This document shows positions 1-64,000 of a stretch of 64,000 nt of DNA, in pieces (position 1 is the first letter of the stretch; every line of letters begins with the position of its first letter). Both the position numbers and the translations under genes were made by a program. Below the pieces are notes generated by a model, which saw nothing but the letters and a program-made list of their open reading frames with translations, made no database searches and had not been told where the DNA came from. Origin of the DNA: Sulfurimonas sp. (GTDB lineage Bacteria; Campylobacterota; Campylobacteria; Campylobacterales; Sulfurimonadaceae); assembly GCA_026988245.1 (NCBI GenBank), contig JALSLR010000014.1, positions 6,660 to 70,659 of the forward strand. Direction: 5' to 3'.

Positions 1-118
1 GTTCAGTTTTTTGTGCTTTTAAGAATGTGTATTCTTTTTTGTAAGCTTGACTTAACTCATCTGCGTTGATTGATGTTAAAAACACTAAAGTCATTAAAAG
101 TATTTTAAAAATATTCAT
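1..118 (-). CDS. 5' part of a probable MotA/TolQ/ExbB-family (TtpC-like) protein, truncated by the window edge
   Basis: ATG at 118-116 overlaps the TAA of the DUF3450 gene (TAATG coupling). Reads MNIFKILLMTLVFLTSINADELSQAYKKEYTFLKAQKTE, a signal-peptide-like start. The product is inferred from the usual DUF3450-ExbB gene order. Confidence 0.55.
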   Translation of the reverse strand, partial: MNIFKILLMTLVFLTSINADELSQAYKKEYTFLKAQKTE

Positions 119-894
119 TATTTATCTCCTTGAAGTACTAGTGCATTTGGAAGTGTGAAAAAGCCTGTACGTATTTGTTTATTTAAGGCATCAAAAAGGG
201 AAAGTATCTCTTTTATATCATCTTCCTGTTTTGCAACTTTAGTTACAAAGTTATCAGATTCGTCTTCAGTTATATAACCAACTCTATTGTCTGGAGTTTT
301 AAAATAAAGCATAACTGTGCCTATTTTTGCTACATCTGCCAAGATATTTTTTGAGTCTATTTCGATGTTTTGTTTAAACAGACCGATTTCTTTTGTTAAA
401 CGTATATTGTCATCATAAGCGCTCCATAAAAGTGCTAATGCTCTTTCGCTCGTTATAAGTCCTTCATCTAAGTCGTCTTGTATTTTTCTAAGTGCACTTA
501 AACGTTCTTGCACCTTAAATGGAATTCCTTCTATGATGCTTGTTTCAAGTGCAGTTATGAGTTCCTCTAAAAGAGGTTTTAAAACTATATTACTTGTAGA
601 TGTGTTAGCAATTTGAACTTTAAGTTTTTCTAAATCAAGTTCTAATAATTTTATAGATGTTATTTTTCTATTTATCTGCGCATCACTATCTGCACTTTGA
701 AGTGCAAGTGACTTCATACTAGCTTTATAAGCATCTTTATTCTGATCTATTTGTGTATATAATGACTCTACATCTGCGCGTAACTTCATGATGGCTTTAA
801 CCATATCTTCATCGTTTGATGCTAAGAGATTTGTGCTTATAAGCGTAGTACAAAGTGCTAAAGCAATAAGGCTAATTTTAGGTGTGTTAAACAT
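118..894 (-). CDS. DUF3450 family (TtpB-like) periplasmic coiled-coil protein of a TonB system
   Basis: Signal peptide, long coiled coil, motifs 'GIPFKVQERL' and 'VAKIGTVMLYFKTPD'. GGAG RBS. Confidence 0.8.
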   Translation of the reverse strand: MFNTPKISLIALALCTTLISTNLLASNDEDMVKAIMKLRADVESLYTQIDQNKDAYKASMKSLALQSADSDAQINRKITSIKLLELDLEKLKVQIANTSTSNIVLKPLLEELITALETSIIEGIPFKVQERLSALRKIQDDLDEGLITSERALALLWSAYDDNIRLTKEIGLFKQNIEIDSKNILADVAKIGTVMLYFKTPDNRVGYITEDESDNFVTKVAKQEDDIKEILSLFDALNKQIRTGFFTLPNALVLQGDK

Positions 895-924
895 CTTTAC
901 TCCATGTGTGATTTTATTTATGGA

Positions 925-978
925 AGTATAGAATTGAGGGGTTACGTGGATGTTGCACTAAAGTTACGCTTTGGTAAC
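925..978 (-). promoter_or_regulatory. Pho-box promoter of the DUF3450/TonB operon
   Basis: On the minus strand, GTTAC/GTAAC/GCAAC/GTAAC at 11-bp period (974, 963, 952, 941), then 10 bp, then TATACT (925-930). Confidence 0.8.
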
Positions 979-1008
979 ATTGTAGTCTTTATGTCATTTA
1001 GAAGTAAT

Positions 1009-1035
1009 ATTTACTCCCTGTAAGAGGGAGTAAAT
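1009..1035 (-). terminator. Stem-loop downstream of the lipoprotein gene
   Basis: ATTTACTCCCT-gtaag-AGGGAGTAAAT, an 11-bp perfect stem 17 bp after the stop. U-tract is weak. Confidence 0.6.
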
Positions 1036-1051
1036 AAGGGTTAGCCTAGGG

Positions 1052-2224
1052 CTAGAATAATTCGAAAATCGCTTTAGCAGAACCTGAAGAGTCAGTTTCA
1101 TTTTCAGTGATTTTGTATTCACTTGTACCAGTTAAGCTTACATTTGTGAAAGAGATGTTTGCAATGTCAGCAGTACCTTGAGTATAGATAGCACCTGAAG
1201 TGTTACTTGCATTGTTTTCAACAGTTACATCAGTAAAGTGACCACCGATTCCATCTTTTTTGAAGAAGATTCCACCATCTTTGATTGCGTTAGTTCCTAA
1301 ACCGATATAAACATTGTTAAAATCAGCAGCAGTTGATCCACTCATCTCAATTCCTGAGTTACCTGAACCTTGATTGTTAATTACCATGTTAGTAACAGTA
1401 CCAGAGTATCCATCATCGATGTCAAAAAAGTCATCAGTACAACCCGTAAGAGTAAGGTTAGACATATTTACAGTACCACCCCATGCTTCGATACAGTCAT
1501 CATCAGATAAATCAACAGTGATATCAGTGATAGTAGTCCCTGAACCAACACCTACAAGTGAAAGACCATTGATCTCTTTATCTTGTTCCATAGTGATACC
1601 AGAGTTTAAGATTTTAACATATGTAAGGCTACCAGAGTTATCTGCTAAATTAGATGTACCAGCAACAAACTGAGTATCAACTTCATATGGGGCTACTTGA
1701 GAGTTAGCAGCATTTCCGATGATAGTTAAACCACCCCATTGACCAACAGCAGCAGTTCCACCATCAACAGCAGTTTCAGAAGTAAATACAATAGGGTCAG
1801 TTGCATTACCATCAGCTATAATTTTAGCTCCAGTATTTACTACCATATAAGATGTACTAGTACCAGTTCCAGCTTTACCAGCTACAGTTGTACCAGGGTT
1901 GATTGTTAAAGTAACACCGCTATCAACTATAACTAAACCACTAAGGATATGAGTAACATTATTATCCCAAGTTGCATCAGCTGTAATGTGACCTGTATGA
2001 GTTGTTTTTGTAGCTGGTGCAATTGGTGTACCAGTGATTCTTGAACCTGTAGCATTAGCACCACCAGTGTTTACACTTGAAAGTAGGTCAGCAGATTGTT
2101 TAACCTCATAGTTAACATCAGGAACTACAACAGCAGCAGTTGTGTCATCATTAGAACAACCTGTTGACATCATTACTACAGAAGCAGTAAGTAAGCTAAG
2201 AACGATTTTATTTTTGATATTCAT
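1052..2224 (-). CDS. Pho-regulated lipoprotein with probable right-handed beta-helix (pectin-lyase-like) fold, function unknown
   Basis: Lipobox MSTG-C. Motifs 'GQWGGLTIIGNA', 'EINGLSLVGVGSGT', 'DDCIEAWGGTVN', 'DDFFDIDDGYSG'. Gly/Asn/Thr-rich repetitive beta-strands. Confidence 0.75.
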   Translation of the reverse strand: MNIKNKIVLSLLTASVVMMSTGCSNDDTTAAVVVPDVNYEVKQSADLLSSVNTGGANATGSRITGTPIAPATKTTHTGHITADATWDNNVTHILSGLVIVDSGVTLTINPGTTVAGKAGTGTSTSYMVVNTGAKIIADGNATDPIVFTSETAVDGGTAAVGQWGGLTIIGNAANSQVAPYEVDTQFVAGTSNLADNSGSLTYVKILNSGITMEQDKEINGLSLVGVGSGTTITDITVDLSDDDCIEAWGGTVNMSNLTLTGCTDDFFDIDDGYSGTVTNMVINNQGSGNSGIEMSGSTAADFNNVYIGLGTNAIKDGGIFFKKDGIGGHFTDVTVENNASNTSGAIYTQGTADIANISFTNVSLTGTSEYKITENETDSSGSAKAIFELF

Positions 2225-2253
2225 TTTTGAATCTCCGTTTTTAAATTTGACGA

Positions 2254-2307
2254 AGTATAAAGCTAGGATGTTACTAAATTATTCTCGCTTGGTGACAAGA
2301 TGGTAAC
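2254..2307 (-). promoter_or_regulatory. Pho-box promoter of the lipoprotein gene
   Basis: On the minus strand, GTTAC (2303), GTCAC (2292), a degenerate unit (2281) and GTAAC (2270) at 11-bp period, then 10 bp, then TATACT (2254-2259). Confidence 0.75.
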
Positions 2308-2334
2308 ACTATCTTTGTCGTTTAAGATAAGTCG

Positions 2335-2343
2335 TGATATAAT
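2335..2343 (+). promoter_or_regulatory. Extended -10 promoter of the small beta-barrel gene
   Basis: TGaTATAAT 29 bp upstream of ATG 2372. AAGGAG RBS follows. Confidence 0.6.
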
Positions 2344-2371
2344 ATTTTATATTAACAAATAAGGAGTTTTC

Positions 2372-2839
2372 ATGAAAAAAATAATCTTAGCATCATTGGT
2401 TGCTATGAGTATAGTTGTATCTTCAGTATCCGCTGAGGGCTTAAAAATAGGTTTAGGTCTAAGTGCAGGGCAGTCCTCGTTACAAGAGGCTCCAACCATT
2501 AAGGTGCCACTGGATTTTGACTTTGGACTAAGAGTTGAGCCTGAGTTAGGCATAACAGATGAGTATCAAACTCTTGGTGTTGGTGCTTACTATAACGTAA
2601 TGCAAAAAAAAGAAGTAGATATCTATGCTGGTGGACGTTTAGGATACACGATAGATTCAAATGCTAATGGTATTACACTTCAAGCGCTAGTGGGTGCTGA
2701 GCATTATTTGGTAGAAAATGAACTTTCAGTAGCATTACAAGTTGGTTTAGAGGTTATGAGTGGAGACAGATATAAAGGTACAAACACCCCTGGTTTTGGA
2801 ACAACTGGAAGTGTAGTCCTTAGATACTTTTTATTTTAA
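2372..2839 (+). CDS. Small outer-membrane beta-barrel protein (8-stranded OmpW/OmpA-like)
   Basis: Signal peptide, alternating amphipathic beta-strands, C-terminal 'VVLRYFLF' aromatic end. Confidence 0.7.
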   Translation: MKKIILASLVAMSIVVSSVSAEGLKIGLGLSAGQSSLQEAPTIKVPLDFDFGLRVEPELGITDEYQTLGVGAYYNVMQKKEVDIYAGGRLGYTIDSNANGITLQALVGAEHYLVENELSVALQVGLEVMSGDRYKGTNTPGFGTTGSVVLRYFLF

Positions 2840-2847
2840 AACTTAAA

Positions 2848-2876
2848 AACAAAGCTGATACTCATTCGGCTTTGTT
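2848..2876. terminator. Probable bidirectional terminator between convergent genes
   Basis: AACAAAGCTGA-tactcat-TCGGCTTTGTT hairpin between the stops at 2839 and 2877. Confidence 0.65.
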
Positions 2877-3536
2877 CTATTTATGAAAGTTACCACCTAC
2901 TTGGATGTATACTAGGAGATTTGCTATGCTTGAGGCTCGGTCTGCTATTTTACCGCTTTTTCTTAGGGCTCTTAACATTCTGTAAAACTTTTCAAATTGA
3001 TTTAATTCTTTTGCCATATCATGAAGATTTGCTTCAACCATCTCGTAAAGGTCATCAGTTTTACTCTCCTCTATAAGTACATCGTTGTAACACTCTTGTA
3101 TCTCGTCAATGTCATCTATATTTATCATATTTATAGTAGTTTTGATAGCTTTTACTGTAGATGATTGCATAGGGAGTGCATACTCTTTGATAGTTTTCGT
3201 ATCTACATCTGCACATACATCTGTGAAACCTTTTATGAAACTTCTTGTGTTCGCACAGGCGCGTGAGAGTTCATTGGTTATTTTTAAGTAAGCTACAACG
3301 CGTCTTAAATCTCTTGCTTCTGGAGTATATAACGCTAAAACTTTGATGATTTCATTGTCGATTTCATCAGTTTTAGAGCTAATATTTTTGATGAACCCCT
3401 TAGCATCATGAAACTTTTGAGCATCACAATCTTCTAGTGCATCTAGGATCAGTTCATTAGATTTTAATAATCCATCACCTATATCTGTAACCTTGCTCTT
3501 TATGAGTTCTAAGTTGTCTGTAAAATTTTGTAACAT
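2877..3536 (-). CDS. phoU: Phosphate signaling/transport accessory protein PhoU
   Basis: 'YTPEARDLRRVVAYLKITNELSR', 'DDLY', 'KIADRASSIA'. Directly after pstB. Likely start is ATG 3536 (ORF track start 3545). Confidence 0.88.
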   Translation of the reverse strand: MLQNFTDNLELIKSKVTDIGDGLLKSNELILDALEDCDAQKFHDAKGFIKNISSKTDEIDNEIIKVLALYTPEARDLRRVVAYLKITNELSRACANTRSFIKGFTDVCADVDTKTIKEYALPMQSSTVKAIKTTINMINIDDIDEIQECYNDVLIEESKTDDLYEMVEANLHDMAKELNQFEKFYRMLRALRKSGKIADRASSIANLLVYIQVGGNFHK

Positions 3537-3537
3537 A

Positions 3538-4320
3538 TTATCCAAATCTCCCTGTTATGTAGTCTTCTGTTTGTTTCTCTTTTGGATTTAAAAAGATACT
3601 TTCTGTTTTATCAAACTCTATGAGATCACCTAGGTACATAAATGCTGTATAGTCACTGATACGACTAGCTTGTTGCATGTTGTGTGTCACTATGGCGATG
3701 CTAACATCTTTTTTAAGTTCAACAAGTAGCTCTTCAATAGCCCCTGTACTTATAGGGTCAAGTGCAGAAGTTGGCTCATCAAAGAGGATAACTTCTGGTT
3801 TGACTGCTACCGCTCTTGCTATACAAAGACGTTGTTGTTGTCCACCAGATAAGCCCATAGCTGATTTGTCGAGTCTATCGTTTACTTCTTTCCAGAGTGC
3901 ACCATCTTTGAGAGCTTGTTCTACTCTGCCTGCAAGTTCACTCTTGTTTTTGATACCAGCAATTTTAAGACCATAGGCTACATTATCGAAGATGCTCATA
4001 GGAAAAGGTGTAGGTTTTTGAAATATCATCCCAACACGTTGACGAAGCTCTATAAATTCGTTTTCTTTTTTAATATCTAAGATATTCTCCATTTTTTGTG
4101 TTGAATCGTTAAGTAAGTCTATAGTACCTTCATATCTGTTTCCAGGGTAGAGGTCATGGATACGGTTCATACTTCTAAGTAGTGTAGATTTACCACAACC
4201 ACTCGGGCCTATAAGGGCAGTGATTTTATTTTTGCGTATCTTCATGTTTATATTTTTTAATGATGGGTGACTAACATTTGGGTATGTAAATGAAAAGTCT
4301 TGGATGTTCATTACTGGCAT
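3538..4320 (-). CDS. pstB: Phosphate ABC transporter ATPase PstB
   Basis: GPSGCGKST, '[21 protein letters not shown]', [14 protein letters not shown], 'DEPTSALDP', 'DYITGRFG'. Confidence 0.97.
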
Positions 4321-4346
4321 TATCTTTGTTCCTTAAGTTTAGTATT

Positions 4347-5153
4347 TTATCTTTTTTTATTTCTAGTAAAGTATCTACCAGTTAAGTTTATGGTTAAAAC
4401 CAATACAGTAAGTATAAATGAAGCAGCCCATGCTAGGTCACGGCTTGATTCTTCTGGCTCGTTCGCTAGGTCGTAGATGCTCACAGTAAGTGATGGAAAA
4501 GACTCACTCAAGTCAAGTGAGAAGTAGTTACTTGTCTCAGATGTAAAAAGCAGGGGTGCAGTTTCACCGATGATGCGCGCAAAGGCTAAAAGGATCCCTG
4601 TCATGATCCCAACTTTTGCTGCTTTTATAACGATATCTAGTATAACTCTGTATTTTGAAGCACCAAGTGCTATTCCAGCTTCACGGAGTTCACGAGGGAC
4701 GAGTGAGAGCATATTGTCCGTTGTGTTGATGACGATAGGTAGCATCATGATGCTAAGAGCAATCGCCCCTGCAAAACCACTCGTTCCACCAGATGGTACT
4801 ACTACGATAGCATAGACAAAGGCACCTATCACTATAGAAGGTGCTGACATCATTATGTCACTAAGGTTTCGGATGAGTCCTGCATATCTACTACGACCAT
4901 ACTCTTGAAGGTAAATCCCTGCAACCATACCAAGAGGTATACCAATAGCTGCAGCGATACCTGCTAAGATGAACTGTCCAACGATGAGGTTACGAAGCCC
5001 ACCATCAATGAGGTCATTTAAAAAGAGACTAAAGTGAAATGAACCAAGACCTTTTATGAAAAGTGTTATAAGAATCCAAGCTAAAAAGCCTAGCCCTATA
5101 AGTGCTGAGAGAGTTGAGAGTCCAAGTACTATTTTGTTTATCAATAAACGCAT
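4347..5153 (-). CDS. pstA: Phosphate ABC transporter permease PstA
   Basis: 'AGIYLQEY', 'APSIVIGAF', 'LREAGIALGAS', 'ARIIGETAPLLFT'. Confidence 0.95.
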   Translation of the reverse strand: MRLLINKIVLGLSTLSALIGLGFLAWILITLFIKGLGSFHFSLFLNDLIDGGLRNLIVGQFILAGIAAAIGIPLGMVAGIYLQEYGRSRYAGLIRNLSDIMMSAPSIVIGAFVYAIVVVPSGGTSGFAGAIALSIMMLPIVINTTDNMLSLVPRELREAGIALGASKYRVILDIVIKAAKVGIMTGILLAFARIIGETAPLLFTSETSNYFSLDLSESFPSLTVSIYDLANEPEESSRDLAWAASFILTVLVLTINLTGRYFTRNKKR

Positions 5154-6139
5154 TATTTAGCCCCTCTTAAAAAGTAAAGTTTTGCGATGCTAATGATGGC
5201 AAAGCTAATGATAAAAAGTATGAGTGCAAGATAAAACAGTGAACTTTCCCCAAGACCAGCTGCCTCGCCGAAGTTATTAGCCATCGCTACAGGTATAGAA
5301 ATAGTTGGGTCTGTAATAGAACTCGGTAGTGTAAAAATAGAACCTATCAAAAATGCAACTGCCATAGTTTCGCCTAAAGCACGACCAAGTGCTAAGATGA
5401 TACTTCCGATAATACCTACTTTTGAGTATGGAAAGATGATATCTTTAATAACCTCAAATTTTGTAGCACCCATTGCGTAAGCACTTTCTTTAAGGACATC
5501 GGGAGTTGTATTCATAGAGTCTCTCGTGATAGCTGCCATAAATGGTAGTATCATTACTCCAAGAACTAAACCAGCGGTTAAAAGCGATACTTGATAGCCA
5601 CCCACTAAGTCAGCAACTATAGGAGCAAAATAGTACAGTCCCCACATACCAAAGATGATGCTAGGAATAGCTGCAAGAAGTTCTATAGCTATCCCAATAG
5701 GGTAGGCGATGTTTTTAGGTGCAATTTCTGCTAAAAAGACTGCTATTCCCATAGCGATAGGAAGCGCAAATACTAGAGCTATGATAGTGCTTAGCAATGT
5801 TCCGACTATGGGAACAAGCCCCCCATACTCAGTAAATGTATCTTTTACATCTTCATCAAAGAGCATAGTGTCTGCCTCAGCAGGCATATCATCCTCATCA
5901 TCTAGCATCATCATATCATCTGAAGCACTGCTATCATCCATATCCATATCCATATCCATATTGGCATTTGGATTTGAGAGTGAAATTTCAGTATTCCAAT
6001 TTGGGTTTACTATAAAACCAAGACCAAACTCATCTATAGAATCTTTAGATGCTAAAAACAGAGTGATAAAGATACCGATAAGTATGACAAATACTAAAGA
6101 AGCACTTGAAAAAGCAAGATTACGAAAGATTTTTTCCAT
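5153..6139 (-). CDS. pstC: Phosphate ABC transporter permease PstC with a Met/Asp-rich insertion
   Basis: 'GTLLSTIIALVFALP', 'IELLAAIPSIIFGMWG', 'ALGRALGETMAV'. Confidence 0.95.
   Translation of the reverse strand: MEKIFRNLAFSSASLVFVILIGIFITLFLASKDSIDEFGLGFIVNPNWNTEISLSNPNANMDMDMDMDDSSASDDMMMLDDEDDMPAEADTMLFDEDVKDTFTEYGGLVPIVGTLLSTIIALVFALPIAMGIAVFLAEIAPKNIAYPIGIAIELLAAIPSIIFGMWGLYYFAPIVADLVGGYQVSLLTAGLVLGVMILPFMAAITRDSMNTTPDVLKESAYAMGATKFEVIKDIIFPYSKVGIIGSIILALGRALGETMAVAFLIGSIFTLPSSITDPTISIPVAMANNFGEAAGLGESSLFYLALILFIISFAIISIAKLYFLRGAK
5937..5960 (-). repeat. (TCCATA)4 in-frame microsatellite encoding MDMDMDMD in pstC
   Basis: Four perfect 6-bp units read directly. Confidence 0.9.
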
Positions 6140-6171
6140 TGCCTATAACCCCATTTAAATTTAATTTTGGG

Positions 6172-6203
6172 ATTATAGAGAAATTTGGTTACATAGTGGT
6201 TAC
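6172..6203 (-). promoter_or_regulatory. Internal Pho-box promoter of pstCAB-phoU
   Basis: GTAAC-N6-GTAAC (6199, 6188), then 10 bp, then TATAAT (6172-6177). Confidence 0.85.
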
Positions 6204-6205
6204 AA

Positions 6206-6289
6206 TGAGATTCTGAATCAAGTTCAGAATGACGGATGATTGTTGAGAATGACGGGGAGTCGTCATTCTAGGCTTGACCTGGAATCTAC
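6206..6289. repeat. REP/REPIN-like element (two inverted palindromic units) between pstS and pstC
   Basis: AGATTCTGAATCAAGTTCAGAATGAC (6208-6233) and inverted GTCATTCTAGGCTTGACCTGGAATCTAC (6262-6289, GTAG end on the minus strand). An extra GAATGACG copy lies between them. Confidence 0.8.
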
Positions 6290-6309
6290 TTTAAAAAAAG
6301 AAACTTAAA

Positions 6310-7314
6310 CTACTTAATACCTTTAGTATCCCAATAAGCTCTTATTTTAGATGTTAAAGTATCTGGAAGTGGAACAAAACCTAAACTTTTAGCTATCTCT
6401 TGACCATCAGTATAACACCAGTTATAAAATTTTGTTACTTTTTTGTCCATTACCGGTTTTTCAGCAGGCACAAGGATGAAAGTAGCAGCAATCATAGGGT
6501 AAGATTCAGCTCCACTAGGGTCAGCGATGATAGCGTAAAAATCTTTTTTAGGATCAAGTGTAGCTTTTGCAGCTGCTATTTGAAAAGATTTAAGAGTTGG
6601 TTTTATGTATTTACCTGCTTTGTTTTCAACACTAGCCATCGCTATGTCATTATTCTTAGCATCAGCGTAGTCGATATACCCAACAGTGTATTTACCTTGT
6701 TTAAGAAGTGCAGCTACTCCAGAGTTCGTTTTTCCACCAATATGTTGGTTCCCTGGCCAGTTAAGTGACTTTTTAGCACCATATGCTTTTCTCCAACCCT
6801 TGCTTACTTTAGAAAGGTAGTACGTAAAGTTATAAGTAGTTCCACTTCCATCTGCACGGTGTACAAAAGTTAACTCTTCATGTGGAAGTTTAAGATCTGT
6901 ATTTGATGCTACAATCACTGCATCATCCCAGTATTTTACCTTACCAGCTGCTATAGCTACGATAGCTTTACGAGAAAGTTGTAAGTTTGTTATTCCTGGA
7001 ATGTTATAACCCATAGTGATAGCTCCAACTACTGCTGGAAACTGATAAAGTTTGTTTTGTTTGAGTGTTTTTGGGCTTAAGGGTTTGTCGGTACCTGCAA
7101 AATCAACAGCTCTAGCTTTTGCATCCTTAATACCCTTAGATGAACCTTTTTTAATATAATCAACTTTTATACCTGTTTCTTTATTATAAGCTTTTATCCA
7201 TTTTTGGTAGACACTGTATGGAAATGATGCTCCACTTCCTTTAAGTACTTCGCCTGCATATATAGTAGTAGCAAGCATTGTTGTTACTAATGCTGTTGTA
7301 ATGATTTTGTTCAT
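6310..7314 (-). CDS. pstS: Phosphate ABC transporter substrate-binding protein PstS
   Basis: 'GSGASFPY', 'GSSKG', 'DFAGTD', 'HRADGSGTTYNFT', 'YPMIAATF'. Confidence 0.96.
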   Translation of the reverse strand: MNKIITTALVTTMLATTIYAGEVLKGSGASFPYSVYQKWIKAYNKETGIKVDYIKKGSSKGIKDAKARAVDFAGTDKPLSPKTLKQNKLYQFPAVVGAITMGYNIPGITNLQLSRKAIVAIAAGKVKYWDDAVIVASNTDLKLPHEELTFVHRADGSGTTYNFTYYLSKVSKGWRKAYGAKKSLNWPGNQHIGGKTNSGVAALLKQGKYTVGYIDYADAKNNDIAMASVENKAGKYIKPTLKSFQIAAAKATLDPKKDFYAIIADPSGAESYPMIAATFILVPAEKPVMDKKVTKFYNWCYTDGQEIAKSLGFVPLPDTLTSKIRAYWDTKGIK

Positions 7315-7343
7315 CTAACTTCCTTTAATATTTTTATGGCAGA

Positions 7344-7387
7344 AGTATAAAGTCTCTTGGTTGCACTTTGGTTACAAGTTAGGTTAC
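7344..7387 (-). promoter_or_regulatory. Pho-box promoter of pstS
   Basis: On the minus strand, GTAAC (7383), GTAAC (7371), GCAAC (7360), then 10 bp, then TATACT (7344-7349). Confidence 0.85.
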
Positions 7388-7392
7388 AAAGT

Positions 7393-7435
7393 GTAATCAA
7401 AATGTAACAAATGTGTAATATCATTTCGCTATCAA
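7393..7435 (+). promoter_or_regulatory. Divergent Pho-box array for the porin gene
   Basis: On the plus strand, GTAAT/GTAAC/GTAAT at 7393, 7404, 7415 (11-bp period), then 10 bp, then a weak -10 TATCAA (7430-7435). Confidence 0.6.
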
Positions 7436-7457
7436 ACAAACATCAAGGGATAAATAG

Positions 7458-8723
7458 ATGAAAAAAATAATTATATCAACTATAGCTACTCTAGCTATTG
7501 CCTCTGTTAGCTTAAGTGCTAATGAAATTACTATTATGGATGAAAAATCTCCAGAATTTATGCTTGGGAAACAAACACATATAAATATGAAGTTTGTTCC
7601 TGATGACAACAAAGATATGTGGCTCAAAGCTGGTGTACGGATTCAAGGTACCTTTGAAAATGTCAATACTGACTATAATGGTAATAAAACAAATACTAAT
7701 CTCAGTGATGCTTATCTTCGCCGTGTTCGTTTTGAGGTAGCTGCTGGTTTTGGTCATGGTGTCTCTTTTACTATGGATGTTCGTAATGACAAATCTAACT
7801 ATGGTATAGAAAATGATGAGGGGACATTTAATGTAGGTGATGCTTATGTTAAAATTAAAAAACCATTTGATACCTCTCTTGTAAACTTTAAACTTTACCG
7901 TGCAAAGATAGATGTTTCTCGTACTGAAACTGTAAAATCAGCTCGTGTCATAGCATACGATAGACCTTATATCGCTGATATAGCAGCGCAGTACATCTCT
8001 TTTAACCGTCGTGGAACTAATGTTCAGATGTATGGAGATTGGGATAAGAAAATTCATTATCAAATTGCAACAGGTGCAGCTACATCTCCTAATAAAATTT
8101 ATGATGCAGCTGGTGATAAAGCATCGTCAGATGCTATAGAGCTTTCAAAACAAAGTTATTTCTTTGGTGGGAAAGTGGTACTTTCACCATTTGATGGTTG
8201 GGAAGAGACTTCAAGAACTGAAACATATTTTGGACAAGGGAAACACTTTGAAGTTGGTGCATCATACTGGTCAGTTCCTCAGTTAGCAGGAACTATTGGT
8301 AATGGAAGCGATTTTGATGTGAATCGTGATTTAATCAATCTTGAGGTTTCAGCACATTACAAAGGTCTTTTTGTACAAGCAGAATACTTTGACTTTAGTA
8401 ATGTTGTAAAAGACTGGAATCCAACTACTGGTGGACTTGAAACAAGTGATTCTACTGGTTGGTATGTAACAAGTGAATATGTTATTGCAGAGTGGGGTTT
8501 TGTAGCTCCTTTTGTACGATATGAAACGCAAGATAGATATGAAGCTTTAGCTGATGCTACAGTGACATCTGCTCTTGGTGGTATCAACTGGTACTTAAAA
8601 GGAAATACTATAAAAGCTGGAATTGTGTATCAACAAGACCACTTCGGTGTTGATGCTACAAGCAATGGCGGACAAGCAAAAGATGTTCAAAAAATCAAAG
8701 TAACTTCTCAGTTTTTCTTCTAG
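7458..8723 (+). CDS. Phosphate-selective porin (OprO/OprP-like)
   Basis: Signal peptide, 'YLRRVRFEV', 'DAYVKI', 'RGTNVQMYG', 'GINWYLKGNTIK', terminal Phe. Divergent from pstS. Confidence 0.8.
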   Translation: MKKIIISTIATLAIASVSLSANEITIMDEKSPEFMLGKQTHINMKFVPDDNKDMWLKAGVRIQGTFENVNTDYNGNKTNTNLSDAYLRRVRFEVAAGFGHGVSFTMDVRNDKSNYGIENDEGTFNVGDAYVKIKKPFDTSLVNFKLYRAKIDVSRTETVKSARVIAYDRPYIADIAAQYISFNRRGTNVQMYGDWDKKIHYQIATGAATSPNKIYDAAGDKASSDAIELSKQSYFFGGKVVLSPFDGWEETSRTETYFGQGKHFEVGASYWSVPQLAGTIGNGSDFDVNRDLINLEVSAHYKGLFVQAEYFDFSNVVKDWNPTTGGLETSDSTGWYVTSEYVIAEWGFVAPFVRYETQDRYEALADATVTSALGGINWYLKGNTIKAGIVYQQDHFGVDATSNGGQAKDVQKIKVTSQFFF

Positions 8724-8731
8724 ACACATAC

Positions 8732-8757
8732 AGTAGAGCATAGAGCTCTACTTTTTC
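8732..8757 (+). terminator. Rho-independent terminator of the porin gene
   Basis: AGTAGAGC-ataga-GCTCTACT followed by a T-run. Overlaps the stop of the convergent gene. Confidence 0.7.
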
Positions 8758-9425
8758 TTTCTCGTTTTAGAAACCCTCTCTTTGTTAACTTTATATTTAG
8801 CATTTTTTAGTTTTTCAATAATTTCTGCACTTACATTGAGTATATCAGAGATGATGTCTTCGTCGTCTTTTTTAAAATTTTTTCTGTTTGATTCAAAAAT
8901 ATATATCAACTCTTCAAAATCAATATCTTGTAAAAATGGATAAAGAGCGATGCACTTTTCCTCCTCGACTATCCAGTGACTTAAAACACATATAACTAAA
9001 AACTCAGGGATGTAAGCGGGCTTGTTCATAAAATGAGTACTCACTTTGTGGGCCATAGAATCGTAATAATACATTAATGGCTCTTCATGTTTAGCGAGTT
9101 TTTTCATCTGAGCATTTATCTTAGCCCCTTGGACTAAATTTATTAGATAGTCCGCATTGACTACATATTTTTGTAAGTTATTTTTTAAGTCACTTAAGGT
9201 TTTATATACTAAGTCAGTGTCTTCTTTTGAGCCAACTTCGGGTGAATACTTCATCTCATCTATATGTACAAAATACCTCTCAAGTGCTGTTCTCGCAAAG
9301 ACTAGCAAGGCTTCCGTTTTAACACCGCTTAGCATCGTAGGTTTTACTCTATGCGTGCAGTAGTTGTTTACTTCATCTTCTTGAATCTTTTTTATATTTT
9401 CATCAATAGCTAGGTTTCTTAACAT
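8748..9425 (-). CDS. Hypothetical cytoplasmic alpha-helical protein, last gene of the CA-SulP-BC operon
   Basis: 225-aa ORF with AAGGAG RBS 9 bp after the upstream SulP stop. Basic C-terminal tail 'RVSKTRKKK'. No motif recognised. Confidence 0.8.
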   Translation of the reverse strand: MLRNLAIDENIKKIQEDEVNNYCTHRVKPTMLSGVKTEALLVFARTALERYFVHIDEMKYSPEVGSKEDTDLVYKTLSDLKNNLQKYVVNADYLINLVQGAKINAQMKKLAKHEEPLMYYYDSMAHKVSTHFMNKPAYIPEFLVICVLSHWIVEEEKCIALYPFLQDIDFEELIYIFESNRKNFKKDDEDIISDILNVSAEIIEKLKNAKYKVNKERVSKTRKKK

Positions 9426-9434
9426 TGTGTCTCC

Positions 9435-11126
9435 TTAGTATCGCCAAAGAATTTTATGTTTTTTATTCTTTAAACTGTCATTCTTGAAGTTTAATTGACA
9501 ATCTTGAAGCTTTTTAATAGCATCGTTAAAAGTAGTAAATATATTTTCACTATCAACTAGATTAGGGATGAGGTCTATATTTTTTAACATATCTAATGGT
9601 TGCGGTTGAATGCCTACTATAACGACCGTAATATCTTTTTTTTGTAACTCTAAAATTGCATCTTCGATAGCATACATTCCTGACTGGTCAATACTTGGTA
9701 CTTTTTCCATCCTCAAAATAACTACACTGACATCTGGAAGTTCTTTCATCATTTTTTTAAAATGTGAGGTGAAACCAAAAAAGATAGGTCCATCAAAATG
9801 TTGGATATATATCTGATGTTTGATGTTATTTGAGATATTTTGTTCATCTGCTTCACTTGGAGAAGTTTCAAAATCATCAAGTATAGAGCTCACTGCTCTT
9901 GATTCTGCTGTATCACCCATCTGTTTCATGAAAAGTAATGATGCCATTATAAGGCCTACGGCAACTGCTTGAAGAAGATCTACAAATACAGTAAGTGTTA
10001 GTACTATTAACATAACTACAGCATCAGATCGAGGGACTCTTGAAATATGTTTGATACCTTTGTAGTCAATGATACCGATACCTACACTTACTAGGATACC
10101 TGCTAACACAGGAAGGGGAATGAGCTTTGCATATACACCAGCACCAAGGAGGACTATAAGTAAGATGATAGAGTGTATCATGCCGGCAAGTTTACCTGTG
10201 CCTCCTGCATTAATATTGACAACTGTACGCATAGTAGCCCCTGCACCTGGAAGTCCTCCTATAATACCAGCAATCATATTTCCTACACCCTGCCCAATAA
10301 GTTCTTTGTTTGAATTATGTTGAGTTTTTGTCATGTTATCAGCTACTACAGAGGTTAAAAGTGAATCTATAGCTCCTAATGATGCTAAGGTTAAGGCAGG
10401 GATAATCATAACCATAGGATGGTGCCAGTCCATGTTTAATAGAGTATCTATATGTACATCCGGTAAACCTTTAGGTATATTTCCTATTACTGGAACATTG
10501 AGTTCTAAAAATGCTGTGATGAATGTGAGTACTAAAAGTGCTACGAGCGTGGATGGTACCTTTTTTGTTACTCTAGGAAAAAGATATATGATAGCAAGAG
10601 TACTTAAAGAAAGAAAAATTGCTTCTTTGTTTATTTCATTTGCTATAGTGCCAAGGTTTGAAAATATATCAAGTATTTTCCCTGGTGATTTCATACCAAA
10701 AAAAGGAAATATTTGCATAATGATGATAATCATGCCTATTCCGCTCATAAATCCAGAAATGACAGGATACGGCATATATCGTATATATTGACCTATGCGA
10801 GCCACACCCATGACAACCATAAAAAGACCAGCTAGGACAAAAGTAGCTACTATAGTTCCAATAGCTGCTTCAACGGAGCCATATACTGCGATTTCTCCTG
10901 CAATTATTGCTGATGAAACAACTGTCATTGGACCTGTTGGACCAGATATCTGAGTATTTGTACCACCTAGGAGTGATGCAAAAAAGCCTAAAGCAATCGC
11001 TCCATAAAGTCCTGCAATTGCACCCATTCCAGACTGAACACCAAAGGCAAGGGCTAGGGGGAGCGCAACTATAGCGGCTGTAAGACCTCCAAATATATTT
11101 CCTGATAAGTTTTTAGTTTCTAACAA
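9435..11126 (-). CDS. SulP/SLC26 anion transporter with STAS domain, BicA-like (probable bicarbonate transporter)
   Basis: 'GGLTAAIVALPLALAFG', 'ISGPTGPMTVV', 'GATMRTVVNI', STAS 'FDGPIFFGFT...IDQSG'. TTG start with RBS. Confidence 0.9.
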   Translation of the reverse strand: MLETKNLSGNIFGGLTAAIVALPLALAFGVQSGMGAIAGLYGAIALGFFASLLGGTNTQISGPTGPMTVVSSAIIAGEIAVYGSVEAAIGTIVATFVLAGLFMVVMGVARIGQYIRYMPYPVISGFMSGIGMIIIIMQIFPFFGMKSPGKILDIFSNLGTIANEINKEAIFLSLSTLAIIYLFPRVTKKVPSTLVALLVLTFITAFLELNVPVIGNIPKGLPDVHIDTLLNMDWHHPMVMIIPALTLASLGAIDSLLTSVVADNMTKTQHNSNKELIGQGVGNMIAGIIGGLPGAGATMRTVVNINAGGTGKLAGMIHSIILLIVLLGAGVYAKLIPLPVLAGILVSVGIGIIDYKGIKHISRVPRSDAVVMLIVLTLTVFVDLLQAVAVGLIMASLLFMKQMGDTAESRAVSSILDDFETSPSEADEQNISNNIKHQIYIQHFDGPIFFGFTSHFKKMMKELPDVSVVILRMEKVPSIDQSGMYAIEDAILELQKKDITVVIVGIQPQPLDMLKNIDLIPNLVDSENIFTTFNDAIKKLQDCQLNFKNDSLKNKKHKILWRY

Positions 11127-11140
11127 TTTTTTCCTTCTTT

Positions 11141-12592
11141 TTAATGTCTAATGTTTAAGTTATGTTCTTTTATAGATGCTATTATATCTTCTAAGTGCTT
11201 GATTTTTTCTTCCTCTTTTCTCCGTTGATTATTGGCTTCAAGATTAAAAGTAGCAAGATTTTTGTCAAAGTATCCAGTATCAAAACGTGCATTTTTAAAG
11301 TCTTCATCTTTAGCAATTTGCTGATGCAAGGTTATGTTAGTGGGTATCCCCTCTATGATATACTCAGACAAAGCTCTTTGTGCTTTTTTGACAACGCCCT
11401 CCCAGCTTTTAGCATATACTATAAGTTTACCTATCATAGAGTCATAGTACGTTGGAATCTCATATCCTTTATAGGCAATAGCATCAAGACGAACTCCTGG
11501 ACCACCGGGGGAAAGGTACTCTGTAATAGTTCCAGGATGTGGAGCAAAGTCTCTACTTGCATCTTCTGCATTTATCCTAAACTCTATAGCGTAACCATGA
11601 AAGTGAATATCATCTTGTTTATACTGAAGTTTATCACCATCTGCTATCTCTATCATACGTTGGATGAGGTCAAATCCTGAGATGATTTCTGTCACTGGAT
11701 GCTCCACTTGTATGCGAGTATTCATCTCCATAAAGTAAAAATTATCTTGTGTATCTACTAAGTATTCAATAGTTCCAACACTTTCATATCCAAGCTGTTT
11801 CATTGCATCTATAGAGACGCGAAAAAGTTCTTGTCTGACATCGTCATTTAAATTTGGTGCTGGTGCTATCTCTACTACTTTTTGGTGTCGCCTTTGAATG
11901 GAGCAGTCACGCTCACCAAGATGCACAACATTTCCATAACTATCAGCAATAACTTGAATTTCTATATGTCGAGGGTTTTGTAAGTAGCGTTCTATAAATA
12001 CTTCATCACGTCCAAAAAACTTACGAGATTCACTCTGCGCATCATCAAATGATTTTTTAAAATCCTTAGCATCATGGACTATACGCATACCGCGTCCACC
12101 TCCACCAAAGGCAGCTTTTATGATGATGGGGTAGCCTATCTCTTTGGCAAAAGATTCCCCTTCTTGGTAGGTAGCGAGTGGTTCATCTGTTCCTGGGAGT
12201 ACAGGGACACCAACATCTTTCATGGCATTTTTAGAGGCTATTTTATCACCAAAGAGAGCGATATGTTCAGCACTTGGGCCTATGAAAATGATATTGGCGT
12301 TTGTACATGCTTGTGCAAAGTCTGCATTTTCAGATAAAAATCCATACCCAGGATGGACAGCATCACACTCAGCTTTTTTTGCTAAGGTCACTATCCGTTC
12401 ATAATCGAGATAGGCTTCTATTGGGTTACCAAGTATTGGGTATGCTTCATCGGCTTTTTTTAACCAAGCCCCATTGACGTCTACTTCTGAGAAAAGGCAA
12501 ACACTAGTTATGTTGAGTTCTTTACAAGCTCTTATGATTCTAAGTGCTATCTCACCTCTGTTTGCTATAAGTATCTTTTTAATTTTTTGCAT
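11141..12592 (-). CDS. Biotin carboxylase subunit (PycA/CfiB-like length and C-terminal helix)
   Basis: 'ILIANRGEIALR', 'HPGYGFLSEN', 'GGGGRGMR', 'ERDCSIQRRHQK', 'EMNTRIQVEHPVTE', 'YDSMIGKL'. 483 aa with a C-terminal extension. Confidence 0.92.
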   Translation of the reverse strand: MQKIKKILIANRGEIALRIIRACKELNITSVCLFSEVDVNGAWLKKADEAYPILGNPIEAYLDYERIVTLAKKAECDAVHPGYGFLSENADFAQACTNANIIFIGPSAEHIALFGDKIASKNAMKDVGVPVLPGTDEPLATYQEGESFAKEIGYPIIIKAAFGGGGRGMRIVHDAKDFKKSFDDAQSESRKFFGRDEVFIERYLQNPRHIEIQVIADSYGNVVHLGERDCSIQRRHQKVVEIAPAPNLNDDVRQELFRVSIDAMKQLGYESVGTIEYLVDTQDNFYFMEMNTRIQVEHPVTEIISGFDLIQRMIEIADGDKLQYKQDDIHFHGYAIEFRINAEDASRDFAPHPGTITEYLSPGGPGVRLDAIAYKGYEIPTYYDSMIGKLIVYAKSWEGVVKKAQRALSEYIIEGIPTNITLHQQIAKDEDFKNARFDTGYFDKNLATFNLEANNQRRKEEEKIKHLEDIIASIKEHNLNIRH

Positions 12593-14146
12593 CTATTTTT
12601 CTCCTATCTCGTTGTGGCAGTATGCTTTTCGTGTTGCTTTTATATTGTCGTCTGGTGCTGCTTTGATGAAGTCTTCAACTGTCTCCATAATGTCATGATC
12701 AACATATTGTGACTTTGAACAATCAACTACAAGAGTTGCATTTTCTGGTACTTTTAAAAGTAATTTTCTTAAAAGTGCTTTGTTAAGGAAAGAAACATCT
12801 TTATGAAACTGTATGGTATATTTATCTTCATCGTTCCTCATTGTGATAGATGCATGATAATTCGCACGAATTACAAAAAATAATCCTACAAATATACCTA
12901 TGATGATACCTTGAAGTAAGTCTGTTGCTATCACTGCAATGATGGTGATAATAAAAGGTAAAAATTGCGTTAATCCATCTTTGTACATGGTATAAAACTG
13001 GTGTGGATTGACAAGTTTAAAACCGATATAGAGTAAAATCGCAGCAAGTGCTGAGAGCGGTATCATGTTTAAATAGTTTGCTAAAAAAAGTACACTTAAC
13101 AAGAGCCATACTGCATGTAAAAAGGCAGATATACGAGTAACTCCACCAGCATGAACATTTGCAGAACTTCTTACTATAACGGCAGTGATAGGTAGACCAC
13201 CGATGAGTCCACTTAAAATATTGCCTAAACCTTGGGCTTTAAGTTCGCGGTTGGTTGGGGCTATCCTTTTGAGAGGGTCTAGTTTATTGACCGCTTCTAA
13301 GCTTAATAGTGTCTCAAGACTTGCTATGATGGCTAAAGTAATGGCAACTACATAGACTTGAGGGTTGAGAAAGACACTAAAATCAGGATGTACAAACAGT
13401 GCAGTAAGTTCTGAAAAATCATTCAAAATAGGGAGTGATACCAAATGTTTTGGTGAAACTGCAAAAGATGGAAAATATTCAAGAGCGATGAGGTTAAAGA
13501 TAACGCCCCAAAGAACAGCTATAAGTGCACCTGGTGTACGGCGAATGACAGTGAACTTTCTCATCCATGAGGTATCCCAAAGTATGAGTATAGCTAAAGA
13601 AACTAGAGCGATAGTTGTAGCCCCTTGTGAAATCGCTCCAAAGGAGTCAAAAAGCTCATGAAAACTAGAGTTTGCACTCTCCATCATGTAGCTATCATCC
13701 CCTTCAAAGCTTACATCATAGCCTACAGCATGTGGAATCTGTTTTATGATAAGTATCAAACCAATAGCAGAAAGCATAGCTTTTATAACAGATGATGGGA
13801 AAAATGCCCCTATGATACCAGCTCGTAAATATCCCATGACAAGTTGAATGACACCAGCTATAACTACGCTGAGTAAAAATGCTTCAAAACTTCCTAAGGT
13901 TTCAATCGCCATAAAAACTATAACAGTAAGTCCAGCCGCAGGGCCAGATACGCTAAGTTGAGATCCACTTGCCCATGAAACGACAAGTCCTCCGACTATC
14001 CCAGCTATAAGACCTGCAAAAAGAGGAGCCCCTGATGCCATAGCTATACCCAAACATAAGGGTAAAGCTACAAGAAAAACGGCAATACTAGCCGGAGCAT
14101 CATGCTTAAGATGCTTCGCGTAATAATCTAAATGCTTATGTATCAT
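12593..14146 (-). CDS. SulP family transporter of the carbonic-anhydrase-associated clade, short STAS-like tail
   Basis: 'VFLVALPLCLGIAMASGAP', 'VSGPAAGL', 'TAVIVRSSANV'. Start overlaps the CA stop. Confidence 0.9.
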   Translation of the reverse strand: MIHKHLDYYAKHLKHDAPASIAVFLVALPLCLGIAMASGAPLFAGLIAGIVGGLVVSWASGSQLSVSGPAAGLTVIVFMAIETLGSFEAFLLSVVIAGVIQLVMGYLRAGIIGAFFPSSVIKAMLSAIGLILIIKQIPHAVGYDVSFEGDDSYMMESANSSFHELFDSFGAISQGATTIALVSLAILILWDTSWMRKFTVIRRTPGALIAVLWGVIFNLIALEYFPSFAVSPKHLVSLPILNDFSELTALFVHPDFSVFLNPQVYVVAITLAIIASLETLLSLEAVNKLDPLKRIAPTNRELKAQGLGNILSGLIGGLPITAVIVRSSANVHAGGVTRISAFLHAVWLLLSVLFLANYLNMIPLSALAAILLYIGFKLVNPHQFYTMYKDGLTQFLPFIITIIAVIATDLLQGIIIGIFVGLFFVIRANYHASITMRNDEDKYTIQFHKDVSFLNKALLRKLLLKVPENATLVVDCSKSQYVDHDIMETVEDFIKAAPDDNIKATRKAYCHNEIGEK

Positions 14147-14804
14147 GATGCGTATCTTTAAGGTCTAAATCCTCAAGTGATTTAAAATTAGATGCATCTG
14201 GGTCATAATACTCTATATCCCCATTAGCTATGTCATATATCCATCCATGTATATGAATACTTCCATCTTCTACACCCTGTTTTACATAAGGGTAGGTCAA
14301 TAAGTTTTCGATTTGATACACTACTGAAAGCTTTTCAGTCAGTCGTAAAAGCTGATCATGACTAGCCTGTTTACCAATAGAGAGTTTTGCAAGGGATTTT
14401 GCTTTTTCACCCAATGTGAGCCATTTTTTAGTATGGACAAATGGTTTGTCTTCTATCTCTTCATAAAGAGCAGCTATAGCCCCGCAATGTGTATGACCAC
14501 AAATGATGATTTCTGAAACATTAAGCGCAGTTACAGCGTACTCAATGCCTGATGCTGTGGCATGAAAGTCTTCATCTGGTTTATAGGGTGCTACAAAGTT
14601 ACCAACATTTCTAAGAACAAACAAGTCCCCTGGATTAGTTTGTGTTATAAGGTTTGGTATCACTCTTGAATCTGCACATCCAATAAAAAGTGCTTTTGGA
14701 TGCTGTCCATTTTCGGCTAAATCTAGCAACTCTAGTTTATGTTTTTTAAAGTAACTTTTTTTAAATACATCGTTACCTTTTAATAATACGCTATTTTTAA
14801 GCAT
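14136..14804 (-). CDS. can: Beta-class carbonic anhydrase
   Basis: Zn ligands 'GCADSR' and 'CGHTHCGA', plus 'LRNVGN'. AAGGAG RBS. Confidence 0.95.
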   Translation of the reverse strand: MLKNSVLLKGNDVFKKSYFKKHKLELLDLAENGQHPKALFIGCADSRVIPNLITQTNPGDLFVLRNVGNFVAPYKPDEDFHATASGIEYAVTALNVSEIIICGHTHCGAIAALYEEIEDKPFVHTKKWLTLGEKAKSLAKLSIGKQASHDQLLRLTEKLSVVYQIENLLTYPYVKQGVEDGSIHIHGWIYDIANGDIEYYDPDASNFKSLEDLDLKDTHHDT

Positions 14805-14851
14805 AATTATCTCCTTGTAATAAATTTTATAAATATATATGAAAGTAAAAA

Positions 14852-15133
14852 TTATGCTTGGATGGGTGGTCTGAGAATGCTACTTAAATGAAGATAGTTG
14901 TAGAAAGTCTCTTCTACGGTATGGCTGTGGTAAGTTTTCTGTTGTAGAGTGATTGTGAGATGAGATAGAACGAAATCATCATCAATATATTTGTCTATGA
15001 TTCTTTTTTCAAAAACATACTCAATAGTTTTAATAGGTTTACTTTCTAAAACTATTGTACTTGAGATGTATTCAAAGGTCAAGATAGAGATGAACAATAG
15101 TGCCAATGTTAAACTAATGATACGTATTTTCAT
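14852..15133 (-). CDS. Small membrane-anchored leader ORF ending in ILRPPIQA (candidate ribosome-arrest/regulatory peptide)
   Basis: 93 aa, N-terminal hydrophobic helix, His-containing C-terminal part, C-terminal RPP. 47 bp upstream of CA, directly under a consensus promoter. Confidence 0.7.
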   Translation of the reverse strand: MKIRIISLTLALLFISILTFEYISSTIVLESKPIKTIEYVFEKRIIDKYIDDDFVLSHLTITLQQKTYHSHTVEETFYNYLHLSSILRPPIQA

Positions 15134-15139
15134 AGTTAC

Positions 15140-15168
15140 ATTGTATGTGTATTTTAGTATCTTGTCAA
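15140..15168 (-). promoter_or_regulatory. Sigma70 promoter giving a probably leaderless transcript of the RPP ORF and CA operon
   Basis: TTGACA (15163-15168), 17 bp, TACAAT (15140-15145), 6 nt, ATG (15133). No SD. Confidence 0.75.
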
Positions 15169-15245
15169 GGGAAAGTGAAGTTTGTGAGTATCTATAGTTT
15201 AAGTGATACTATAATACTCACAAATAATAAATATTTTTTTACTTA

Positions 15246-16610
15246 TTATACTCCATCAACGCGGAGGGCTTTGTCTTTTCCTATCATCATATCTACTGTT
15301 TTTTGTATGCGTATCCATACAGATTCTTGTCTATACTCAATGTTATGTTTACGACACACTTCTTTTACAAGTGGTTGCATTTTTTGTTGGTAAGACTGCG
15401 GTGTATTTGGAAACAAATGATGCTCTATCTGGTAGTTTAAAAAACCATGTGTAAAGTCTATGAGGTCACTTCCTGTATTGTAGTTAACGCTTCCCATGAT
15501 TTGTCTAAGATAGAACTCGCCTTGAGATTTGTGTGGCTCTGAGAACTGGTAAATATCTCCAGCAGAGTGGTTAGGAACGATGACTAAAAATGAGTGAAGA
15601 TTTGCGTATGCTTCAGCCATTACAAGTATGATAAATGCACTCCAAACTGCACCCCATCCAAGAGGTAAAAACAGAAGTGGCATACCAACAAACTGAAAAA
15701 GTCCGTATGGAAGATAAAAATCTTTCCATAGTTTTCTTCCTGTGTCGTTTGTTGGAAGGTAGTTATACTCAGTAGTTTCAGGTTGCTTGTTTATGCGTCT
15801 TTCTTTGTTGTCTAAAATTCTCATCGTATTTGGAGCATAGTAGATGAACTTCCATACCATAGCAAAAGCATAGACTACTAGTTTTTTTGCCCAATATGGC
15901 GCTGGTGAAGTGATGAGCCATTGAAGATTTTTCTCAACATTGTCTGGGTCATCATTTTCACCTAAATGGTAGTGGTGCATAATGTTGTGTTCATACTCCC
16001 AAGCATCTGGTTTAATCCAGTCTAGCCAGTCTACAAAACGTCTTGTTCCACGAGCATAGCCTTTTTTCTTGTATTTTAAAGGTACATTTGGAACTTTGTC
16101 ATAAGCCCCATGAAGGATAGGGTGAGTTATATCTGCCCATCTAGTAACATTACCCACCCCTATGAGTACAGCTGCTATGATGCCAAGAGTCCAAAAGCCA
16201 AAAGAACCAAGTCCAGCTGAGAGCTCTAAGGCAGTGACAACATAAATCATAAAAAAGCCTAAGTATGTAGCTCCACGCGACCAGCGTTCAAGTTTAAGAA
16301 GGTGCTGAAAATCCTCTTGTCCAACTGGACCTATCTTTTCTTTGATATCTTCTATATCTTTTTGAAGTAGGTCTTTATCTATATCTTCATACTTAGTATA
16401 TACATGGTCAGCTGGTAATGCTTCAAATGTTTGTTGTGTAGGTGATACATCTTTTACCTCTTCAAATATATGCGTCTCATGTTGTGCTTCTTCAGCCCAA
16501 ATCTCTTCTTGTTTCGCAATCTCTTGTGCTTCTTCGTTTGAGATTATAGCTTCTCTTGCTTCTCTTTGTTCGATGATATCATCTAAAGATTTTTCTGGAT
16601 TGTTTGACAA
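15246..16610 (-). CDS. Membrane fatty-acid (acyl-CoA/acyl-lipid) desaturase, DesA3/DesB-like
   Basis: Three His boxes: HPILH, HNIMHH, QIEHH. TTG start with GGGGG RBS. Confidence 0.88.
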   Translation of the reverse strand: MSNNPEKSLDDIIEQREAREAIISNEEAQEIAKQEEIWAEEAQHETHIFEEVKDVSPTQQTFEALPADHVYTKYEDIDKDLLQKDIEDIKEKIGPVGQEDFQHLLKLERWSRGATYLGFFMIYVVTALELSAGLGSFGFWTLGIIAAVLIGVGNVTRWADITHPILHGAYDKVPNVPLKYKKKGYARGTRRFVDWLDWIKPDAWEYEHNIMHHYHLGENDDPDNVEKNLQWLITSPAPYWAKKLVVYAFAMVWKFIYYAPNTMRILDNKERRINKQPETTEYNYLPTNDTGRKLWKDFYLPYGLFQFVGMPLLFLPLGWGAVWSAFIILVMAEAYANLHSFLVIVPNHSAGDIYQFSEPHKSQGEFYLRQIMGSVNYNTGSDLIDFTHGFLNYQIEHHLFPNTPQSYQQKMQPLVKEVCRKHNIEYRQESVWIRIQKTVDMMIGKDKALRVDGV

Positions 16611-16859
16611 AACAAGCCCCCTTTATAGTAGTGGTTCAAATTATAATTTGTATTATATATAAATATACTTTAGAAACACTTTCATACATCAAGATTTACT
16701 TTAAAAACTCTTGAAGCTACTAGTAGCTCCTGCGAATTTTCGCCTTGTATTAGCATATTTGCTATAATGCTGAGGATACAAGGGTTTTTAGAGGTGCCCT
16801 TAAGTATAATAAACAGTATTTTAGATAAAATAGCAACAATTAATAATACGGGAGATTCA

Positions 16860-17780
16860 ATGGACGCAGCCAAATATATTTGGATGAATGGGGAGTTCGT
16901 AGCATGGGATGATGCTAAGATACATGTACTTTCTCACACTTTACACTATGGAAATGGAGTTATAGAAGGTACAAAAGCTTATAAAACTGAAAAAGGTTAT
17001 GCAATATTTCGTTTAAATGAGCATACAGCAAGACTCAAAGAGTCTGCTAAAATGACGCTTATAGATATACCTTACTCTGTTGAAGAGATGAATAAGGCTC
17101 AGATAGAACTTATAAGAAAAAATGAATTTACAGGGGAAAATGTTTACCTAAGACCTTTCGCATTTTTAGGTTATGGTGTGATGGGTGTATACCATAAAGA
17201 TGCACCAGTTGAGACTGTAATGTCTGCTTGGGAATGGGGCGCTTACTTAGGAGAAGAGGGTTTAAAAAGTGGTATAAAACTTAAAATAGCTTCTATGACA
17301 AGACCTGCAAATACTTCAAATATGGGTAAGGCAAAAGCATCTGCGAACTACTTAAATTCTCAAATGGCTAAGTTTGAAGCTATAGACTGTGGATACGATG
17401 AAGCTTTACTTTTAGATGATCAAGGTTATGTTGCCGAAGCTAGTGGTGCATGTTTTTTCATGGTGAAAAATGGCGAGCTTATAACGCCGCCAAATGACAA
17501 TTCTTTAGCGAGCATAACTCAAAAAATGGTTATAGAGATGGCGGAAGATTTTGGTATAAAGGTAACTCGAAGACGTATTACTCGTGAAGAGGTCTATGTA
17601 GCTGATGAGGCATTTTTAACAGGGACTGCTGCTGAGATAACTCCAGTTGCAATGGTTGATGCTAGAGAGATAGGGTGTGGAAGTCGCGGTGAGATGACTG
17701 AGAAAATTCAGTCAACTTATTTTGATATCGTATTTGGTAGAAATGCTAAGTATGAGCACTATTTAACATATATAGACTAG
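16860..17780 (+). CDS. ilvE: Branched-chain amino acid aminotransferase
   Basis: 'HVLSHTLHYGNGVIEG', 'KAKASANYLNS', 'EEVYVADEAFLTGTAAE'. Start moved to ATG 16860 after GGAG. Confidence 0.95.
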   Translation: MDAAKYIWMNGEFVAWDDAKIHVLSHTLHYGNGVIEGTKAYKTEKGYAIFRLNEHTARLKESAKMTLIDIPYSVEEMNKAQIELIRKNEFTGENVYLRPFAFLGYGVMGVYHKDAPVETVMSAWEWGAYLGEEGLKSGIKLKIASMTRPANTSNMGKAKASANYLNSQMAKFEAIDCGYDEALLLDDQGYVAEASGACFFMVKNGELITPPNDNSLASITQKMVIEMAEDFGIKVTRRRITREEVYVADEAFLTGTAAEITPVAMVDAREIGCGSRGEMTEKIQSTYFDIVFGRNAKYEHYLTYID

Positions 17781-17895
17781 ATTCCGTGTCAAGCACGGAA
17801 TGACGGATTGGGGCTCGTCATTCGAAACAGTTCATCATTCGAAACAGTTCGTCATTCTGAACTTGTACCACAAGGGTATGATAATTCAGAATCTA
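17777..17895. repeat. Second REP/REPIN-like element with internal 17-bp tandem repeat and loop insertion
   Basis: CTAG-ATTCCGTGTCAAGCACGGAATGAC ... GTCATTCTGAACTTG[taccacaagggtatgata]ATTCAGAATCT. Units C(G/A)TCATTCGAAACAGTT at 17816 and 17833. Confidence 0.8.
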
Positions 17896-17942
17896 ATAAA
17901 ACAACAAAATAAGGAAAAAAATAAATGAAGGAAAATATAAAA

Positions 17943-19043
17943 ATGGCATCAGATATGAACGATTATTTTAACAAGAAAAAATCTCAAGGCAATGGCTCTG
18001 GGAATGGTGGAGGAAACTCTGGTGGTGGTTTTGGTGGAGGTGGCAATGGTCCACAAATGCCAAAAATTGATTTAAACTTTGGTGGCGGTAAAGCTGGATT
18101 AGTTTACTTTTTAATCGCAATAGTTTTAATGCTAGTGCTTGCAAAACCTTTCACTATCATCGAAGAGGGGCAACGTGGAATTTTAAGTACTAATGGTAAG
18201 TATCAAGACCAAGCCTTGCTTCCAGGTCTTCACTTTATCATCCCAGTGATTCAAAAAGTTTATGTTGTTGATACTAAAGTTCGTATCATTAACTATGCAT
18301 CACGTATAGAAGCGAGCGGTGGAAGTAGATCTGGGATTGGTTCTAAGCCTGCTATTACAGTTCTTGACAAGCGTGGTCTTCCTGTTAGTATAGAACTTAC
18401 TGTACAGTATAGACTTGATGCTAGATATGCAGCACAAACTATCTCTAACTGGGGATTCTCTTGGGAAGATAAAATCATCAATCCTGTTGTTCGTGATGTT
18501 GTACGTAATGTTGTTGGTAAGTATGATGCAGAGTCTCTTCCTCAACTTAGAAACACTATAGCAGACGCCATAGAAACAGGAATCCGTGATAGTGTATCTG
18601 GACTTAAAAATTCTCCTGCAGACCTACAGTCAGTACAGCTTCGTGAAATTGTTTTACCTACTAAGGTTAAAGAGCAAATTGAAGCTGTTCAAATAGCAAA
18701 ACAAGCTGTACAAAAAGCAGAACAAGATGTACAACGTGTAAAACAAGAAGCGTTGAAACGTGCTGCTGAAGCACAAGGTATAGCTCAAAAGAAAAGAATT
18801 GAAGCACAAGGTATAGCTGATTCTGTAACTATTCAAGCAGATGCAAAAGCAAAAGCAAATATGCTCATAAGCAAATCATTGACATCTAAACTTTTACAGT
18901 TAGAGCAGATGAAAGTTCAAGCTGGGTTTAATGATGCCCTTCGTGCAAATAAAGATGCAAAAATCTTCTTAACGCCTGGTGGGTCAACTCCAAATATTTG
19001 GGTAGATATGAAAAACCCACAAAAAAGAAGCTCGGCTCAATAG
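17943..19043 (+). CDS. SPFH/prohibitin (band 7) family membrane protein
   Basis: Gly-rich N-terminus, one TM, 'LLPGLHFIIPVIQ', coiled coil. Alternative start at 17925. Confidence 0.88.
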   Translation: MASDMNDYFNKKKSQGNGSGNGGGNSGGGFGGGGNGPQMPKIDLNFGGGKAGLVYFLIAIVLMLVLAKPFTIIEEGQRGILSTNGKYQDQALLPGLHFIIPVIQKVYVVDTKVRIINYASRIEASGGSRSGIGSKPAITVLDKRGLPVSIELTVQYRLDARYAAQTISNWGFSWEDKIINPVVRDVVRNVVGKYDAESLPQLRNTIADAIETGIRDSVSGLKNSPADLQSVQLREIVLPTKVKEQIEAVQIAKQAVQKAEQDVQRVKQEALKRAAEAQGIAQKKRIEAQGIADSVTIQADAKAKANMLISKSLTSKLLQLEQMKVQAGFNDALRANKDAKIFLTPGGSTPNIWVDMKNPQKRSSAQ

Positions 19044-19045
19044 TG

Positions 19046-19729
19046 ATGCAGGAGATATTAAACAGGGTAGATTGGGAGAAAAGTGAACTTCTTCCTGTCA
19101 TCGTTCAAGAAGTCGGCACTAACGAAATCTTAATGATGGCATATATGGACAAAGAAGCATTAACTCTTTCCCTTGAAACTAAGATTGCGCATTATTTCTC
19201 AAGAAGCAAGCAACGCATTTGGAAAAAAGGTGAGTCAAGTGGACATATCCAAGAGATACACTCTTTTAATATCGACTGCGATAACGATACCCTTCTTATA
19301 AAAGTGACTCAAACGGGCGTAGCTTGTCATACTGGACGAAAATCTTGCTTTTTTACAGAGTTAGAGTCTGGTGAGACACAAGGTGAAGTTAAAGTGAGTT
19401 CTGAGGCTCTTTATGGAGTCATAGACACGCTTTACCATACTATCCAAGAGCGTAAACTTGCAGACCCAACTACATCATGGACAGCGAAGCTAATCCATAA
19501 AGGTGAAAATACAATTTTGAAAAAAGTTGTAGAAGAAGCTGGAGAATTTGCCTTTGCCTATAAAGATGATGATGAAAAAGAGATGATTTATGAAGCAGCA
19601 GATTTAACCTATCATATGTTGGTTGCCCTTGCTGTGAAAAACATCTCACCAGATAGAATCAAACAAGAGTTAGCAAGAAGGTTTGATATGAGTGGGATAG
19701 CTGAGAAAAATTCAAGAGAAGATACTTAG
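19046..19729 (+). CDS. hisIE: Bifunctional phosphoribosyl-AMP cyclohydrolase/phosphoribosyl-ATP pyrophosphatase
   Basis: 'YFSRSKQRIWKKGESSG', 'DCDNDTLL', 'ACHTGRKSCF', 'KKVVEEAGE', 'YEAADL'. Confidence 0.95.
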   Translation: MQEILNRVDWEKSELLPVIVQEVGTNEILMMAYMDKEALTLSLETKIAHYFSRSKQRIWKKGESSGHIQEIHSFNIDCDNDTLLIKVTQTGVACHTGRKSCFFTELESGETQGEVKVSSEALYGVIDTLYHTIQERKLADPTTSWTAKLIHKGENTILKKVVEEAGEFAFAYKDDDEKEMIYEAADLTYHMLVALAVKNISPDRIKQELARRFDMSGIAEKNSREDT

Positions 19730-19737
19730 TAGAGAAG

Positions 19738-20250
19738 ATGAAGCACAAAATACTAGATTTTATGGACTCGCTCATAAAGTATGATTATATTTTATTTGCT
19801 AGTATATTTTTCGTATTTTTTTTATTTATTGTGTTGGCACTTGTTTTTAGAAGAAAAGCTAGATTATCTATATTTTTAGTACTCTTTGCCTTCGTGTTTT
19901 TAATGGTGTCACCAATCGTTGGTTATGCGAAACTTCATACGTATCTTTTTAAAAATGAATTAACACTTACTTCAGAGAAAAAACTTCAATTTACAAAGGC
20001 TGTAGTTGTCTTAGGAAAATTAAAAAATACTTCGCAAAGAGATTTTGAAGCATGTCTCATAACAGCTATAGTCACGAGAGCAAGTGAAAATAAATATAAA
20101 AATTATATCTATGGATTAAAGCCTATTATGAAAATGTCGATTGTTGAAGAAGATATAGTTATGGGCAACGAGATAGGGTTTAAGCTTATAGTAGAACCTT
20201 TTACCTATACAAAAAAATATAATATTGCACTAGAGGCGGACTGTAGATGA
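19738..20250 (+). CDS. DUF2393 family membrane protein
   Basis: Two N-terminal TMs plus an Ig-like soluble domain. Typical Campylobacterota position after hisIE. Confidence 0.7.
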   Translation: MKHKILDFMDSLIKYDYILFASIFFVFFLFIVLALVFRRKARLSIFLVLFAFVFLMVSPIVGYAKLHTYLFKNELTLTSEKKLQFTKAVVVLGKLKNTSQRDFEACLITAIVTRASENKYKNYIYGLKPIMKMSIVEEDIVMGNEIGFKLIVEPFTYTKKYNIALEADCR

Positions 20251-20792
20251 CACTTTTTAATTATTGGCACTTTGTAGTGTTTGGCGTATTGCTTTTAATC
20301 TTGATTGGTGGAGTTATTGCTTCATTGAAGCAACCCGTGAAAAAACTAGTTGCTCCGATGATAATGTCTGTTACTTTAATAGTTACCTTAATCGCCGGAT
20401 TTTCAGTTGTAGTGGTTGATAAGTATACTAAAAAAGCAAGTTTGCACAAATTAAAAAATAAACGATTGTTAAGTAGTGAAAAAATTATCTATACGGGGAT
20501 AGTATCTAATGATGGCTTGCATGAGATAGGGACAGTAACCTTTGAGATAAAAATAGTCAATAAAGGACATGCTACGGGTAATGTTAAGGGTGGTAACTTT
20601 TATAAAGCAAGTGGTTTCTTTGACTTTTTTAGTGGTGGTGCAAACATCCTTTATCGCCCTCAAACCATCACAAAAGAGTTTGTAGTCGCAAAAAACTTAA
20701 AACCAGGACAAGCAAAAGCATTTAGAGTTTATTTTGATTATCCACCATATTTTAAGCAGGTTTCTCAATTTGCAAAGTTATATTCACATTAG
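20247..20792 (+). CDS. DUF2393 family membrane protein (tandem paralog)
   Basis: 'MTLFNYWHF', two TMs, 'LKPGQAKAFRVYFDYPPYF'. Confidence 0.7.
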   Translation: MTLFNYWHFVVFGVLLLILIGGVIASLKQPVKKLVAPMIMSVTLIVTLIAGFSVVVVDKYTKKASLHKLKNKRLLSSEKIIYTGIVSNDGLHEIGTVTFEIKIVNKGHATGNVKGGNFYKASGFFDFFSGGANILYRPQTITKEFVVAKNLKPGQAKAFRVYFDYPPYFKQVSQFAKLYSH

Positions 20793-20830
20793 CTCTTCTA
20801 TATCTGAATTTAAAAATGATACATAACTCA

Positions 20831-21790
20831 CTAATATTTTAAGCCTAAGGGTTTTAAAGCTTTATTGATATTTTTTACTTGAGTGTTTTTGTCTCTACAC
20901 CATGCAGGAGCTAAAAGTGCATCTTCATCAAGTCCAGCTGTCACTCGTTGGACTGATACATTTTCGGGTTTCATTAAGAGCGATTGAGTAAGCACATCTA
21001 AGTAGACTTCTTCGCTTATGGGTGTAAAGTCTCCACGAATATATTCATTGGCTAAAGCTGTTTTTTTAACGACATATAAGGGGTGATATTTTACGGAGTC
21101 TATCCCCCATTCATATGCTTGTTTTGAGGTCTCTAGCATCATAGCTTTGTCTTCATTTGGAAGTCCAAATATAAGGTGTCCACATACGTTTAGCCCAACT
21201 TCTTTAGATTTTAATATCCATTTTTTTACATTATCACTATCATGACCACGATTGATGCGTTTAAGTGTTTCATCATATATAGACTGTATGCCAAACTCTA
21301 TCCATATCTCTTTGTCTTTGTTTAATGATGCTAAGTAGTTTAGCGTCTCATCTGTTATGCTATCAGAGCGAGTTCCTATACTAAGACCTACCACATTATC
21401 AAATGACAAGGCTTTTTCATAAAGCGCTTTGAGTGTCTCAAAAGGTGCATAAGTATTTGTAAACGACTGAAAATAAACTATAAACTTTTCAGCTCCATAT
21501 TCTCTTTTTTGACGAGCAGATATGGCAGAAAATTGTTGTTCTAGCTGTAATAATTGTTTCCCTAAGTAAGGGTTCTCTTTTGAGTCTAAGTTAAGATGAA
21601 AACCTTTGAGTTCCTGAGTCTCACCAGTGCTTGCTGAAAAAGAATCGTTTTCACAAAAAGTACACCCACCCTTAGCAACTGTACCATCAATATTTGGGCA
21701 AGTGAAACCAGAGATGTTGATGCCGACCTTATACACTTTACAAGAAAACTTGTTTTTTAAATAGTTTCCATAGGTAAAAATCTGTTTCAT
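20831..21790 (-). CDS. TIGR01212 (YhcC-like) radical SAM protein
   Basis: 'GFTCPNIDGTVAKGGCTFC', 'YFQSFTNTY', 'RINRGHD'. Confidence 0.92.
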   Translation of the reverse strand: MKQIFTYGNYLKNKFSCKVYKVGINISGFTCPNIDGTVAKGGCTFCENDSFSASTGETQELKGFHLNLDSKENPYLGKQLLQLEQQFSAISARQKREYGAEKFIVYFQSFTNTYAPFETLKALYEKALSFDNVVGLSIGTRSDSITDETLNYLASLNKDKEIWIEFGIQSIYDETLKRINRGHDSDNVKKWILKSKEVGLNVCGHLIFGLPNEDKAMMLETSKQAYEWGIDSVKYHPLYVVKKTALANEYIRGDFTPISEEVYLDVLTQSLLMKPENVSVQRVTAGLDEDALLAPAWCRDKNTQVKNINKALKPLGLKY

Positions 21791-21804
21791 AAAAATCTAA
21801 CTAG

Positions 21805-23160
21805 TTAAACTATGTACTTGCCAGTAAAACACGCTGTACAATACTCATCATTTTTGGCATTTACGCTTCTTAGAAGGGAGGCTTCATCTAGATATGCTAG
21901 AGAATCAGCACCTATATAGTCGCAAATCTCTTCTGTAGACATATTTGCTGCTATGAGTTTGTCTTTATCTGGAGTGTCAACGCCATAGTAACAGGGGTCA
22001 GTTGTAGGTGGTGAAGATACACGCATATGTACCTCACTTGCACCTGCTTCTTTTAACATTCTTACTATGCGTCTTGAAGTAGTTCCACGAACTATAGAGT
22101 CATCTATAACGACTACACGTTTGTCTTTAATGATGTCAGTCATAGGGGAGAGTTTCATTTTTACTTTTAAGTCACGCATCTCTTGAGTTGGTTCTATAAA
22201 TGTACGACCTATGTAGTGGTTACGCATAATTCCCATCTCATAAGGTATGCCACTCTCTTGTGCATAACCTATAGCAGAAGGAACTCCGCCATCAGGAACA
22301 GGGATGACAACATCAGCTTCAACTGGAGCGATGTTGGCTAACTCCTTACCCATCTCTTTTCTAGCCTTATACACAGACTGACCAAAAACAGAGGAATCTG
22401 GACGAGCAAAGTATACATACTCAAATATACAGTGTTTAGGAGTGGGTTCAAAAACTTTGATACTTTTAGGCTCTTTTGCTCCTGAAAATACTAAGAGTTC
22501 CCCTGGCTCTACATCACGAACAAAGGTAGCACCTACAAGGTCAAAGGCACAAGTCTCACTTGCTACTATATAGCCACCATTTGGAAGTTTTCCAAGACTG
22601 AGTGGACGAAAACCATGTCTGTCACGCATAGCAAACATTTTGGTACGACTCAAAAAGACTAAAGAAAAAGCACCCTCTATACGTTGGACAGCATCTATGA
22701 TTCTGTCTATGAGTTTTTCTTGTTCACTCTTTGCGATAAGGTGGATGAGATTTTCTGTATCCATAAAGGTTTGAAATATCGCACCTTTTTGGATGAGTTT
22801 ATTACGAACCTCTTCAGCATTTGTCAGGTTACCGTTGTGAACGATAGCCATCTCTCCTAAGTCATAACGAGCAAATACAGGTTGTGCATCAAGGATAGAG
22901 TCATCCCCAGCAGTTGAGTAACGTGTATGCCCAATAGCAGCAGAGCCACTCAGTGTTTTGAGTTTTTCTTCATCAAAGACACGCATAACAAGACCACGTT
23001 TTTTGATTGTATGAAGTTTTTTACCATCAGAAGAGCTGATACCTGCTGCCTCTTGACCACGATGCTGGAGTGAATGAAGTGAAAAATACGCTAGTTTAGA
23101 AGCCTCTTGATGTCCAAATATACCTACTACAGCACATTTTTCATTTAAGTTGTCATGCAA
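21805..23160 (-). CDS. purF: Amidophosphoribosyltransferase
   Basis: Propeptide then 'EKCAVVG', 'LQHRGQEAAG', 'GHTRYST', 'VVIDDSIVRGTT', 'YCTACF'. Confidence 0.97.
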   Translation of the reverse strand: MHDNLNEKCAVVGIFGHQEASKLAYFSLHSLQHRGQEAAGISSSDGKKLHTIKKRGLVMRVFDEEKLKTLSGSAAIGHTRYSTAGDDSILDAQPVFARYDLGEMAIVHNGNLTNAEEVRNKLIQKGAIFQTFMDTENLIHLIAKSEQEKLIDRIIDAVQRIEGAFSLVFLSRTKMFAMRDRHGFRPLSLGKLPNGGYIVASETCAFDLVGATFVRDVEPGELLVFSGAKEPKSIKVFEPTPKHCIFEYVYFARPDSSVFGQSVYKARKEMGKELANIAPVEADVVIPVPDGGVPSAIGYAQESGIPYEMGIMRNHYIGRTFIEPTQEMRDLKVKMKLSPMTDIIKDKRVVVIDDSIVRGTTSRRIVRMLKEAGASEVHMRVSSPPTTDPCYYGVDTPDKDKLIAANMSTEEICDYIGADSLAYLDEASLLRSVNAKNDEYCTACFTGKYIV

Positions 23161-23296
23161 TGCTAAATCCTAATTAAGTTTATGCGCAATTATACTAAAA
23201 TTACTACATAGAAAGTTTAAATATAGAGATTATATCTATTATTAAATGGAACAAAAAATGCTTTAATCTCTCAATAATGTAATGAAAGGTGGGAAT

Positions 23297-24100
23297 ATGG
23301 ATATAGTTCTTCGTAATAACCTCATACTTATCACAACAGGGTTTGAAACACTCAACACATTTTGGATGAAAGATTTTTTAAATCATCATGCAAGAGGGAT
23401 GCTTTTTTTACCAAAGGCAGTATTGGTTTTTAGAAATGAAACACTCACTGAAGTTCGTGAAGAGTTTTTATCCCAGCTTTCTCAACATCATGCAGCTACT
23501 CATGATTTTGATCATCAGTTTTTCTTACGCTCAATGTTAAAGTTCGGTGTCCAGCCAATCAAAATAGAATTAGATAAATTAGAAGAGCAAGAGAGTGTTA
23601 AGGTGCACCTGTATGCGTATGATAAAAACACTGTCTTGATATCATTAAAGTATCCAAATTCTTGGGTAATTAACTATCTTCGCTCTCAACTTGAAGTCTA
23701 TGTTGAACGTGGTACTGATGTAAGTCTAGTAGTGGATGTGAGTGATTATAAGGCAAAAACTAGACTTGAACGTGCGCTGAACAAAAGACATATCTTGCAC
23801 TATCAAATTCAATATACTTATGACAATCATTTTATGAGTAAACTTTATAGTGATTTTGCAAACTTTAGTTTTGGTGATCTGTGTCGTGAGGCAGAGGAAG
23901 AAGCGAACAATAAGTTTTATACAGTCCTAGAATGTCCAATAGGGGCTTCGCAAGATGCTTTGAAAAAGAGTTATAAAAAACTTGTAAAAGTGTACCATCC
24001 AGATAAAATCATACATGAAAATCCACATATGGTGCACCACTATACACAAAAGTTTCAACTTCTTACAGAAGCTTATGAAGCTTTGAGAATAGTGTCTTAG
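23297..24100 (+). CDS. Protein with C-terminal DnaJ (J) domain
   Basis: 'FYTVLECPIGASQDALKKSYKKLVKVYHPD...FQLLTEAYEAL'. Start ATG 23297 after AAGGTGGG. Confidence 0.8.
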   Translation: MDIVLRNNLILITTGFETLNTFWMKDFLNHHARGMLFLPKAVLVFRNETLTEVREEFLSQLSQHHAATHDFDHQFFLRSMLKFGVQPIKIELDKLEEQESVKVHLYAYDKNTVLISLKYPNSWVINYLRSQLEVYVERGTDVSLVVDVSDYKAKTRLERALNKRHILHYQIQYTYDNHFMSKLYSDFANFSFGDLCREAEEEANNKFYTVLECPIGASQDALKKSYKKLVKVYHPDKIIHENPHMVHHYTQKFQLLTEAYEALRIVS

Positions 24101-24102
24101 TC

Positions 24103-25011
24103 TTATCTGCTCTTTAAAAGAGCTTTAAAGTCATCGGCACTATAAAGCGCTAAACTCGCTCCCTCTAAGCTTCGCAACTCTTTTGAAAATCCCCTTTTTG
24201 AAAAAAAGATAGTTTGTGTTGGTTTCAATCCAAGTTTTTCACATTTTTCATTGAGTTTATGTAGCTCTTTTTTATTGACTTTATGATTTGTCCATTTACA
24301 TTCACCTACATAGACATCACCCTTGTTTGTAATTGTTAGGATGTCAATCTCTATATTCATATTCCAGTAACTGCCACTTGTAAGTATTTGTGCATCTCTT
24401 AGGTTATAGTTTAGCAGGAGCGCGGAGAGTTCTTCAAAAACTAAAGAGGTGTATTGGCTCTGTTTGTCATCAAAAAAGCTAAAAAAATCATAAAGCTCCC
24501 CTTTTTGGATTTTTTGTTTAAATGGGGAGATAAAATAAAACCAAAACCTTATGATGGGGTGATTAAAAAGTACTTTATGAGATATACGATGTCGGGCTAG
24601 TTCTCGTTTGAGTTTGCTGTTTGGATATAAATCTTTTGGATGTTTCTCTCGTGAATACTCCATTGAGATGAGACCTTGAAGTTGCAAAAATTCTAAGGCA
24701 CCACCACCATTTCCATTGTTTAAACCAGCTCTTTTAAAAGCGGAAAATATTCGTCTATCTCCAACTGCTAGTGCCTGAAGAAGACGGATGTTAATAGGGT
24801 CATGACCTATGAGCGAAAGAATTTTTTCATTTAAAATATCGAAGTTTTTAATGATGTGAGTATGGATGAGTTCTTTGATGCTAAGTGTAGCGTCAACTTC
24901 TATATCTAGGCCACCAAACACACTAAAGTGCTCTATGAGTGTCTCCATCTCATCATAATAGTTTTTAAAGTAAAAGTTACGAAATTGTTCTATGAGTTGT
25001 TTTTTAAGCAT
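24103..25011 (-). CDS. DUF234-domain / PD-(D/E)XK-like protein
   Basis: 'FNHPIIRFWF', 'VFEEL', 'GSYW..NIEIDIL', 'GECKW'. Start moved to ATG 25011 behind an extended -10. Confidence 0.75.
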   Translation of the reverse strand: MLKKQLIEQFRNFYFKNYYDEMETLIEHFSVFGGLDIEVDATLSIKELIHTHIIKNFDILNEKILSLIGHDPINIRLLQALAVGDRRIFSAFKRAGLNNGNGGGALEFLQLQGLISMEYSREKHPKDLYPNSKLKRELARHRISHKVLFNHPIIRFWFYFISPFKQKIQKGELYDFFSFFDDKQSQYTSLVFEELSALLLNYNLRDAQILTSGSYWNMNIEIDILTITNKGDVYVGECKWTNHKVNKKELHKLNEKCEKLGLKPTQTIFFSKRGFSKELRSLEGASLALYSADDFKALLKSR

Positions 25012-25084
25012 CAAAAGTATTTTAACATAAATATAGATTATTTGGCTATATAGAGGTAATGATATGTTTAAATCAAATATTTTT

Positions 25085-26356
25085 TTAAAGTTCACTCCCC
25101 CACTTAATAGCATCTAGACCATACTTTTCTCTCAAAATCTGTGTGTTTTTTGTTAAGATTTGCATTTTTTCTTCTTCATGAAAGTTAATGAGCGAGAGCT
25201 CTTTTTTGGAATCTCGTGTAAAACTAGAGCAGTTGATGCTAAGGCGGATAACTTGAAGTCTTTTTTGCGTATCTGCTTGATGAAACATCTCTATGCAGAG
25301 TGCATCGAACTTTTTTTCTGTAAAACGTTCGCATAAGGAGACATTTTTATGAGATTTTTGATTCATCTCGTAGCTGATGCTAAGAGAAAAAACAGTTGGA
25401 ATAACATCAAGTTTGAGTATGGCAAAGTTAAGGTGCCTTGCTAGGACGTGGACACGTCTTCTTAGCTCTGTTCTGTCAAAAAGAGGATCAAAGGTACGTG
25501 AAATACCTATGCTTTTTCTTTTATGAGTAGTTTTTATGGGTGCATCAACCTCTGCATTGATACGTTTATATAGCTCTTTTGCATAAGGACCCCAAGACTC
25601 TATAGTACCCCGTCTTGCTCGTAACTCCCCAAGAGTAAAAATTTGCGCTGATGCTAAGCGGTTTGCCATGCTTTTACCAATACCTGCAAATTCACGCACT
25701 GGTATAGGGTTTATAAAGTCATCAAAATTGTACATGTTAATCACTTTGCATCCAAAAGGTTTTGCAAAGGTGGTGGCAAGTTTGGCTATGTATCTAGTAT
25801 CTGCTGCACCTATGGAGACAGGTAAATCTAAAACTTTTTTTATTTCATGACGTAGGTTGTCGATAAATTGTGGAATCTCAGCATCATCAATCCATCCCGT
25901 TAGATCTCCATAAAATTCATCTATAGAGGCTTGTTCTATAAGAGGAATGCGTGATGCTAAGAACTGATGCAATTCGTTGGAGAGTTTTTGGTAGAGTGTC
26001 ATATTTGGTGCTTTGATGATAAGGTGTGGACAAAGACGAAGTGCTTCAGAGATATTCATAGCAGTTTTAACACCAAAAGCACGTGCCTCATAGGAGGATG
26101 TAGTTAAAATACCTCGTATTTTTCCCTTAGCATCACGAAAAGTGTTGAGGTTGTCATCACTCTCTTCATATGTTTTAAAAAAAGTAGGTACAAATGAACC
26201 TGAATTTTCAAAATTAACAGTTTGTTTTTTAGCTTCATTATTAAATATCTTCGTATCACTACGCCCACCAATAGCTACTGCTTTATTTTCTAATGTTTTA
26301 TCAAGAGTGCGAACAGCGGAGACAAAAAAGCAGTCGATATCTATATGTATTTTCAT
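25085..26356 (-). CDS. dinB: Y-family DNA polymerase IV
   Basis: 'IHIDIDCFFVS', 'SYEARAFGV', 'EQASIDEFY', 'AKLAT', 'KSIGISRTF'. Confidence 0.92.
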   Translation of the reverse strand: MKIHIDIDCFFVSAVRTLDKTLENKAVAIGGRSDTKIFNNEAKKQTVNFENSGSFVPTFFKTYEESDDNLNTFRDAKGKIRGILTTSSYEARAFGVKTAMNISEALRLCPHLIIKAPNMTLYQKLSNELHQFLASRIPLIEQASIDEFYGDLTGWIDDAEIPQFIDNLRHEIKKVLDLPVSIGAADTRYIAKLATTFAKPFGCKVINMYNFDDFINPIPVREFAGIGKSMANRLASAQIFTLGELRARRGTIESWGPYAKELYKRINAEVDAPIKTTHKRKSIGISRTFDPLFDRTELRRRVHVLARHLNFAILKLDVIPTVFSLSISYEMNQKSHKNVSLCERFTEKKFDALCIEMFHQADTQKRLQVIRLSINCSSFTRDSKKELSLINFHEEEKMQILTKNTQILREKYGLDAIKWGSEL

Positions 26357-26417
26357 TTGTCAGTATCTTACATGAAAAAAATGCATATGCTTAAAAATAT
26401 GACAAATTGACATAGAT

Positions 26418-26650
26418 TTAATAGTTCAGTAAAAACTTTTTAAATTCATCTTTGGGTATAGGTTTTGAGTGAAGATATCCTTGTATGAGTTTACAGCTTC
26501 CTCTTTTGTGTAACCATAGATACTTTCGCTAGCATTATTCCAGTAGATAACTTCGTGCTTATTGTTGTAGCCTTGGACAGAGATAGATTCTGTGTTTGCT
26601 AAGATTTCTTGAAAGATTCTTTTTTGATTTTTTATTTATTCTAGTAATTT
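26418..26650 (-). pseudogene. Deletion remnant of a PAS...EAL (c-di-GMP phosphodiesterase-type) gene
   Basis: One frame reads LLE*IKNQKRIFQEILANTESISVQGYNNKHEVIYWNNASESIYGYTKEEA (PAS). It is fused out of frame to SCKLIQGYLHSKPIPKDEFKKFLLNY* (EAL C-terminus). Confidence 0.8.
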
Positions 26651-26667
26651 TTTTGCTATGATTATGC

Positions 26668-27321
26668 ATGATAAAAATACTACTACTTGAAGATGATACT
26701 GTATTTGCAGAGTCTATGATAGATTTGTTAGAGAGTGAGGGGTTTGAAATCACTCATGTAAAAGATGGTGAAGCTGCTCTTGATGCAACCTATGATACAG
26801 ATTTTGATATCTACCTCCTTGATGTTAATGTGCCACTCTTAGATGGCTTTGATTTGCTTGTAAGTTTACGAGAGAGTGGTGATGCTACACCAACTATTTT
26901 TTTAACAGCTTTAAATGACATAGCATCCTTAGCTAAGGGATTTGATGCTGGGGCAGATGACTACATAAAAAAACCATTTGAATTTGATGAACTTTTAATT
27001 CGCATTCAAGCTATACTTAAAAAACAGTTTAAACTTTCAGAAGATGAAATAAAAATCGGTTCATTTATTTTTAATATACAAAAAAATGAGCTTCATGATA
27101 AAAATGGTTTTATAGCTCTCACACCCAATGATCTCAAACTTACTGAACTCTTTTTTAAGCAACCTAATAAGACTTTAACAAAGGAGTTCATCTTAGATGA
27201 GCTATATGAGGGAAAAGAGATGGGTTCGGGGGTGCTTCGTGTCTATATAAATAAGTTAAGAAATGTAGGGCTCCCTATAGTTACGATGAAAGGTGTTGGG
27301 TACCGTCTTGAAGGGTCATGA
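26668..27321 (+). CDS. OmpR-family response regulator
   Basis: 'LLLEDD', 'LLDVNVP', 'GADDYIKKPF', winged helix 'VYINKLR...GVGYRL'. Extended -10 TGcTATGAT 5 nt upstream of the ATG. Confidence 0.93.
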   Translation: MIKILLLEDDTVFAESMIDLLESEGFEITHVKDGEAALDATYDTDFDIYLLDVNVPLLDGFDLLVSLRESGDATPTIFLTALNDIASLAKGFDAGADDYIKKPFEFDELLIRIQAILKKQFKLSEDEIKIGSFIFNIQKNELHDKNGFIALTPNDLKLTELFFKQPNKTLTKEFILDELYEGKEMGSGVLRVYINKLRNVGLPIVTMKGVGYRLEGS

Positions 27322-28372
27322 AAAAAGTGCATTTTTAAAGTTTTTTATCACTTACTTTGTGAGTGTCGCCTTGCTTATCCTTGCTGTTGGTTTTTTTTAC
27401 TTTGAGCAGATGCAGTCTCAGTTGGTAAAAAAAGAGCATTTTTCGCTCATAGAATATGCCCGCCATATTAAAATGAATGAGATCTTAGATGAGTTTAGTG
27501 GTGATTATCATCATGAGTATATTCAAAAGAAAAATCAACATATTAATATAAGAAATTTTGAAATGAATGATAGTGAATTTTCAAAGTTTATCCCTATGGA
27601 GAGTTCAGAATATTATCTCAAAGTATACAAGTCAAAGGATGAGTATATTGCAAATATCTCTCAATTAAAAGTAAAAATTATATTTGCGCAGATTTTGCTC
27701 TTAGTTCTATTTGCCAGTATTAGTTACTTTTTAGCAAGAAAAGCCTTGTACCCTCTTAAGAAAGCTATTCACACCCTTGATAAGTTTGCAAAAGACTTGA
27801 TACATGATTTGAACACTCCCGTAGGTGCTATGAAGCTTAATATAAAAATTTTAGAAAAAAACCAAGATATAAAAGAGTTAAAAGCACTACAAAGACTTAA
27901 AATAAGTGTAGATACTATCTCTGAACTCAAAGAAAGTTTAACAACACTTTTAGAGAAAAAAACATTCCAAGTGCGTGCTTTAAATGTATGTGCCATAGCG
28001 CAAGAGTCGATCTCTTTACATCAACAAAATTATCCTAAGATGAAGATTCAAGTGAGTTGCAGTAGCCTCATCGCTAATGTCAATGAAAATGCTTTGAAAC
28101 AGATACTTCACAATCTCCTCTCCAATGCATGCAAATATAATGTAGAAGATGGTAGTATAAATGTTTTTATGAAAGATAAGGCCTTATGTATTCAGGATTC
28201 TGGTTTTGGTATCAAAGAACCGAGTAAAATTTTTGACAGAGAATACAGTGCTCAAAACTCTACAGGTTTAGGTCTAGATATAGTCAAAAGATTAGCCGAA
28301 GCCATGAATATAACTATAGATGTAAAATCAGATGAAAATGGAAGCTTATTTTGTCTACACTTTCAAAAATAG
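27308..28372 (+). CDS. Sensor histidine kinase
   Basis: Two TMs, H-box 'DLIHDLNTP', 'NLLSNACKY', 'QDSGFGI', 'GLGLDIVKRL'. Start uncertain (TTG 27308 vs ORF track 27293). Confidence 0.9.
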   Translation: MKGHEKSAFLKFFITYFVSVALLILAVGFFYFEQMQSQLVKKEHFSLIEYARHIKMNEILDEFSGDYHHEYIQKKNQHINIRNFEMNDSEFSKFIPMESSEYYLKVYKSKDEYIANISQLKVKIIFAQILLLVLFASISYFLARKALYPLKKAIHTLDKFAKDLIHDLNTPVGAMKLNIKILEKNQDIKELKALQRLKISVDTISELKESLTTLLEKKTFQVRALNVCAIAQESISLHQQNYPKMKIQVSCSSLIANVNENALKQILHNLLSNACKYNVEDGSINVFMKDKALCIQDSGFGIKEPSKIFDREYSAQNSTGLGLDIVKRLAEAMNITIDVKSDENGSLFCLHFQK

Positions 28373-28405
28373 TATAATTTTACGAAAATGAGGAATATAA
28401 AATAG

Positions 28406-28873
28406 ATGCGATACTTAGGGTTACTTTTCTTACTTCTTTTTAGTGCTTGTAGCATTAAAGAGTATGCACAAACGAAAACAAAAATTATCATCATAAAATC
28501 ACCTCAGATAAAGTTCGCAGACTTAGGCTATGTTAGAAATACAAATAAGGCGATAGAGTTAGAACTTTTTATGGCTGGAAAAAGTATCAAAAAAATCACC
28601 ATCAACAATCTTATATGCGTAGATGATGGTTGCATGACTAAGGGCGGGTTTAATGAAGACTATCTTGTTTCATCTTATCCTAGTGATATACTTCAGCACA
28701 TACTTTTAGGGCTACCTATATATGATGCTAAGAACATACAAAAAAATGAAGATGGATATATACAAAAAATCAAAGATGAAAATGTAGATATAAAATACAA
28801 AGTAACTAATAAACAAATCTTTTTTAAAGATAAAAAGAATAAAATTATTTTTAAAATCAAAGAACTAAACTAA
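28406..28873 (+). CDS. Conserved hypothetical lipoprotein
   Basis: Lipobox LFSA-C, RBS GAGG. Confidence 0.75.
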
Positions 28874-28881
28874 GGAATAAT

Positions 28882-29769
28882 ATGTCAAAGAAGTTTGTAG
28901 GTGCACACACAAGCGCATCTGGTGGTGTGCAAAACGCTGTGCAAAATGCAGTAGATATTGGGGCAAAGGCCTTTGCCCTTTTTACTAAAAATCAAAAACG
29001 CTGGGATGCTAAACCTCTTGATGCTAAGACACTTGACTTATGGTTTAAGGCTTTAGAGGACTCTAAAATTCAGCCTAAACATATATTGCCACATGACTCT
29101 TACCTTATAAACTTAGGTAATCCTGATGAGCAAAAACTTATAAAAAGTCGTATGGCATTCATAGATGAGTTAGAGCGTTGTGAGATACTTGGGCTTGATA
29201 GACTGAACTTTCATCCAGGGAGCCATTTAGAAAAACTCTCAGCTGCTCAAAAGCGTGATGAGGTGTTTTTAAAAGAAGTGGAAGATAAGTGCTTGGATGT
29301 GATAGCAGAGTCTATAAATATAGCACTCGATAAGACACAAAATGTTAAAGCAGTTATAGAAAATACAGCAGGACAAGGGACAAACTTAGGTTATACTTTT
29401 GAGCATTTAGCATACATCATAGACAAGGTAGAAGACAAAACTCGTGTAGGAGTTTGCATTGACACTTGTCATATGTTTGTAGCAGGTTATGACATCCGAA
29501 CTAGAGAGACATACGATAAAACATGGGCAGATTTTGACGCTATAGTAGGGCGAGATAAATTGATGGGTATGCATATCAATGACTCTAAACCACCACTTGG
29601 AAGTAAAAAAGATAGACACCATTCTTTAGGTGAGGGTGAGATAGGTCTAGATGCTTTTAAGTTTATCATGAATGATGAACGCATGGACGATATACCACTC
29701 GTTTTAGAAACGATAAATAGTGAGATTTGGAAACAAGAGATAGAACTGCTTTACTCATTTGAAGATTAA
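28882..29769 (+). CDS. nfo: Endonuclease IV
   Basis: 'GAHTSASGG', 'PHDSYLINL', 'LNFHPGSH', 'IENTAGQG', 'CIDTCH', 'DRHHSLG'. Confidence 0.96.
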
Positions 29770-29824
29770 GTTAAGCAAAGCTAATGTAGTATTATCGCCA
29801 GATTATTACATAAAAAGGAAAATT

Positions 29825-31078
29825 ATGAAGAAAATTATCTTAGCATCAGTAGTTGCAAGTTCAGTTTTAATGGCAGGTGGATATAAAATCCCAGAAAGTT
29901 CAGTTAATGCAGTAGCCCTAAGTGCTGCAAATGTAGCGCATACAACAGGGGCAGATGCAGCGTACTATAACCCTGCAAATATGATATTTATGGCAGATGA
30001 GCATTCTATGGAATTGGATGTGACTTATATAGGGCTTGATGCGATTAATTATACTGGAACATATACGTCAAAATTATCTGGGGCAACAACGAGTGAGAAT
30101 TTAAATTCCCAAGAAGAAACTTTTTTTATACCAACATTTCACTATGTATCTCCCAAGATAGGGGAAGCTAGAGTTGGTTTTTCTATGGTAACTCCAGGTG
30201 GATTGACTAAAAGATGGGAAAGTCAGCCAGCTCAGGCAAGTGCGGAAGAGTTTTCTCTTCAAACAGTTGAACTAAGTCCTACAGTAGCTCTTCCTATTGG
30301 AGATAACTTGGCTATTGCTGCCGGTATTAGAATGGTATATTCAAGTGGTATTATTAAAGCTTCTTATTCTCCTATTATGAAACAAGATATGACAGCAGAT
30401 TCAATTGATTTTGGATACAACATAGCTCTTTCATATAAACCGACAAAAAGTTTAGATATAGGTGTGACATACCGTTCACAAATTAATCTAACAGAAGAGG
30501 GTACTGCTGATTTATCATTTGTAGGTGGTACATATGCATCTGGTACTATTCCAACCGTAGCAGACAAAACATATGATGCTAGTGTTACAATCCCTCTGCC
30601 AGCTGCTTTAAATATTGCAGCAGCATACACTTTTACATCTGATACTACAGTTGAATTTGTTTATGAGAGAAATTTTTGGTCAGCATACGAATCATTAGAC
30701 TTTGATTTTAATGATGTTTATGCAGAGGGTGTGTTTGGTTCATCTAAAGCAAAAGACTGGGAAGACACAAATGCCTTTCGTTTAGGTCTTACTCAAGTTT
30801 TAGGCGATGCTACTATCATGGCTGGTTTTGTATATGAAAACTCTCCCGTTCCTGCAAAAACAGTTGGTTTTGAACTTCCAGATTCTGATCAAAAGTCAGT
30901 ATCACTTGGTGGACGTTATGCTATAAATAAGTCTGTAGATATTGCACTTGCTGGACTTTACTCTATGCGTGATGCTAGAACTATAACAGCAACTGATGCT
31001 AACGATAATGGTTTAGTTGGGACTTTCGCAGAGTCAAATGTACTTATCCTCTCAGCCGGTGTTGGTTACAAATTTTAA
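29825..31078 (+). CDS. FadL/TodX family outer-membrane long-chain fatty acid transport protein
   Basis: 'AAYYNPANM', 'TPGGLTKRW', 'FELPDSD', terminal YKF. Start ATG 29825 after AAAGGA. Confidence 0.88.
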   Translation: MKKIILASVVASSVLMAGGYKIPESSVNAVALSAANVAHTTGADAAYYNPANMIFMADEHSMELDVTYIGLDAINYTGTYTSKLSGATTSENLNSQEETFFIPTFHYVSPKIGEARVGFSMVTPGGLTKRWESQPAQASAEEFSLQTVELSPTVALPIGDNLAIAAGIRMVYSSGIIKASYSPIMKQDMTADSIDFGYNIALSYKPTKSLDIGVTYRSQINLTEEGTADLSFVGGTYASGTIPTVADKTYDASVTIPLPAALNIAAAYTFTSDTTVEFVYERNFWSAYESLDFDFNDVYAEGVFGSSKAKDWEDTNAFRLGLTQVLGDATIMAGFVYENSPVPAKTVGFELPDSDQKSVSLGGRYAINKSVDIALAGLYSMRDARTITATDANDNGLVGTFAESNVLILSAGVGYKF

Positions 31079-31086
31079 GGGTATAA

Positions 31087-32820
31087 TTGAAAACATTAGT
31101 TAATTTTTTAGATGCTAAAGATGCATCGAAGTCTGAAATATTCTCACAGCTAAAGTGTAGTGATGCTGAAGCCAAAGTGCTTCAACACCTTACAATTAAG
31201 TATATGCAAGGTCAAGATGACCTTTTAGTTTTAGAGCTTCTTCAAGAGCTTTTCCCAAGTAAAAAATATGCTTACTTAGAGCATCTTGGTGAGATTAAAA
31301 ACTTACTAGAACTTGGTTGGTTGCATCAACAAAGCTTTACCCCTGTCAAGATTTCTGATGTTACACCTCTAGAACTTTTAAACACTGCAGTTGGACTCTC
31401 CCCCTCCTTTTTAAAGTTGATGCAAGATGTAAATATTGATATAGATTTACCTGAGATAAAGCCATATAGCGACCATTTGGAATATTTGCAAGATCAATTT
31501 TTTCGTATAGAACTCTATCAAAAAATGTCTAGTATCCGACAAAATGTGCACGAACACTCCCTCGGTATAGATAGAATTATGAATAAGCTTCAGCTTCTTG
31601 AGAAAAGAATCGCACAAAGGGTAGAACAAACTGAAGAAAAATTGGTTTTAGATAAATTTTTTATTCAAAAAAAGATGGCTACACTTGAACAAGTGATATT
31701 TATAGCACTATTACGTGAAGAATACAATGCTACAGATGCTTCCTTACGAGAGATGAATACATTGATAGACTTGATATCTATAGATGAATATGACCGTATT
31801 AAAAATCGTTCATTGTTAGAAGATGGAAGCCATCTCATTAATGAAAATATTATAGATTATGAGGAGATGCTGAATCCTTTTGGTGGAATTACAAGAGCTT
31901 TTTATATAGTAGATGATGTCCTCCAAAGTATCATACACCCAAATAAAAACAAAAAAGTAAGACGTTTAAAGCTCAATGCCCTCATAGAGGAACAAGATAT
32001 TTTCGAACTCATAGATCCTGAGACCTCTTTAGAAGATGTAGTTTTATCTAAAGAGACAAAGGAAACCTTAGATAACCTGATGCGACAAGTTGACAAAAAG
32101 GTAGTTTCAAGACTTGTAGAGTGGGGTATAAAAGATAAAAAAAGTGGTATTGATGCTAGAATAATCTTCTATGGTTCCGCTGGAACTGGTAAGACTATGA
32201 CAGCGTATTCGCTTGCCAAATCTCTTAAACGCCAAGTTTTAGCCTTTGACTGTTCGAAGATTCTCTCTATGTATGTAGGTGAGAGTGAAAAAAATGTCCG
32301 TAAAATCTTTGACACTTTTTATGACTTGTGTGATAAAACAAAAACAGAACCGATACTTCTTTTAAATGAAGCAGATCAGTTCTTAGGTTCACGATCTAGT
32401 GGAAACATAACAGGTTCAGACCAGATGCATAATCAGATGCAAAATATATTTTTAGAACAGATTGAAAACTTTCGTGGTATGCTCATAGCGACGACGAATC
32501 TCCTTGAAAATATAGACAAAGCCTTTTCAAGACGCTTTAACTATAAGATAGAGTTTAAAAAGCCCGATGAGGCACAAAGAATAAAGCTATGGGAATTGAT
32601 GCTTCCCAAGGAGGCTCCGTATGAGAAAGGTTTTACAGTGAAAAAACTTTCAAAGTACCCACTTTCAGGTGGACAAATAAACTTAATAGTAAAAAACACA
32701 GCGTATAAAGTTGCTGTACGCGAGGAACCACTCTTTAAACTAGAAGATTTTGTGCATGAAATTCAAAGAGAAAAAAGTGGTGACTTTGATGGTGAAAAGG
32801 TTATGGGCTTTATTGAATAA
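31087..32820 (+). CDS. AAA+ family ATPase
   Basis: Walker A GSAGTGKT, 'SMYVGESEKN', Walker B variant 'LLNEAD', 'ATTNL', SRH 'AFSRRF'. Confidence 0.9.
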   Translation: MKTLVNFLDAKDASKSEIFSQLKCSDAEAKVLQHLTIKYMQGQDDLLVLELLQELFPSKKYAYLEHLGEIKNLLELGWLHQQSFTPVKISDVTPLELLNTAVGLSPSFLKLMQDVNIDIDLPEIKPYSDHLEYLQDQFFRIELYQKMSSIRQNVHEHSLGIDRIMNKLQLLEKRIAQRVEQTEEKLVLDKFFIQKKMATLEQVIFIALLREEYNATDASLREMNTLIDLISIDEYDRIKNRSLLEDGSHLINENIIDYEEMLNPFGGITRAFYIVDDVLQSIIHPNKNKKVRRLKLNALIEEQDIFELIDPETSLEDVVLSKETKETLDNLMRQVDKKVVSRLVEWGIKDKKSGIDARIIFYGSAGTGKTMTAYSLAKSLKRQVLAFDCSKILSMYVGESEKNVRKIFDTFYDLCDKTKTEPILLLNEADQFLGSRSSGNITGSDQMHNQMQNIFLEQIENFRGMLIATTNLLENIDKAFSRRFNYKIEFKKPDEAQRIKLWELMLPKEAPYEKGFTVKKLSKYPLSGGQINLIVKNTAYKVAVREEPLFKLEDFVHEIQREKSGDFDGEKVMGFIE

Positions 32821-33171
32821 TTTTGATAGTAGTGTGGAGTTATGTCACATAGTGACAACTTAATACTTCAAAGTTGTTAAAAAATTAAGTAATATTTTAG
32901 CTTATCTCAGCCTTTCTCTCTTAAAGTATTACAATTTTACACACTTTGAAATTCTCACAAAAAAGATGTTGCGTTTTGTGACATTTGACCCTTCTTAATC
33001 TAGGTACTTCTTGTATTTAATAGACTTTTTGATATAGTAGCACTAACTGTTTTTTCTAAAATTAGAAAACAAGAAAATAGAATATAGAGTAAATCTTTTT
33101 CTTTTCTGGCTAAATATTTTAAAAAAATATTTGCTCGTCAAAGAGATTTACACTACATAAGGATAGCTTAG

Positions 33172-33561
33172 ATGGAGCATATTAATACTGCAAATCCGTA
33201 CTTCGGTGTATTTGTACTATTCGTTGTAACTTTTGGTGCTTTTATTGGTACTACGGTGATTGCAAGACTTGCATCCCGTGCCTTAGCACGTAAAGATAGC
33301 GAAAAAATTAAACTCTCAGTATATGAGTGTGGACCAGAAATAACAAAACAACCAAATAGAGTATCACCTCAGTTTTACCTATTTGCCTTACTGTTTTTAC
33401 TTTTTGATGTGGAAATTATCTTTATGTTCCCTTGGGCAGTGGATTATAAGGCATTAGGTATGTTTGGCCTTGTTGAGATGCTAATGTTTATAGCATTGTT
33501 AGCAATTGGTTTCGTATATGCATGGAAAAAAGGAGCGCTTGAATGGCACAACATAAAGTAA
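33172..33561 (+). CDS. nuoA: NADH-quinone oxidoreductase subunit A
   Basis: 'YECG', '[14 protein letters not shown]', 'WKKGALEW'. Confidence 0.95.
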
Positions 33562-34052
33562 ATTATACACAAGATGGTGGACTTCCAGTCGCACTAACAA
33601 GTATTGATAAAATTGTAAACTGGGGGCGTTCAAACTCTATATGGGCATTAACTTATGGTCTTGCTTGTTGTGGTATTGAGATGATGGCTTCTGGGGCTTC
33701 ACGTTATGACTTTGATAGATTTGGAACTATCTTTAGAGCATCACCTCGTCAAGCAGATGTTATGATAGTTGCTGGAACTTTGACAAAAAAACACGCTGAA
33801 TTCATTAAGCGTTTATATGATCAAATGACTGAACCAAGATGGGTAATCTCTATGGGTTCATGCGCAAATACTGGTGGAATGTTTAATACATATGCAACAG
33901 TACAGGGTGTTGATAGAATCATCCCTGTTGATTTGTATCTTCCTGGTTGTGCACCACGTCCTGAAACGCTTCAGTATGGTGTGATGCTGCTTCAAAAGAA
34001 GATTCGTGCTAACAAAGCTGGAAATGCGCAAAAGCCAAAAAGGTTGATGTAA
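33543..34052 (+). CDS. nuoB: NADH-quinone oxidoreductase subunit B
   Basis: 'GLACCGIEM', 'SPRQAD', 'MGSCA', 'PGCAPRPE'. Confidence 0.97.
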
Positions 34053-34858
34053 TGAGAACCTATACAAACAAAAAAAATGTACAAGCTAAACCTTACTATA
34101 CAGATAGATTCTGGAAAGCACCTCAAGTTGCAAAGTATGAAGTAGAATCAGATGAAGTTTTTGCTGCAGATTTAGCTGCTATAAAAGCAAAATTTCCTGT
34201 AAGCGATGCTTTTATTCAAGTTGAGCAGATGACAGTATGGATAAATGCTTCGGATATCTACGGTGTATTAGAACTTATGCGTGATGAACTTGCTTATACA
34301 CAACTTTCAGAGATGAGCGCTATTGACTTTATAGAACAACGTGATGAATTTGAAATCTTTTATCAGATGTTAAGTATGACAAAACGTAAGCGTATCCGTA
34401 TCAAATATACTATTAAAAACGGACAAGCAGTTGATTCGGTTGAGAAACTATTTCGTAGTGCAGACTGGTCTGAACGTGAGATGTTTGACATGTTTGGTAT
34501 CGAAGCGAATGCCCATCCATTTATGAAGCGTATCCTTATGCCTTATGACTGGCAAGGCTATCCACTTCTTAAAACTTACCCACTCCAAGGGGATGAGTTT
34601 GCAGCTTGGTATGAAGTAGATAAGATTTATGGAAAAGAAGCAAGAGAAGAGATTGGACCTGAAATTCGTGATACATCTACTATAGACAGATACGATTCAG
34701 AGCGTTTTGCTAAACTTGGACATGAGGTACCTAAAGGTACGGAGATTACAGGTGATGAACCTAAAAATGAACAAAACTACCAAGAAGAAGGTGGTGTATT
34801 CTTGATTAAAAAATTCGACAAAGATAGCTCAAAAGTTATCGATGATCCTCAAAGATAG
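34052..34858 (+). CDS. nuoC: NADH-quinone oxidoreductase subunit C
   Basis: 'ADWSEREMFDMFGI', 'RILMPYDWQGYPLLK'. Confidence 0.95.
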   Translation: MRTYTNKKNVQAKPYYTDRFWKAPQVAKYEVESDEVFAADLAAIKAKFPVSDAFIQVEQMTVWINASDIYGVLELMRDELAYTQLSEMSAIDFIEQRDEFEIFYQMLSMTKRKRIRIKYTIKNGQAVDSVEKLFRSADWSEREMFDMFGIEANAHPFMKRILMPYDWQGYPLLKTYPLQGDEFAAWYEVDKIYGKEAREEIGPEIRDTSTIDRYDSERFAKLGHEVPKGTEITGDEPKNEQNYQEEGGVFLIKKFDKDSSKVIDDPQR

Positions 34859-34868
34859 GTGGTAAAAT

Positions 34869-36110
34869 ATGGCACAGGTAAAAAATAGACTATCCCCATT
34901 TTTTGAAAATATTACATTTGATAGAGAAGATAATGAACTTATTTTAAACTTCGGACCACAGCATCCATCTGCTCACGGTCAGTTACGTTTAATGCTTCAT
35001 TTACAACAAGAACAAATTGTAAAAGCGCATCCAGATGTTGGGTACCTTCACCGTGGTATGGAGAAGATGGCAGAAAACATGATTTATAATGAGTTTATGC
35101 CTACAACAGATCGTATGGACTATATCGCTTCAAGTTCAAACAACTATGGTTTTGCACTTGCAGTTGAAAAACTTGTTGGCTTAGAAGTTCCTCGTCGTGC
35201 AAAAGTTATCCGTATGATGCTTTTGGAGATAAATAGGCTTATGTCTCACCTCTTTTGGTTAGCTACTACGGCGCTTGATATTGGTGCGATGACAATCTTC
35301 TTATTTGCATTTCGTGAGCGTGAATACTTGATGGATATCATCGAGGGTTACTGTGGAGCTCGTTTAACACATGCAGCTATCCGTATCGGTGGAGTGCCTT
35401 TAGATATACAAGACACTTTCATCTCTCAGCTCAAAACATTTTTAGACAAGCTTCCTCAAAATATTAAAGATTATGAAGACCTTCTTGATCAAAACCGTAT
35501 CTGGTTAATGAGAATGGAAGAAGTTGGAGAGATTTCAACTGAGATGGCACTTTCTTGGGGTTGTACAGGTCCAATGCTTAGAGCATCAGGAGTGAAGTGG
35601 GACATTCGTAAAGAGGAACCATATGAACTTTATGATGAAGTAGAGTTTGATGTGCCTTGGTCAGATAAAGGTGATAACTATGCTCGTTATCGTATATATA
35701 TGCAAGAGATGCGTGAGAGTGCAAAAATTCTTTATCAAACTATAGATATGTATGACGAGTGTGTAAAAAAAGGAGAGACTGAACTTATGGCTCATTCTCC
35801 TCAATATATCTCAGCTCCTAAGTTAGATATTATGACGCAAAACTACTCTTTAATGCAACACTTTGTGCTTGTAACTCAGGGTATGAGACCTCCTGTTGGA
35901 GAGGTCTATGTTGCAACTGAATCACCAAAAGGTGAGCTTGGTTTCTTTATCAATTCTCAAGGGGGAGCGTATCCTTACAGACTTAAGCTTCGTGCGCCAT
36001 CTTTTTGGCATACTGGTATTTTAACTGACCTATTACCTGGTCATTATATTCCAGATGTTGTTTCTATCATAGGAACAACAAATATTGTATTTGGGGAAGT
36101 GGACAGATAA
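34869..36110 (+). CDS. nuoD: NADH-quinone oxidoreductase subunit D
   Basis: '[11 protein letters not shown]', 'GYLHRGMEK', 'ESPKGE', 'IVFGEVDR'. Confidence 0.97.
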
Positions 36111-36334
36111 TGAAAAGATATGATTTAAGACACTTAAAAGACAACTATGAACCTCGTATGAAAGAGATTTTAGACGAGCATAAGGCTGGTGAAGTAGCTA
36201 TATTTTTATTTGAGATTGGAGATTTTACTCCTATTCAAAACTCTGCTGATTTAGTAAAAGAGTGTGGCTACGAGCTAATGAATTCACTTAAATTCAACGA
36301 AGTCGACTGGACTATCGTTGTTAAAAAAGGGTAA
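36110..36334 (+). CDS. nuoX: Campylobacterota-specific small complex I subunit (NuoX / Cj1575c-like, in place of NuoE)
   Basis: 74 aa, 'MKRYDLRHL', 'LFEIGDF', 'NSLKFNEVDWT'. Follows nuoD. Confidence 0.75.
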   Translation: MKRYDLRHLKDNYEPRMKEILDEHKAGEVAIFLFEIGDFTPIQNSADLVKECGYELMNSLKFNEVDWTIVVKKG

Positions 36335-36344
36335 GGTGTAAGTT

Positions 36345-38384
36345 TTGAGTAAAGTATATTTCTCGACTTGGCGCGATGAGCAGATCAACAATATTGGTAA
36401 AGCTGAAGAAGATTGGGCGGAATCTGCTTATAATCTTCCAGCACAATATGACGAGCATGCAAGTTCTAAAGCGTTTATTGGTTGGGATGGTGTAGCTCTT
36501 TTTGATCCAGATATAGATGTTGTAAAGCTTGCAACTGAGTATGCACACCAATACCAAGAGTATTCTGAAGCATGTGGAAGATGTGCACCTGGTAGATGGG
36601 GTGGACGAATTTTATATGACTTACTAGATAAAATTGCTCGTGGAGAGGGAAGTGTCGCTGACATGGACCACTTAAAAGAGATTGGTAAGTCTATGCAACT
36701 CACATCTAAATGTGAGATAGGTAAGACCGTCCCAAATCCTTTAATAGATTTAATGACACACTTTGAAGATACATTTTTAGAGTGCATAAACGAGCAAAAA
36801 CCGTCAAAGCATTACCACGAAGAGGTGGATTATATAGCTAAGATTACAGCACCATGTATGGATGCTTGTCCATCTCATGTTGATATTCCTGCTTATATAG
36901 AGGGTGTTCGTGATGTTCGTCTTGATGATGCACTTCGTGCTACTCGGCAAACTATGCCACTCGCGCATACTTGTGGTCGTGTATGTCCACATCCATGTGA
37001 AGATGAATGTCGTCGTTCCAACTTAGATGAGTCCATAGCAATTATGGAGTTAAAACGCCTTGGTGCTGATTATGAGAGTGATCATGACTTAGGTTTTTTT
37101 CATCCTGGTAAAGGTAAAAAGAAAAAGCCAAATGGTAAAAAAGTTGCCGTTATTGGTGCTGGTCCTGCAGGACTTACTACTGCATACTATCTAGCATTAG
37201 AGGGTGTTGAAGTTGATTGTTATGAAGCACTTCCAGTTCTTGGTGGTGAGGTTACTGTTGGTGTCCCAGAGTACCGTATGCCTTGGGATAAATATGCTCA
37301 AGATATAGAAGCAGTAAGAGACTTAGGCGTAAACTTTATCGTTAATCATGCTGTAACTGCAGATGAGATGCGTGAGTTTGAAACAAGCTATGATGCTACG
37401 ATGATAGCATCAGGTACTAGAATATCTAAAAAAGTTCGCTGTGATAATGAACGTCCAGAGATACAAGGGTATTGGGGTGCTATTGATTTCCTTGACTGGG
37501 TAAATCTTTATGAAAAATTTGATATCACTACACCTGAAGATGTGCAAAAGCAACAAATGTTACCTAGTAACTTTGTAGATTTAAAAGGTAAAACATTAGC
37601 CTGTGTTGGTGGTGGATTTACCTCTATGGATGTCGTTCGTTGTGCGATTCGTGCAGGTGCTAAACGTGTAGTTATGTTTTATCGCCGTGATGAAAAAACT
37701 ATCATTCGTAATACTACTTATGAAGAGTATCACGAAGCAGTTGAAGAGGGCGTAGAGTTTATCTTTCATTCTGCGGTTGCTAAGATGAATGATGAAGATG
37801 ATGTTCTTAAATCTCTTGACATTGATAAGTTTGAATTAGTACCAGACCCAAATGGTGGTCGTGCGCAACTTGTAAAAATCGATGGAGCAAGTGAGACTAT
37901 TGAGTTTGATTATCTTATCCCCGCTGTTTCTCAATCTGCTGATTTAAAGTTCTTACCAGAGGAGTGGGAACTTGAGATGACTTCATGGGCTACTATAAAA
38001 ACGAATGGTGTTGATTATATGACATCTCGTAAGGGTATCTTTGCATCAGGGGATTGTGAATATGGTCCTATGACTATTGTTAACGCAGTTGGTCAAGCTA
38101 AACGTGCAGCTTCTGTAATAAGTAGATACATTCATACAGGTGAGATAACTATCACTGATGATGAAATCATGGAAGACCATCTTCGTAAGATGAAAGTCTA
38201 TGATAAAAAAGAAAAAATTACTGGATGGTTACCTGGAGTTCCTCGTCAACATTCAGAAGTTTTACATGTAGATATTCGTAAATACAACAATGAAGAAGTG
38301 AACTTTGGTTTTACAAAAGAACAAGCGCAAAGTGAAGCTGAGCGTTGTATGCGTTGTTATTACATCGCTATGGTAGCGAAGTAG
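36345..38384 (+). CDS. FAD/Fe-S NAD(P)H oxidoreductase: NuoF-type Fe-S domain fused to a GltD-like domain (SfrB-like)
   Basis: 'EACGRCAPGR...C', 'CMDACP', 'CGRVCPHPCEDEC', FAD motif 'VIGAGPAG', dinucleotide motif 'VGGGFTSMD' with 'YRR', C-terminal 'RCMRC'. Confidence 0.85.
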   Translation: MSKVYFSTWRDEQINNIGKAEEDWAESAYNLPAQYDEHASSKAFIGWDGVALFDPDIDVVKLATEYAHQYQEYSEACGRCAPGRWGGRILYDLLDKIARGEGSVADMDHLKEIGKSMQLTSKCEIGKTVPNPLIDLMTHFEDTFLECINEQKPSKHYHEEVDYIAKITAPCMDACPSHVDIPAYIEGVRDVRLDDALRATRQTMPLAHTCGRVCPHPCEDECRRSNLDESIAIMELKRLGADYESDHDLGFFHPGKGKKKKPNGKKVAVIGAGPAGLTTAYYLALEGVEVDCYEALPVLGGEVTVGVPEYRMPWDKYAQDIEAVRDLGVNFIVNHAVTADEMREFETSYDATMIASGTRISKKVRCDNERPEIQGYWGAIDFLDWVNLYEKFDITTPEDVQKQQMLPSNFVDLKGKTLACVGGGFTSMDVVRCAIRAGAKRVVMFYRRDEKTIIRNTTYEEYHEAVEEGVEFIFHSAVAKMNDEDDVLKSLDIDKFELVPDPNGGRAQLVKIDGASETIEFDYLIPAVSQSADLKFLPEEWELEMTSWATIKTNGVDYMTSRKGIFASGDCEYGPMTIVNAVGQAKRAASVISRYIHTGEITITDDEIMEDHLRKMKVYDKKEKITGWLPGVPRQHSEVLHVDIRKYNNEEVNFGFTKEQAQSEAERCMRCYYIAMVAK

Positions 38385-38395
38385 GGGGTGGGTAG

Positions 38396-40585
38396 ATGAT
38401 TAAGTTTTTTATTGATTCTAAAGAAGTTACTGCTAAGAAGGGTGAATCTATCTTAGAAGTAGCTCGTCGCGAAGATATCTACATCCCTACTATGTGCTAC
38501 CTACCAAAAGCGACAGCGATAGCATCATGTCGTATGTGTAGTATTGAAGTACAAGGGCAAGAGGGTTTTGTACTTTCTTGTAATACTCCTCCAGTTGAAG
38601 GTATCAATGTTATAACAAACTCAGATTCACTCTACCATGAACGTCAAAATATTATGAAGCTCTATAATGTAAACCATCCTTTACAATGTGGAGTTTGTGA
38701 CAAATCTGGTGAGTGTGATTTACAAAACAAAACTTTAGAGTTTGATGTTGGTGAACAAGATTTTGCAGTTAGAGACCAAGCTCGTAAAAAGAAAAAATGG
38801 GGTATCCATACATATGACCCAGCTTTATGTATACTTTGTGAAAAGTGTGCAACTGTATGTAATGAAACAGTAGGTAATGAAGCTCTTTTTATTAAGCCTG
38901 GTGGTTATAAATCTCACATAGAGATAGATTTGTCTAACTGTATCCAGTGCGGTGAGTGTATCTCTGTTTGTCCAGTTGGAGCCATGGCTTCTACAGACTT
39001 CAAGTACACTTCAAATGCATGGGAACTTGATAAGGTGCCTTCCTCTTGTGCACATTGTTCAAGCGCATGTTCGCTTAACTATGAGTCAAAAGATGGCACT
39101 ATTATGCGTGTAACAAATGAGTCTGACTTCTCTTCACTATGCGGTGCTGGAAGATTTGGCTTTGACTTTGAGAATAGAGTTTTAAATAAAGATGAAAATG
39201 CATTTAATGAAGCTATTGAGAGTTTTAAACGCGCACAAAATGTTGTTTTTAGCTCTTTTATTACAAATGAAGAAGCATATATCCTTAACGAACTCAAGAA
39301 AAAGCTAGGCTTCAACCTAGTAAATGAAGATGCTCGTCTTTTTGGAGAGTTTATGAAAAACTTCTCAACTACTGCAAGCGAATCACTTTATAATGCAACT
39401 ATCGATGATCTAAAAATTAGTGACTTCATCATAAGTATTGGTTGTTCTATAGAGAGTGATAATCCTATGATTAAATTCGCAGCATCTCAAGCTGTGAAAA
39501 ACAAAAAAGCATGGGTGGCATCTATAGCACCAGTCGTTGAACATGATATATCTAATGTAGTGAGTCAGTATATAAACAATGAAGTTGGTAGTGAAGAGGC
39601 GGCTTTAGCGATGATAACTGATACTTTTATAGAAGATAAAGCCTCGCAACAAACATTTTTTGACTCTCTTGATTTAGGTTATTTGAGTGGAGAGAGCAAT
39701 ATAAGCGAAGAAGAGTTAGATCTATTAAAAACTAAATTTGCACGAAAACTTAATCCTATTTTAGTTATAGGCGAAGATGTTATCAATCACCCTCGGGCTA
39801 AAAATATAGCTTTACTAGCAGGATACTTACAAAAAAGTGAACTTTTTAAAGTTATTATAGTCCCACCATCTACAAATACCTTAGGCGTAAGTCTTATTTG
39901 TGATTTAGATAAGCCACAAGATGGTTTTAGTGTTGGTTATAATGCTCCAGCAGACTTCACACTCAGTGCAAAAGGTTCTGGAGATTTAGATATGCCAGCC
40001 TTAAATCAACAAGAGGGGACTTTTGTAAATATAGATAAAGATTTAGTGGTATTAAATGCAGCTATCAAACATCATGGGTATGAACTTAACGATATAGCGA
40101 ATGCACTTGGAGTTGAGAGTGAGAATATCATAGACTATACATCTAAGCTAGGTTTTAAAACAATAGAGTTTGATGACCTAGATAACTACTATGATAATGT
40201 AGGGAATGCCTACCGTGGATATAAAATAGAGTCTAAGAAAAATAGAAAAAAAGCAACATTAGATGAAGTAGAAGAGTTAGCAGAATATAATGGAAGTGTT
40301 GTTTATGCTAGGAATCCGTTAAGACAGTTCTCTTCTTTTACAAAAGACTGTAAACAGTTAGATGCAAAACTAGAATTAGTTGGTTCAGAACAATTTGCCT
40401 TAGCATCAAAAATCAAATCGGGAGACCATGTAAAATTTAGCGTAGATAATGTTGAATTTAGTAGAGTGTTTAAGTTAGATAAGCACATGAAAGGTACGGT
40501 TGCATATAACCCAACTTTCGATATGGATTTAAAATCATCAGGCTATAGATACAATCAAGTCAAATTAGAGGTTATAAATGAGTAG
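38396..40585 (+). CDS. nuoG: NuoG-like Fe-S subunit, paralog 1
   Basis: [2Fe-2S] 'CY..ASCRMC..SC', 'NHPLQCGVCDKSGEC', 'CILCEKCATVC', 'CIQCGECISVCP', 'CAHCSSAC..C'. Confidence 0.85.
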   Translation: MIKFFIDSKEVTAKKGESILEVARREDIYIPTMCYLPKATAIASCRMCSIEVQGQEGFVLSCNTPPVEGINVITNSDSLYHERQNIMKLYNVNHPLQCGVCDKSGECDLQNKTLEFDVGEQDFAVRDQARKKKKWGIHTYDPALCILCEKCATVCNETVGNEALFIKPGGYKSHIEIDLSNCIQCGECISVCPVGAMASTDFKYTSNAWELDKVPSSCAHCSSACSLNYESKDGTIMRVTNESDFSSLCGAGRFGFDFENRVLNKDENAFNEAIESFKRAQNVVFSSFITNEEAYILNELKKKLGFNLVNEDARLFGEFMKNFSTTASESLYNATIDDLKISDFIISIGCSIESDNPMIKFAASQAVKNKKAWVASIAPVVEHDISNVVSQYINNEVGSEEAALAMITDTFIEDKASQQTFFDSLDLGYLSGESNISEEELDLLKTKFARKLNPILVIGEDVINHPRAKNIALLAGYLQKSELFKVIIVPPSTNTLGVSLICDLDKPQDGFSVGYNAPADFTLSAKGSGDLDMPALNQQEGTFVNIDKDLVVLNAAIKHHGYELNDIANALGVESENIIDYTSKLGFKTIEFDDLDNYYDNVGNAYRGYKIESKKNRKKATLDEVEELAEYNGSVVYARNPLRQFSSFTKDCKQLDAKLELVGSEQFALASKIKSGDHVKFSVDNVEFSRVFKLDKHMKGTVAYNPTFDMDLKSSGYRYNQVKLEVINE

Positions 40586-43067
40586 CAATATTACAATTAC
40601 AATAGATAACCAAGAGGTACAAACTACAGAAGGTGAGTTTATATTAAATGCCGCACGTGCTAACGATATATATATCCCTGCAATTTGTTATTTAACAAGA
40701 TGTAGTCCAACTCTTGCGTGTAGAATATGTTTAGTTGAAGCTGATGGTAAACAAGTGTATGCTTGTAATGCCAAAAGTAAAGAGGGTATGCAAATTACCA
40801 CAACGACTGAAACCATAGAAAAAGAGCGCCGTGCTATTATGGAAGTGTATGATGTAAATCATCCTCTTCAATGTGGTGTGTGTGATCAATCAGGTGAGTG
40901 TGAACTTCAAAACTATACCCTAGAACTTGGTGTTGATGCACAAAGCTATAGCGTAAAAGATGTTCAAAGAGACTCTATAGACTGGGGACACTTACACTAT
41001 GATCCAGGTCTATGTATCGTTTGTGAGAGATGTTCCACAGTATGTAAAGATATGATAGGTGATAATTCTCTTAAAACTGTACCACGAAATGCAGACCCAC
41101 TTGACGCTGAATTTAAAGAGACTATGCCTAAAGATGCCTATGCAATGTGGAATAAGCTCAACAAGTCACTTATTGGTTTAACATCAGGTGAAGAGATGCT
41201 TGACTGTACATCATGTGGTGAGTGTGCAGCTGTTTGTCCTGTTGGTGCATTAGTGGATACTCACTTTATGTATAAGTCGAATGCTTGGGAGCTAGAACAG
41301 GTTCCTGCAACGTGTGGACATTGTTCTGCTGGTTGTCAAATCACTTACGATGTGAAGCATACAAGTGTGGAGAATGCAGATAAAAAAATCTATCGTGTGA
41401 TGAATGAGTGGAACTATGTATCTCTTTGTGGTGCTGGTAGATATGGCTTTGACTATGAAAACAGAGTTGATGCTAAGGATGAAAAAGCATTTACAAATGC
41501 AATTGAAGCTTTTAAACGAGCTGATAGCATAGAGTTTACAAGTACTATCACAAATGAAGAAGCGTATATCTTACAATCTTTAAAAGAAAAACTTGGCGTG
41601 AAACTTGTAAATAATGAGGCAAAAGCATTTCAAACTTTCTTAAAAGACTATAGCGCAATAAGTGGTACTAAACTTTATGGAAACAACTTAGAAGCTACTC
41701 ATAATTCTAATTTTGTAATATCTGTAGGATCTGCTCTTAAGAGTGATAACCCAAATGCGAGATATGCTTTAAATAACTCTATGACTGTTAATAAGGGTGC
41801 AGGAATTTACTTCCACCCTGTGAATGACCCGGTTATAGAAGGTTTAGCGAAGGGTATGATGAGTGTGTACCATGCGCCACTTCAAGAAGAAGCGGTTTTA
41901 TACCTTATTCTCGACTTATTTGCTAACAAAGAAGAGTTACCAAGTGAAATCGTAGACTACCTAGCATCATTTCACAGCGAAAAAACTATAACAGTTGAAG
42001 AGACTATCAAAGAAAAAGTTGTAGAAATCGTTAAAGAGATGAAAATCAACGAAGAGACTGGAGAAGAGGAAGAAGTAGAAGTAGAAAAATCGAAAATGGT
42101 TCCTAAAAAAATCTCTAAAGAAGTTGTAGTAGATAACAACCGTCTATTAGAGATACTTGGTGCTGATGAAAATTTTATAGAAAGTTTAGAAAAAAATCTT
42201 AAAAAGAAAGATACTTTTGCACTTATCGCTGGACCAGACTTATACACACATCCAAATAGTAAAAACTTAGCACGCTTACTTGGTCTTATAGAGAGATACT
42301 CTGCATTTGAAATTACTATGATTCCAAGCTTAACAAACACCTTAGGTGTAAGCCTCATTTGTGAACTAGATGATGAAGCAGAGGGATATACAGTTGGGTA
42401 TAACACAAAAGCAGATTTCACATTATCAGCTCTTGGAGATGGCGATCTAGATATGCCAGCTATCAATCAACAAGAGGGGACACTTACTTCTATAAATAAG
42501 AGAGTGAACCCTACAAATGCGGCACTTCCATATAATGGATATGTGTTAAACGATATAGCAAATGCTTTAGGACTCAATGCAGAGTTAACAGTTGATTATA
42601 CGGCATCTCTTCCAACTGCAAATGGATTTAAAGCGCTTGCTTTTGATACCCTTCCTAATCATTATGACAATGATGGTACGGAGCATCGTGGGTATCTTCT
42701 TGATGTTGTGAAGGTGAGAAAGTCGCCTAAACAAAATGTAGAGCCTATAAAAGAAGATATATTAGAGGGGACTCTTATCTATCTTGCAAATCCAGTAAGA
42801 CAGTTTAGTGACTTTACAAATAAAGCTACAAATTTAGACGAAGTAAGTGGTATCTATATGAGTGCTGATTACTTACAAGAGAGTGACTTCAACGAAGGTG
42901 ATATGGTAAAAGTAAAAACTGATAAAGGGGAACTTACAGCATCTGTTGTAAGTGACAATAAGATTAGTGGAAACATCGTGATTTTACCAACGTTTGATTC
43001 AAATTTAAACTCAGAGGCTCTCTTTAGTGGTTATCGCTTTAGTTCAGCTTCGATAGAAAAGGTGTAA
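40578..43067 (+). CDS. nuoG: NADH-quinone oxidoreductase subunit G, paralog 2
   Basis: Same full Fe-S motif set, 'ACRICLVE', 'CGHCSAGC'. 829 aa. Confidence 0.9.
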   Translation: MSSNITITIDNQEVQTTEGEFILNAARANDIYIPAICYLTRCSPTLACRICLVEADGKQVYACNAKSKEGMQITTTTETIEKERRAIMEVYDVNHPLQCGVCDQSGECELQNYTLELGVDAQSYSVKDVQRDSIDWGHLHYDPGLCIVCERCSTVCKDMIGDNSLKTVPRNADPLDAEFKETMPKDAYAMWNKLNKSLIGLTSGEEMLDCTSCGECAAVCPVGALVDTHFMYKSNAWELEQVPATCGHCSAGCQITYDVKHTSVENADKKIYRVMNEWNYVSLCGAGRYGFDYENRVDAKDEKAFTNAIEAFKRADSIEFTSTITNEEAYILQSLKEKLGVKLVNNEAKAFQTFLKDYSAISGTKLYGNNLEATHNSNFVISVGSALKSDNPNARYALNNSMTVNKGAGIYFHPVNDPVIEGLAKGMMSVYHAPLQEEAVLYLILDLFANKEELPSEIVDYLASFHSEKTITVEETIKEKVVEIVKEMKINEETGEEEEVEVEKSKMVPKKISKEVVVDNNRLLEILGADENFIESLEKNLKKKDTFALIAGPDLYTHPNSKNLARLLGLIERYSAFEITMIPSLTNTLGVSLICELDDEAEGYTVGYNTKADFTLSALGDGDLDMPAINQQEGTLTSINKRVNPTNAALPYNGYVLNDIANALGLNAELTVDYTASLPTANGFKALAFDTLPNHYDNDGTEHRGYLLDVVKVRKSPKQNVEPIKEDILEGTLIYLANPVRQFSDFTNKATNLDEVSGIYMSADYLQESDFNEGDMVKVKTDKGELTASVVSDNKISGNIVILPTFDSNLNSEALFSGYRFSSASIEKV

Positions 43068-43070
43068 TAT

Positions 43071-44051
43071 ATGGAAACAGCATATTTAATAGAAACAGTC
43101 ATTAAGATTGTAATAATTTTACTTGTATTTTCTGCATTAGCAGGTTTTGGTACATACTTTGAAAGAAAGATTCTTGCATTTATGTCAAGACGCCTTGGGC
43201 CAATGAATGTTGGTCCTTATGGACTTCTTCAAATTGCAGCAGATGGTATTAAACTTTTTACAAAAGAAGATATCATTCCTACTAATGTAGTAGGTCGTAT
43301 CTTTAAGATAGCTCCAGTTATCACTGCCGCAACTGCATTTATGGCAGCAGCAGCTATCCCATTTTTGCCAGCATTTACTATTGGTAGTTATGAAGTTAAC
43401 CCGATAGTATCGGATATTAATATTGGTATTCTTTACATCTTAGGTGTAATGGGTATTGGTTTATATGGTCCGTTACTTGGTGGTATGGCGAGTGCAAATA
43501 AATTTTCACTTTTATCTGCAGCAAGAAGTGCAGCTGTCTTTATCTCGTATGAGGTAGTGACAGGGCTATCAATCTTAGCACCTATTATGATAGTTGGTTC
43601 ATTATCACTTATTGATTTTAACAATTATCAAGCTACGCATGGTTGGTTAGTATTTTCTCAGCCAGTAGCATTTATTCTTTTTTGGATAGCAGCGTTTGCT
43701 GAGACGGGGCGTACACCATTTCACCTCGTTGCAAATGATCATGAGATTATTGATGGTTTTGGGACTGAGTACTCTGGGATGAGATGGGGACTTTTCTTCA
43801 TCGGTGAGTACGCAAATATGTTCTTTATCTCTTTTGTTATTCCACTGCTTTTTTTAGGTGGTTTTGGAGATGGTAGCGTAATGGGTGCTTTTGCATTCTT
43901 AGGTAAGATGGCATTTTTCTTCTTCTTTTTCTTATGGACAAGAGCTGCATGGCCAGATGTAAGACCAGATCAACTTATGATGTTGTGTTGGAAAATTCTA
44001 ATGCCAATAGCCGTGATTAACATAGTTATCACGGGTATTGTGATGATGTAA
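43071..44051 (+). CDS. nuoH: NADH-quinone oxidoreductase subunit H
   Basis: 'ERKILA', 'ADGIKLFTKE', 'AETGRTPF', 'TEYSG'. Confidence 0.96.
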   Translation: METAYLIETVIKIVIILLVFSALAGFGTYFERKILAFMSRRLGPMNVGPYGLLQIAADGIKLFTKEDIIPTNVVGRIFKIAPVITAATAFMAAAAIPFLPAFTIGSYEVNPIVSDINIGILYILGVMGIGLYGPLLGGMASANKFSLLSAARSAAVFISYEVVTGLSILAPIMIVGSLSLIDFNNYQATHGWLVFSQPVAFILFWIAAFAETGRTPFHLVANDHEIIDGFGTEYSGMRWGLFFIGEYANMFFISFVIPLLFLGGFGDGSVMGAFAFLGKMAFFFFFFLWTRAAWPDVRPDQLMMLCWKILMPIAVINIVITGIVMM

Positions 44052-44054
44052 GGG

Positions 44055-44678
44055 GTGATGATGAATCAAGAACAATTTAATGATAGAAATGTATCAGATG
44101 ATGGCTACTTAAAGGTAGATATAGCTGATTATCCAACTACGCCTTGGGGTAGGTTCAAGCGTGTAGTCGATAGAACTTTTAAATTAGAGCTTTTTGTAGG
44201 TCTATGGGTAGTTTTAAGAGAGATGATTAAGTTCGATATACATACTGTAAAGTATCCAGAAGAAAAGATGCCTATAGGTCCTCGTTATCGTGCAGTGCAT
44301 GAGATGAAGAGATTATGGGAAAGTGATACTGAAAGATGTATTGGTTGTGGTCTTTGTGAAAAGATTTGTATCTCTAACTGTATTAAGATGGATACAAAAA
44401 TAGATGAAAATTCTCGTAAAGAGGTTTCAGAGTACACTATTAACTTGGGTCGTTGTATTTTCTGTGGTTATTGTGCGGAGGTTTGTCCAGAGTTAGCAAT
44501 TGTACATGGTGGGGAGTATGAAAATGCATCTGATCAACGTGAACATTTTGTTGATTTCGCTCAAATGCTTACACCGATTGACACGATGAAAGAGGGCAAA
44601 CAATTAGAGTTTGAAGGTTTTGGTGCTATTACACCACATGAAGATGAGCGTGTTAAAAAAACACCTCTAGCATATTAA
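44055..44678 (+). CDS. nuoI: NADH-quinone oxidoreductase subunit I
   Basis: 'CIGCGLCEKIC' and 'CIFCGYCAEVCP'. Confidence 0.96.
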   Translation: MMMNQEQFNDRNVSDDGYLKVDIADYPTTPWGRFKRVVDRTFKLELFVGLWVVLREMIKFDIHTVKYPEEKMPIGPRYRAVHEMKRLWESDTERCIGCGLCEKICISNCIKMDTKIDENSRKEVSEYTINLGRCIFCGYCAEVCPELAIVHGGEYENASDQREHFVDFAQMLTPIDTMKEGKQLEFEGFGAITPHEDERVKKTPLAY

Positions 44679-44683
44679 GGAGT

Positions 44684-45271
44684 TTGGGTATGTTTGAAGC
44701 TATTGCTTTTTATCTGTTTGCTTTTTTAACTATTGCGATGTTTTACATTACTGTAACTACATCACAAGCGTTATACGCTTTAACAGCGTTAGCCGCAGGG
44801 ATGATTTTTATATCGGCATTTTTCTTTATATTGGGTGCTGATTTTTTAGGTGCAGTACAGATAGTTGTTTATTCTGGTGCTGTAATGGCTCTTTACTCTT
44901 TTGGTATGATGTTTTTTGATACGACAAGAGAGTTACACGAGAAACAAGGAAACAAGTATATAGTGGTTGGTCTTGCAACTATAGCTGCTGTTTTGGTTGT
45001 TCTTATTTTCTCTGCTCCAATACTAAGTAATAATATTACTGCTCTTTACCCAATGGTTGAAGGTGCTGGTAATACTCAAGAGGTTGGTATGGTCTTATTT
45101 ACTAAGTACCTTGTTCCTTTTGAAGTAGCTGCCATTATGTTACTAGTTGCTATGATAGCTGGTATTGTATTAGCAGGTAAAAAAATGGATGCATCATTAA
45201 CTTTAATGACTGAAGCAGAAATTAAAGATATGCGTAAACAAAAAGCTAATAAAACAAAGGAAATCGTATGA
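44684..45271 (+). CDS. nuoJ: NADH-quinone oxidoreductase subunit J
   Basis: 'QIVVYSGAVMAL', 'PFEVAAIMLLVAMIAGI'. Confidence 0.94.
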   Translation: MGMFEAIAFYLFAFLTIAMFYITVTTSQALYALTALAAGMIFISAFFFILGADFLGAVQIVVYSGAVMALYSFGMMFFDTTRELHEKQGNKYIVVGLATIAAVLVVLIFSAPILSNNITALYPMVEGAGNTQEVGMVLFTKYLVPFEVAAIMLLVAMIAGIVLAGKKMDASLTLMTEAEIKDMRKQKANKTKEIV

Positions 45272-45576
45272 TGGAAATTGGATTAAACCACTATCTTGTA
45301 CTCTCAACTATCCTTTTTAGTATTGGTTTAGTGGGTGTAATGAGAAGAAAAAATCTTTTAATATTATTTTTTGCTACTGAGATTTTATTAAACTCTGTAA
45401 ATATCGCCTTTGCGGCGATTTCACACTACTATGGTGATTTAACTGGTCAAATGTTTGCATTTTTTGTGATTGCAATTGCGGCTAGTGAAGTTGCTGTTGG
45501 ACTTGGTCTTTTGATTGTATGGCATAAACGTTATAACAATATCGACTTAGATTACTTAAATACGATGAAAGGATAA
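45268..45576 (+). CDS. nuoK: NADH-quinone oxidoreductase subunit K
   Basis: 'EILLNSVN', 'IAAxEVAVGL'. Confidence 0.95.
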   Translation: MMEIGLNHYLVLSTILFSIGLVGVMRRKNLLILFFATEILLNSVNIAFAAISHYYGDLTGQMFAFFVIAIAASEVAVGLGLLIVWHKRYNNIDLDYLNTMKG

Positions 45577-45577
45577 A

Positions 45578-47506
45578 ATGATGGAAATGTTTTTATATAT
45601 AGCACTATTTTCACCATTAGTAGGCTCTTTGTTTGCTGCATTATTTAGCATGTCTCCAAAGACACTATGGGCTGGAGTAGTTCCAAGTATGTTGCTTGGA
45701 CTATCTCTCATTAGTTCAACTATCCTTTTGTTGATGGTTCTTAAAACTGGGACTACTCTACATGTCGAGATGATGACATGGATGGCTACTGGAGATTTAT
45801 ATATCCCTTTTGGCTTCGTAGTTGATCAAGTTTCTATTACTATGATGATGGTTGTAACTTTAGTTTCAACTGTTGTGCATGTGTATGCTATAGGTTATAT
45901 GGATCACGATAAAGGCTTTAATCGTTTCTTTGCATGGTTATCAGCTTTTGTTTTTTCAATGATGATACTTGTTATGAGTGATAACTTTGCAGGTCTTTTC
46001 ATTGGTTGGGAAGGTGTTGGTCTTTGTTCATGGGGTCTTATTGGATTCTGGTATCATAAAGAGAGTGCTACTTGGGCAGCAAATGAAGCTTTTATTATGA
46101 ATCGTATCGCTGACCTTGGTATGCTTATCGGTATCTTTTTAATTTACTGGAACACAGGAAGCCTTCAATATGACGTAGCATTTCCTGCTTTTGCAGCTCT
46201 AGATACATCTACTTTGACTTGGATAGGTATCTTCTTATTTGTTGGTGCTATGGGTAAATCAGCTCAGTTCCCACTTCATACTTGGCTTGCAGATGCGATG
46301 GAGGGACCAACTCCTGTTTCTGCACTTATTCACGCAGCTACAATGGTAACGGCTGGTGTATACTTAGTAGTACGTTCAAATGAACTGTTTGCACTTATCC
46401 CTAATGTAGGTTTATTTATCGCGAGTCTTGGTGCTTTTGTTGCAATTTTTGCAGCTACTATGGCACTAGTAAATCGTGATATTAAAAGAGTTATCGCTTA
46501 CTCTACACTTTCGCAGTTAGGGTATATGTTTGCAGCTGCTGGTCTTGGTGCTTACTGGGTTGCGTTGTTTCACCTTATGGCTCATGCATTCTTTAAAGCA
46601 CTGCTGTTCCTTGGTGCTGGTAATGTTATGCATGCTATGCATGATGAACTAGATCCCTTTAAGATGGGTGGACTTGGGAAGCATATGAAAGCTACTATGA
46701 TTCTTATGACTTTAGCATCAGTAGCCTTAGCTGGAATCTTTCCACTTGCAGGGTTCTTCTCAAAAGATTTGATTCTTGAGGTTGCTTTTGTGGATCATCA
46801 TTTCCTTATCTATAGTGTGCTTCTTTTAACAGCTGGTTTAACTGCATTTTATTCATTTAGAATTATTGCGCTTATTTTCCATGGGGAAGATAGACATACT
46901 GCACTTGGTTTTCACCCACACGAAGCGTACAAGTTTATGTTGTGGGCTGTATCACCTTTAGCTATTTTAGCTGTAATTGCAGGATTTACTTTAAAGGGTG
47001 GATACTTTGAGATGGTAACAATGCTTCTTCCATCGACTGAGTACCATGTACATAACCATACTACGTACTGGATTATGACGATAGGGACACAGCTATTTGT
47101 ACTTATAGCAATCTTCTTTGCCTATAAAAAATATATAGCTAAAGGGATTAAAGTTCCTGATGGTACAAGTAAAATGGAAAATAGTTTTGGATATAAATTA
47201 CTTATCAATCAGTACTATATTCCATACTTTTATGAAGAGTATCTAGTAAAACCATACAGAGAACTTTCTACTGTATTGTGGGAAAAAATTGATATGAAAG
47301 TTGTTGATGCAACTGTTGATGGAATTGCTAATGTGTTCTACTCTACAGGTGAGGCAACAAGAGGGATGCAAAGTGGAAATTTATCTACTATGCTTAAATG
47401 GATGGTAGCTGGCTTAATTGGACTATTATCATTAGCTGTGGTTTTTGGACTAGCGGCTAGACACTCTGATAGTATAGTTTCTATACTATCTGGTTTAGGA
47501 GTTTAA
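45578..47506 (+). CDS. nuoL: NADH-quinone oxidoreductase subunit L
   Basis: 'GWEGVGLCSW', 'GKSAQFPLHTWLADAMEGPTPVSALIHAATMVTAG'. Confidence 0.97.
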   Translation: MMEMFLYIALFSPLVGSLFAALFSMSPKTLWAGVVPSMLLGLSLISSTILLLMVLKTGTTLHVEMMTWMATGDLYIPFGFVVDQVSITMMMVVTLVSTVVHVYAIGYMDHDKGFNRFFAWLSAFVFSMMILVMSDNFAGLFIGWEGVGLCSWGLIGFWYHKESATWAANEAFIMNRIADLGMLIGIFLIYWNTGSLQYDVAFPAFAALDTSTLTWIGIFLFVGAMGKSAQFPLHTWLADAMEGPTPVSALIHAATMVTAGVYLVVRSNELFALIPNVGLFIASLGAFVAIFAATMALVNRDIKRVIAYSTLSQLGYMFAAAGLGAYWVALFHLMAHAFFKALLFLGAGNVMHAMHDELDPFKMGGLGKHMKATMILMTLASVALAGIFPLAGFFSKDLILEVAFVDHHFLIYSVLLLTAGLTAFYSFRIIALIFHGEDRHTALGFHPHEAYKFMLWAVSPLAILAVIAGFTLKGGYFEMVTMLLPSTEYHVHNHTTYWIMTIGTQLFVLIAIFFAYKKYIAKGIKVPDGTSKMENSFGYKLLINQYYIPYFYEEYLVKPYRELSTVLWEKIDMKVVDATVDGIANVFYSTGEATRGMQSGNLSTMLKWMVAGLIGLLSLAVVFGLAARHSDSIVSILSGLGV

Positions 47507-47509
47507 TAG

Positions 47510-49063
47510 ATGTTAGATCATATCTTATCGATTTTAATTTTCTTTCCAGCACTCGCAGCAGTGCTTGGTTTTGTAGTTCACAAAGATAGTATGCGTGCTT
47601 ATGGTGTTGCTGTTGCAACTATTGAGTTTGTGCTAGCTTTATGGCTTTGGTTCGCCTTTGATAATAGTGTATCTGGTATGCAGTTTATGGAACACTTACC
47701 TCTCATTCCAGCATTTGGAATTAACTATATTTTAGGTGTAGATGGTATTAGTCTATTTATAGTTATCTTAGCAGCATTTTTTACAATGATTGGGATAGCT
47801 TCACTAACAGATACTCCAAATGTTAAAAATATGATTATTACCTTGTTATTTTTACAGATGACAATGGTTGGTGTGTTTTTAGCACTTGATGCAATGGTCT
47901 TTTATGTGTTTTGGGAACTTTCACTCGTGCCAATGCTATATATCATTGGTGCATGGGGTGGTCCTAAGCGTATATATGCATCTGTTAAGTTTTTCTTATA
48001 TACATTTGCAGGTTCACTTGTGATGCTAGTGGGTGTACTGTTTATGGCATACTTTTATTATCAAGCAACTGGTCAATGGTCTTTTGCAATACTTGATTGG
48101 TATAGACTTATACTTCCATTTTCTTTTCAGTTATGGTTATTTGCTGCATTTTTTATCGGGTTTGCTATTAAGGTTCCTATGTTTCCATTTCATACTTGGT
48201 TACCATATGCGCATGGTCAGGCACCAACGATTGGTTCTGTGATACTTGCTGCAATTTTGTTGAAAATGGGTACATACGCATTTATCCGTTTTTCACTTCC
48301 ATTGTTTCCAGATGCGTCAACATATTTTATGTATCCTATAGCTATTTTAGCGATAATTATGATTATATACACAGCTATGGTAGCATATGCTCAAAAAGAT
48401 GTGAAGCAAGTTGTTGCTTACTCTTCGGTATCTCATATGGGTGTTATCATACTTGGAACTTTTGCTTTAAATGTTGAAGGTATCTCAGGAAGTATTTTCC
48501 TTATGATTGCGCATGGTGTGGTTTCAGGTGCACTCTTCTTACTTGTAGGTGTTATCTATGATAGACGTCATACGAAGCTTATGAGTGAGTTTGGTGGTTT
48601 AGCATCTGTCATGCCTAAGTTTGCTACTATCTTTGGTATCATGATGATGGCTTCTGTTGGTTTACCTTTAACAATTAACTTTGTGGGTGAGTTCTTATCA
48701 CTACTTGGTTTTTATCAGCAGTCACACATCTTAACTCTTTTAGCAGGAATTGCTATTATAGTTGGTGCTATCTATATGTTAGCAGCCTACAAAAAGATGT
48801 TTTTTGGTGAAGTTACAAAAGAGGAAAATAAAAATCTTCCAGATGTAAATAAACGTGAATTGATTGCGCTTATCCCTTTAGTAATTATTACTATTTGGTT
48901 AGGTATATATCCTAAACCTATTTTAGCACCTATCAACACAAGCGTAGAATCAGTCGTGCAACTCATGCATGACAAAGCTGTTACTGATGATGCTAAAGCA
49001 AGAATCCCTAACCTTATTCAAGGTGTAGAGATTACAAGAACTACGCAAAAGGGAGGTCACTAA
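47510..49063 (+). CDS. nuoM: NADH-quinone oxidoreductase subunit M
   Basis: 'FWELSLVP', 'KVPMFPFHTWLPYAH', 'LLKMG'. Confidence 0.96.
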   Translation: MLDHILSILIFFPALAAVLGFVVHKDSMRAYGVAVATIEFVLALWLWFAFDNSVSGMQFMEHLPLIPAFGINYILGVDGISLFIVILAAFFTMIGIASLTDTPNVKNMIITLLFLQMTMVGVFLALDAMVFYVFWELSLVPMLYIIGAWGGPKRIYASVKFFLYTFAGSLVMLVGVLFMAYFYYQATGQWSFAILDWYRLILPFSFQLWLFAAFFIGFAIKVPMFPFHTWLPYAHGQAPTIGSVILAAILLKMGTYAFIRFSLPLFPDASTYFMYPIAILAIIMIIYTAMVAYAQKDVKQVVAYSSVSHMGVIILGTFALNVEGISGSIFLMIAHGVVSGALFLLVGVIYDRRHTKLMSEFGGLASVMPKFATIFGIMMMASVGLPLTINFVGEFLSLLGFYQQSHILTLLAGIAIIVGAIYMLAAYKKMFFGEVTKEENKNLPDVNKRELIALIPLVIITIWLGIYPKPILAPINTSVESVVQLMHDKAVTDDAKARIPNLIQGVEITRTTQKGGH

Positions 49064-49064
49064 T

Positions 49065-50573
49065 ATGAGCCCAGTAAATGTTTCTATGGAGTCACTCAAC
49101 TTAGTGACTCTTGCACCAATGTTAATTCCTATCCTTGGCGCTTTATTAATTTTAATCGTTGACCTGTTTAAAGGTGGACTAGATAAAAGCTTATATGTAA
49201 TGTTAAGTTTACTCTTTCTTTTCATCGACTTTAATGCCCTGTTAAATTCTGCAGGAGTATTTACACAAAGTGGAACGATTATGGGTGTATTTGATGTGAT
49301 GCTCATAGATGGTTTAGCTATCATCTCTCAGTTCATCATTGTTGGTGCATCTATGCTTTTTATTCCACTAGCACTTACGCATAAGCGTTTTCATGAGTTC
49401 GCATACCCTGAGTTCTTTGCACTTTTCTTATTTATGATTGGTGGATTCCAATTTATGGTTTCAACTGATAACTTAATTCTTGTTTTTGTAGGTCTTGAAA
49501 CTGCTTCTTTAGCACTTTATACACTTATAGCTATGCACAACCGTGAGAAAAGTTTTGAAGCAGCTATCAAGTACTTTACTATGGGTGCCTTAGCTGCAGG
49601 TTTTTACTCTTTTGGTTCAATGGTGTTTTATGCACTTACTGGCAGTATAGAGATTAATCAAATCGCAGCGGTATTAAATGCTAATAATTATGCAGATATT
49701 GGCTTCGTACTTATAGCAGTTGTATTTATGTTAGCATCATTTGGTTTCAAACTCTCAATGGTACCATTTCACACTTGGACACCAGATGTTTATGAAGGTT
49801 CTTCCGCTGCACTTGCTGGATATATGTCAATCGTACCTAAGATAGCTGCCTTTGTTGTATCTATGCGTATCTTTGAATTTTTAATTCATAGTGGTGTAGT
49901 TTGGCTTGAAGTAGTCCTTTACATCATGGTTGTAGTAACGATGACCGCTTCAAATATTTGGGCACTTGTGCAAACAGATGTAAAGCGTATGCTTGCATAC
50001 TCATCAATCTCTCATGCAGGTTTTGTTATGGCTGCTATCCTCATAGGGACGACACAGTCTAACTCAGCACTGTTTTTGTACTGGATACTTTTTAGTTTTA
50101 CTAACCTAGGATCATTCTCAATGTTATGGATAAGTAGACAAAAAAATCTTCCTGCACATCAAAGTTCAGATCATTCATTTAGTAAATTCTCTGGTATGAT
50201 AAAAACATCACCAATGGCAGCATCTATTATGGCACTTTTTATGTTAAGTTTAGCGGGTCTGCCTCCTTTTGCTCTATTTTGGGGTAAGATGTATATGATT
50301 AGTTCAGCTGTGACAGGTGGGTATACTGTTTTAGCACTAATTATGGCACTTAACTCAGCGATAGCTGGGTACTATTACTTAAAACTTATAGTATATATGT
50401 TTATGATGGAGCCACATAGAGAAAGTCTTGGTGGAGAGGTATATGTATCAAACGCAACTGGTGCACTTAAAACTATCATTGGTATTGCGACACTAGGAAC
50501 TATATTTGCTTTCTTAACAGTAAACCCAATACTTGAATTTGTGACAACATTCGTTTACAATAGCGGGTATTAA
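49065..50573 (+). CDS. nuoN: NADH-quinone oxidoreductase subunit N
   Basis: 'EAAIKYF', 'FKLSMVPFHTWTPDVYEG', 'KRMLAYSSISHAG'. Confidence 0.96.
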   Translation: MSPVNVSMESLNLVTLAPMLIPILGALLILIVDLFKGGLDKSLYVMLSLLFLFIDFNALLNSAGVFTQSGTIMGVFDVMLIDGLAIISQFIIVGASMLFIPLALTHKRFHEFAYPEFFALFLFMIGGFQFMVSTDNLILVFVGLETASLALYTLIAMHNREKSFEAAIKYFTMGALAAGFYSFGSMVFYALTGSIEINQIAAVLNANNYADIGFVLIAVVFMLASFGFKLSMVPFHTWTPDVYEGSSAALAGYMSIVPKIAAFVVSMRIFEFLIHSGVVWLEVVLYIMVVVTMTASNIWALVQTDVKRMLAYSSISHAGFVMAAILIGTTQSNSALFLYWILFSFTNLGSFSMLWISRQKNLPAHQSSDHSFSKFSGMIKTSPMAASIMALFMLSLAGLPPFALFWGKMYMISSAVTGGYTVLALIMALNSAIAGYYYLKLIVYMFMMEPHRESLGGEVYVSNATGALKTIIGIATLGTIFAFLTVNPILEFVTTFVYNSGY

Positions 50574-50596
50574 AATATTTTAGATACTAAGGGAAC

Positions 50597-52987
50597 TTGA
50601 TTTTGTTTAAAACGATACTCTTTCCCTTCGCTTTCATACAATTATTAGCTTTAAATGCCTTTGCCCTAGAGATATCACTTCAAGGGGCAAAGCAAAATCA
50701 CCAAAATTATTCAATTTTACATATCAAAGATAAAGATAAGTTTTTATGTCAAAAAATTAAAGATAATTTTGATGTAACTGTCAAAGTAATATGTGCTTTT
50801 TCTAAAAAACCAACTCAAAAGATAAACACAATACAAAATGATTTTTTTCATATAGATACACAGATAAAGAAAAAAACTTTTTTCGTTATTATCAAACCTT
50901 ACAAGAAAATGAAGCTAGAACCTATCGTTTTTGATCTCACAAAAGATAAGACAGTGTTTGCATCAAAGGTGCAACTTGCAAAGCACTGGATGATTACAGG
51001 TTATATAGAGAGCTTACCCTTTGCGAGAAAAGATCACTACAGTGCATCAGCTATAAATTTCCCAATATATTTAGATGAAGATATGTACCCTTATGTAGGT
51101 GGTCTAGATATACAGGGCAGACCTGTGAAAGTTAAACAAGTAAATGATGTAAAAGATTATATTAGAATTAAACGACTTTATAAAGAAAAAAAATATGAAC
51201 TGTGCTTGGACTTAACAGAGGAGGTCTTGTACGAATACCCTGACACTCTATTTAAGCCTGAACTTTTTTACTATAAAATGAAATTGCTTAAGCAAATGCA
51301 AGACTATGATGGGATTGTAGAGTTGTCTAAGCTTTATTTGCGGGAATATTCTTCAAATGATAATGTAGCAGAAGTTTTGTCCTTAACTGCCCTTGCGTAT
51401 GCAAAATTAGGTCAAAGCACAGATGCTGATTACTTCTTTGAAAGACTTTTTGATGAGCATATGCAAACTAAGTATGCTAAATGGGGTTTGATATATAAGG
51501 GTGAGATGTTTGAAGCTTCAGGGGATAGTTCGAAAGCTTTAGCTTATTATCAAAAAGCACTTAATCAAACTAGTGATATTGATGTAGCAGCTATGGCAGC
51601 TTTTAGAATTGCTAAGTATAAGATTAATTATGGTGATAAGAGTTCTGCCGCTTCATATATAGCTAAAATTATCAAAGCAAAACCAGCATTTTTTAAGTCT
51701 GAATATAATGCATCTAAAGAGGTGATGGAGCAGTTTGTTACAGAGGGTGATTATTTTACAGCATCAAGAATTGCTGAGGCTCTTTTGATAGATATAAATA
51801 AAGAGGATGATGATGCTGAGATACTCCTCAAAGATGCAGGGATATGGCTTGCTAAAACAGGTGAGAAACTAGAAGCTTTAGCCCTTTTAAATAGATATCT
51901 AAAAGAGTTTGATGAAGGACTTTATGAAGCAGATGTCCTTATAGCGAAAGATGCTCTGTTCTTTGATGTGGATGAAGATGATAATGTAAGCTCTAAACTT
52001 ATACATTTAGATACACTCATAGCATCATACCCTAATGATATAATAGGTGATAGAGCGCTTTATGAAAAAGCAAAACTTTTACTAAAAAATGAAAAATATA
52101 AAGATGTTTTAGAGTTTGAAAAAGAACTCTTAAAACTTGATGATACGAAGTATAAAGATATAGCTAGCATCATACATGACGCAGCAGTAGGCTTGATGAA
52201 AGTTTCGTTGAAAAATAATGCATGTAACCAGGTTTTAGCTACTTCAAATGAATACAACATTACACTTTCAGACAAGTGGGATGATGGGGTATATAGTTGT
52301 TCTATGAAAGGGGCTGATTATGCTCTTGCTAGAGCTACTGCCAAAAAGAACTTACATTCTAAAAATTTACAACAAAGAAAAAAATGGCTATACAGATATA
52401 TAAAAATAGATTTTGCAACGGGGAATTATAGTGATGTTATAGAAGCTTCAAATGAGCTCATAAGTTTAATTCAAAATGATAAGAATTCAAAATATTTTGA
52501 GGTCTATAGATATATGTTTGATACCTACCAAAGATTAGAGTCAGATCAAAAAATGCTTAAAGCTATTATACGATTACAAAAAATATTTGGACTTGACTAT
52601 AAAGATATAGAACGTTACGTTGCAGTGATGAGTGTAGGTTCTCGCCTTAAAGATGAAAATATTGTTATTAAATATGCACAAGATATTATGAAACTACAAG
52701 AAAAATCATCTTCATATACACAAAGTCCTTTTGTAGAGTTTAGCCTTTTTGAAGCTTATATGCAAAAAGAAAACTATAATAAAGCGCTTCGCATCATCAG
52801 CTCTTTAGAAAAATTACAATTAACAACACAGCAAAAGGCTAGACAACAGTACTTGCTAGGAAGTGTCTATACAAAGTTATGGCGCGATAAAGAAGCAATC
52901 ACAGCATATGATGAAGTTGTGAAGTTAGACCCAAGTAGTTCATGGGCTACCTTAGCTAAAGATGCTAAGGCGATTATAAATCAGTAA
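50597..52987 (+). CDS. pflA: Paralyzed flagella protein PflA (periplasmic TPR protein)
   Basis: 796 aa, signal peptide, beta-rich N-terminus then TPR-like helices. Position directly after nuoN as in C. jejuni. Confidence 0.72.
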   Translation: MILFKTILFPFAFIQLLALNAFALEISLQGAKQNHQNYSILHIKDKDKFLCQKIKDNFDVTVKVICAFSKKPTQKINTIQNDFFHIDTQIKKKTFFVIIKPYKKMKLEPIVFDLTKDKTVFASKVQLAKHWMITGYIESLPFARKDHYSASAINFPIYLDEDMYPYVGGLDIQGRPVKVKQVNDVKDYIRIKRLYKEKKYELCLDLTEEVLYEYPDTLFKPELFYYKMKLLKQMQDYDGIVELSKLYLREYSSNDNVAEVLSLTALAYAKLGQSTDADYFFERLFDEHMQTKYAKWGLIYKGEMFEASGDSSKALAYYQKALNQTSDIDVAAMAAFRIAKYKINYGDKSSAASYIAKIIKAKPAFFKSEYNASKEVMEQFVTEGDYFTASRIAEALLIDINKEDDDAEILLKDAGIWLAKTGEKLEALALLNRYLKEFDEGLYEADVLIAKDALFFDVDEDDNVSSKLIHLDTLIASYPNDIIGDRALYEKAKLLLKNEKYKDVLEFEKELLKLDDTKYKDIASIIHDAAVGLMKVSLKNNACNQVLATSNEYNITLSDKWDDGVYSCSMKGADYALARATAKKNLHSKNLQQRKKWLYRYIKIDFATGNYSDVIEASNELISLIQNDKNSKYFEVYRYMFDTYQRLESDQKMLKAIIRLQKIFGLDYKDIERYVAVMSVGSRLKDENIVIKYAQDIMKLQEKSSSYTQSPFVEFSLFEAYMQKENYNKALRIISSLEKLQLTTQQKARQQYLLGSVYTKLWRDKEAITAYDEVVKLDPSSSWATLAKDAKAIINQ

Positions 52988-52990
52988 ACT

Positions 52991-53758
52991 TTAAAGCTCT
53001 AAGCAGTCACTAATTGAATAGAGTGCAGATTCTTTATCTACTAACCAAGATGCAGCTCGGATAGCACCTTTGCTAAAAGTGTTTCTACTTGTAGCTGTAT
53101 GATTTAGCTCTATAAATTCACCATCATTATAAAAACCTACAGTATGGCGACCGACGATATCTCCACCTCGAAGAGCCATTACAGCTATCTCATCTTGAGT
53201 ACGTTGACCAATATTGCCATCACGACCACTTACGCGAACTTTGTCTAAGTCTAAGTTGCGTCCACGTGCAGCAGATTCACCAAGAGTTAGTGCAGTACCA
53301 CTTGGCGCATCTTTTTTATGCTTGTGGTGCATTTCAACTATCTCTATATCAAAACCATCGAGTGCCGCTGAGGCTTGATAGACTAACTTATTTAAAAGTG
53401 CTACACCTAAGGACATATTTGTTGCATATAAAATGGGCATTTTTTCACTTGCTTGTTTGAGTAAGTTAAGTTGATGTGCGCTGAGCCCAGTTGTGCCTAT
53501 AACTAAAGGTTTAGGAGTAAGCATAACAGCTTCTAAAAGAGCCTCACAAGCCTCAGGAAGTGAAAAGTCTATCACTATATCACATCCATTAAGAAAGGAA
53601 TTTATATCTGTTGTAACCATTACTGATGGGTCTATTGAGAAGTTAAGCTCATTTCTTACATAGACAGAACTAAGACTGATGTCAGCTGTCTCTTTTAAAT
53701 CATCAATAAGAAGTTTGCCAACTCTTCCATTTGCTCCAAATACTCCAACTTTAACCAT
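52991..53758 (-). CDS. dapB: 4-hydroxy-tetrahydrodipicolinate reductase
   Basis: 'GANGRVG', 'VIGTTG', 'EMHHKHKKDAPSGTA', 'RGGDIVGRH'. Confidence 0.96.
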   Translation of the reverse strand: MVKVGVFGANGRVGKLLIDDLKETADISLSSVYVRNELNFSIDPSVMVTTDINSFLNGCDIVIDFSLPEACEALLEAVMLTPKPLVIGTTGLSAHQLNLLKQASEKMPILYATNMSLGVALLNKLVYQASAALDGFDIEIVEMHHKHKKDAPSGTALTLGESAARGRNLDLDKVRVSGRDGNIGQRTQDEIAVMALRGGDIVGRHTVGFYNDGEFIELNHTATSRNTFSKGAIRAASWLVDKESALYSISDCLEL

Positions 53759-53805
53759 AGTGATAACCTCGCATAATTATTTTTGAAATGATAACAAATC
53801 TTTGA

Positions 53806-54447
53806 TTAAACTAAGACATAATAGTAGATTGCAAAAAACTGAAATGCTGAACCTGCTAAAACAAAGAGATGCCAAATAGCATGCCAGTAATTTTTATGGT
53901 CTTTGATGTAAAAAATAATACCTGTAGTATAGGAGACTCCACCCGCAACTATGAGGTAAAATCCAACACTCTGTATGCTAGACTTTAGCTCATCTATCGC
54001 TAGAACTATGAGCCAGCCCATCACGAGGTATGCGACAAGGGAAAAGAGTTCAAATCGGTTTGGATATTTGAATTTTAAAAATATACCAACCAACGCAATA
54101 AACCACTCTACACTAAATATACTCCAGCCAATAACTCCACCAATACTTACAAGGACTATAGGGGTATAAGTTCCCGCGATAAGAAAGTAGATAGCACTAT
54201 GATCAAACTTTTGAAAGAGTTGCTTTAAATCTGTTTTTTTAGAACTATGATAAAGCGTAGAACTACCGTACATGATAACTAGCGAGCTACCGTAGATGAT
54301 AGCAGATAAAAGAGCTACTGTCTTAGCATCATGGGTAATATAGAGGAGTGATGCTAAGGCTATGATACTAAGGAGTAAACCTAGACCATGAGTGATAGAA
54401 TGCCAAAACTCCTCAGCTAGTGAGAAGTTATTTACTTCATTTGACAA
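53806..54447 (-). CDS. Hemolysin III / PAQR family membrane protein (TrhA/YqfA-like)
   Basis: 'HSITHG', 'SSTLYH', 'DHSAIYFLIAGTYTP', 'HAIWHLFV'. Confidence 0.93.
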   Translation of the reverse strand: MSNEVNNFSLAEEFWHSITHGLGLLLSIIALASLLYITHDAKTVALLSAIIYGSSLVIMYGSSTLYHSSKKTDLKQLFQKFDHSAIYFLIAGTYTPIVLVSIGGVIGWSIFSVEWFIALVGIFLKFKYPNRFELFSLVAYLVMGWLIVLAIDELKSSIQSVGFYLIVAGGVSYTTGIIFYIKDHKNYWHAIWHLFVLAGSAFQFFAIYYYVLV

Positions 54448-55389
54448 CTAGTTAAGTAACTCATCCACATAAGAGATAACCTGTAGTGCAGCAACGGCAC
54501 CATCTCCTGCAGCAGATACTACTTGTTTTGGAGCAGCGATACGCATGTCACCAGTAGCATAAAGTCCAGCTACAGAGGTAGTCATGCTGATATCAACGAT
54601 AACTTGTCCTTGTTCATTCATATCACATAAAAAGCTTCCATCTTCTTGTATGAGTGTTTGGTTGTTTACATCGTTACCAACAAAGGTAAATACACCCGGA
54701 ACTGTAATGTCACGAATCTCACCATCTTTGTTTTTTACTTTAATCCCTGTTACACCCATATTATCACCATATACTTCTTCTGGTGATGAGTTGAGAACTA
54801 GCTCTATATTTTCAGTTCTTTTTATTCTTGCAACAGTGTTTGGAGCTGAACGAAAAGTGTCACGTCTATGGATGAGGTATACTTTAGAACAAATTTTTGC
54901 AAGGTAAAGTGCTTCTTCTAGTGCAGTATCTCCCCCTCCAACAACAGCGACTTCTTTACCTTTATAGAAAAAACCATCACAGGTTGCACAGGTACTTACA
55001 CCTTTTCCAAAGAACTCGTCTTCACCTGCAAATCCAGCACGTCTTGGAGAGGAACCTGTCCCTATGATAACTGAGTGTGCCTGTGCTGTCTCTCCACCCT
55101 CTTTATGGATAGTAAAGATATCACCCTCTTTAGTGATGCGTACTATATTTACCATCTCATGTTTGAGACCAAACTTTTGACATTGCTCTGGCCATGGTGT
55201 CATGAGGTCCATACCCGTTATCTCACCAACAACACCTGGGTAGTTTTCTATCTCGCTAGAGTTCATAATCTGCCCACCAGGCATACCTTTTTCAAACATA
55301 GTTACATTTTCTAGTCCACCCCGTGTAGTGTAAAGCCCAGCTGTAAGCCCAGCAGGACCCCCACCTATAATTGCACAGTCTAATATCAT
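54448..55389 (-). CDS. trxB: Thioredoxin-disulfide reductase
   Basis: '[10 protein letters not shown]', 'CATCDG', 'GGGDTALEE', 'HRRD'. Confidence 0.96.
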
Positions 55390-55405
55390 TTTTTGTTCCT
55401 TGATT

Positions 55406-55897
55406 TTATAGTTGATTGACTTCAGATGTTAAATCATCTAAATTGTCTAGTTTACGTATCATACTATCTTGTTTATAAAGAGTCTCTTTAGATTTCTTTA
55501 TAAAGAAAATAGATGGGGATTCATAAATGTTAAAGCGTTGTATGAAGTTGAGTGAATTTTTTGTTCCGCTTCGTAAAAAGGTGGTAGTTTTTGAATTTGT
55601 TCTTACAGTATTGTAGTAATCTATGGCAATAATAGGTATGTTCAAATCAACTTTTGCTAATTTTTCTTGGGTATCTGAGTCTCGTGAACTATAAAATACA
55701 ACTATATATTTTTCTTCTTTAGGGGTAAAGATGTCACTTTTTTCATAAAAAGTCCATTTTTTAAAGTCGATAAACTTGTATTCTGAGAATTTGTAGTTAA
55801 AGTAAGCAAAAGCTCCAGCTATGAGTGCTGAGCCAAAAAAAGAGGCAAGAAGAGTGGAGAGAGAAAAGAGGCTTTTGCCACCTTTTTTCTTTGCCAC
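55406..55897 (-). CDS. Membrane-anchored hypothetical protein, possible Cys-less thioredoxin fold
   Basis: N-terminal TM, 'YIVVFYSS', 'IIAID', '[13 protein letters not shown]'. No cysteine. Confidence 0.7.
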
Positions 55898-55913
55898 TAT
55901 ACTTCGTTAAAAA

Positions 55914-56234
55914 TTACGCTAAAAGAGCGTCGATTTTTTCTGCTAGAGCAGCTTTTGACTGTGCTCCAACAACTTGATCAACCATTTCACCATCTTTAAA
56001 GAACATAATAGTTGGGATTGAACGGATACCAAATTTAACAGCGATATCTTGTTCCTCATCTGTATTTACCTTACAGATGTTTGCTTTACCTTCGTAATCG
56101 TCCGCTAATTCTTCAATTACAGGAGCGATCATACGACATGGTCCACACCATGGTGCCCAAAAGTCTACCAATGATACACCCTTAGATAATGTTTCTTCAA
56201 AGTCTGCGCCAGTTAATTCTATGTATTTACCCAT
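55914..56234 (-). CDS. trxA: Thioredoxin
   Basis: WCGPC, 'GIRSIPT'. Confidence 0.98.
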
Positions 56235-56323
56235 TATGAGTCCTTGTTATTTTAATTATTATAAGAGTATTATACCTGCTAAATATTAAATAAGACTTTT
56301 GTGAACATCTTGTTTTTATGCTA

Positions 56324-56365
56324 TTAACTAGATTTAACATTACATTTAAGAACATAATGTATACT
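56324..56365 (+). promoter_or_regulatory. Candidate NssR/Crp-Fnr class II site and -10 box of the globin gene
   Basis: TTAAC-taga-TTTAA (1 mismatch to TTAAC-N4-GTTAA), centred about 41.5 bp upstream of the TSS predicted from TATACT (56360-56365). Confidence 0.5.
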
Positions 56366-56396
56366 TTTCTAATATTAATAGAGAGATAGGACTTTT

Positions 56397-56849
56397 ATGG
56401 ACTTAACGATTACAGACGGTATACTTGGAGTAAGGCCACCAGTTACAAAACCTCACCCAGGTTTTTTACATGAGGTGGGTGAGGAGCGCTTTAAAAAAAT
56501 GGTCTTTGATCATTATGACTTGATTAAAGAGAGTAGTATAGCTTTTTTGTTTCCTGTTTTTGATGATGAAGAGTTTGCAGATGCAGCTGATAATGCTTTT
56601 AGTTTTCTCATCCAAATATGTGGAGGTCCTCGTTATTTTGAAGAAAAAAGAGGGAAACCTCAGATGGTTGGGCGTCATGCACCTTTTCGCATAGATGAAG
56701 CTGCACGAAGAAAATGGTTAGAACTGTATAAGCAACTTTTAGAACCTCTTATTGATGAGGGTATTACAGAAGAATATATACAGTCTTTTTGGGATTATCT
56801 TGATATTTTTTCTATCTGGATGATAAATACACCAACTAAAGAGACTTAA
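56397..56849 (+). CDS. Truncated (2/2) hemoglobin, group II-like
   Basis: 'FDHY', 'LFP', 'QICGGP.YF', 'RGKP.MVGRHAPFRI', 'RRKWL'. Confidence 0.82.
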   Translation: MDLTITDGILGVRPPVTKPHPGFLHEVGEERFKKMVFDHYDLIKESSIAFLFPVFDDEEFADAADNAFSFLIQICGGPRYFEEKRGKPQMVGRHAPFRIDEAARRKWLELYKQLLEPLIDEGITEEYIQSFWDYLDIFSIWMINTPTKET

Positions 56850-56857
56850 GGGCAGCT

Positions 56858-57634
56858 CTAAAATGGAGGCTCCATCACCTCTGGAGCAAACATACTTTGA
56901 GCGTTGATGCTTAATAAAAATATACCTAAAAGTATAATGAAAATAGCACCAAATATTTCTAGTAGATACCCCTTTGTTTTTAAGAAATTTCCACCCTTTG
57001 ATGATGCATAACTAGTTAAGATTCCAGCTAGTGAGATAGTAAAGCCCATGCCTATACTCATTGCGATAGCTGCTAAAACTCCAAGATACAAATTACCAGA
57101 ACTTATACAAAATAATACAATAGTCATAACTCCAGGGCAGGGGACTATTCCAGCAGAAAAAGCTACTGCGTACTCTGACTTTTCTTTTGAAAAATTTGTT
57201 TGTTCTTTTTCTTTTTTTGCTTTTATCGCTTGTATAAATAAGTAAATGCCAACTAGTATAATCATTATGGCTGAAATAATCATTGAGATATTGCTTAGTT
57301 CTTTAAATGTTTTAGAGAAAAACCCATGTAAAATAAAGTAAACAACAAATGTAATACTTAAAGCTGAGAATGCGTGTACAACGGAAATAAGGTATCCCAT
57401 TTTTATAGCTTTTTTATAGCTACCACCACGAGATAAAAAATAAAAGGAAACCAATGCTTTTCCATGACCTGGACCGGCTGCATGAACTAAACCGTATATA
57501 AATGAAATAACCAGCACGACAATAGCAGCGCTTAAACCATTTTCATTTACAGATTTTATATAGGAAGATATTGTGCTGTTGAGGGTATATTGCCAATTTA
57601 CAAGTTGTTCAAAAAACTCATTATATAGGTTCAT
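56858..57634 (-). CDS. Nickel/cobalt (NiCoT/RcnA/ZevB-like) transporter
   Basis: 'YGLVHAAGPGHGK', 'GIVPCPG'. No His-rich loop. Confidence 0.85.
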   Translation of the reverse strand: MNLYNEFFEQLVNWQYTLNSTISSYIKSVNENGLSAAIVVLVISFIYGLVHAAGPGHGKALVSFYFLSRGGSYKKAIKMGYLISVVHAFSALSITFVVYFILHGFFSKTFKELSNISMIISAIMIILVGIYLFIQAIKAKKEKEQTNFSKEKSEYAVAFSAGIVPCPGVMTIVLFCISSGNLYLGVLAAIAMSIGMGFTISLAGILTSYASSKGGNFLKTKGYLLEIFGAIFIILLGIFLLSINAQSMFAPEVMEPPF

Positions 57635-58179
57635 TTAATATCCTTGATTTGCATTGCATATCCGAAGTACCTTGAGTTGTCAACTTTTCTAATAGTAAAA
57701 TCTAAGTTTTTATTTAAAGGTTTTATTGATGATTTTTTTAGCATATATGCGATGTAGTTGTTTTTATAGTAAAACATTAGGATACTCTCTTTTACTTTAA
57801 AGTTACAGATAAGATCAAACACATATACTAATCTTCCATTTTTATCTATGCTAACTACAAAGTTATCTATTTTTTCTATCTTTATATTTTCATCTTTTCT
57901 TTGTATTTTTAAGTAATAGTTGTTTTTTTTCAATGATTTTATAGCGCTCTTTTTTACTCGAGCAAGCTCTTTTTTATTTAACAGATGGTTTTTATCTCTA
58001 TCATATTTTGATACAAGCATAGATGAAGTCATTTGGTCAAATTTCCATTGTAAACTAAGGGAGGTAGCTTTATCATTTTGAATATTAATTGTAGGATAGA
58101 TATCGATAAAAATATGAGGATGTGCAATCAGAGCAACACTGCTAAGTAAAAAAGTTATAAATAATCGCAATATAAACAT
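57631..58179 (-). CDS. DUF1007 family periplasmic metal-binding protein (ZevA-like)
   Basis: Signal peptide followed by mature N-terminal 'HPHIFID', 'WKFDQMTS'. Paired with the transporter. Confidence 0.85.
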   Translation of the reverse strand: MFILRLFITFLLSSVALIAHPHIFIDIYPTINIQNDKATSLSLQWKFDQMTSSMLVSKYDRDKNHLLNKKELARVKKSAIKSLKKNNYYLKIQRKDENIKIEKIDNFVVSIDKNGRLVYVFDLICNFKVKESILMFYYKNNYIAYMLKKSSIKPLNKNLDFTIRKVDNSRYFGYAMQIKDIK

Positions 58180-58253
58180 CGTTTCATCCCCCTTGTGAGT
58201 TAGATAATTTTTTCGTGTAAGTATATCTAATAATAGTGACTATATAGTACAAC

Positions 58254-58295
58254 ATATCAAGATATATTGATATAAACTAGAAATTCTGCTACAAT
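58254..58295 (+). promoter_or_regulatory. ars promoter with ArsR-type operator
   Basis: Perfect inverted repeat ATATCAA-N6-TTGATAT (58254-58273) overlapping -35 TTGATA. Then 17 bp, TGc-TACAAT (58290-58295), 6 nt, ATG. Confidence 0.8.
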
Positions 58296-58301
58296 TCTTC
58301 C

Positions 58302-58610
58302 ATGGATATATTTTTAAAAACTATAAGTAGTGTTAATGATGAAACGCGAGTAAAGATACTTAGCTTTATATATATAAACAAAGAGGTATGCGTATGTGAT
58401 GTCGAAAACTCTTTTGATATGATTCAATCAAGAGTTTCAAGACATCTCAAGATATTAAAAGAAGCTGGATTCTTGAAGGTACAAAGGAGGGGAAAGTGGG
58501 CTTACTATAGTGTCCGAGTCCCCCTAGACATATTTCGTCAAAATGTTTTAAAAGAGATTAATGCTTTAGAGTTAGAGTTACCAAAGTTTAATAGTGGATG
58601 TAAAATATGA
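58302..58610 (+). CDS. arsR: ArsR/SmtB family repressor
   Basis: 'TRVKIL', 'VCVCDV', 'QSRVSRHLKIL', 'GKWAYY'. Confidence 0.92.
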   Translation: MDIFLKTISSVNDETRVKILSFIYINKEVCVCDVENSFDMIQSRVSRHLKILKEAGFLKVQRRGKWAYYSVRVPLDIFRQNVLKEINALELELPKFNSGCKI

Positions 58611-59011
58611 ATAATAAAAAAGTTTTAGTGATGTGTACTGGAAACAGTTGCCGTAGCATCATAGGTGAAGCATTGATAAATGCAGAATTAAAGGGTGTGA
58701 ATGCCTATAGCTGTGGAGTAGCACCAAGTGGCAAGGTTAATCCAAATGCTAAAAAAATACTCCAAGAAAAAGGTATTTGGGATGATAGCTACAGTTCTAA
58801 ACATTTAGATGCGCTCTCTCACATAGATTTTGACTTAGTGGTTACAGTATGTGATAATGCTCATGAGACTTGTCCGATGTTTCCTGGAAAAACAAAGACT
58901 ATCCATGTTGGTTTTGAAGATCCCGATGGAAAAGAGTTCGAGGCATTTGTAGAGACTTATAAAGAGATCAAAGCAGTTCTATTAAGAGAGGTCTCAAATG
59001 CTCTTAGCTAG
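58607..59011 (+). CDS. arsC: Thioredoxin-dependent arsenate reductase (LMW-PTP fold)
   Basis: 'CTGNSCRS', 'VTVCDNAHETCP', 'FEDP'. Confidence 0.92.
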   Translation: MNNKKVLVMCTGNSCRSIIGEALINAELKGVNAYSCGVAPSGKVNPNAKKILQEKGIWDDSYSSKHLDALSHIDFDLVVTVCDNAHETCPMFPGKTKTIHVGFEDPDGKEFEAFVETYKEIKAVLLREVSNALS

Positions 59012-60251
59012 TAGTATCTTTCTCATCACTTTAATTTTTGTCATATGGCAACCTCGCGGACTTCAAATAGGAACAACCGCCATCATAGGCGCTGTAGTTG
59101 CTTATGTGCTTGGTGCAGTGCATTATGAAGACTTGTTTGTAGTTTGGGGTATCGTATGGGATGCTACCTTTGCTTTTATCGGGATTATCATTCTTTCTTT
59201 AGTCTTAGATGCTATTGGATTTTTTGAGTGGGCTGCTTTAAAGATGGCGAAGTTTTCTAAAGGGGATGGGGTAAAGATGTTTATCTACTCCATACTTTTA
59301 GGTTCATTGGTTTCTGCCTTGTTTGCAAATGATGGAGCTGCTTTGATATTGACCCCTATTTTACTTGCTAAAATGCGTATATTAAAGTTAAATGCTAAGA
59401 CGATTTTAGCATTTTTACTTGCAGGTGGTTTTATCAGCGATAGTGCATCTTTACCTTTTGTCTTTTCAAATTTGACAAATATAGTCACGGCGAACTACTT
59501 TAGCATAGGTTTCGCAGAGTACTTTGCAAATATGATGGTTCCATTTATTGTGAGTGTTATCATAACTATAGTAGTGCTCCTTTTGGTTTTAAGAAAAGAT
59601 ATACCAAAAACTGTAGATATAGACTTACTTAAAGATGCAGATTCGGTACTTAAAAACAAAACACTCTTTTATTTTTCATGGGTGTTTTTAGGTCTCCTTT
59701 TAGCTGGTTATTTTATAGGAGATGCGTACGACATCCCAATATCAGTCTTTGCTCTTGGTGGCGGGCTTCTCTTTTTAGCAATAGCCTCTATGATGAAAAC
59801 AGTAGAGCCCCTTAGCATCATAAAAAATGCTCCTTGGCAGGTTGTATGGTTCTCTCTTGGTTTATACATAGTGGTCTATGGTTTAAAAAATGCAGGTTTA
59901 ACGGACTACATCGCCACGATACTACACTCTCTTGAGGCTCAAGGGAGTCTAGTTGCGGTTGTAGGGACTGGGTTTCTCTCCGCTGTTCTTTCAGCCTTTA
60001 TGAACAATATGCCAACTATCATGGTGATGGACATCGCTCTTGAAGATATAGGTAATCAAGCGATGATATATGCAAATATAGTCGGCTGTAATCTTGGTCC
60101 AAAAATGACACCTTTTGGTAGTCTAGCAACCTTGTTATGGTTGCATACGCTGAGTCAAAATGGTGTAAAAATAGGCTTTTGGCAATACTCTAAATTTGGT
60201 CTCATTGTCACTCCACCTGTACTCTTAGTGGTACTTTTAACCTTAGTATAA
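58998..60251 (+). CDS. arsB: Arsenite efflux permease ArsB
   Basis: 'IWQPRGL', 'WDATFAF', 'FANDGAALILTP', 'NLGPKMTPFGSLATLLW'. Confidence 0.95.
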   Translation: MLLASSIFLITLIFVIWQPRGLQIGTTAIIGAVVAYVLGAVHYEDLFVVWGIVWDATFAFIGIIILSLVLDAIGFFEWAALKMAKFSKGDGVKMFIYSILLGSLVSALFANDGAALILTPILLAKMRILKLNAKTILAFLLAGGFISDSASLPFVFSNLTNIVTANYFSIGFAEYFANMMVPFIVSVIITIVVLLLVLRKDIPKTVDIDLLKDADSVLKNKTLFYFSWVFLGLLLAGYFIGDAYDIPISVFALGGGLLFLAIASMMKTVEPLSIIKNAPWQVVWFSLGLYIVVYGLKNAGLTDYIATILHSLEAQGSLVAVVGTGFLSAVLSAFMNNMPTIMVMDIALEDIGNQAMIYANIVGCNLGPKMTPFGSLATLLWLHTLSQNGVKIGFWQYSKFGLIVTPPVLLVVLLTLV

Positions 60252-60259
60252 GGATTCAA

Positions 60260-60325
60260 ATGTTTAGTTTTACAGCAAGTCCAACCATATGCTACTGTAT
60301 AGATGTAGATGAAAAAACTTCTTAA
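60260..60325 (+). pseudogene. Truncated remnant resembling the start of a BFD-like (2Fe-2S) protein
   Basis: AAGGA RBS, then MFSFTASPTICYCIDVDEKTS*. 'ICYC.DV.E' resembles the BFD 'VCxCxxV' motif. Confidence 0.5.
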
Positions 60326-60380
60326 CGATACTCTAACATAAATATGTCATACTTTATGTATACAAAGTAAGGTTAAATAG

Positions 60381-61118
60381 ATGAACGAATTTTTTAAATA
60401 TGGTGAAAAAGTAGATGGATATAATGTTAGAGTTATCAATGAGCGTGAAGCAAGAGCAGCTGCTGGGATACTTTTTGCAATAGGTATTTTAAGCTTAACA
60501 AATGCTGCGATGCTAGGACATATTATAGTGACGAAATTTTTCATATCTTTTTTTACACTAGACTTTATGATGCGTGTTATTAGCCCTAGTTATTCCCCTA
60601 GTATGCTTGTAGGTCGTGTTTTTGTTCAGAACCAAACGCCTGAGTATGTGGGCGCTGCGCAAAAAAGATTTGCTTGGGGTTTAGGTCTCATTTTGGCTGT
60701 GCCTATGTTTTATCTCTTAGTGATTAACCCTCAACCTAACCCTATAAAAGTGTTGATTTGTATTATCTGTTTAATTTTACTTATTATGGAATCTGCTTTT
60801 TCTATCTGCCTAGGTTGTAAGATATACAACCTTGTGATGAGTTCTCGTGCTACGCACTGCCCTGGTGGTGTTTGTGAAATTACGAAAAAAGATAAAATTC
60901 AAACTTTTAACTTTGCTCAAAAAACCATAGTAGTTATAGTCACTTTAGTCTTTTCTTTTGGAGTGTATAGTTACTTTACGAAGGTTGAGAGTAAGACATT
61001 TTTGTCTAAAAAACTTAAGACTATGATGCTAAGCGAAGAGGAAAAACAAGCGATAAAAGATGCAAAGTTTGAGGCTCAAGCCGCTGAATTTTTTGCAGAT
61101 GATGAGGATGAAGATTAA
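60381..61118 (+). CDS. DUF4395 family membrane protein with C-terminal extension
   Basis: 'INEREARAAAG', 'QKRFAWGLG', 'ESAFSICLGC'. Confidence 0.82.
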   Translation: MNEFFKYGEKVDGYNVRVINEREARAAAGILFAIGILSLTNAAMLGHIIVTKFFISFFTLDFMMRVISPSYSPSMLVGRVFVQNQTPEYVGAAQKRFAWGLGLILAVPMFYLLVINPQPNPIKVLICIICLILLIMESAFSICLGCKIYNLVMSSRATHCPGGVCEITKKDKIQTFNFAQKTIVVIVTLVFSFGVYSYFTKVESKTFLSKKLKTMMLSEEEKQAIKDAKFEAQAAEFFADDEDED

Positions 61119-61120
61119 GC

Positions 61121-61256
61121 CTAAGCAGTTTTTTTAAGAAACCTTGATAACTCAGACTCTAACTCTTTGTTGTCTATAGGCTTGCCTACAAAGCCATCCA
61201 TTCCAGCTTCTATAAACATCTCTTTGTAATAGCTTTTGTAAGATATTCATTTTCAT
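61121..61256 (-). pseudogene. Remnant of a receiver (REC) domain C-terminus of a hybrid kinase/regulator
   Basis: Reads KEMFIEAGMDGFVGKPIDNKELESELSRFLKKTA*, with no in-frame start upstream (TGA about 8 codons before). Confidence 0.75.
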
Positions 61257-61301
61257 AGATACAATCCTTTGAGTTTAATTGTAGCTAAAAAAACATTGAA
61301 A

Positions 61302-62081
61302 TCAAAAATCTATCAAAGTTCTTTTTCTGTTTTTATAAATAGCACATTTACTATAGCCTGCATCTCTTGCTAGTTGAACTATCTCTTCATTAAAAAGTCC
61401 AACTTGTTCAGGTTTATGCGCATCTGAGCTAAAAGTTATAGGGATGCCTAAGTCATAAGCTAAGCTTAAAAGTGATGCAGATGGATAAGCTTCTTTTACA
61501 GGTTTTCTGTATCCTGCAACATTTAATTCTATCGTCATATCTGCTTTTTTTATAGCTATTAGTGCATTTTTAGCGATCTTATTTATATCTTTTTTAGGCA
61601 TAAATTTAAAGACTTTTATGAGGTCTAAATGTCCCACAATATCAAATAAATTACTCTTTGCCATCTCCTCAATGGTATCAAAATATTTTTGCCAAATTAC
61701 GTCAATATCTTCATGTTCATAATGCCCTATAAACTCAGGATTATCAAACCCCCACTCATCTATAAAATGAACACTTCCGATGAGGTAATCTACCTTAGCA
61801 TCAAGGACTCTTTTGTCCATATGCCCTTTGAGGTAATCAACTTCATAGGCAAGTAAGATGTCTATTTTATCTTTGTATTTAAGCTTAGCATCATGGATAT
61901 CTTGTTCATACTTTTGCATATCTGAAAATTTCATACGATACTTGGTGTCAAAATCCATTGGAGCATGGTCAGAAAAACCAAAATATTTAGTTCCACGATC
62001 AATAGCTTCTTCTATGTACTCATCTATAGTACCCTCAGCATGATTGCAAAGAGTGGTATGGTTGTGTAAATCAACTAACAT
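61302..62081 (-). CDS. PHP-family histidinol-phosphatase
   Basis: 'DLHNHT', 'FSDHAP', 'IGSVH', 'GHLD', 'FSSDAH'. Start moved to ATG 62081. Confidence 0.9.
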   Translation of the reverse strand: MLVDLHNHTTLCNHAEGTIDEYIEEAIDRGTKYFGFSDHAPMDFDTKYRMKFSDMQKYEQDIHDAKLKYKDKIDILLAYEVDYLKGHMDKRVLDAKVDYLIGSVHFIDEWGFDNPEFIGHYEHEDIDVIWQKYFDTIEEMAKSNLFDIVGHLDLIKVFKFMPKKDINKIAKNALIAIKKADMTIELNVAGYRKPVKEAYPSASLLSLAYDLGIPITFSSDAHKPEQVGLFNEEIVQLARDAGYSKCAIYKNRKRTLIDF

Positions 62082-62165
62082 AATTAGGTCCCTATTGAAA
62101 ATCTTTAATCTTTTTATGCTATTATAATGACAATAGATAAATTTAACGAATTTAAGGGAAGTTGT

Positions 62166-62849
62166 ATGACGCAAGAAGAACTAGATGCAATGATGAATGG
62201 CGAGATTGACGATATAGATGGACTTGAGTTTGAGGAAGAACCATCAAATGAACCATTAAAATCATCGGATGATGATGAAGATGTACCCCATGGCTATAAT
62301 GACGATACATCTCATCATTGGCCCCTTCCTGCAACTGATGAAAACAAAATGGTACATCAACTTGATGATGTCACTAAAGAGAGTGAAGAAAAAGCAAGTG
62401 AGATATTTGACATTATAGAAGATATTTCAAATAACTTGATGGATAAGGAGGAGACACTAAGTTCAGTGGTTGAAGTTTTAAAGTCTAATGTAGAAATTTT
62501 TAAAACATTGAGCGTTAAATTTCCTGAAGTCAATACCTTTGTATCACAATTAGAAAAAAATGAACAAGCACTTGCTAGTACAAATGATGCTGTAGAAACT
62601 CTACAAACGAGTGGAGATTCTATCATGAGTGTTATGGATATCATGCAGTACCAAGATATTCACCGTCAAAAAATCGAACGTGTTATAAATGTAATGCGTG
62701 CACTTTCAAAGTATATGAGTACACTTTTTGAATCTTCTGTAAAAGATGAAGACCGTGTAAGTTCAGCGCAACATTTAGCTGGAGACACTCATAATGATTT
62801 AGCATCAACAGATGATATAGAAGCACTTCTTGCACAGTTTGGAAACTAG
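62166..62849 (+). CDS. cheZ: Chemotaxis phosphatase CheZ (Campylobacterota type)
   Basis: 'MTQEELDAMM', active-site 'QYQDIHRQKIERV', C-terminal 'DDIEALLAQF'. Confidence 0.8.
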   Translation: MTQEELDAMMNGEIDDIDGLEFEEEPSNEPLKSSDDDEDVPHGYNDDTSHHWPLPATDENKMVHQLDDVTKESEEKASEIFDIIEDISNNLMDKEETLSSVVEVLKSNVEIFKTLSVKFPEVNTFVSQLEKNEQALASTNDAVETLQTSGDSIMSVMDIMQYQDIHRQKIERVINVMRALSKYMSTLFESSVKDEDRVSSAQHLAGDTHNDLASTDDIEALLAQFGN

Positions 62850-64000
62850 TGGATAAAGTAGAGTTATTATCTCCTGCGGGGACGTTGGAAAAATTAAAAA
62901 TTGCCTTTGACTTTGGTGCTGATGCTGTGTATGGTGGTGTGAGTCATTTTTCTTTACGCATACGTTCTGGGAAAGAATTTTCCTTTGAAGAGTTTGAAGA
63001 GGGGATAGCTTATGCCCATGCTCGTGGGAAAAAAGTCTACACTACGATAAATGGTTTTCCATTTAATTCTCAATTAAATCTTCTTAAAAAACATATCCTT
63101 AAAATGGCATCATTAAAACCTGACGCTTTCATAGTTGCAACACCTGGTGTACTGAAACTTTGTCATGATTTAGCGCCAGAAATCCCACTTCACCTCTCAA
63201 CACAAGCAAATGTTATGAATGTGTTAGATGCGCAAGTTTATGCAGATATGGGTGCTACTCGTATCATAACTGCACGAGAAATAAGTCTTAAAGATTTAGT
63301 AGAAATTAAAAAAGAGTTACCTAACTTGGAGTTGGAAGTATTTGTTCATGGAAGTATGTGTTTTGCCTATAGTGGACGTTGTCTTATATCTACGCTTCAA
63401 AGTGGTCGAGTGCCTAACCGTGGAAGCTGTGCAAACGACTGTAGGTTTGAGTATGAGATGTACGCTGCAAACCCTGAGACTGGAACGCTTTTTCGTTTAG
63501 AAGAGGATGAAGGTGTCGGAACTTACATCATGAATGCAAAAGATTTGAACTTAGCATCGCACATGAAAGAGATACTAGACAGCGGAGTAGTTGACTCTGT
63601 AAAGATAGAGGGTCGTACTAAAACTGCTTATTATGCAGCGACAACAGCAAAAGCTTACAGAATGGCGATAGATGATTATTATGATGCTAGCTTTGATGAT
63701 GCTAAGTACCAGTATGAACTTCACTCTCTTCAAAACCGTGGATATACAGATGCTTACTTAGTTTCTCGACCTTTTGAGCGTAATGATACGCAGTCGCTTG
63801 ATTTTTCTATGCAACTAGGAACCCATCAAGTGAGTGGAGTTGTTACTGAGGATGGTACTCACTTTTTATGTAAGTATAAAACCCTGCCAAATGATGAACT
63901 AGAGATCATGGCACCTCTTGATGCTAAGATAGATTTGGTTGATAATGAAGTGGGCTCAACTTATGAGCGTGATGGAAAAGTTTTCATGAAGTTAAAACAA
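62849..64000 (+). CDS. Peptidase U32 family protein (TrhP/YegQ-like tRNA hydroxylase), truncated by the window edge
   Basis: GTG start overlapping the cheZ stop. Reads VDKVELLSPAGTLEKLKIAFDFGADAVYGG..., later 'HLSTQAN', 'HGSMCFAYSGRC', 'GSCANDCR', 'KIEGR'. Not in the ORF track because it has no stop in the window. Confidence 0.9.
   Translation, partial: MDKVELLSPAGTLEKLKIAFDFGADAVYGGVSHFSLRIRSGKEFSFEEFEEGIAYAHARGKKVYTTINGFPFNSQLNLLKKHILKMASLKPDAFIVATPGVLKLCHDLAPEIPLHLSTQANVMNVLDAQVYADMGATRIITAREISLKDLVEIKKELPNLELEVFVHGSMCFAYSGRCLISTLQSGRVPNRGSCANDCRFEYEMYAANPETGTLFRLEEDEGVGTYIMNAKDLNLASHMKEILDSGVVDSVKIEGRTKTAYYAATTAKAYRMAIDDYYDASFDDAKYQYELHSLQNRGYTDAYLVSRPFERNDTQSLDFSMQLGTHQVSGVVTEDGTHFLCKYKTLPNDELEIMAPLDAKIDLVDNEVGSTYERDGKVFMKLKQ

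Follow-up and report, generated by a model that had tools for sequence, protein, structure and literature searches.

How TonB-dependent systems take up iron, vitamin B12 and glycans is well understood; to our knowledge, the passage across the outer membrane of phosphorus sources above the porin limit is largely unexplained. A locus of the sulfur-oxidising bacterium Sulfurimonas sp. raises the question of what a TonB machinery and a lipoprotein may be doing next to genes for phosphate uptake. We analysed a window of 64,000 nucleotides (GCA_026988245.1, JALSLR010000014.1:6660-70659), at the left end of which an earlier note had described a candidate phosphorus-scavenging system of the outer membrane, with a DUF3450 operon and an uncharacterised lipoprotein beside phoU-pstBACS and a phosphate porin. 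The phosphate genes indeed lie there, at 2877-8723: phoU, pstB, pstA, pstC and pstS (2877-7314, minus strand) adjoin the lipoprotein/DUF3450 cassette, and a gene for a phosphate-selective porin O/P (Porin_O_P) is located at 7458-8723 (plus strand). The PstC encoded at this locus has an odd Met/Asp-rich loop.

The DUF3450 (TtpB-type) gene (118-894, minus strand) encodes a protein of 258 aa with a signal peptide. Its match to PF11932 (E 9e-28, 97.6 bits, cut-off 32.6) is that of a divergent subtype, with 97 bits versus 215–272 bits for canonical members. Its stop codon is overlapped by 1 nt (TAATG) by the ATG of a TtpC-like long MotA/ExbB gene, of which the window contains the 5' end (1-118, minus strand; the first 39 codons of a 437-aa protein with a MotA_ExbB domain at residues 306–422, E 1e-28). 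To the left of the window, the operon runs on along the same strand, tightly packed, over contig C14:1-6659 and then C98, where the TtpC-like gene is followed by those for ExbB (197 aa), ExbD (134 aa, E 2.5e-29), TonB (204 aa, TonB_C E 1.3e-20), a 425-aa protein with several TPR-family matches directly after tonB and, in last position, an Oar-type TonB-dependent receptor of ~1050 aa. DUF3450 therefore heads an ExbB/ExbD/TonB operon, as had been anticipated. By content and order (DUF3450, TtpC, ExbB, ExbD, TonB, TPR), these genes constitute a six-component Ton system of the TonB2/TonB3 type. The genome also encodes a second, canonical DUF3450-TonB system, and the GC content of the cassette bore no mark of recent acquisition.

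The receptor combines a CarboxypepD_reg domain (PF13715/PF13620, residues 133–220), a Plug domain (237–327) and a barrel matched by TIGR01782 over residues 215–848 with 117 bits, a score under the cut-off of the model. Its best NCBIfam model is that of the Xanthomonas/Caulobacter TBDR subfamily, tied to carbohydrate uptake; its score against the SusC model TIGR04056 was 33.5 bits, far under the cut-off of 368. We found no sequence relatives of the receptor in the PDB, and its orthologue in one related locus (L036) is annotated as OMP_b-brl_3. The cassette contains no phosphatase, nuclease, phytase or phosphonate genes, so that its gene content does not name the substrate. Likewise, no known surface-lipoprotein exporter was found at the locus, nor any periplasmic binding protein or inner-membrane importer within the module.

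The lipoprotein gene (1052-2224, minus strand) encodes a protein of 390 aa with a signal peptide leading to a lipobox (VVMMSTGC23) and, separated from Cys23 by a tether of ~50 residues, a beta-helix. Of 60 homologues, 90% or more keep Cys23; some Desulfobacterota homologues, including at least one from the Desulfosudaceae, lack it. The precomputed annotation of the protein and of every listed homologue is Beta_helix_4 (PF28492), a family that comprises over 9000 sequence clusters; our local Pfam and NCBIfam scans, with libraries lacking PF28492, gave zero matches. The AlphaFold2 model (pLDDT 90) is a right-handed parallel beta-helix with rungs over residues ~73–376, in agreement with the fold proposed earlier, and the Asp-rich motifs remarked upon at that time are present as DDDCIE and DDFFDIDD. 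In this region runs an invariant acidic ladder (D241–243, E246, D264, D265, D268, D270 and E293), which adjoins an invariant lysine, K322. The mature protein is very acidic, with 41 Asp and Glu versus 12 Lys and Arg residues (net charge ~ -29), so that any binding of anionic phosphorus compounds would need bridging cations. Searched with Foldseek against the PDB, the model retrieved beta-helix proteins as top matches, all of them generic (E ≥1e-3, TM ≤0.35), the nearest being tailspike depolymerases, a PL3 pectate lyase, the epimerase AlgE4 and GH28 enzymes; a profile search against PDB sequences returned only noise. Given such generic matches, no enzyme family can be assigned, and the ladder with Lys322 could not be placed in any defined family. 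Among distant Beta_helix_4 members, a search for domain fusions retrieved extracellular-protein markers only, namely T9SS tails, LTD, TSP_3 and RTX repeats. A 1474-aa protein considered as a candidate receptor/beta-helix fusion proved on inspection not to be one.

The promoter architecture of these genes could be read with some precision. The operon promoter (925-979, minus strand) has four half-sites at an exact 11-bp spacing (TGTTACC 979-973, CGTAACT 968-962, TGCAACA 957-951 and CGTAACC 946-940) and a -10 element TATACT at 930-925. The lipoprotein gene has its own promoter (2254-2308, minus strand), with half-sites at the same spacing (TGTTACC 2308-2302, TGTCACC 2297-2291, a degenerate one at 2286-2280 and AGTAACA 2275-2269) and TATACT at 2259-2254. 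In both cases the half-sites are TGTAACC-like. As references for the box we used the promoters of pstC (half-sites 6204-6187, -10 at 6177-6172) and pstS (half-sites 7376-7359 plus distal repeats, -10 at 7349-7344), both on the minus strand. In these four promoters the proximal half-site starts exactly 16 nt ahead of TATA[AC]T, which bears out the claim that the DUF3450 operon and the lipoprotein gene have Pho-type promoters of their own with the geometry of pstS and pstC. The same arrangement precedes the porin gene, with three half-sites (TGTAATC, TGTAACA and TGTAATA) at 7392-7420 (plus strand), and the first response-regulator gene downstream of the receptor (TGTAACCcaaaTGACACT-N9-TAAACT). 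A -35 hexamer is absent from all the Pho-box promoters examined, as expected for activator-dependent promoters. We evaluated chance occurrence by scanning the whole 2.19-Mb genome with a consensus built from pstS and pstC only. It contains 154 dimers with ≤3 mismatches, of which five have TATA[AC]T in register (~0.3 expected): the two reference promoters (pstC and pstS), that of DUF3450 and two further sites. The distal box of the lipoprotein gene is among only 10 genome sites with ≤2 mismatches. An intrinsic-terminator-like hairpin with a 12-bp stem (1008-1036, minus strand), just 3' of the lipoprotein stop codon, is predicted to split the lipoprotein unit from the DUF3450 operon. Fur regulation was also considered and rejected: the best Fur-box matches upstream of either gene (11–12 of 19 positions) equal the mode of random genome windows. 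In place of the iron/Fur control of TonB2, Pho boxes are found.

Two further neighbours bear on the limits of the module. A small outer-membrane beta-barrel protein of 155 aa is encoded divergently from the lipoprotein gene (2372-2839, plus strand); its promoter is an ordinary sigma-70 extended -10 (2315-2343) without the Pho-box geometry, the gene is not kept in related loci, and the protein is probably outside the module. After the receptor gene, and behind the additional Pho box, come genes for three PhoB-like response regulators (C98:1181-3268) and a PhoR-like kinase. Their best scores were against the PhoB and PhoR/PnpS models, yet they fell under the curated PhoB/PhoR cut-offs. The presence of a box ahead of a regulator gene suggests autoregulation.

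Comparison with 26 related loci from Campylobacterota and Desulfobacterota showed that the cassette is conserved as a unit. In 24 of them, one to four lipoprotein genes are found directly upstream of the seven-gene operon, the order of which is kept. Among 151 Campylobacterales genomes, the lipoprotein occurs in eight and the divergent DUF3450 subtype also in eight, with seven genomes shared, and none of the canonical DUF3450 systems includes the lipoprotein. The lipoprotein is, therefore, nearly obligately linked to this TonB operon. The Pho box is conserved as well: 10 of the 17 Campylobacterota loci have a dimer with ≤3 mismatches at 58–89 nt ahead of the DUF3450 start (~0.13 expected), the half-site consensus being TGTTTCC/TGTTACC in Sulfurovum and TGTAACC here. 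In a Desulfosudaceae genome of 5.5 Mb, the local pstS-type repeat (YCTMAY, 11-bp spacing) forms a dimer only nine times, one of which lies upstream of the first lipoprotein gene; the pst genes, located with a pstC model (the window PstS as query had no match in this genome), are 48 kb away from the cassette. In fact, adjacency to pst had to be rejected as a conserved feature, being found in one of the 26 loci. The expected linkage of homologues to pho genes thus held for the Pho box and for other neighbours, which in many relatives include PhoB-like regulators, PstS, a PHO4 transporter, pstSCAB-phoU, porin O/P and an OlsF-like acyltransferase, and failed for direct contact with pst. In Sulfurovum, a 436-aa protein encoded after the receptor had no detectable kinship to the window porin O/P and no family match. 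A Flavobacterium member of the lipoprotein family (32% identical) is encoded directly after an Oar-type receptor and adjoins a PhoBR-like two-component system. The hosts of the cassette are mostly chemolithoautotrophs or sulfate reducers.

Several known systems resemble parts of this cassette. The Vibrio TonB2/TonB3 systems (TtpB-TtpC-ExbB-ExbD-TonB-TtpD; PMC6957404) match the cassette in all six motor components and in their order, with a TtpC of ~440 aa, and TonB3 shares with the cassette a dedicated outer-membrane receptor in the operon and, probably, the absence of iron regulation. The cassette differs from them by its Pho instead of Fur boxes, the Oar-type receptor at its 3' end, the divergent DUF3450, the nearly constant company of a beta-helix lipoprotein gene, and its hosts (Campylobacterota and Desulfobacterota). 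In Pseudomonas aeruginosa, the uncharacterised exbB2-exbD2-tonB4 genes (PA0693-0695) belong to the PhoB/sigma-VreI phosphate-starvation regulon (PMC7035377). Set beside the cassette by description, this is also a TonB motor for phosphate starvation, located in a cluster with further Pho-induced genes for envelope and secretion functions, but it is a three-gene motor without TtpB, TtpC or TtpD, for which no beta-helix lipoprotein or Oar-type receptor has been described. Caulobacter ElpS (PMC2996285), likewise compared with Beta_helix_4 by description, is a starvation-induced, surface-anchored lipoprotein that has been linked to phosphate mobilisation and is encoded beside the TonB-dependent receptor CC0171, with which it co-occurs across genomes; however, it is released by a T2SS-dependent protease and CC0171 is constitutive. 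The Myxococcus Oar receptor (Ton-Oar; PMC6434023) has the same CarboxypepD_reg extension, Plug and barrel and its own dedicated Ton system, but it serves to export a soluble protease, Oar being needed for PopC secretion. SusC-type receptors also share this architecture, with a SusD (TPR-like) lipoprotein as partner where the cassette has a beta-helix. As for the promoters, the Pho boxes of Escherichia coli PhoB and Campylobacter jejuni PhosS/PhosR (reviewed in PMC4415409) are likewise 11-bp direct repeats replacing the -35 element ~10 bp upstream of the -10; what differs here is the half-site consensus, TGTAACC, and the occurrence of three tandem regulators with one kinase instead of a single pair. 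Our literature search retrieved no paper that connects phosphate with either DUF3450 systems or the TonB genes of Sulfurimonas.

We propose, in support of the interpretation in the earlier note, that the cassette is a self-energised outer-membrane import module of the Pho regulon with a beta-helix partner, a reading to which we would give an even chance, and that it probably represents an undescribed route of phosphorus acquisition. At low phosphate, a response regulator of the PhoB/PhosR type, most likely one of the three encoded right after the receptor gene together with the PhoR-like kinase, would bind the 11-bp-spaced TGTAACC repeats standing in for the -35 element. This would switch on both the lipoprotein gene and the operon DUF3450(TtpB)-TtpC-ExbB-ExbD-TonB-TPR(TtpD)-receptor, with pstSCAB-phoU and the phosphate porin induced alongside. 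Driven by the proton-motive force, the six-protein motor would then open the Oar-type receptor of its own operon, for which the acidic beta-helix lipoprotein, held at the outer membrane by its ~50-residue linker and presumably exposed at the cell surface, would be an obligate partner. It may capture or process the cargo at the Asp/Glu ladder and Lys322, probably with bound Ca2+ or another cation. The cargo would most likely be some form of phosphorus that the porin cannot serve, being either too large or too scarce; candidates are phosphate in polymeric form, bridged by cations or associated with minerals. Several points speak against this reading: no gene of the cassette names a substrate; judging from its composition, so acidic a lipoprotein would be ill suited to bind phosphate polyanions directly; the fold matches are too generic to establish an enzymatic or binding role; contact with pst is not conserved; the regulators and the kinase score under the PhoB/PhoR cut-offs; and the lipobox cysteine is missing from some Desulfobacterota homologues. 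In addition, an Oar-type receptor may, by analogy with the Myxococcus protein, also serve in protein export (PMC6434023).

This last point opens a different reading, in which the beta-helix lipoprotein or lipoproteins would themselves be the cargo, moved across the outer membrane by the Oar-type receptor with the help of its own TonB motor. The exported protein might then mobilise phosphorus, for instance by removing Ca or Fe from phosphate in minerals or complexes, after which the phosphate set free would enter through the Pho-regulated porin and PstSCAB. The Oar architecture of the receptor (CarboxypepD_reg N-terminal extension, Plug and barrel), uncommon in Proteobacteria (PMC6434023), is consistent with export, as is a cassette that carries one to four copies of a putative cargo gene along with its own motor and moves between phyla as a single block. 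So are the lack at the locus of a known surface-lipoprotein exporter, the lack within the module of a periplasmic binding protein or inner-membrane importer, and the precedent of ElpS, a Pho-induced surface lipoprotein beside a TonB-dependent receptor that is released to the medium (PMC2996285). However, export through a TonB-dependent transporter has a single known case, with a cargo other than a lipoprotein, the SusC-type importers have the same N-terminal architecture (PMC6434023), and import with a surface partner lipoprotein is a far commoner design. No sequence feature tells export from import, and we regard export as unlikely. Joining both directions, we consider it possible, though less likely than not, that either the cassette is a new class of machine, horizontally mobile, Pho-controlled and TonB-powered, that uses a cation-loaded beta-helix and an Oar-type receptor for mineral-bound, cation-bridged or polymeric phosphate (e.g., polyphosphate, metal-phosphate complexes or phosphorylated polymers), or its receptor exports the beta-helix. 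In such a new machine class, serving sulfur-cycling hosts of sediments and vents, the beta-helix would be a novel type of partner for a receptor, resembling neither SusD nor TbpB.

Other readings loosen the tie to phosphorus. The strong negative charge of the lipoprotein (~ -29) and its invariant Asp/Glu ladder would also suit a metal-binding partner in the Pho-regulated import of a cation or cofactor (Fe, Ca, another metal or a chelate), the demand for which, or its availability, would shift under phosphorus limitation. Siderophores are the cargo of the similarly built TonB2 systems of Vibrio (PMC6957404), and the Met/Asp-rich loop of PstC could be seen in the same light. Nevertheless, no Fur-box match exceeds the genome background upstream of either gene, the second, canonical DUF3450-TonB system serves ordinary TonB work, and the neighbours that recur in relatives all have phosphate functions, all of which makes a cargo other than phosphorus distinctly improbable. 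We find it least probable of all, and very unlikely in itself, that the beta-helix works on polysaccharides as a lyase, hydrolase or epimerase, with either the envelope of the cell itself or acidic glycans of the environment as its target, and that the receptor imports oligosaccharides in the manner of CUT or PUL systems. The link with phosphate would in that case be secondary, through phosphorylated glycans or envelope remodelling under phosphorus stress, for example. The identity of the nearest folds (tailspike depolymerases, PL3, AlgE4 and GH28) and the carbohydrate-uptake subfamily of the best receptor model point in that direction, and the acidic ladder with its invariant Lys is presumably similar to the sites of Ca2+-dependent beta-elimination in PL3/PL9 enzymes. 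Yet these fold matches are all weak, no sequence match to solved enzymes was found, most hosts live as chemolithoautotrophs or sulfate reducers, and sugar-catabolism genes do not travel with the cassette.

The import module under Pho control, therefore, remains the reading that we prefer. Two bacterial phyla share the cassette as a single block, and no cargo is known so far for TonB systems under phosphate-starvation control, of which P. aeruginosa tonB4 is an example. The cassette is a compact eight-gene unit, genetically testable, with a regulation legible from sequence and a clear partner protein, and it is present in cultured strains such as Sulfurovum sp. CS9 (locus L027). If its receptor were instead to export the beta-helix, this would be only the second such export system known and would broaden the evidence for TonB-dependent protein secretion. 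The cassette could also show what the Beta_helix_4 family and the non-iron TonB3-like systems do, and it could reveal how chemolithoautotrophs and sulfate reducers acquire phosphorus in sulfidic sediments.

The host assembly consists of 120 contigs (2.19 Mb), one of which, JALSLR010000014.1 (C14), contains the window at positions 6660-70659. On the minus strand of the window lie a gene for an exported DUF3450 protein of 258 aa (118-894; PF11932, E = 9e-28) and another for a 390-aa lipoprotein (1052-2224) with a signal peptide and a lipobox (...MSTGC23), the sequence of which comprises a Thr/Ala/Gly-rich tether and the Asp-rich motifs DDDCIE and DDFFDIDD. A terminator hairpin with a 12-bp stem (1036-1008) 3' of the lipoprotein gene indicates that the lipoprotein and the DUF3450 operon are separate transcription units. 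As the earlier note had stated, this pair lies near phosphate genes: to the right of the lipoprotein gene we found a small outer-membrane beta-barrel gene, phoU-pstB-pstA-pstC, pstS and a divergent gene for a phosphate-selective porin O/P. Inspection of the sequence left of the window recovered the exbB, exbD, tonB and receptor genes that the same note had expected there. They are tightly packed on the same strand of C14 and encode a MotA/ExbB-family protein of 437 aa (its ATG shares one base with the DUF3450 stop codon), ExbB (197 aa), ExbD (134 aa), TonB (204 aa), a TPR protein (425 aa) and a TonB-dependent receptor, cut off by the end of the contig, in which a CarboxypepD_reg N-terminal extension precedes a Plug domain. 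Within this receptor gene, C14 shares its terminal 525 bp with the first 525 bp of a second contig, C98, at ~99% identity (C14:1-525 versus C98:1-525, in opposite orientation, 6 mismatches in 525 bp). The contig break probably reflects strain heterogeneity, the locus continuing on C98, where the receptor is completed (~1050 aa).

Beyond the receptor gene, C98 encodes three OmpR/PhoB-type response regulators in tandem and a histidine kinase whose periplasmic domain is Cache-like; next come an EAL-GGDEF protein and glnA. The three regulators, ~49% identical to one another and accompanied by this single PhoR/PnpS-like kinase (C98:1181-4641, locus L035), are among the four best matches to the PhoB model in the genome, one of them being the best; PnpS and PhoR are the best models for the kinase, with regulators and kinase all scoring under the curated cut-offs. 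The 60-bp gap 5' of the first regulator gene contains TGTAACCcaaaTGACACT and then TAAACT in a 16-nt register, a putative Pho box of the kind that marks a Pho regulator controlling its own gene.

The promoters of DUF3450, the lipoprotein, pstC and pstS have a common design, with TGTAACC-like 7-mers at an exact spacing of 11 bp and the proximal repeat starting 16 nt ahead of TATACT or TATAAT. There are four repeats at DUF3450 (979-940), three good ones plus one degenerate at the lipoprotein gene (2308-2269), two at pstC, five at pstS and, on the opposite strand, three at the porin gene. All these promoters lack a -35 hexamer, in contrast with that of the small outer-membrane protein gene, which has a textbook TTGTCG-17-TG-TATAAT structure. 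To avoid circularity, we scanned the whole 2.19-Mb genome with a consensus built from pstS and pstC only. Allowing up to two mismatches we detected 10 sites, including the lipoprotein and porin boxes, and allowing up to three, 154 sites, only five of which had TATA[AC]T in the correct register, versus ~0.3 expected. These five correspond to pstC, pstS, DUF3450, a type II secretion pseudopilin operon and a nadE-like gene. These scans show that the promoter geometry shared by DUF3450, the lipoprotein and the pst genes, which the earlier note had pointed out, is real and beyond chance. The pseudopilin site, outside the window on contig C4 (~11256, minus strand), has the Pho-box-like sequence CGTCTCCaaaaTGTAACC and TATAAT in the exact 16-nt register, 30 nt 5' of the GspG-like gene that opens the operon. 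If under Pho control, this type II secretion system would parallel the Hxc system of P. aeruginosa, and Pho-induced proteins, the beta-helix lipoprotein among them, could be released or exported by it. In the pstS-pstC intergenic region (6140-6309), the stretch 5' of the pstC Pho box contains repeated GTCATTC units and the inverted repeats GAATGACGACTCCCCGTCATTC ... CCGTCATTCTGAACTTGATTCAGAATC, a candidate attenuator or terminator that could divide pstS from pstCAB-phoU.

The association of lipoprotein and Ton operon is conserved. Of the 26 related loci that were informative, 24 have between one and four lipoprotein genes in tandem immediately 5' of DUF3450-TtpC-ExbB-ExbD-TonB-TPR-receptor on the same strand (hereafter, the cassette), and in the two Sulfuricurvum-type loci the lipoprotein gene adjoins the receptor end of the operon. 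The carriers of these loci belong to Campylobacterota and Desulfobacterota (Desulfobacteraceae, Desulfonema, Desulfosudaceae, Desulfosalsimonadaceae and Desulfobulbales), and every component shows 55–64% identity across the two phyla, not below the values within Campylobacterota, so the block has moved between phyla. A Flavobacterium member of the lipoprotein family (32% identical) is encoded directly 3' of an Oar-type receptor, beside a PhoBR-like two-component system, so that receptor and beta-helix protein are found paired across three phyla. Among 151 sampled Campylobacterales genomes, eight encode a full-length lipoprotein and eight a divergent DUF3450 subtype (85-108 bits), seven being common to both sets; the eighth divergent DUF3450 gene is found at the edge of a contig. 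Another 11 genomes have canonical DUF3450 genes (215-272 bits), as do two cassette carriers in the form of a second system, and in no case does the lipoprotein accompany these canonical genes. One of the two carriers is our host (C35:69358-72974; DUF3450-TtpC-ExbB-ExbD-TonB, DUF3450 241 bits, without lipoprotein), where the Pho-box scan gave no match within this canonical system. The cassette is accessory, as only the host carries it among seven sampled genomes of its genus. In another genome (G060, contig C25), the lipoprotein/DUF3450 pair occurs twice with identical scores (22631-24658 and 47375-49402), inverted and 23 kb apart, reflecting either a large inverted cassette duplication or an assembly artefact.

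The earlier expectation that homologues would be linked to pho genes held for regulation and for part of the gene neighbourhood but not for direct pst adjacency. Among the 26 informative loci, pst adjoins the cassette in one and a porin O/P gene in one other, so we rejected pst adjacency as a conserved trait. Nevertheless, the regulatory signal is conserved in Campylobacterota: 10 of 17 loci have a dimer (up to three mismatches) 58-89 nt 5' of the DUF3450 start, versus ~0.13 expected from the genome-wide site density, most of the others have the related form of Sulfurovum, TGTTTCC-N4-TGTTAT, and many of the lipoprotein genes are preceded by similar boxes. The genes that recur around the cassette have Pho functions. 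Four Sulfurimonas-like loci have an orthologue of the first regulator 3' of the receptor gene. In Sulfurovum sp. CS9, the genes after the receptor encode an outer-membrane protein (preceded by a Pho box), a PHO4-family phosphate transporter and a PhoB-like regulator, and pstSCAB-phoU and a further regulator are found 10 kb beyond. In another Campylobacterota genome (locus L036), the cassette is flanked by an OlsF-like acyltransferase gene on its 5' side and by genes for a regulator and PstS on its 3' side. The CS9 outer-membrane protein (L027:19532-20842, the same as L044:966-2276) is an exported protein of 436 aa with equivalents in loci L014, L021 and L032 and a strong Pho box (TGTAATCattTTGTAACC-N9-TATAAT); it matched no known family and is a candidate for a new outer-membrane channel under Pho control. 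The L036 acyltransferase (8103-9815), directly 5' of the lipoprotein gene, is bifunctional (Acyltransf_2, Acyltransferase and Acetyltransf_5 domains). OlsF acts in the synthesis of phosphorus-free ornithine lipid and, if this enzyme makes that lipid, it would represent a further phosphorus-sparing function in the island. In one Desulfosudaceae genome, an 11-bp repeat of another type, YCTMAY, is found in the two pstS promoters. It forms dimers at only nine sites in 5.5 Mb, three of them in these promoters and one (CCTAACataagTCTAAC) 5' of the first lipoprotein gene, which is only suggestive of Pho control of the lipoprotein gene across phyla.

The lipoprotein has more than 1000 close homologues, nearly all unnamed, in Sulfurovum, Sulfurimonas, Sulfuricurvum and Desulfobacterota, with the precomputed annotation PF28492 (Beta_helix_4). 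An AlphaFold2 model based on 60 homologues (pLDDT 90, pTM 0.87) confidently predicts a right-handed parallel beta-helix (residues ~73-376) after a flexible tether. A profile search matched no PDB sequence, and Foldseek against the PDB retrieved only generic beta-helices (E ≥1e-3, TM ≤0.35), namely phage tailspike depolymerases, PL3 pectate lyase, AlgE4 epimerase and GH28 enzymes. An invariant acidic ladder runs across successive rungs (D241-243, E246, D264, D265, D268, D270, E293) and adjoins an invariant K322 and a QWGG motif; the mature protein contains 41 Asp+Glu versus 12 Lys+Arg. PstC (5153-6139) also has an acidic Met/Asp-rich insertion (MDMDMDMDDSSASDDMMMLDDEDD..., residues ~55-100) which, together with the very acidic lipoprotein, hints that cation-complexed phosphate is handled at this locus. 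A full profile search extended the family to 9402 sequence clusters, many of them of 1000-2400-aa proteins with several domain copies each. Additional features of some members are a T9SS sorting tail, a lamin-tail domain, and thrombospondin-type or RTX Ca-binding repeats, all of them markers of extracellular or surface proteins. Lipidation is not universal, since the first homologue of a Desulfosudaceae locus (L025, ~8890) has a signal/anchor and then a Gly/Ser/Asn-rich linker without lipobox cysteine.

The best-supported reading is that the cassette would be a self-energised outer-membrane transport module of the Pho regulon. When phosphate is low, the lipoprotein gene, the Ton operon, pst and the porin would be switched on together by the adjacent PhoB-like regulator; the dedicated Oar-type receptor would draw its energy from the six-component motor and have the beta-helix lipoprotein as its partner. 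We favour the import reading, in which the cargo is a phosphorus source whose size or scarcity puts it beyond the porin; the lipoprotein would capture or process it at its acidic ladder, probably via bound Ca2+ or another cation. A protein this acidic would not bind phosphate polyanions directly. The gene content of the cassette offers no clue to the substrate. The main rival is that the receptor might instead export the lipoprotein, which would then mobilise phosphate outside the cell: the Oar protein of Myxococcus exports PopC (PMC6434023), and extracellular phosphate mobilisation has been proposed for ElpS of Caulobacter (PMC2996285). Sequence alone does not decide between import and export. 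Metal uptake is less likely, as no Fur box was detected above background, and so is glycan degradation.

By gene content and order, although not by regulation, the motor belongs with the Vibrio TonB2/TonB3 systems (TtpB-TtpC-ExbB-ExbD-TonB-TtpD; PMC6957404), and the operon includes its own receptor, as TonB3 does. This receptor shares the Oar/SusC architecture but is not a member of the SusC family (33 bits versus a cut-off of 368), nor is its partner SusD-like. Pho regulation is known for exbB2-exbD2-tonB4 of P. aeruginosa, the function of which is undefined (PMC7035377). In full-text searches we found no paper tying DUF3450 systems or Sulfurimonas TonB genes to phosphate, nor any describing a cassette of such composition. 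We therefore class the cassette as a representative of the known TonB-dependent systems that has a new partner protein family, is under Pho control and is mobile between phyla.

Follow-up and report, generated by a model that had tools for sequence, protein, structure and literature searches.

The analysed window, which is the whole stretch of 64,000 nucleotides of Sulfurimonas sp. DNA, carries on its minus strand a tightly packed operon encoding a β-carbonic anhydrase (CA), a SulP-family transporter, a biotin carboxylase, a BicA-like SulP-STAS transporter and a protein of 225 amino acids, here called protein X. The operon is preceded by an upstream open reading frame (uORF) and a promoter. 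The features of the locus, in the direction of transcription, are the following:

15181–15224, minus strand: inverted repeat TTTGTGAGTAT...ATACTCACAAA, adjoining the −35 box upstream, with its centre at about −70
15140–15168, minus strand: sigma-70-type promoter, TTGACA (15168–15163), 17 nt, TACAAT (15145–15140)
14852–15133, minus strand: uORF (leader peptide), predicted leaderless, 93 aa, coordinates including the stop codon
15047–15121, minus strand: N-terminal signal/TM segment of the uORF product, residues 5–29, hydrophobic run IISLTLALLFISILTF, helix in the AF2 model
14861–14875, minus strand: candidate arrest motif L87-R88-P89-P90-I91 (ctc aga cca ccc atc), three codons 5′ of the stop
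14136–14804, minus strand: β-CA (accessory paralog), first gene after the uORF; Pfam Pro_CA, 2e-47
12593–14146, minus strand: SulP-family transporter, its start overlapping the CA stop; Pfam Sulfate_transp, 6e-56
11141–12592, minus strand: biotin carboxylase (bicarbonate-dependent carboxylase subunit); database match
9435–11126, minus strand: BicA-like SulP-STAS transporter; NCBIfam BicA, 9e-144, under the curated cut-off
8748–9425, minus strand: protein X, conserved, 225 aa, last gene of the operon; no Pfam or NCBIfam match

The product of the uORF starts with MKIRIISL and ends with SSILRPPIQA (MKIRIISLTLALLFISILTFEYISS...HLSSILRPPIQA); M1 is the sole methionine among its 93 residues, and the TAA stop codon occupies positions 14854–14852 of the minus strand. 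The original prediction had placed a TTGACA-17-TACAAT promoter in front of an ATG lacking a Shine-Dalgarno (SD) sequence. A promoter scan corroborated this arrangement, the site matching in 11 of 12 positions and scoring highest within positions 14000–16000. The whole gap between the −10 box and the ATG (15133–15131) is the hexanucleotide gtaact, so that no SD is possible for the uORF, and transcription is predicted to start at or adjoining the A of the ATG, yielding a leaderless mRNA. The length of the product, its hydrophobic N-terminal helix and its SSILRPPIQA end were also found as predicted. In the AF2 model, computed with the family alignment, residues 2–30 form a helix with pLDDT values of 92–97, a second long helix spans residues 34–71 and the C-terminus is coil; the model as a whole (mean pLDDT 76.5, pTM 0.29) has no compact or globular fold. 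The distance of 47 bp that had been given from the uORF to the ribosome-binding site (RBS) of the CA gene is right as a length, but these 47 nt run from the uORF stop to the CA start codon (14804) and not to the RBS, the SD of which (AAGGAG) lies at 14816–14811.

No intrinsic terminator was found on the minus strand between the uORF and the CA gene, and an Rfam scan of positions 14700–15300 at E ≤ 1 gave no match. A chance ORF was ruled out by homologous open frames at the same position in many genomes. An end of the type [RK]PP followed by one to four residues is rare, being found in 1 of the 1833 long ORFs of the source genome.

A whole-genome HMM search of 353 Sulfurimonadaceae genomes detected the family in 51 of them, belonging to 9 of 23 genera, with 78 unique peptides, and a profile search of 1.84 billion representative proteins returned 42 clusters (50% identity, E ≤ 1e-3), nearly all of 90–97 aa. 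In Pfam and NCBIfam no family match was obtained, a single member alone giving a sub-threshold BVU_2266-like hit. Since they lack an SD, ORFs of the family are truncated or missed by gene callers (P0021, P0038 and L075). The peptides have a median length of 94 residues (IQR 93–95 for the 78 unique peptides). A hydrophobic N-terminal segment is present in all aligned members, the distance of approximately 60 residues from this segment to the Pro-Pro pair (PP) is near-constant, and the mature part is acidic, with a net charge from −2 to −10.

The alignment of 51 sequences (A3) demonstrated that the prolines corresponding to P89 and P90 are the sole invariant columns. Around them the family motif reads [FLIY]-[KR]-P-P-I with the stop 2–4 codons on: among the 78 unique peptides, K or R precedes PP in 75 (E or Q in the other 3), F, L, I or Y is found at position −2 in 75 and I at position +1 in 63, while 74 have 2–4 residues after PP and in 4 the pair is farther from the stop. 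The motif had originally been likened to the R-x-P-P type of known arrest peptides; this likeness does not hold for the family, the motif of which is [KR]PP, with lysine as frequent as arginine before the prolines. A look at relatives had been proposed as a check, and it gave the pattern expected by the prediction, i.e. retention of the segment at the N-terminus and of [KR]PP at the C-terminal end, on either side of a divergent middle. Such a pattern, with only the prolines invariant, is typical of arrest peptides. The codons of the two prolines vary synonymously, which argues for selection on the amino acids or their decoding; CCC accounts for 26% of them as compared with 8% genome-wide.

The geometry of the promoter recurs in the family as well. 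At 26 of 33 loci a −10 hexamer (TAnnnT-type) lies 5–8 nt, mostly 6–7 nt, before the ATG and no SD is present, and 13 of these 26 also have TTGAC[AT] at 17-nt spacing. The position of the −10 box implies a leaderless mRNA at these loci. Leaderlessness is not universal, six porin-linked members with an ordinary SD being the exceptions.

With regard to the downstream genes, Sulfurimonas has a core β-CA and an accessory paralog, and the CA of the window is the accessory one. Of 121 Sulfurimonas genomes, 12 contain this paralog, and 10 of the 12 copies have a uORF upstream, 90–94 aa long and ending 47–66 nt ahead of the CA start. Four of these ten CA-linked ORFs have diverged past recognition, and all end in [RK]PP plus 1–4 residues. 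At most family loci a β-CA is the next gene. At one locus (L059) the ortholog of the SulP transporter of the window follows directly after the uORF, at L071/L073, L093 and L095 the uORF is followed by PurE and then by a 213-aa protein and NhaA, and at L063/L064 and L094 by a 225-aa protein alone. Further loci have OprO/P-type or Porin_5 porins or a 127-aa secreted protein downstream, and L077 and L081, the leaders of which carry a CDIH-type motif, a TolC-like protein. Protein X of the window operon shares 62% identity with the gene directly after the uORF in L094/L063/L064, and its 213-aa homolog between purE and nhaA in L093 is 63% identical to the L094 gene. The leaders therefore head a shared gene pool comprising CA, SulP, the carboxylase subunit, PurE, X and NhaA, in agreement with a response to bicarbonate/CO2, pH and Na+.

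The RNA between the end of the uORF and the CA start codon offers a possible link between the two frames. Two segments of the minus strand are predicted to pair with each other:

14842–14860, minus strand: 5′ hairpin strand (anti-RBS), CAAGCAUAAUUUUUACUUU, comprising the last two codons, the stop and 10 nt of spacer; predicted pairing with 14799–14816
14799–14816, minus strand: 3′ hairpin strand (predicted), AAGGAGAUAAUUAUGCUU, comprising the SD AAGGAG (14816–14811), spacer, the CA ATG (14804–14802) and CTT

The duplex of the window was calculated at −15.6 kcal/mol at 25 °C (z −2.4), the local fold has a minimum free energy of −11 kcal/mol at 37 °C (z −1.86), and in the whole-leader ensemble every pairing partner of the SD falls between the PP codons and position stop+20. 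The duplex between the segments [stop−18..stop+20] and [start−18..+6] was scored at 17 CA-linked loci, with 101 same-strand gene pairs of the source genome having spacers of 40–75 nt as controls. The mean z was −1.76 at the CA-linked loci, with 59% of them below −2, versus −0.21 and 8% in the controls (Mann-Whitney p = 5.8e-5). A ribosome placed on the PP codons lowered the predicted opening energy of the RBS from a mean of 9.2 to 7.2 kcal/mol (Wilcoxon p = 0.001); this test, like the former, overstates independence because the family loci are phylogenetically related. A ribosome placed elsewhere was without effect (mean 9.25 kcal/mol). The predicted decrease was from 15.5 to 9.6 kcal/mol in the window, from 17.4 to 8.3 in L062 and from 10.4 to 3.8 in L066. 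It is confined to about half of the loci, there being no effect in L054, L002, L067, L069, L071 and L073, and the anti-RBS helices are AU-rich with large loops, the z-scores of single loci being modest. Opening energies were used in place of a blocking simulation on the SD pairing probability, in which only modest changes were seen.

The same part of the transcript is unusual in its composition:

14805–14992, minus strand: C-rich, G-poor stretch (3′ half of the uORF and spacer), candidate Rho-utilisation region; C 21%, G 9%, skew +0.40

The C>G skew has a family mean of +0.39, as against −0.135 ± 0.16 at the 3′ ends of genes of the source genome, and exceeds 0.2 at 30 of 33 loci (91%) but at only 2.6% of the source-genome gene ends. 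The coding part taken alone gives +0.38, the bulk of the skew stemming from codon positions 1 and 2, i.e. from amino-acid composition; at four-fold degenerate third positions C/(C+G) is 0.71 compared with 0.58 genome-wide. The genes for both Rho and EF-P are present in the source genome.

The layout described above resembles that of CutF from Rhodobacter capsulatus (cutFOG; DUF2946), a cotranslationally exported peptide (PMC9973294; bioRxiv 10.1101/2025.02.05.636593). Both are small exported peptides of less than 150 aa that head an operon and possess an N-terminal signal of the Sec/SRP type. Both have a C-terminal proline motif near basic residues and a few residues from the stop, followed by a short spacer, and the stem-loop of CutF, which shields the next SD and would be melted by a stalled ribosome, has a predicted counterpart in the window. 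The filter published for CutF-like proteins (less than 150 aa, PP in the last 15 residues, signal peptide and a same-strand downstream gene; PMC9973294) retains the window ORF. Unlike CutF, the family has [KR]PP-I rather than a PPP repeat, no CxxxC/His metal site and a putatively leaderless mRNA; it heads CA, SulP, PurE and NhaA genes instead of genes of metal homeostasis. A search with PF11162 (DUF2946) at E ≤ 1 gave no match for the window ORF or the 51 family members, and a genome-wide PF11162 search of the source genome (G000) found none. The CA-linked members contain 0–5 histidines and mostly no cysteine, and no Cys/His column (CXXC or CxxxC) is conserved.

A second system that resembles the family is CruR (Bp2923) of Bordetella pertussis, likewise a DUF2946 protein. 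Its arrest site is an RAPP motif lying three residues from the C-terminus, and the arrest keeps Rho from acting at a C>G bubble; this bubble is the rut site, where a stalled lead ribosome prevents Rho termination (PMC9426467). The arrest of CruR has been confirmed in vitro (PMC12992588). A C>G bubble is likewise found in the window and at the 30 family loci counted above, together with a Rho gene. In contrast to CruR with its RAPP and invariant CXXC, the family has [KR]PP and the window copy no cysteine; moreover, CruR has a 5′ UTR, a 162-nt spacer and a dispensable signal peptide, whereas here the mRNA is predicted to be leaderless and the spacer measures 47–66 nt.

More generally, the family is similar to the arrest peptides of the RAPP/RGPP type, such as ApdA, ApdP, ApcA and SecM with its RAGP, as these are summarized from Sakiyama 2021, Morici 2024 and Fujiwara 2025 in PMC12992588. 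All are small secreted or membrane proteins encoded upstream of the regulated gene, with an Arg-containing PP near the C-terminus and a variable region before the core. The core of those peptides, however, is R-[AG]-P-[PG], whereas Arg or Lys here abuts PP without an intervening Ala or Gly. Published searches could not find the family because they used the RAPP/RGPP four-residue words. The genes downstream of the family are not protein-localisation factors (sec/yidC), unlike those of SecM, VemP and MifM. MifM, the leader of yidC2 in Bacillus subtilis, is a peptide of approximately 95 aa with an N-terminal membrane segment and an arrest site near its C-terminus, and the stalled ribosome relieves sequestration of the SD. 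Its role is to monitor membrane insertion, and the gene under its control encodes an insertase; it lacks a PP motif, and its mRNA is not leaderless. The family is similar to it in size, in the membrane segment, in the putative C-terminal arrest and in the predicted sequestration of the SD, and there is no sequence relationship.

Sulfurimonas itself also holds leaders that are DUF2946-like. These are 90–91 aa long, carry HHHNDLKQHNDCQIC (HHH...CQIC), end in ARAPPxxS-stop and are located upstream of a BBP2-type barrel. They too are leaderless as judged from a TATAAT 5–6 nt before the ATG, show a C>G skew of 0.23–0.47 and have last codons complementary to the next SD. Homology between the two families was rejected, as hhalign of A3 against seven of these Sulfurimonas leaders gave a probability of 1%. 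Both leader families have the whole layout in common without detectable homology.

Taken with the conservation of the motif, these likenesses suggest that the uORF encodes a cis-acting leader peptide of the CutF/CruR design, at which ribosomes stall or pause, and we consider it probable that this reading is correct, whether the effect is exerted by hairpin opening, by Rho exclusion or by both. The strong promoter would give a leaderless mRNA, the 5′-terminal AUG of which opens the 93-aa peptide, and the hydrophobic N-terminus would bring the ribosome to the translocon of the membrane as it translates. Some 60 residues farther on, the ribosome would pause or arrest at [FLIY]-[KR]-Pro-Pro-Ile, three codons short of the stop. 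Being held there, it would cover the last codons and the stop, so that the hairpin containing the SD and AUG of CA opens, and would at the same time occupy the C-rich, G-poor stretch otherwise open to Rho loading. A long arrest would thus turn on expression of CA, SulP, biotin carboxylase, the BicA-like SulP and protein X, whereas after a rapid release the RBS would stay closed and Rho could terminate transcription. What probably determines release is the fate of the acidic exported part of the nascent chain, namely its folding in the periplasm or a force pulling on it from there. CutF and CruR have been found to act in this manner in experiments (PMC9973294; bioRxiv 10.1101/2025.02.05.636593; PMC9426467; PMC12992588). 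The arrest, the direction of the regulation and the signal are what we infer from this arrangement. Counting against arrest, [KR]PP is devoid of the Ala/Gly of the RAPP/RGPP core, for which robust arrest is proven. EF-P normally relieves a plain XPP pause, and since the EF-P gene is present, a simple PP pause would be relieved here. A further point against it is that the source proteome shows no depletion of RPP (O/E 1.00), as opposed to KPP (0.58).

Alternatively, the uORF product could be a small protein, exported or anchored in the membrane, with a function in trans, for instance as an accessory subunit, a periplasmic factor or a CzcI-like regulator; [KR]PPI would then serve as a binding, sorting or protease-recognition tail. 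The N-terminal portion of the mature part is in fact moderately conserved (E38 in more than 90% of members, ExxSxKTxExVxEK and DD motifs), the long helix at 34–71 is modelled with confidence, and public records, e.g. those of S. marina, S. sp. C5 and S. microaerophilic, name the members only 'hypothetical protein', an annotation as a protein. CutF-like proteins without PP, such as CzcI, are moreover thought to function as proteins (PMC9973294). A fixed protein partner is, however, argued against by the neighbouring genes, which vary in function and compartment, because their products span the cytoplasm (CA, PurE), the inner membrane (SulP, NhaA) and the outer membrane (porins, TolC). Nor would a protein acting in trans be expected to have two prolines as its sole invariant residues, always 2–4 codons from the stop in the alignment, or to be predicted with a pTM as low as that given above and no compact fold. 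The RNA features tie the end of the ORF to the next RBS and to a Rho-type composition, and the canonical RAPP leaders of Sulfurimonas have the entire layout in common with it. A function in trans is therefore regarded as unlikely.

Even if the uORF acts in cis, it may be a constitutive opening device, i.e. a case of ordinary translational coupling, in which the regulation resides in the promoter (inverted repeat at 15181–15224) or in the efficiency of leaderless initiation and PP prolongs the dwell of the ribosome but senses nothing. The opening energies are compatible with this, as the predicted cost of opening the RBS is virtually the same with a ribosome at the stop codon as with one on PP (mean 7.25 versus 7.20 kcal/mol), and so is the relief of a simple PP pause by EF-P. 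The inverted repeat upstream of the −35 box is conserved to some extent: its hairpin recurs upstream of the uORF in L002 and L021 with compensatory changes, and in L002 the upstream gene differs from that of the window, yet the same hairpin is kept. It is a candidate operator or, alternatively, a terminator/insulator hairpin for the upstream desaturase gene. In a search for an operator regulon, the core motif of the repeat had one exact genome copy and no convincing second site was obtained. Many family loci lack the inverted repeat, however, and a device of this kind leaves unexplained the signal/TM segment, the spacing of approximately 60 residues to PP, the constant length and the conserved flanks of PP (F/L at −2, K/R at −1, I at +1). 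It is thus an improbable explanation, more so than a protein acting in trans.

That the peptide senses Zn by its histidines (SHL, YHSH, LHL) and so matches CA synthesis to Zn supply, as the original prediction had offered, is very improbable: CA is a Zn enzyme, the window copy does have four histidines in its mature part, DUF2946 leaders sense metals via Cys/His, and the TolC-linked L077 and L081 carry a CDIH-type motif, but both His and Cys are missing from the CA-linked L055, L058, L061, L003 and L072, the mature part of the closest homolog (P0002) is also free of them, and no His column is conserved in A3. The histidines were thus correctly seen in the window copy and are not a family trait. 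In the broader claim of a leaderless, membrane-targeted uORF with a stall-type R-P-P motif that regulates CA and SulP, the N-terminal segment, [KR]PP and the promoter geometry are upheld by their retention in relatives, and the predicted RBS pairing and the C>G bubble lend it further support; the link to Zn and His is not supported.

Returning to the stalling leader of the CutF/CruR design, the most coherent guess for its signal, and a speculative one, is alkaline pH, low CO2 or the state of an ion gradient, because the family precedes genes for CA, SulP, PurE, NhaA and porins, its mature part is acidic and E38 is near-invariant. In an extended form, which is put forward tentatively, the family would consist of non-metal sensors acting as exported nascent chains: the acidic periplasmic part would read pH, DIC speciation or membrane potential, set the time of arrest at [KR]PP-I and define an alkaline/low-CO2 stimulon across the Sulfurimonadaceae. 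Such a stimulon would embrace β-CA, SulP/BicA-type transporters, biotin carboxylase, PurE, NhaA, protein X and anion porins.

To our knowledge, the regulation of DIC uptake in chemolithoautotrophs using the reductive TCA cycle is largely unknown. The uORF family is a compact, sequence-defined element that marks candidates for joint control, namely CA, two SulP types, a carboxylase subunit, PurE, NhaA and the 225-aa protein. It is undescribed in the literature found; its design is known, and what is new is the motif, the absence of a metal site, the putative leaderless start, the phylum and the pathway that it heads. The neighbours of CutF/CruR-type leaders in published surveys are metal, Sec and redox genes, and these surveys mention no carbonic anhydrase, porin, leaderless or Campylobacterota case. 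In the literature searched, arrest peptides were not found linked to carbonic anhydrase, and Campylobacterota appeared only by a proteome-wide statistic. If the proposed mechanism is true, the CutF/CruR principle would reach past metals and past Pseudomonadota and Bacteroidota into Campylobacterota, [FLIY]-[KR]-PP-I would be added as a motif that RAPP/RGPP word searches miss, and leaderless initiation would be a recurrent design part in this lineage. Should the reading as non-metal sensors hold as well, the family would provide the first description of a translational control acting across the membrane on a carbon-concentrating system, and a bare [KR]PP without Ala/Gly could act as a regulated arrest site.

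Directly upstream of the predicted promoter of the 93-aa, putatively leaderless uORF, an inverted repeat precedes the -35 box (TTGACA), with its centre near -70.

15181-15224, minus strand: inverted repeat of about 44 nt

Counterparts of this repeat were found at two loci of related genomes, L002 (GTGTATTATAGT...ACTATAATACAC) and L021, with compensatory changes, and at L002 it is nevertheless retained next to an upstream gene that differs from that of the window. An exact match to its core motif occurs once in the genome. The repeat may serve as an operator or, alternatively, as an insulating terminator hairpin.

Several members of the uORF family depart from the usual layout. The member at L056 (positions 434-745) is 103 aa long, with 13 residues between KPP and the stop; this stop lies only 11 nt from the start of the carbonic anhydrase (CA) gene, and the SD of the latter is therefore located inside the uORF. 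The arrangement looks like a read-through variant of the usual one. At L077 and L081 the next gene encodes a TolC-like outer-membrane efflux protein, and the leaders carry the Cys/His motifs CDIHFEYH and CDIHHAFH, respectively, with Q in place of K/R ahead of PP at L081; the two may represent a metal-sensing branch of the family. The starts of four family ORFs (peptides P0021 and P0038, loci L075 and L055) were mis-called by gene callers, likely because the true start has no SD: some calls begin only at an internal Met, giving products of 78, 67 or 66 aa, and one ORF is extendable upstream to 124 aa.

Two accessory CA copies, at L033 and L035, are 72% identical to the window CA and have no uORF. 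Their 5' regions share a GC-richer segment of about 400 nt, which gave no match in Rfam and may be a different regulatory element.

The genus also contains leaders of the DUF2946-like type.

L085-L092, Sulfurimonas genomes G034, G001, G025, G016, G018, G015 and G004: canonical DUF2946-like leaders, 90-91 aa

These carry HHHNDLKQHNDCQIC followed by ARAPPxxS-stop, and all seven have a predicted leaderless start, with TATAAT 5-6 nt ahead of the ATG, as well as a C>G-rich 3' half. Downstream a secreted protein of 405-454 aa is encoded, which at L085, the one locus scanned, is a BBP2-type beta-barrel.

A conserved protein without a family match in Pfam or NCBIfam also occurs in leader-headed operons.

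Window 8748-9425, minus strand; L094, 929-1606; L093, 1580-2221: conserved protein, 213-228 aa

It is cytoplasmic, with the basic tail KVNKxRVSKTRKKK, and is a candidate component of a DIC/pH response. Its gene is the last of the operon in the window and the sole gene behind the leader in other genera; in two Sulfurimonas genomes it has purE on one side and nhaA on the other.

Follow-up and report, generated by a model that had tools for sequence, protein, structure and literature searches.

A Sulfurimonas complex I operon in which NuoX, an SfrB-like flavoprotein and a second NuoG take the place of NuoE and NuoF

The nuo operon described here lies in a window of 64,000 nucleotides from a metagenome-assembled genome (MAG) of Sulfurimonas sp. 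The encoded complex I is standard in its membrane arm and Q-module (NuoA-D and NuoH-N); for the NADH-oxidising N-module (NuoE/F) the operon substitutes three proteins, namely NuoX, a flavoprotein resembling SfrB and an additional NuoG, designated NuoG1. We consider it probable that this Sulfurimonas/Sulfurovum-type complex I, with its replaced N-module, runs in reverse to reduce NADP+ and probably ferredoxin. An earlier note on this DNA supposed that similar operons might have been noticed in Sulfurimonas/Sulfurovum genomes, and the layout is indeed described for Sulfurimonas denitrificans in a preprint (McNichol & Sievert, bioRxiv 10.1101/717884, citing Weerakoon & Olson 2008), with Suden_1824 as a "NuoF replacement" and Suden_1823 and Suden_1822 as two NuoGs. 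The preprint gives, as a hypothesis for that organism, proton-driven reverse electron flow that supplies NADPH and ferredoxin for the reductive tricarboxylic acid (rTCA) cycle, and reports expression data that agree with it. The function put forward in the note, a branched complex I with reverse transport or bifurcation serving the rTCA cycle, is in essence this hypothesis. Both the layout and the function suggested for it are thus in print already and not new; the operon type is real and widespread.

The operon comprises 15 tightly packed genes at positions 33172-50573 of the window, with intergenic spacing of -19 to +11 nt and the order nuoA-B-C-D, nuoX, flavoprotein, nuoG1, nuoG2, nuoH-N, and is the single nuo operon in the genome. 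According to the ORF calls, four forward-strand genes exactly fill positions 36110-43067. NuoG1 and nuoG2 overlap by 8 nt, and the other gaps around the pair formed by the flavoprotein and NuoG1 are 10-11 nt. The features are as follows.

33172..33561, +, nuoA (PF00507; NCBIfam PRK08489, 209 bits)
33543..34052, +, nuoB, subunit of cluster N2 (PF01058; NuoB model, 254 bits)
34052..34858, +, nuoC (PF00329; PRK08491, 382 bits)
34869..36110, +, nuoD (PF00346; TIGR01962, 568 bits)
36110..36334, +, nuoX, 74 aa, Campylobacterota-specific, in the place of NuoE (PF16514, E 4.5e-39)
36345..38384, +, Fe-S flavoprotein, SfrB/NfnB-like "NuoF replacement", 679 aa, TTG start (Pfam and NCBIfam domains)
36420..36794, +, NuoF C-terminal-like domain of the flavoprotein, residues ~26-150 (aligned with the C termini of HydB, NfnB(Bfu) and NuoF)
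36846..37085, +, Fer4_20 domain of the flavoprotein (PF14691, E 1.5e-21)
37137..38138, +, FAD and NADP(H) Rossmann domains of the flavoprotein (Pyr_redox_2)
38396..40585, +, nuoG1, extra NuoG paralogue, 729 aa (epsilon-NuoG model PRK08493, 822 bits)
39353..40582, +, C-terminal half of NuoG1, residues ~320-729, NuoY homologue (BLAST, hhalign, tree)
40578..43067, +, nuoG2, canonical Campylobacterota NuoG, 829 aa (PRK08493, 1184 bits, full length)
43071..44051, +, nuoH (PF00146)
44055..44678, +, nuoI, clusters N6a and N6b (NuoI model, 336 bits)
44684..50573, +, nuoJ, K, L, M and N, membrane arm (contiguous ORFs; orthologous order in related loci confirmed by BLAST)

The earlier note had seen no NuoE or NuoF in the sequence, and profile searches found neither NuoE (PF01257) nor the FMN domain of NuoF (PF01512) anywhere in the genome; the MAG is 93.7% complete, so that gene absences are not absolute. 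Flavodoxin (PF00258), Rnf/Nqr and PntB genes were likewise not detected in the MAG, and ATP-citrate lyase is present. The lack of detectable flavodoxin, Rnf and PntB genes makes ferredoxin the likely low-potential partner, and the flavodoxin port first proposed is not borne out. A TrxR-like gene at 54448-55389, considered as a possible Fd:NADP+ reductase, is an ordinary TrxB.

The Pfam assignments agree with the proposal that the flavoprotein joins a NuoF-type Fe-S domain to a GltD-like FAD domain: the NuoF 4Fe-4S region (PF10589) covers residues 63-145, Fer4_20 (PF14691) residues 168-247 and Pyr_redox_2 residues 265-585. PF10589 is the sole NuoF part, the FMN/NADH-binding PF01512 domain being absent from the protein. 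The FAD motif is G271xGxxG, and the proposed NADPH-type GGGxxxxD...YRR site (G422-G-G424...D429 followed by Y446-R447-R448) aligns with the residues of Thermotoga maritima NfnB that bind the NADPH phosphate, Y310/R311/R312. The NADPH-site residues, including YRR, are invariant in 26 family members, as the FAD motifs are in the alignments, and from the YRR motif we infer that the flavoprotein is specific for NADPH. Two [4Fe-4S] clusters have their eight Cys ligands in C171, C175, C210, C214, C218 and C222, supplied by the Fer4_20 region, and in C668 and C671 from the C terminus; these columns are invariant in alignment A1 with the exception of C210. Sequence matches in the PDB include NfnA (9bov_A, 3e-73) and NfnB (4ylf_B, 5e-68), and the AlphaFold model, which is confident (pLDDT 90.6), has NfnA, StnC and NfnB as its best Foldseek matches, its fold agreeing with their NADPH-binding modules.

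By sequence, the flavoprotein belongs to the SfrB/NADP-FDH-beta family, with 30-40% identity over residues 1-678. The likeness to SfrB that the earlier note saw in its N terminus therefore stands at the family level, with the same architecture and N-terminal motifs, the proxy for Geobacter sulfurreducens SfrB in this comparison being a protein from a Pelobacter MAG (32% identity, its gene followed by an SfrA-like one). The AFIGWDG sequence, taken earlier as an SfrB feature, is actually a motif conserved in NuoF and HydB, located ahead of the N3 helix bundle.

The N3-type site was overlooked in the earlier note. The segment ACGRCAPGRWGG lines up with SCGKCxPCRxG of the HydB, NfnB(Bfu) and NuoF C termini, and the site has only C77, C80 and C123, with Gly83 at the position of the third motif Cys, in departure from the four-Cys site (CxxCxxC...C) of the SfrB/NADP-FDH-beta family. 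Every Campylobacterota orthologue examined has this Gly, and those aligned share no conserved substitute Cys; C147, a candidate for a replacement fourth ligand, was rejected since it varies within the clade. The N3-like cluster may be a [3Fe-4S] cluster, oddly ligated or absent, and the missing Cys could mean that the wire is broken or retuned at this point. The three-Cys site offers a concrete spectroscopic test.

The two NuoG proteins, described earlier as rich in Fe-S clusters, each have the complete set of 20 Fe-S ligands for N1b, N5, the 2x[4Fe-4S] N4-plus-extra unit and N7. The clusters of NuoG1 all lie within residues 1-260, and 10 of 10 orthologues have every one of its 20 ligands unchanged. 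N7 is often lost from NuoG2 orthologues, its strict conservation being confined to NuoG1. NuoG1 and NuoG2 are 39% identical over the full length (hhalign E 5e-242), NuoG1 being shorter by two deletions corresponding to residues ~170-205 and ~440-540 of NuoG2, and the top PDB match of NuoG1 is Aquifex NuoG (7q5y_A). An imported SfrA/FdhA as the origin of NuoG1 was rejected: SfrA-like partners match residues 1-200 only, whereas NuoG1 is paralogous to NuoG2 over its full length.

NuoG2 is orthologous to the lone NuoG of operons with the order X-Y-G. NuoY, the protein at the Cj1574c position in Campylobacter/Helicobacter-type operons, gives colinear BLAST segments with the C-terminal half of NuoG1 at 3e-7 and 1e-3, and in hhalign it matches NuoG1 with a probability of 100% and E 3.9e-56, as compared with E 6.6e-24 for NuoG2. 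A quick tree places NuoG1 and NuoY outside the NuoG2 clade (SH-aLRT 99). These comparisons indicate that the NuoY counterpart is embedded in NuoG1 as its C-terminal half; the earlier statement that there is no NuoY-like gene is correct for a free-standing NuoY but not for this homologue. Several independent truncations of NuoG1 to NuoY are suggested by the quick tree, and monophyly of NuoY is not rejected (AU p 0.44).

Of 301 Campylobacterota genomes, 248 have the NuoX family (PF16514), as against none of 14 control genomes. The flavoprotein orthologues (64-92% identity) occupy the same operon position, and the order X-flavoprotein-G1-G2 is the same in every locus inspected. Orthologues are present in 67 of the 301 Campylobacterota species genomes, representing 30 of 57 genera and including all 24 genomes of Sulfurimonadaceae. 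All operons of the flavoprotein type keep NuoX as well as the half of NuoG1 that resembles NuoY. In unrelated bacteria, the gene downstream of this type of flavoprotein almost always encodes a protein with a NuoG-like N terminus, in pairs of the SfrAB/FdhAB type, a rule that applies to about 20 unrelated loci; NuoG1, with its NuoG/HydA-type N-terminal Fe-S domain, is directly downstream of the flavoprotein. In a Syntrophobacterales MAG, the flavoprotein gene lies between nuoD and nuoG, with one NuoG and no NuoX, an analogous replacement of NuoEF.

The nearest known system is that of S. denitrificans, from the same genus-level clade, with orthologues ~80% identical; nothing essential differs, the present operon being from another species and a MAG. 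The two operons share the gene order, an NfnB-like flavoprotein with conserved YRR, and two NuoGs at ~36-39% identity that differ by the same two indels (~30 aa between cluster Cys residues and, in the C-terminal half, ~70-100 aa). The passages of the preprint that were searched do not mention the missing N3 Cys, the homology of NuoY to NuoG1 or the N7 asymmetry. The flavodoxin-dependent complex I of Campylobacter jejuni and Helicobacter pylori shares NuoX, a NuoG2-type NuoG and all the other subunits, but its operons have neither the flavoprotein nor any of the N-terminal Fe-S half of NuoG1, and hence no NAD(P)H site; no flavodoxin gene was detected in the Sulfurimonas MAG. The NADPH-dependent SfrAB of Geobacter and the NADP-FDH beta-alpha pairs share the architecture of the flavoprotein and a following partner with a NuoG-type N terminus, at 30-40% full-length identity among the relatives compared, the Pelobacter MAG protein included; they differ in that the partner here is a paralogue of the operon's own NuoG, the pair is within the nuo operon and the flavoprotein has lost the third N3 Cys. 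In both sequence and fold, the GltD-like NADPH module is best matched by StnABC and NfnABC, bifurcating transhydrogenases of the Bfu type (PDB 8OH5, 9BOV, 9N5U). What would be shared with these is an NADPH module wired into a NuoG-like Fe-S scaffold, but their module is fused inside the NuoG-like subunit and they have NuoE/NuoF-like FMN subunits, which are absent from the Sulfurimonas MAG. NfnB of NfnAB (T. maritima 4YLF, Pyrococcus furiosus 5JCA) matches at E 5e-68 and has the same FAD/NADPH domains, YRR and pair of [4Fe-4S] clusters; unlike NfnB, the flavoprotein has an extra N-terminal NuoF-type domain and a cluster Cys pair moved to the C terminus (C668, C671), and its operon has no NfnA (FNR-like [2Fe-2S]/FAD) partner. 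No biochemical or structural study of any member was found in the literature or the PDB.

In the proposed mechanism, hydride would be exchanged between NADP(H) and the FAD of the flavoprotein, and electrons would pass from FAD through the two [4Fe-4S] clusters to the NuoF-type domain with its N3-like cluster. By analogy with SfrB-type flavoproteins and their NuoG-like partners, this domain would dock on the N-terminal Fe-S domain of NuoG1, from which the path would continue through the canonical wire of NuoG2, NuoI and NuoB to menaquinone. In C. jejuni, the NuoX/NuoY pair couples complex I to a low-potential protein carrier (flavodoxin coupling); NuoX and the C-terminal half of NuoG1 correspond to this pair and are therefore the likely ferredoxin site. 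Because electrons enter at the quinone level in an rTCA autotroph in which no Rnf, PntAB or NuoEF was found, the complex would run mainly backwards, the proton motive force driving the reduction of NADP+ and probably also of ferredoxin. An estimate from standard potentials makes the reduction of ferredoxin by menaquinol, with 4 H+ per 2 e-, a thermodynamically borderline step.

A plain linear, reversible NADPH:menaquinone oxidoreductase, in which the flavoprotein and NuoG1 only lengthen the wire and there is no ferredoxin/flavodoxin port and no bifurcation, is unlikely. According to the literature, the FAD and two [4Fe-4S] clusters of GltD-, DPD-, SfrB- and StnC-type modules form a simple two-electron-to-one-electron converter, and both the Syntrophobacterales operon, with its single NuoG and no NuoX, and the failure to find a flavodoxin gene in the MAG are in keeping with such an enzyme. 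However, the parts tied to flavodoxin in C. jejuni are retained in every flavoprotein-type operon, and the rTCA cycle needs reduced ferredoxin, yet no Rnf was found. It is quite improbable that the two proteins make up a soluble oxidoreductase of the SfrAB kind, acting between NADPH and ferredoxin (or another acceptor), that is distinct from complex I and merely co-transcribed with it. Although such gene pairs are free-standing in the Pelobacter MAG and ~15 other loci, this pair is in mid-operon with gaps of 10-11 nt and an 8-nt overlap with nuoG2, and 30 genera have it in the same place. NuoG1 is paralogous over its full length to the NuoG of the complex itself (39%, E 5e-242) rather than an SfrA import, and its C-terminal half persists as NuoY within X-Y-G operons.

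True flavin-based bifurcation of the FixABCX kind, in which of the two electrons of NADPH one would go downhill to menaquinone and the other uphill to ferredoxin, or else the published scheme in which 2 MKH2 deliver 4 e- to NADP+ and 2 Fd, appears very improbable. In its favour, the FAD domain has a homologue in NfnB, where the FAD that binds NADPH is a bifurcating flavin, and there are two NuoG branches with N7 strictly conserved in only one; but the operon has no NfnA-like high-potential partner, the sequence has no mark of a bifurcating site, and the nearest structural relatives (StnC, NfnA-Bfu) are non-bifurcating at the corresponding FAD and require the NuoE/NuoF-like subunits that are absent here. 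JGI names for orthologues ("formate dehydrogenase beta subunit") would make the pair an NADP-dependent formate dehydrogenase (FdhB/FdhA), and NADP-FDH-type betas do belong to the family of the flavoprotein. NuoG1, however, scores 34 bits against the Fdh-alpha model TIGR01591 (cut-off 666) as compared with 822 bits for epsilon-NuoG and has no match to Molydop_binding (PF01568); on these grounds the annotation was rejected, and we regard it as scarcely credible.

A broader and unlikely reading is that the ancestral Campylobacterales complex I was a three-port menaquinone/NADP(H)/ferredoxin machine with energetically coupled NADPH branch and ferredoxin site, NuoG1 having been trimmed to NuoY in host-associated Campylobacter and Helicobacter, which would have retained the ferredoxin/flavodoxin site only. 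The SfrAB-like NADPH branch would be the flavoprotein with the Fe-S domain of NuoG1, the ferredoxin site NuoX with the C-terminal domain of NuoG1, and the coupling bifurcating, confurcating or a co-reduction of NADP+ and ferredoxin driven by the proton motive force.

Campylobacterota chemolithoautotrophs dominate sulfidic, dark environments. Those with the rTCA cycle face the problem that electrons from sulfur compounds enter at the quinone or cytochrome level, and for the supply of reduced ferredoxin and NADPH from these compounds the nuo operon with the flavoprotein is the leading candidate. Through the homology of NuoY to NuoG1, the operon is tied to the complex I of Campylobacter and Helicobacter, which depends on flavodoxin, and a likely binding region for the protein carrier is suggested. 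If the preferred reading of a complex I running in reverse to NADP+ and probably ferredoxin is true, it would be the first demonstrated case of a complex I that uses NADPH, maybe with two input/output ports.

The four genes at 36110-43067 lie on the plus strand within a 15-gene nuo operon in which the intergenic spacing ranges from -19 to +11 nt. The features, in window positions, are as follows.

33172-50573, plus strand, the complete 15-gene nuo operon
36110-43067, plus strand, the four-gene interval nuoX, flavoprotein gene, nuoG1 and nuoG2
upstream part of the operon, plus strand, nuoA, nuoB, nuoC and nuoD, identified by profile searches
after nuoD, plus strand, nuoX, 74 aa (PF16514, E 4.5e-39)
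36345-38384, plus strand, flavoprotein, a 679-aa Fe-S protein
38396-40585, plus strand, NuoG1, 729 aa, N7 ligands C218, C221, C225 and C249
40578-43067, plus strand, NuoG2, 829 aa, N7 ligands C246, C249, C253 and C284
after nuoG2, plus strand, nuoH and nuoI, identified by profile searches
after nuoI, plus strand, nuoJ to nuoN, contiguous ORFs in the order found in related loci

The operon comes from a Sulfurimonas-like MAG with a total length of 2.19 Mb, 120 contigs, a completeness of 93.7% and about 35% G+C; flavoprotein homologues from entries named Sulfurimonas or Sulfurimonadaceae are 79-92% identical to the window protein. The genome has a single nuo operon. Neither NuoE (PF01257) nor the FMN domain of NuoF (PF01512) was found in this 93.7%-complete assembly; because it is a MAG, absences from it are provisional. 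Starting 23 nt past nuoN, also in plus orientation, a gene for a 796-aa DUF7494 and TPR protein (50597-52987) may be co-transcribed with the operon.

The domain and genome searches thus bear out the layout described in the earlier note, namely NuoX, an NADPH-type flavoprotein and two NuoG proteins without NuoE or NuoF. Neither this layout nor the hypothesis of reverse electron transport is new, because both have been published for Sulfurimonas denitrificans (McNichol & Sievert, bioRxiv 10.1101/717884). The preprint describes Suden_1824 as an NfnB-like replacement of NuoF in which the YRR is conserved, lists two NuoGs, Suden_1823 and Suden_1822, that differ in two regions, reports that the operon composition is conserved across Sulfurimonas and Sulfurovum, and credits its first noting to Weerakoon & Olson (2008). 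It also proposes that the rTCA cycle is supplied with reduced NADP+ and reduced ferredoxin by pmf-driven reverse electron transport. The literature searched yielded no later study of the biochemistry or structure, and the PDB holds no structure of a Campylobacterota complex I. Our additions to the published layout are the homology of NuoY and NuoG1, a three-Cys N3-like site, distribution counts and the physiological gene context.

Residues ~26-150 of the flavoprotein can be aligned with the C-terminal portion of NuoF, HydB and NfnB(Bfu), including the helix bundle of cluster N3 and the "GxxG" strand, to which the AFIGWDG segment singled out in the earlier note corresponds. The N3-like motif is ACGRC(A/T)PG, with the third Cys replaced by Gly, in every Campylobacterota orthologue examined, and no compensating Cys is conserved among them; outgroup proteins either retain CxxCxxC at this site or have an extra Cys. 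Residues 168-672 form a GltD/NfnB-type module with eight Cys (C171, C175, C210, C214, C218 and C222, and the C-terminal C668 and C671) for two predicted [4Fe-4S] clusters, a GxGxxG motif for FAD and, after a second glycine motif, Y446-R447-R448. This YRR lines up with the residues of Thermotoga maritima NfnB that bind the 2'-phosphate of NADPH and is invariant in 26 full-length relatives. An AlphaFold model computed from 22 aligned sequences has high confidence (pLDDT 90.6), and its top fold matches are NADPH modules: NfnA (9BOV, 9N5U), StnC (8OH5) and NfnB (5JCA, 4YLF). The sole paralogue of the GltD part in the host genome (contig C78, 22501-23727; 27% identity) is presumably the small subunit of glutamate synthase.

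An exhaustive profile search returned one tight Campylobacterota cluster and, after a gap, full-length relatives of ~650 aa with the same architecture and 30-40% identity, some annotated as "formate dehydrogenase (NADP+) beta subunit". On genome contigs, exemplified by a Pelobacter MAG, the gene downstream of these relatives typically has a NuoG-like N terminus, as in SfrAB/FdhAB-type pairs. The likeness to SfrB pointed out in the earlier note therefore holds at the family level. A Syntrophobacterales MAG (L036, 6489-19940) has nuoABCD, an SfrB-like flavoprotein (652 aa, 35% identity) and nuoG-HIJKLMN, with a single NuoG and without NuoX, and thus the replacement of NuoEF by an SfrB-like module is not limited to Campylobacterota. 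A variant of the window's operon, encoding enlarged proteins, occurs on an ENA metagenome contig (L131, 6525-15605); its NuoG1 has 1046 aa, its NuoG2 1012 aa, and its flavoprotein 962 aa, with ~300 additional residues separating the NuoF-C domain from Fer4_20. In proteins of ~1030-1150 aa at seven further loci (L038, L040, L043, L044, L046, L047 and L049) from diverse phyla, including an Asgard MAG, the C-terminal ~640 residues align with the N3-domain and GltD part of the flavoprotein and ~400 residues are additional at the N terminus. These may be full NuoF-GltD fusions and, if so, possible precursors of the SfrB-type architecture.

NuoG1 and NuoG2 share 39% identity from end to end, with two indels. 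The epsilon-NuoG model matches NuoG2 end to end with 1184 bits and NuoG1 with 822 bits. Each protein has ligands for N1b, N5, N7 and a 2x[4Fe-4S] unit, which consists of N4 and the extra cluster known from Aquifex. Each of 10 NuoG1 orthologues compared retains all 20 Fe-S ligands, whereas among 24 NuoG2 orthologues 11, drawn from both operon types, have N, S, E or H in place of the four N7 ligands, which suggests that N7 matters in NuoG1 but is dispensable in NuoG2. In a Helicobacteraceae-level relative with the window-type operon (L121, genome G216), NuoG2 reads as two ORFs, one of 315 aa and the other of 538 aa.

In Campylobacter/Helicobacter-type operons, in which nuoX is followed by nuoY and one nuoG, the nuoY product has 230-290 aa, and of all the window proteins NuoG1 matches it best. 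This was seen in Campylobacter, Helicobacter-like and other genomes; the taxon names of most compared loci are inferred, and the Campylobacter assignment is based on proteins 94% identical to those of C. coli/C. jejuni. Profile-profile comparison aligned NuoY with NuoG1 columns 339-758 (probability 100%, E 3.9e-56, 27% identity), as compared with E 6.6e-24 and 16% identity for NuoG2, and one NuoY type matches the epsilon-NuoG model directly (5.8e-27). In a tree built on 239 shared columns, NuoG1 and NuoY fall outside a NuoG2 clade (SH-aLRT 99). By these comparisons NuoY appears to be a derivative of NuoG1 that arose via one or several truncations. Its G-likeness is already hinted at in annotation, the UniRef name of a C. 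armoricus homologue being "chain G-like". At one locus (L116; genome G098, genus g20) BLAST (1e-4) found no NuoY-like ORF in the stretch from nuoX, here a frame of 119 aa, to nuoG, whereas the other operons of this type contain one.

Of 301 Campylobacterota species genomes sampled, 248 have NuoX and 67 have a flavoprotein orthologue; these 67 represent 30 of 57 genera and include every one of the 24 genomes from the family to which the window belongs. NuoX may be extended or fused at three loci (L014, L015 and L017; family f4, genus g53), where it lies in an open frame of 170-195 aa rather than the usual ~75 aa.

The best-supported reading of these sequence comparisons is that the flavoprotein and the Fe-S domain of NuoG1 would form an SfrAB-like NADP(H) module, joined to complex I through NuoX and the C-terminal domain of NuoG1, that would feed or drain the canonical wire NuoG2-NuoI-NuoB. 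We infer this attachment, the cofactor specificity, the direction of electron flow and any coupling between the branches. Four rival explanations were weighed: an NADPH dehydrogenase of linear type, a soluble module detached from complex I, true bifurcation, and formate dehydrogenase, of which the last was rejected on model scores.

Given the derivation of NuoY from NuoG1, the enzyme encoded by operons with nuoX, the flavoprotein gene, nuoG1 and nuoG2 would contain a counterpart of the NuoX/NuoY pair together with an extra Fe-S/NADPH branch. ATP-citrate lyase is present in the host genome; genes for Rnf/Nqr, PntB and flavodoxin were not detected in the 93.7%-complete MAG, and because no flavodoxin gene was detected, ferredoxin is the more likely low-potential partner. 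Estimates from standard potentials put the cost of electron transfer from MKH2 to NADP+ at ~47 kJ per 2 e-, affordable with 4 H+, and make transfer to ferredoxin borderline. In an autotroph with electrons entering at the level of quinone, the enzyme would work in the reverse direction.
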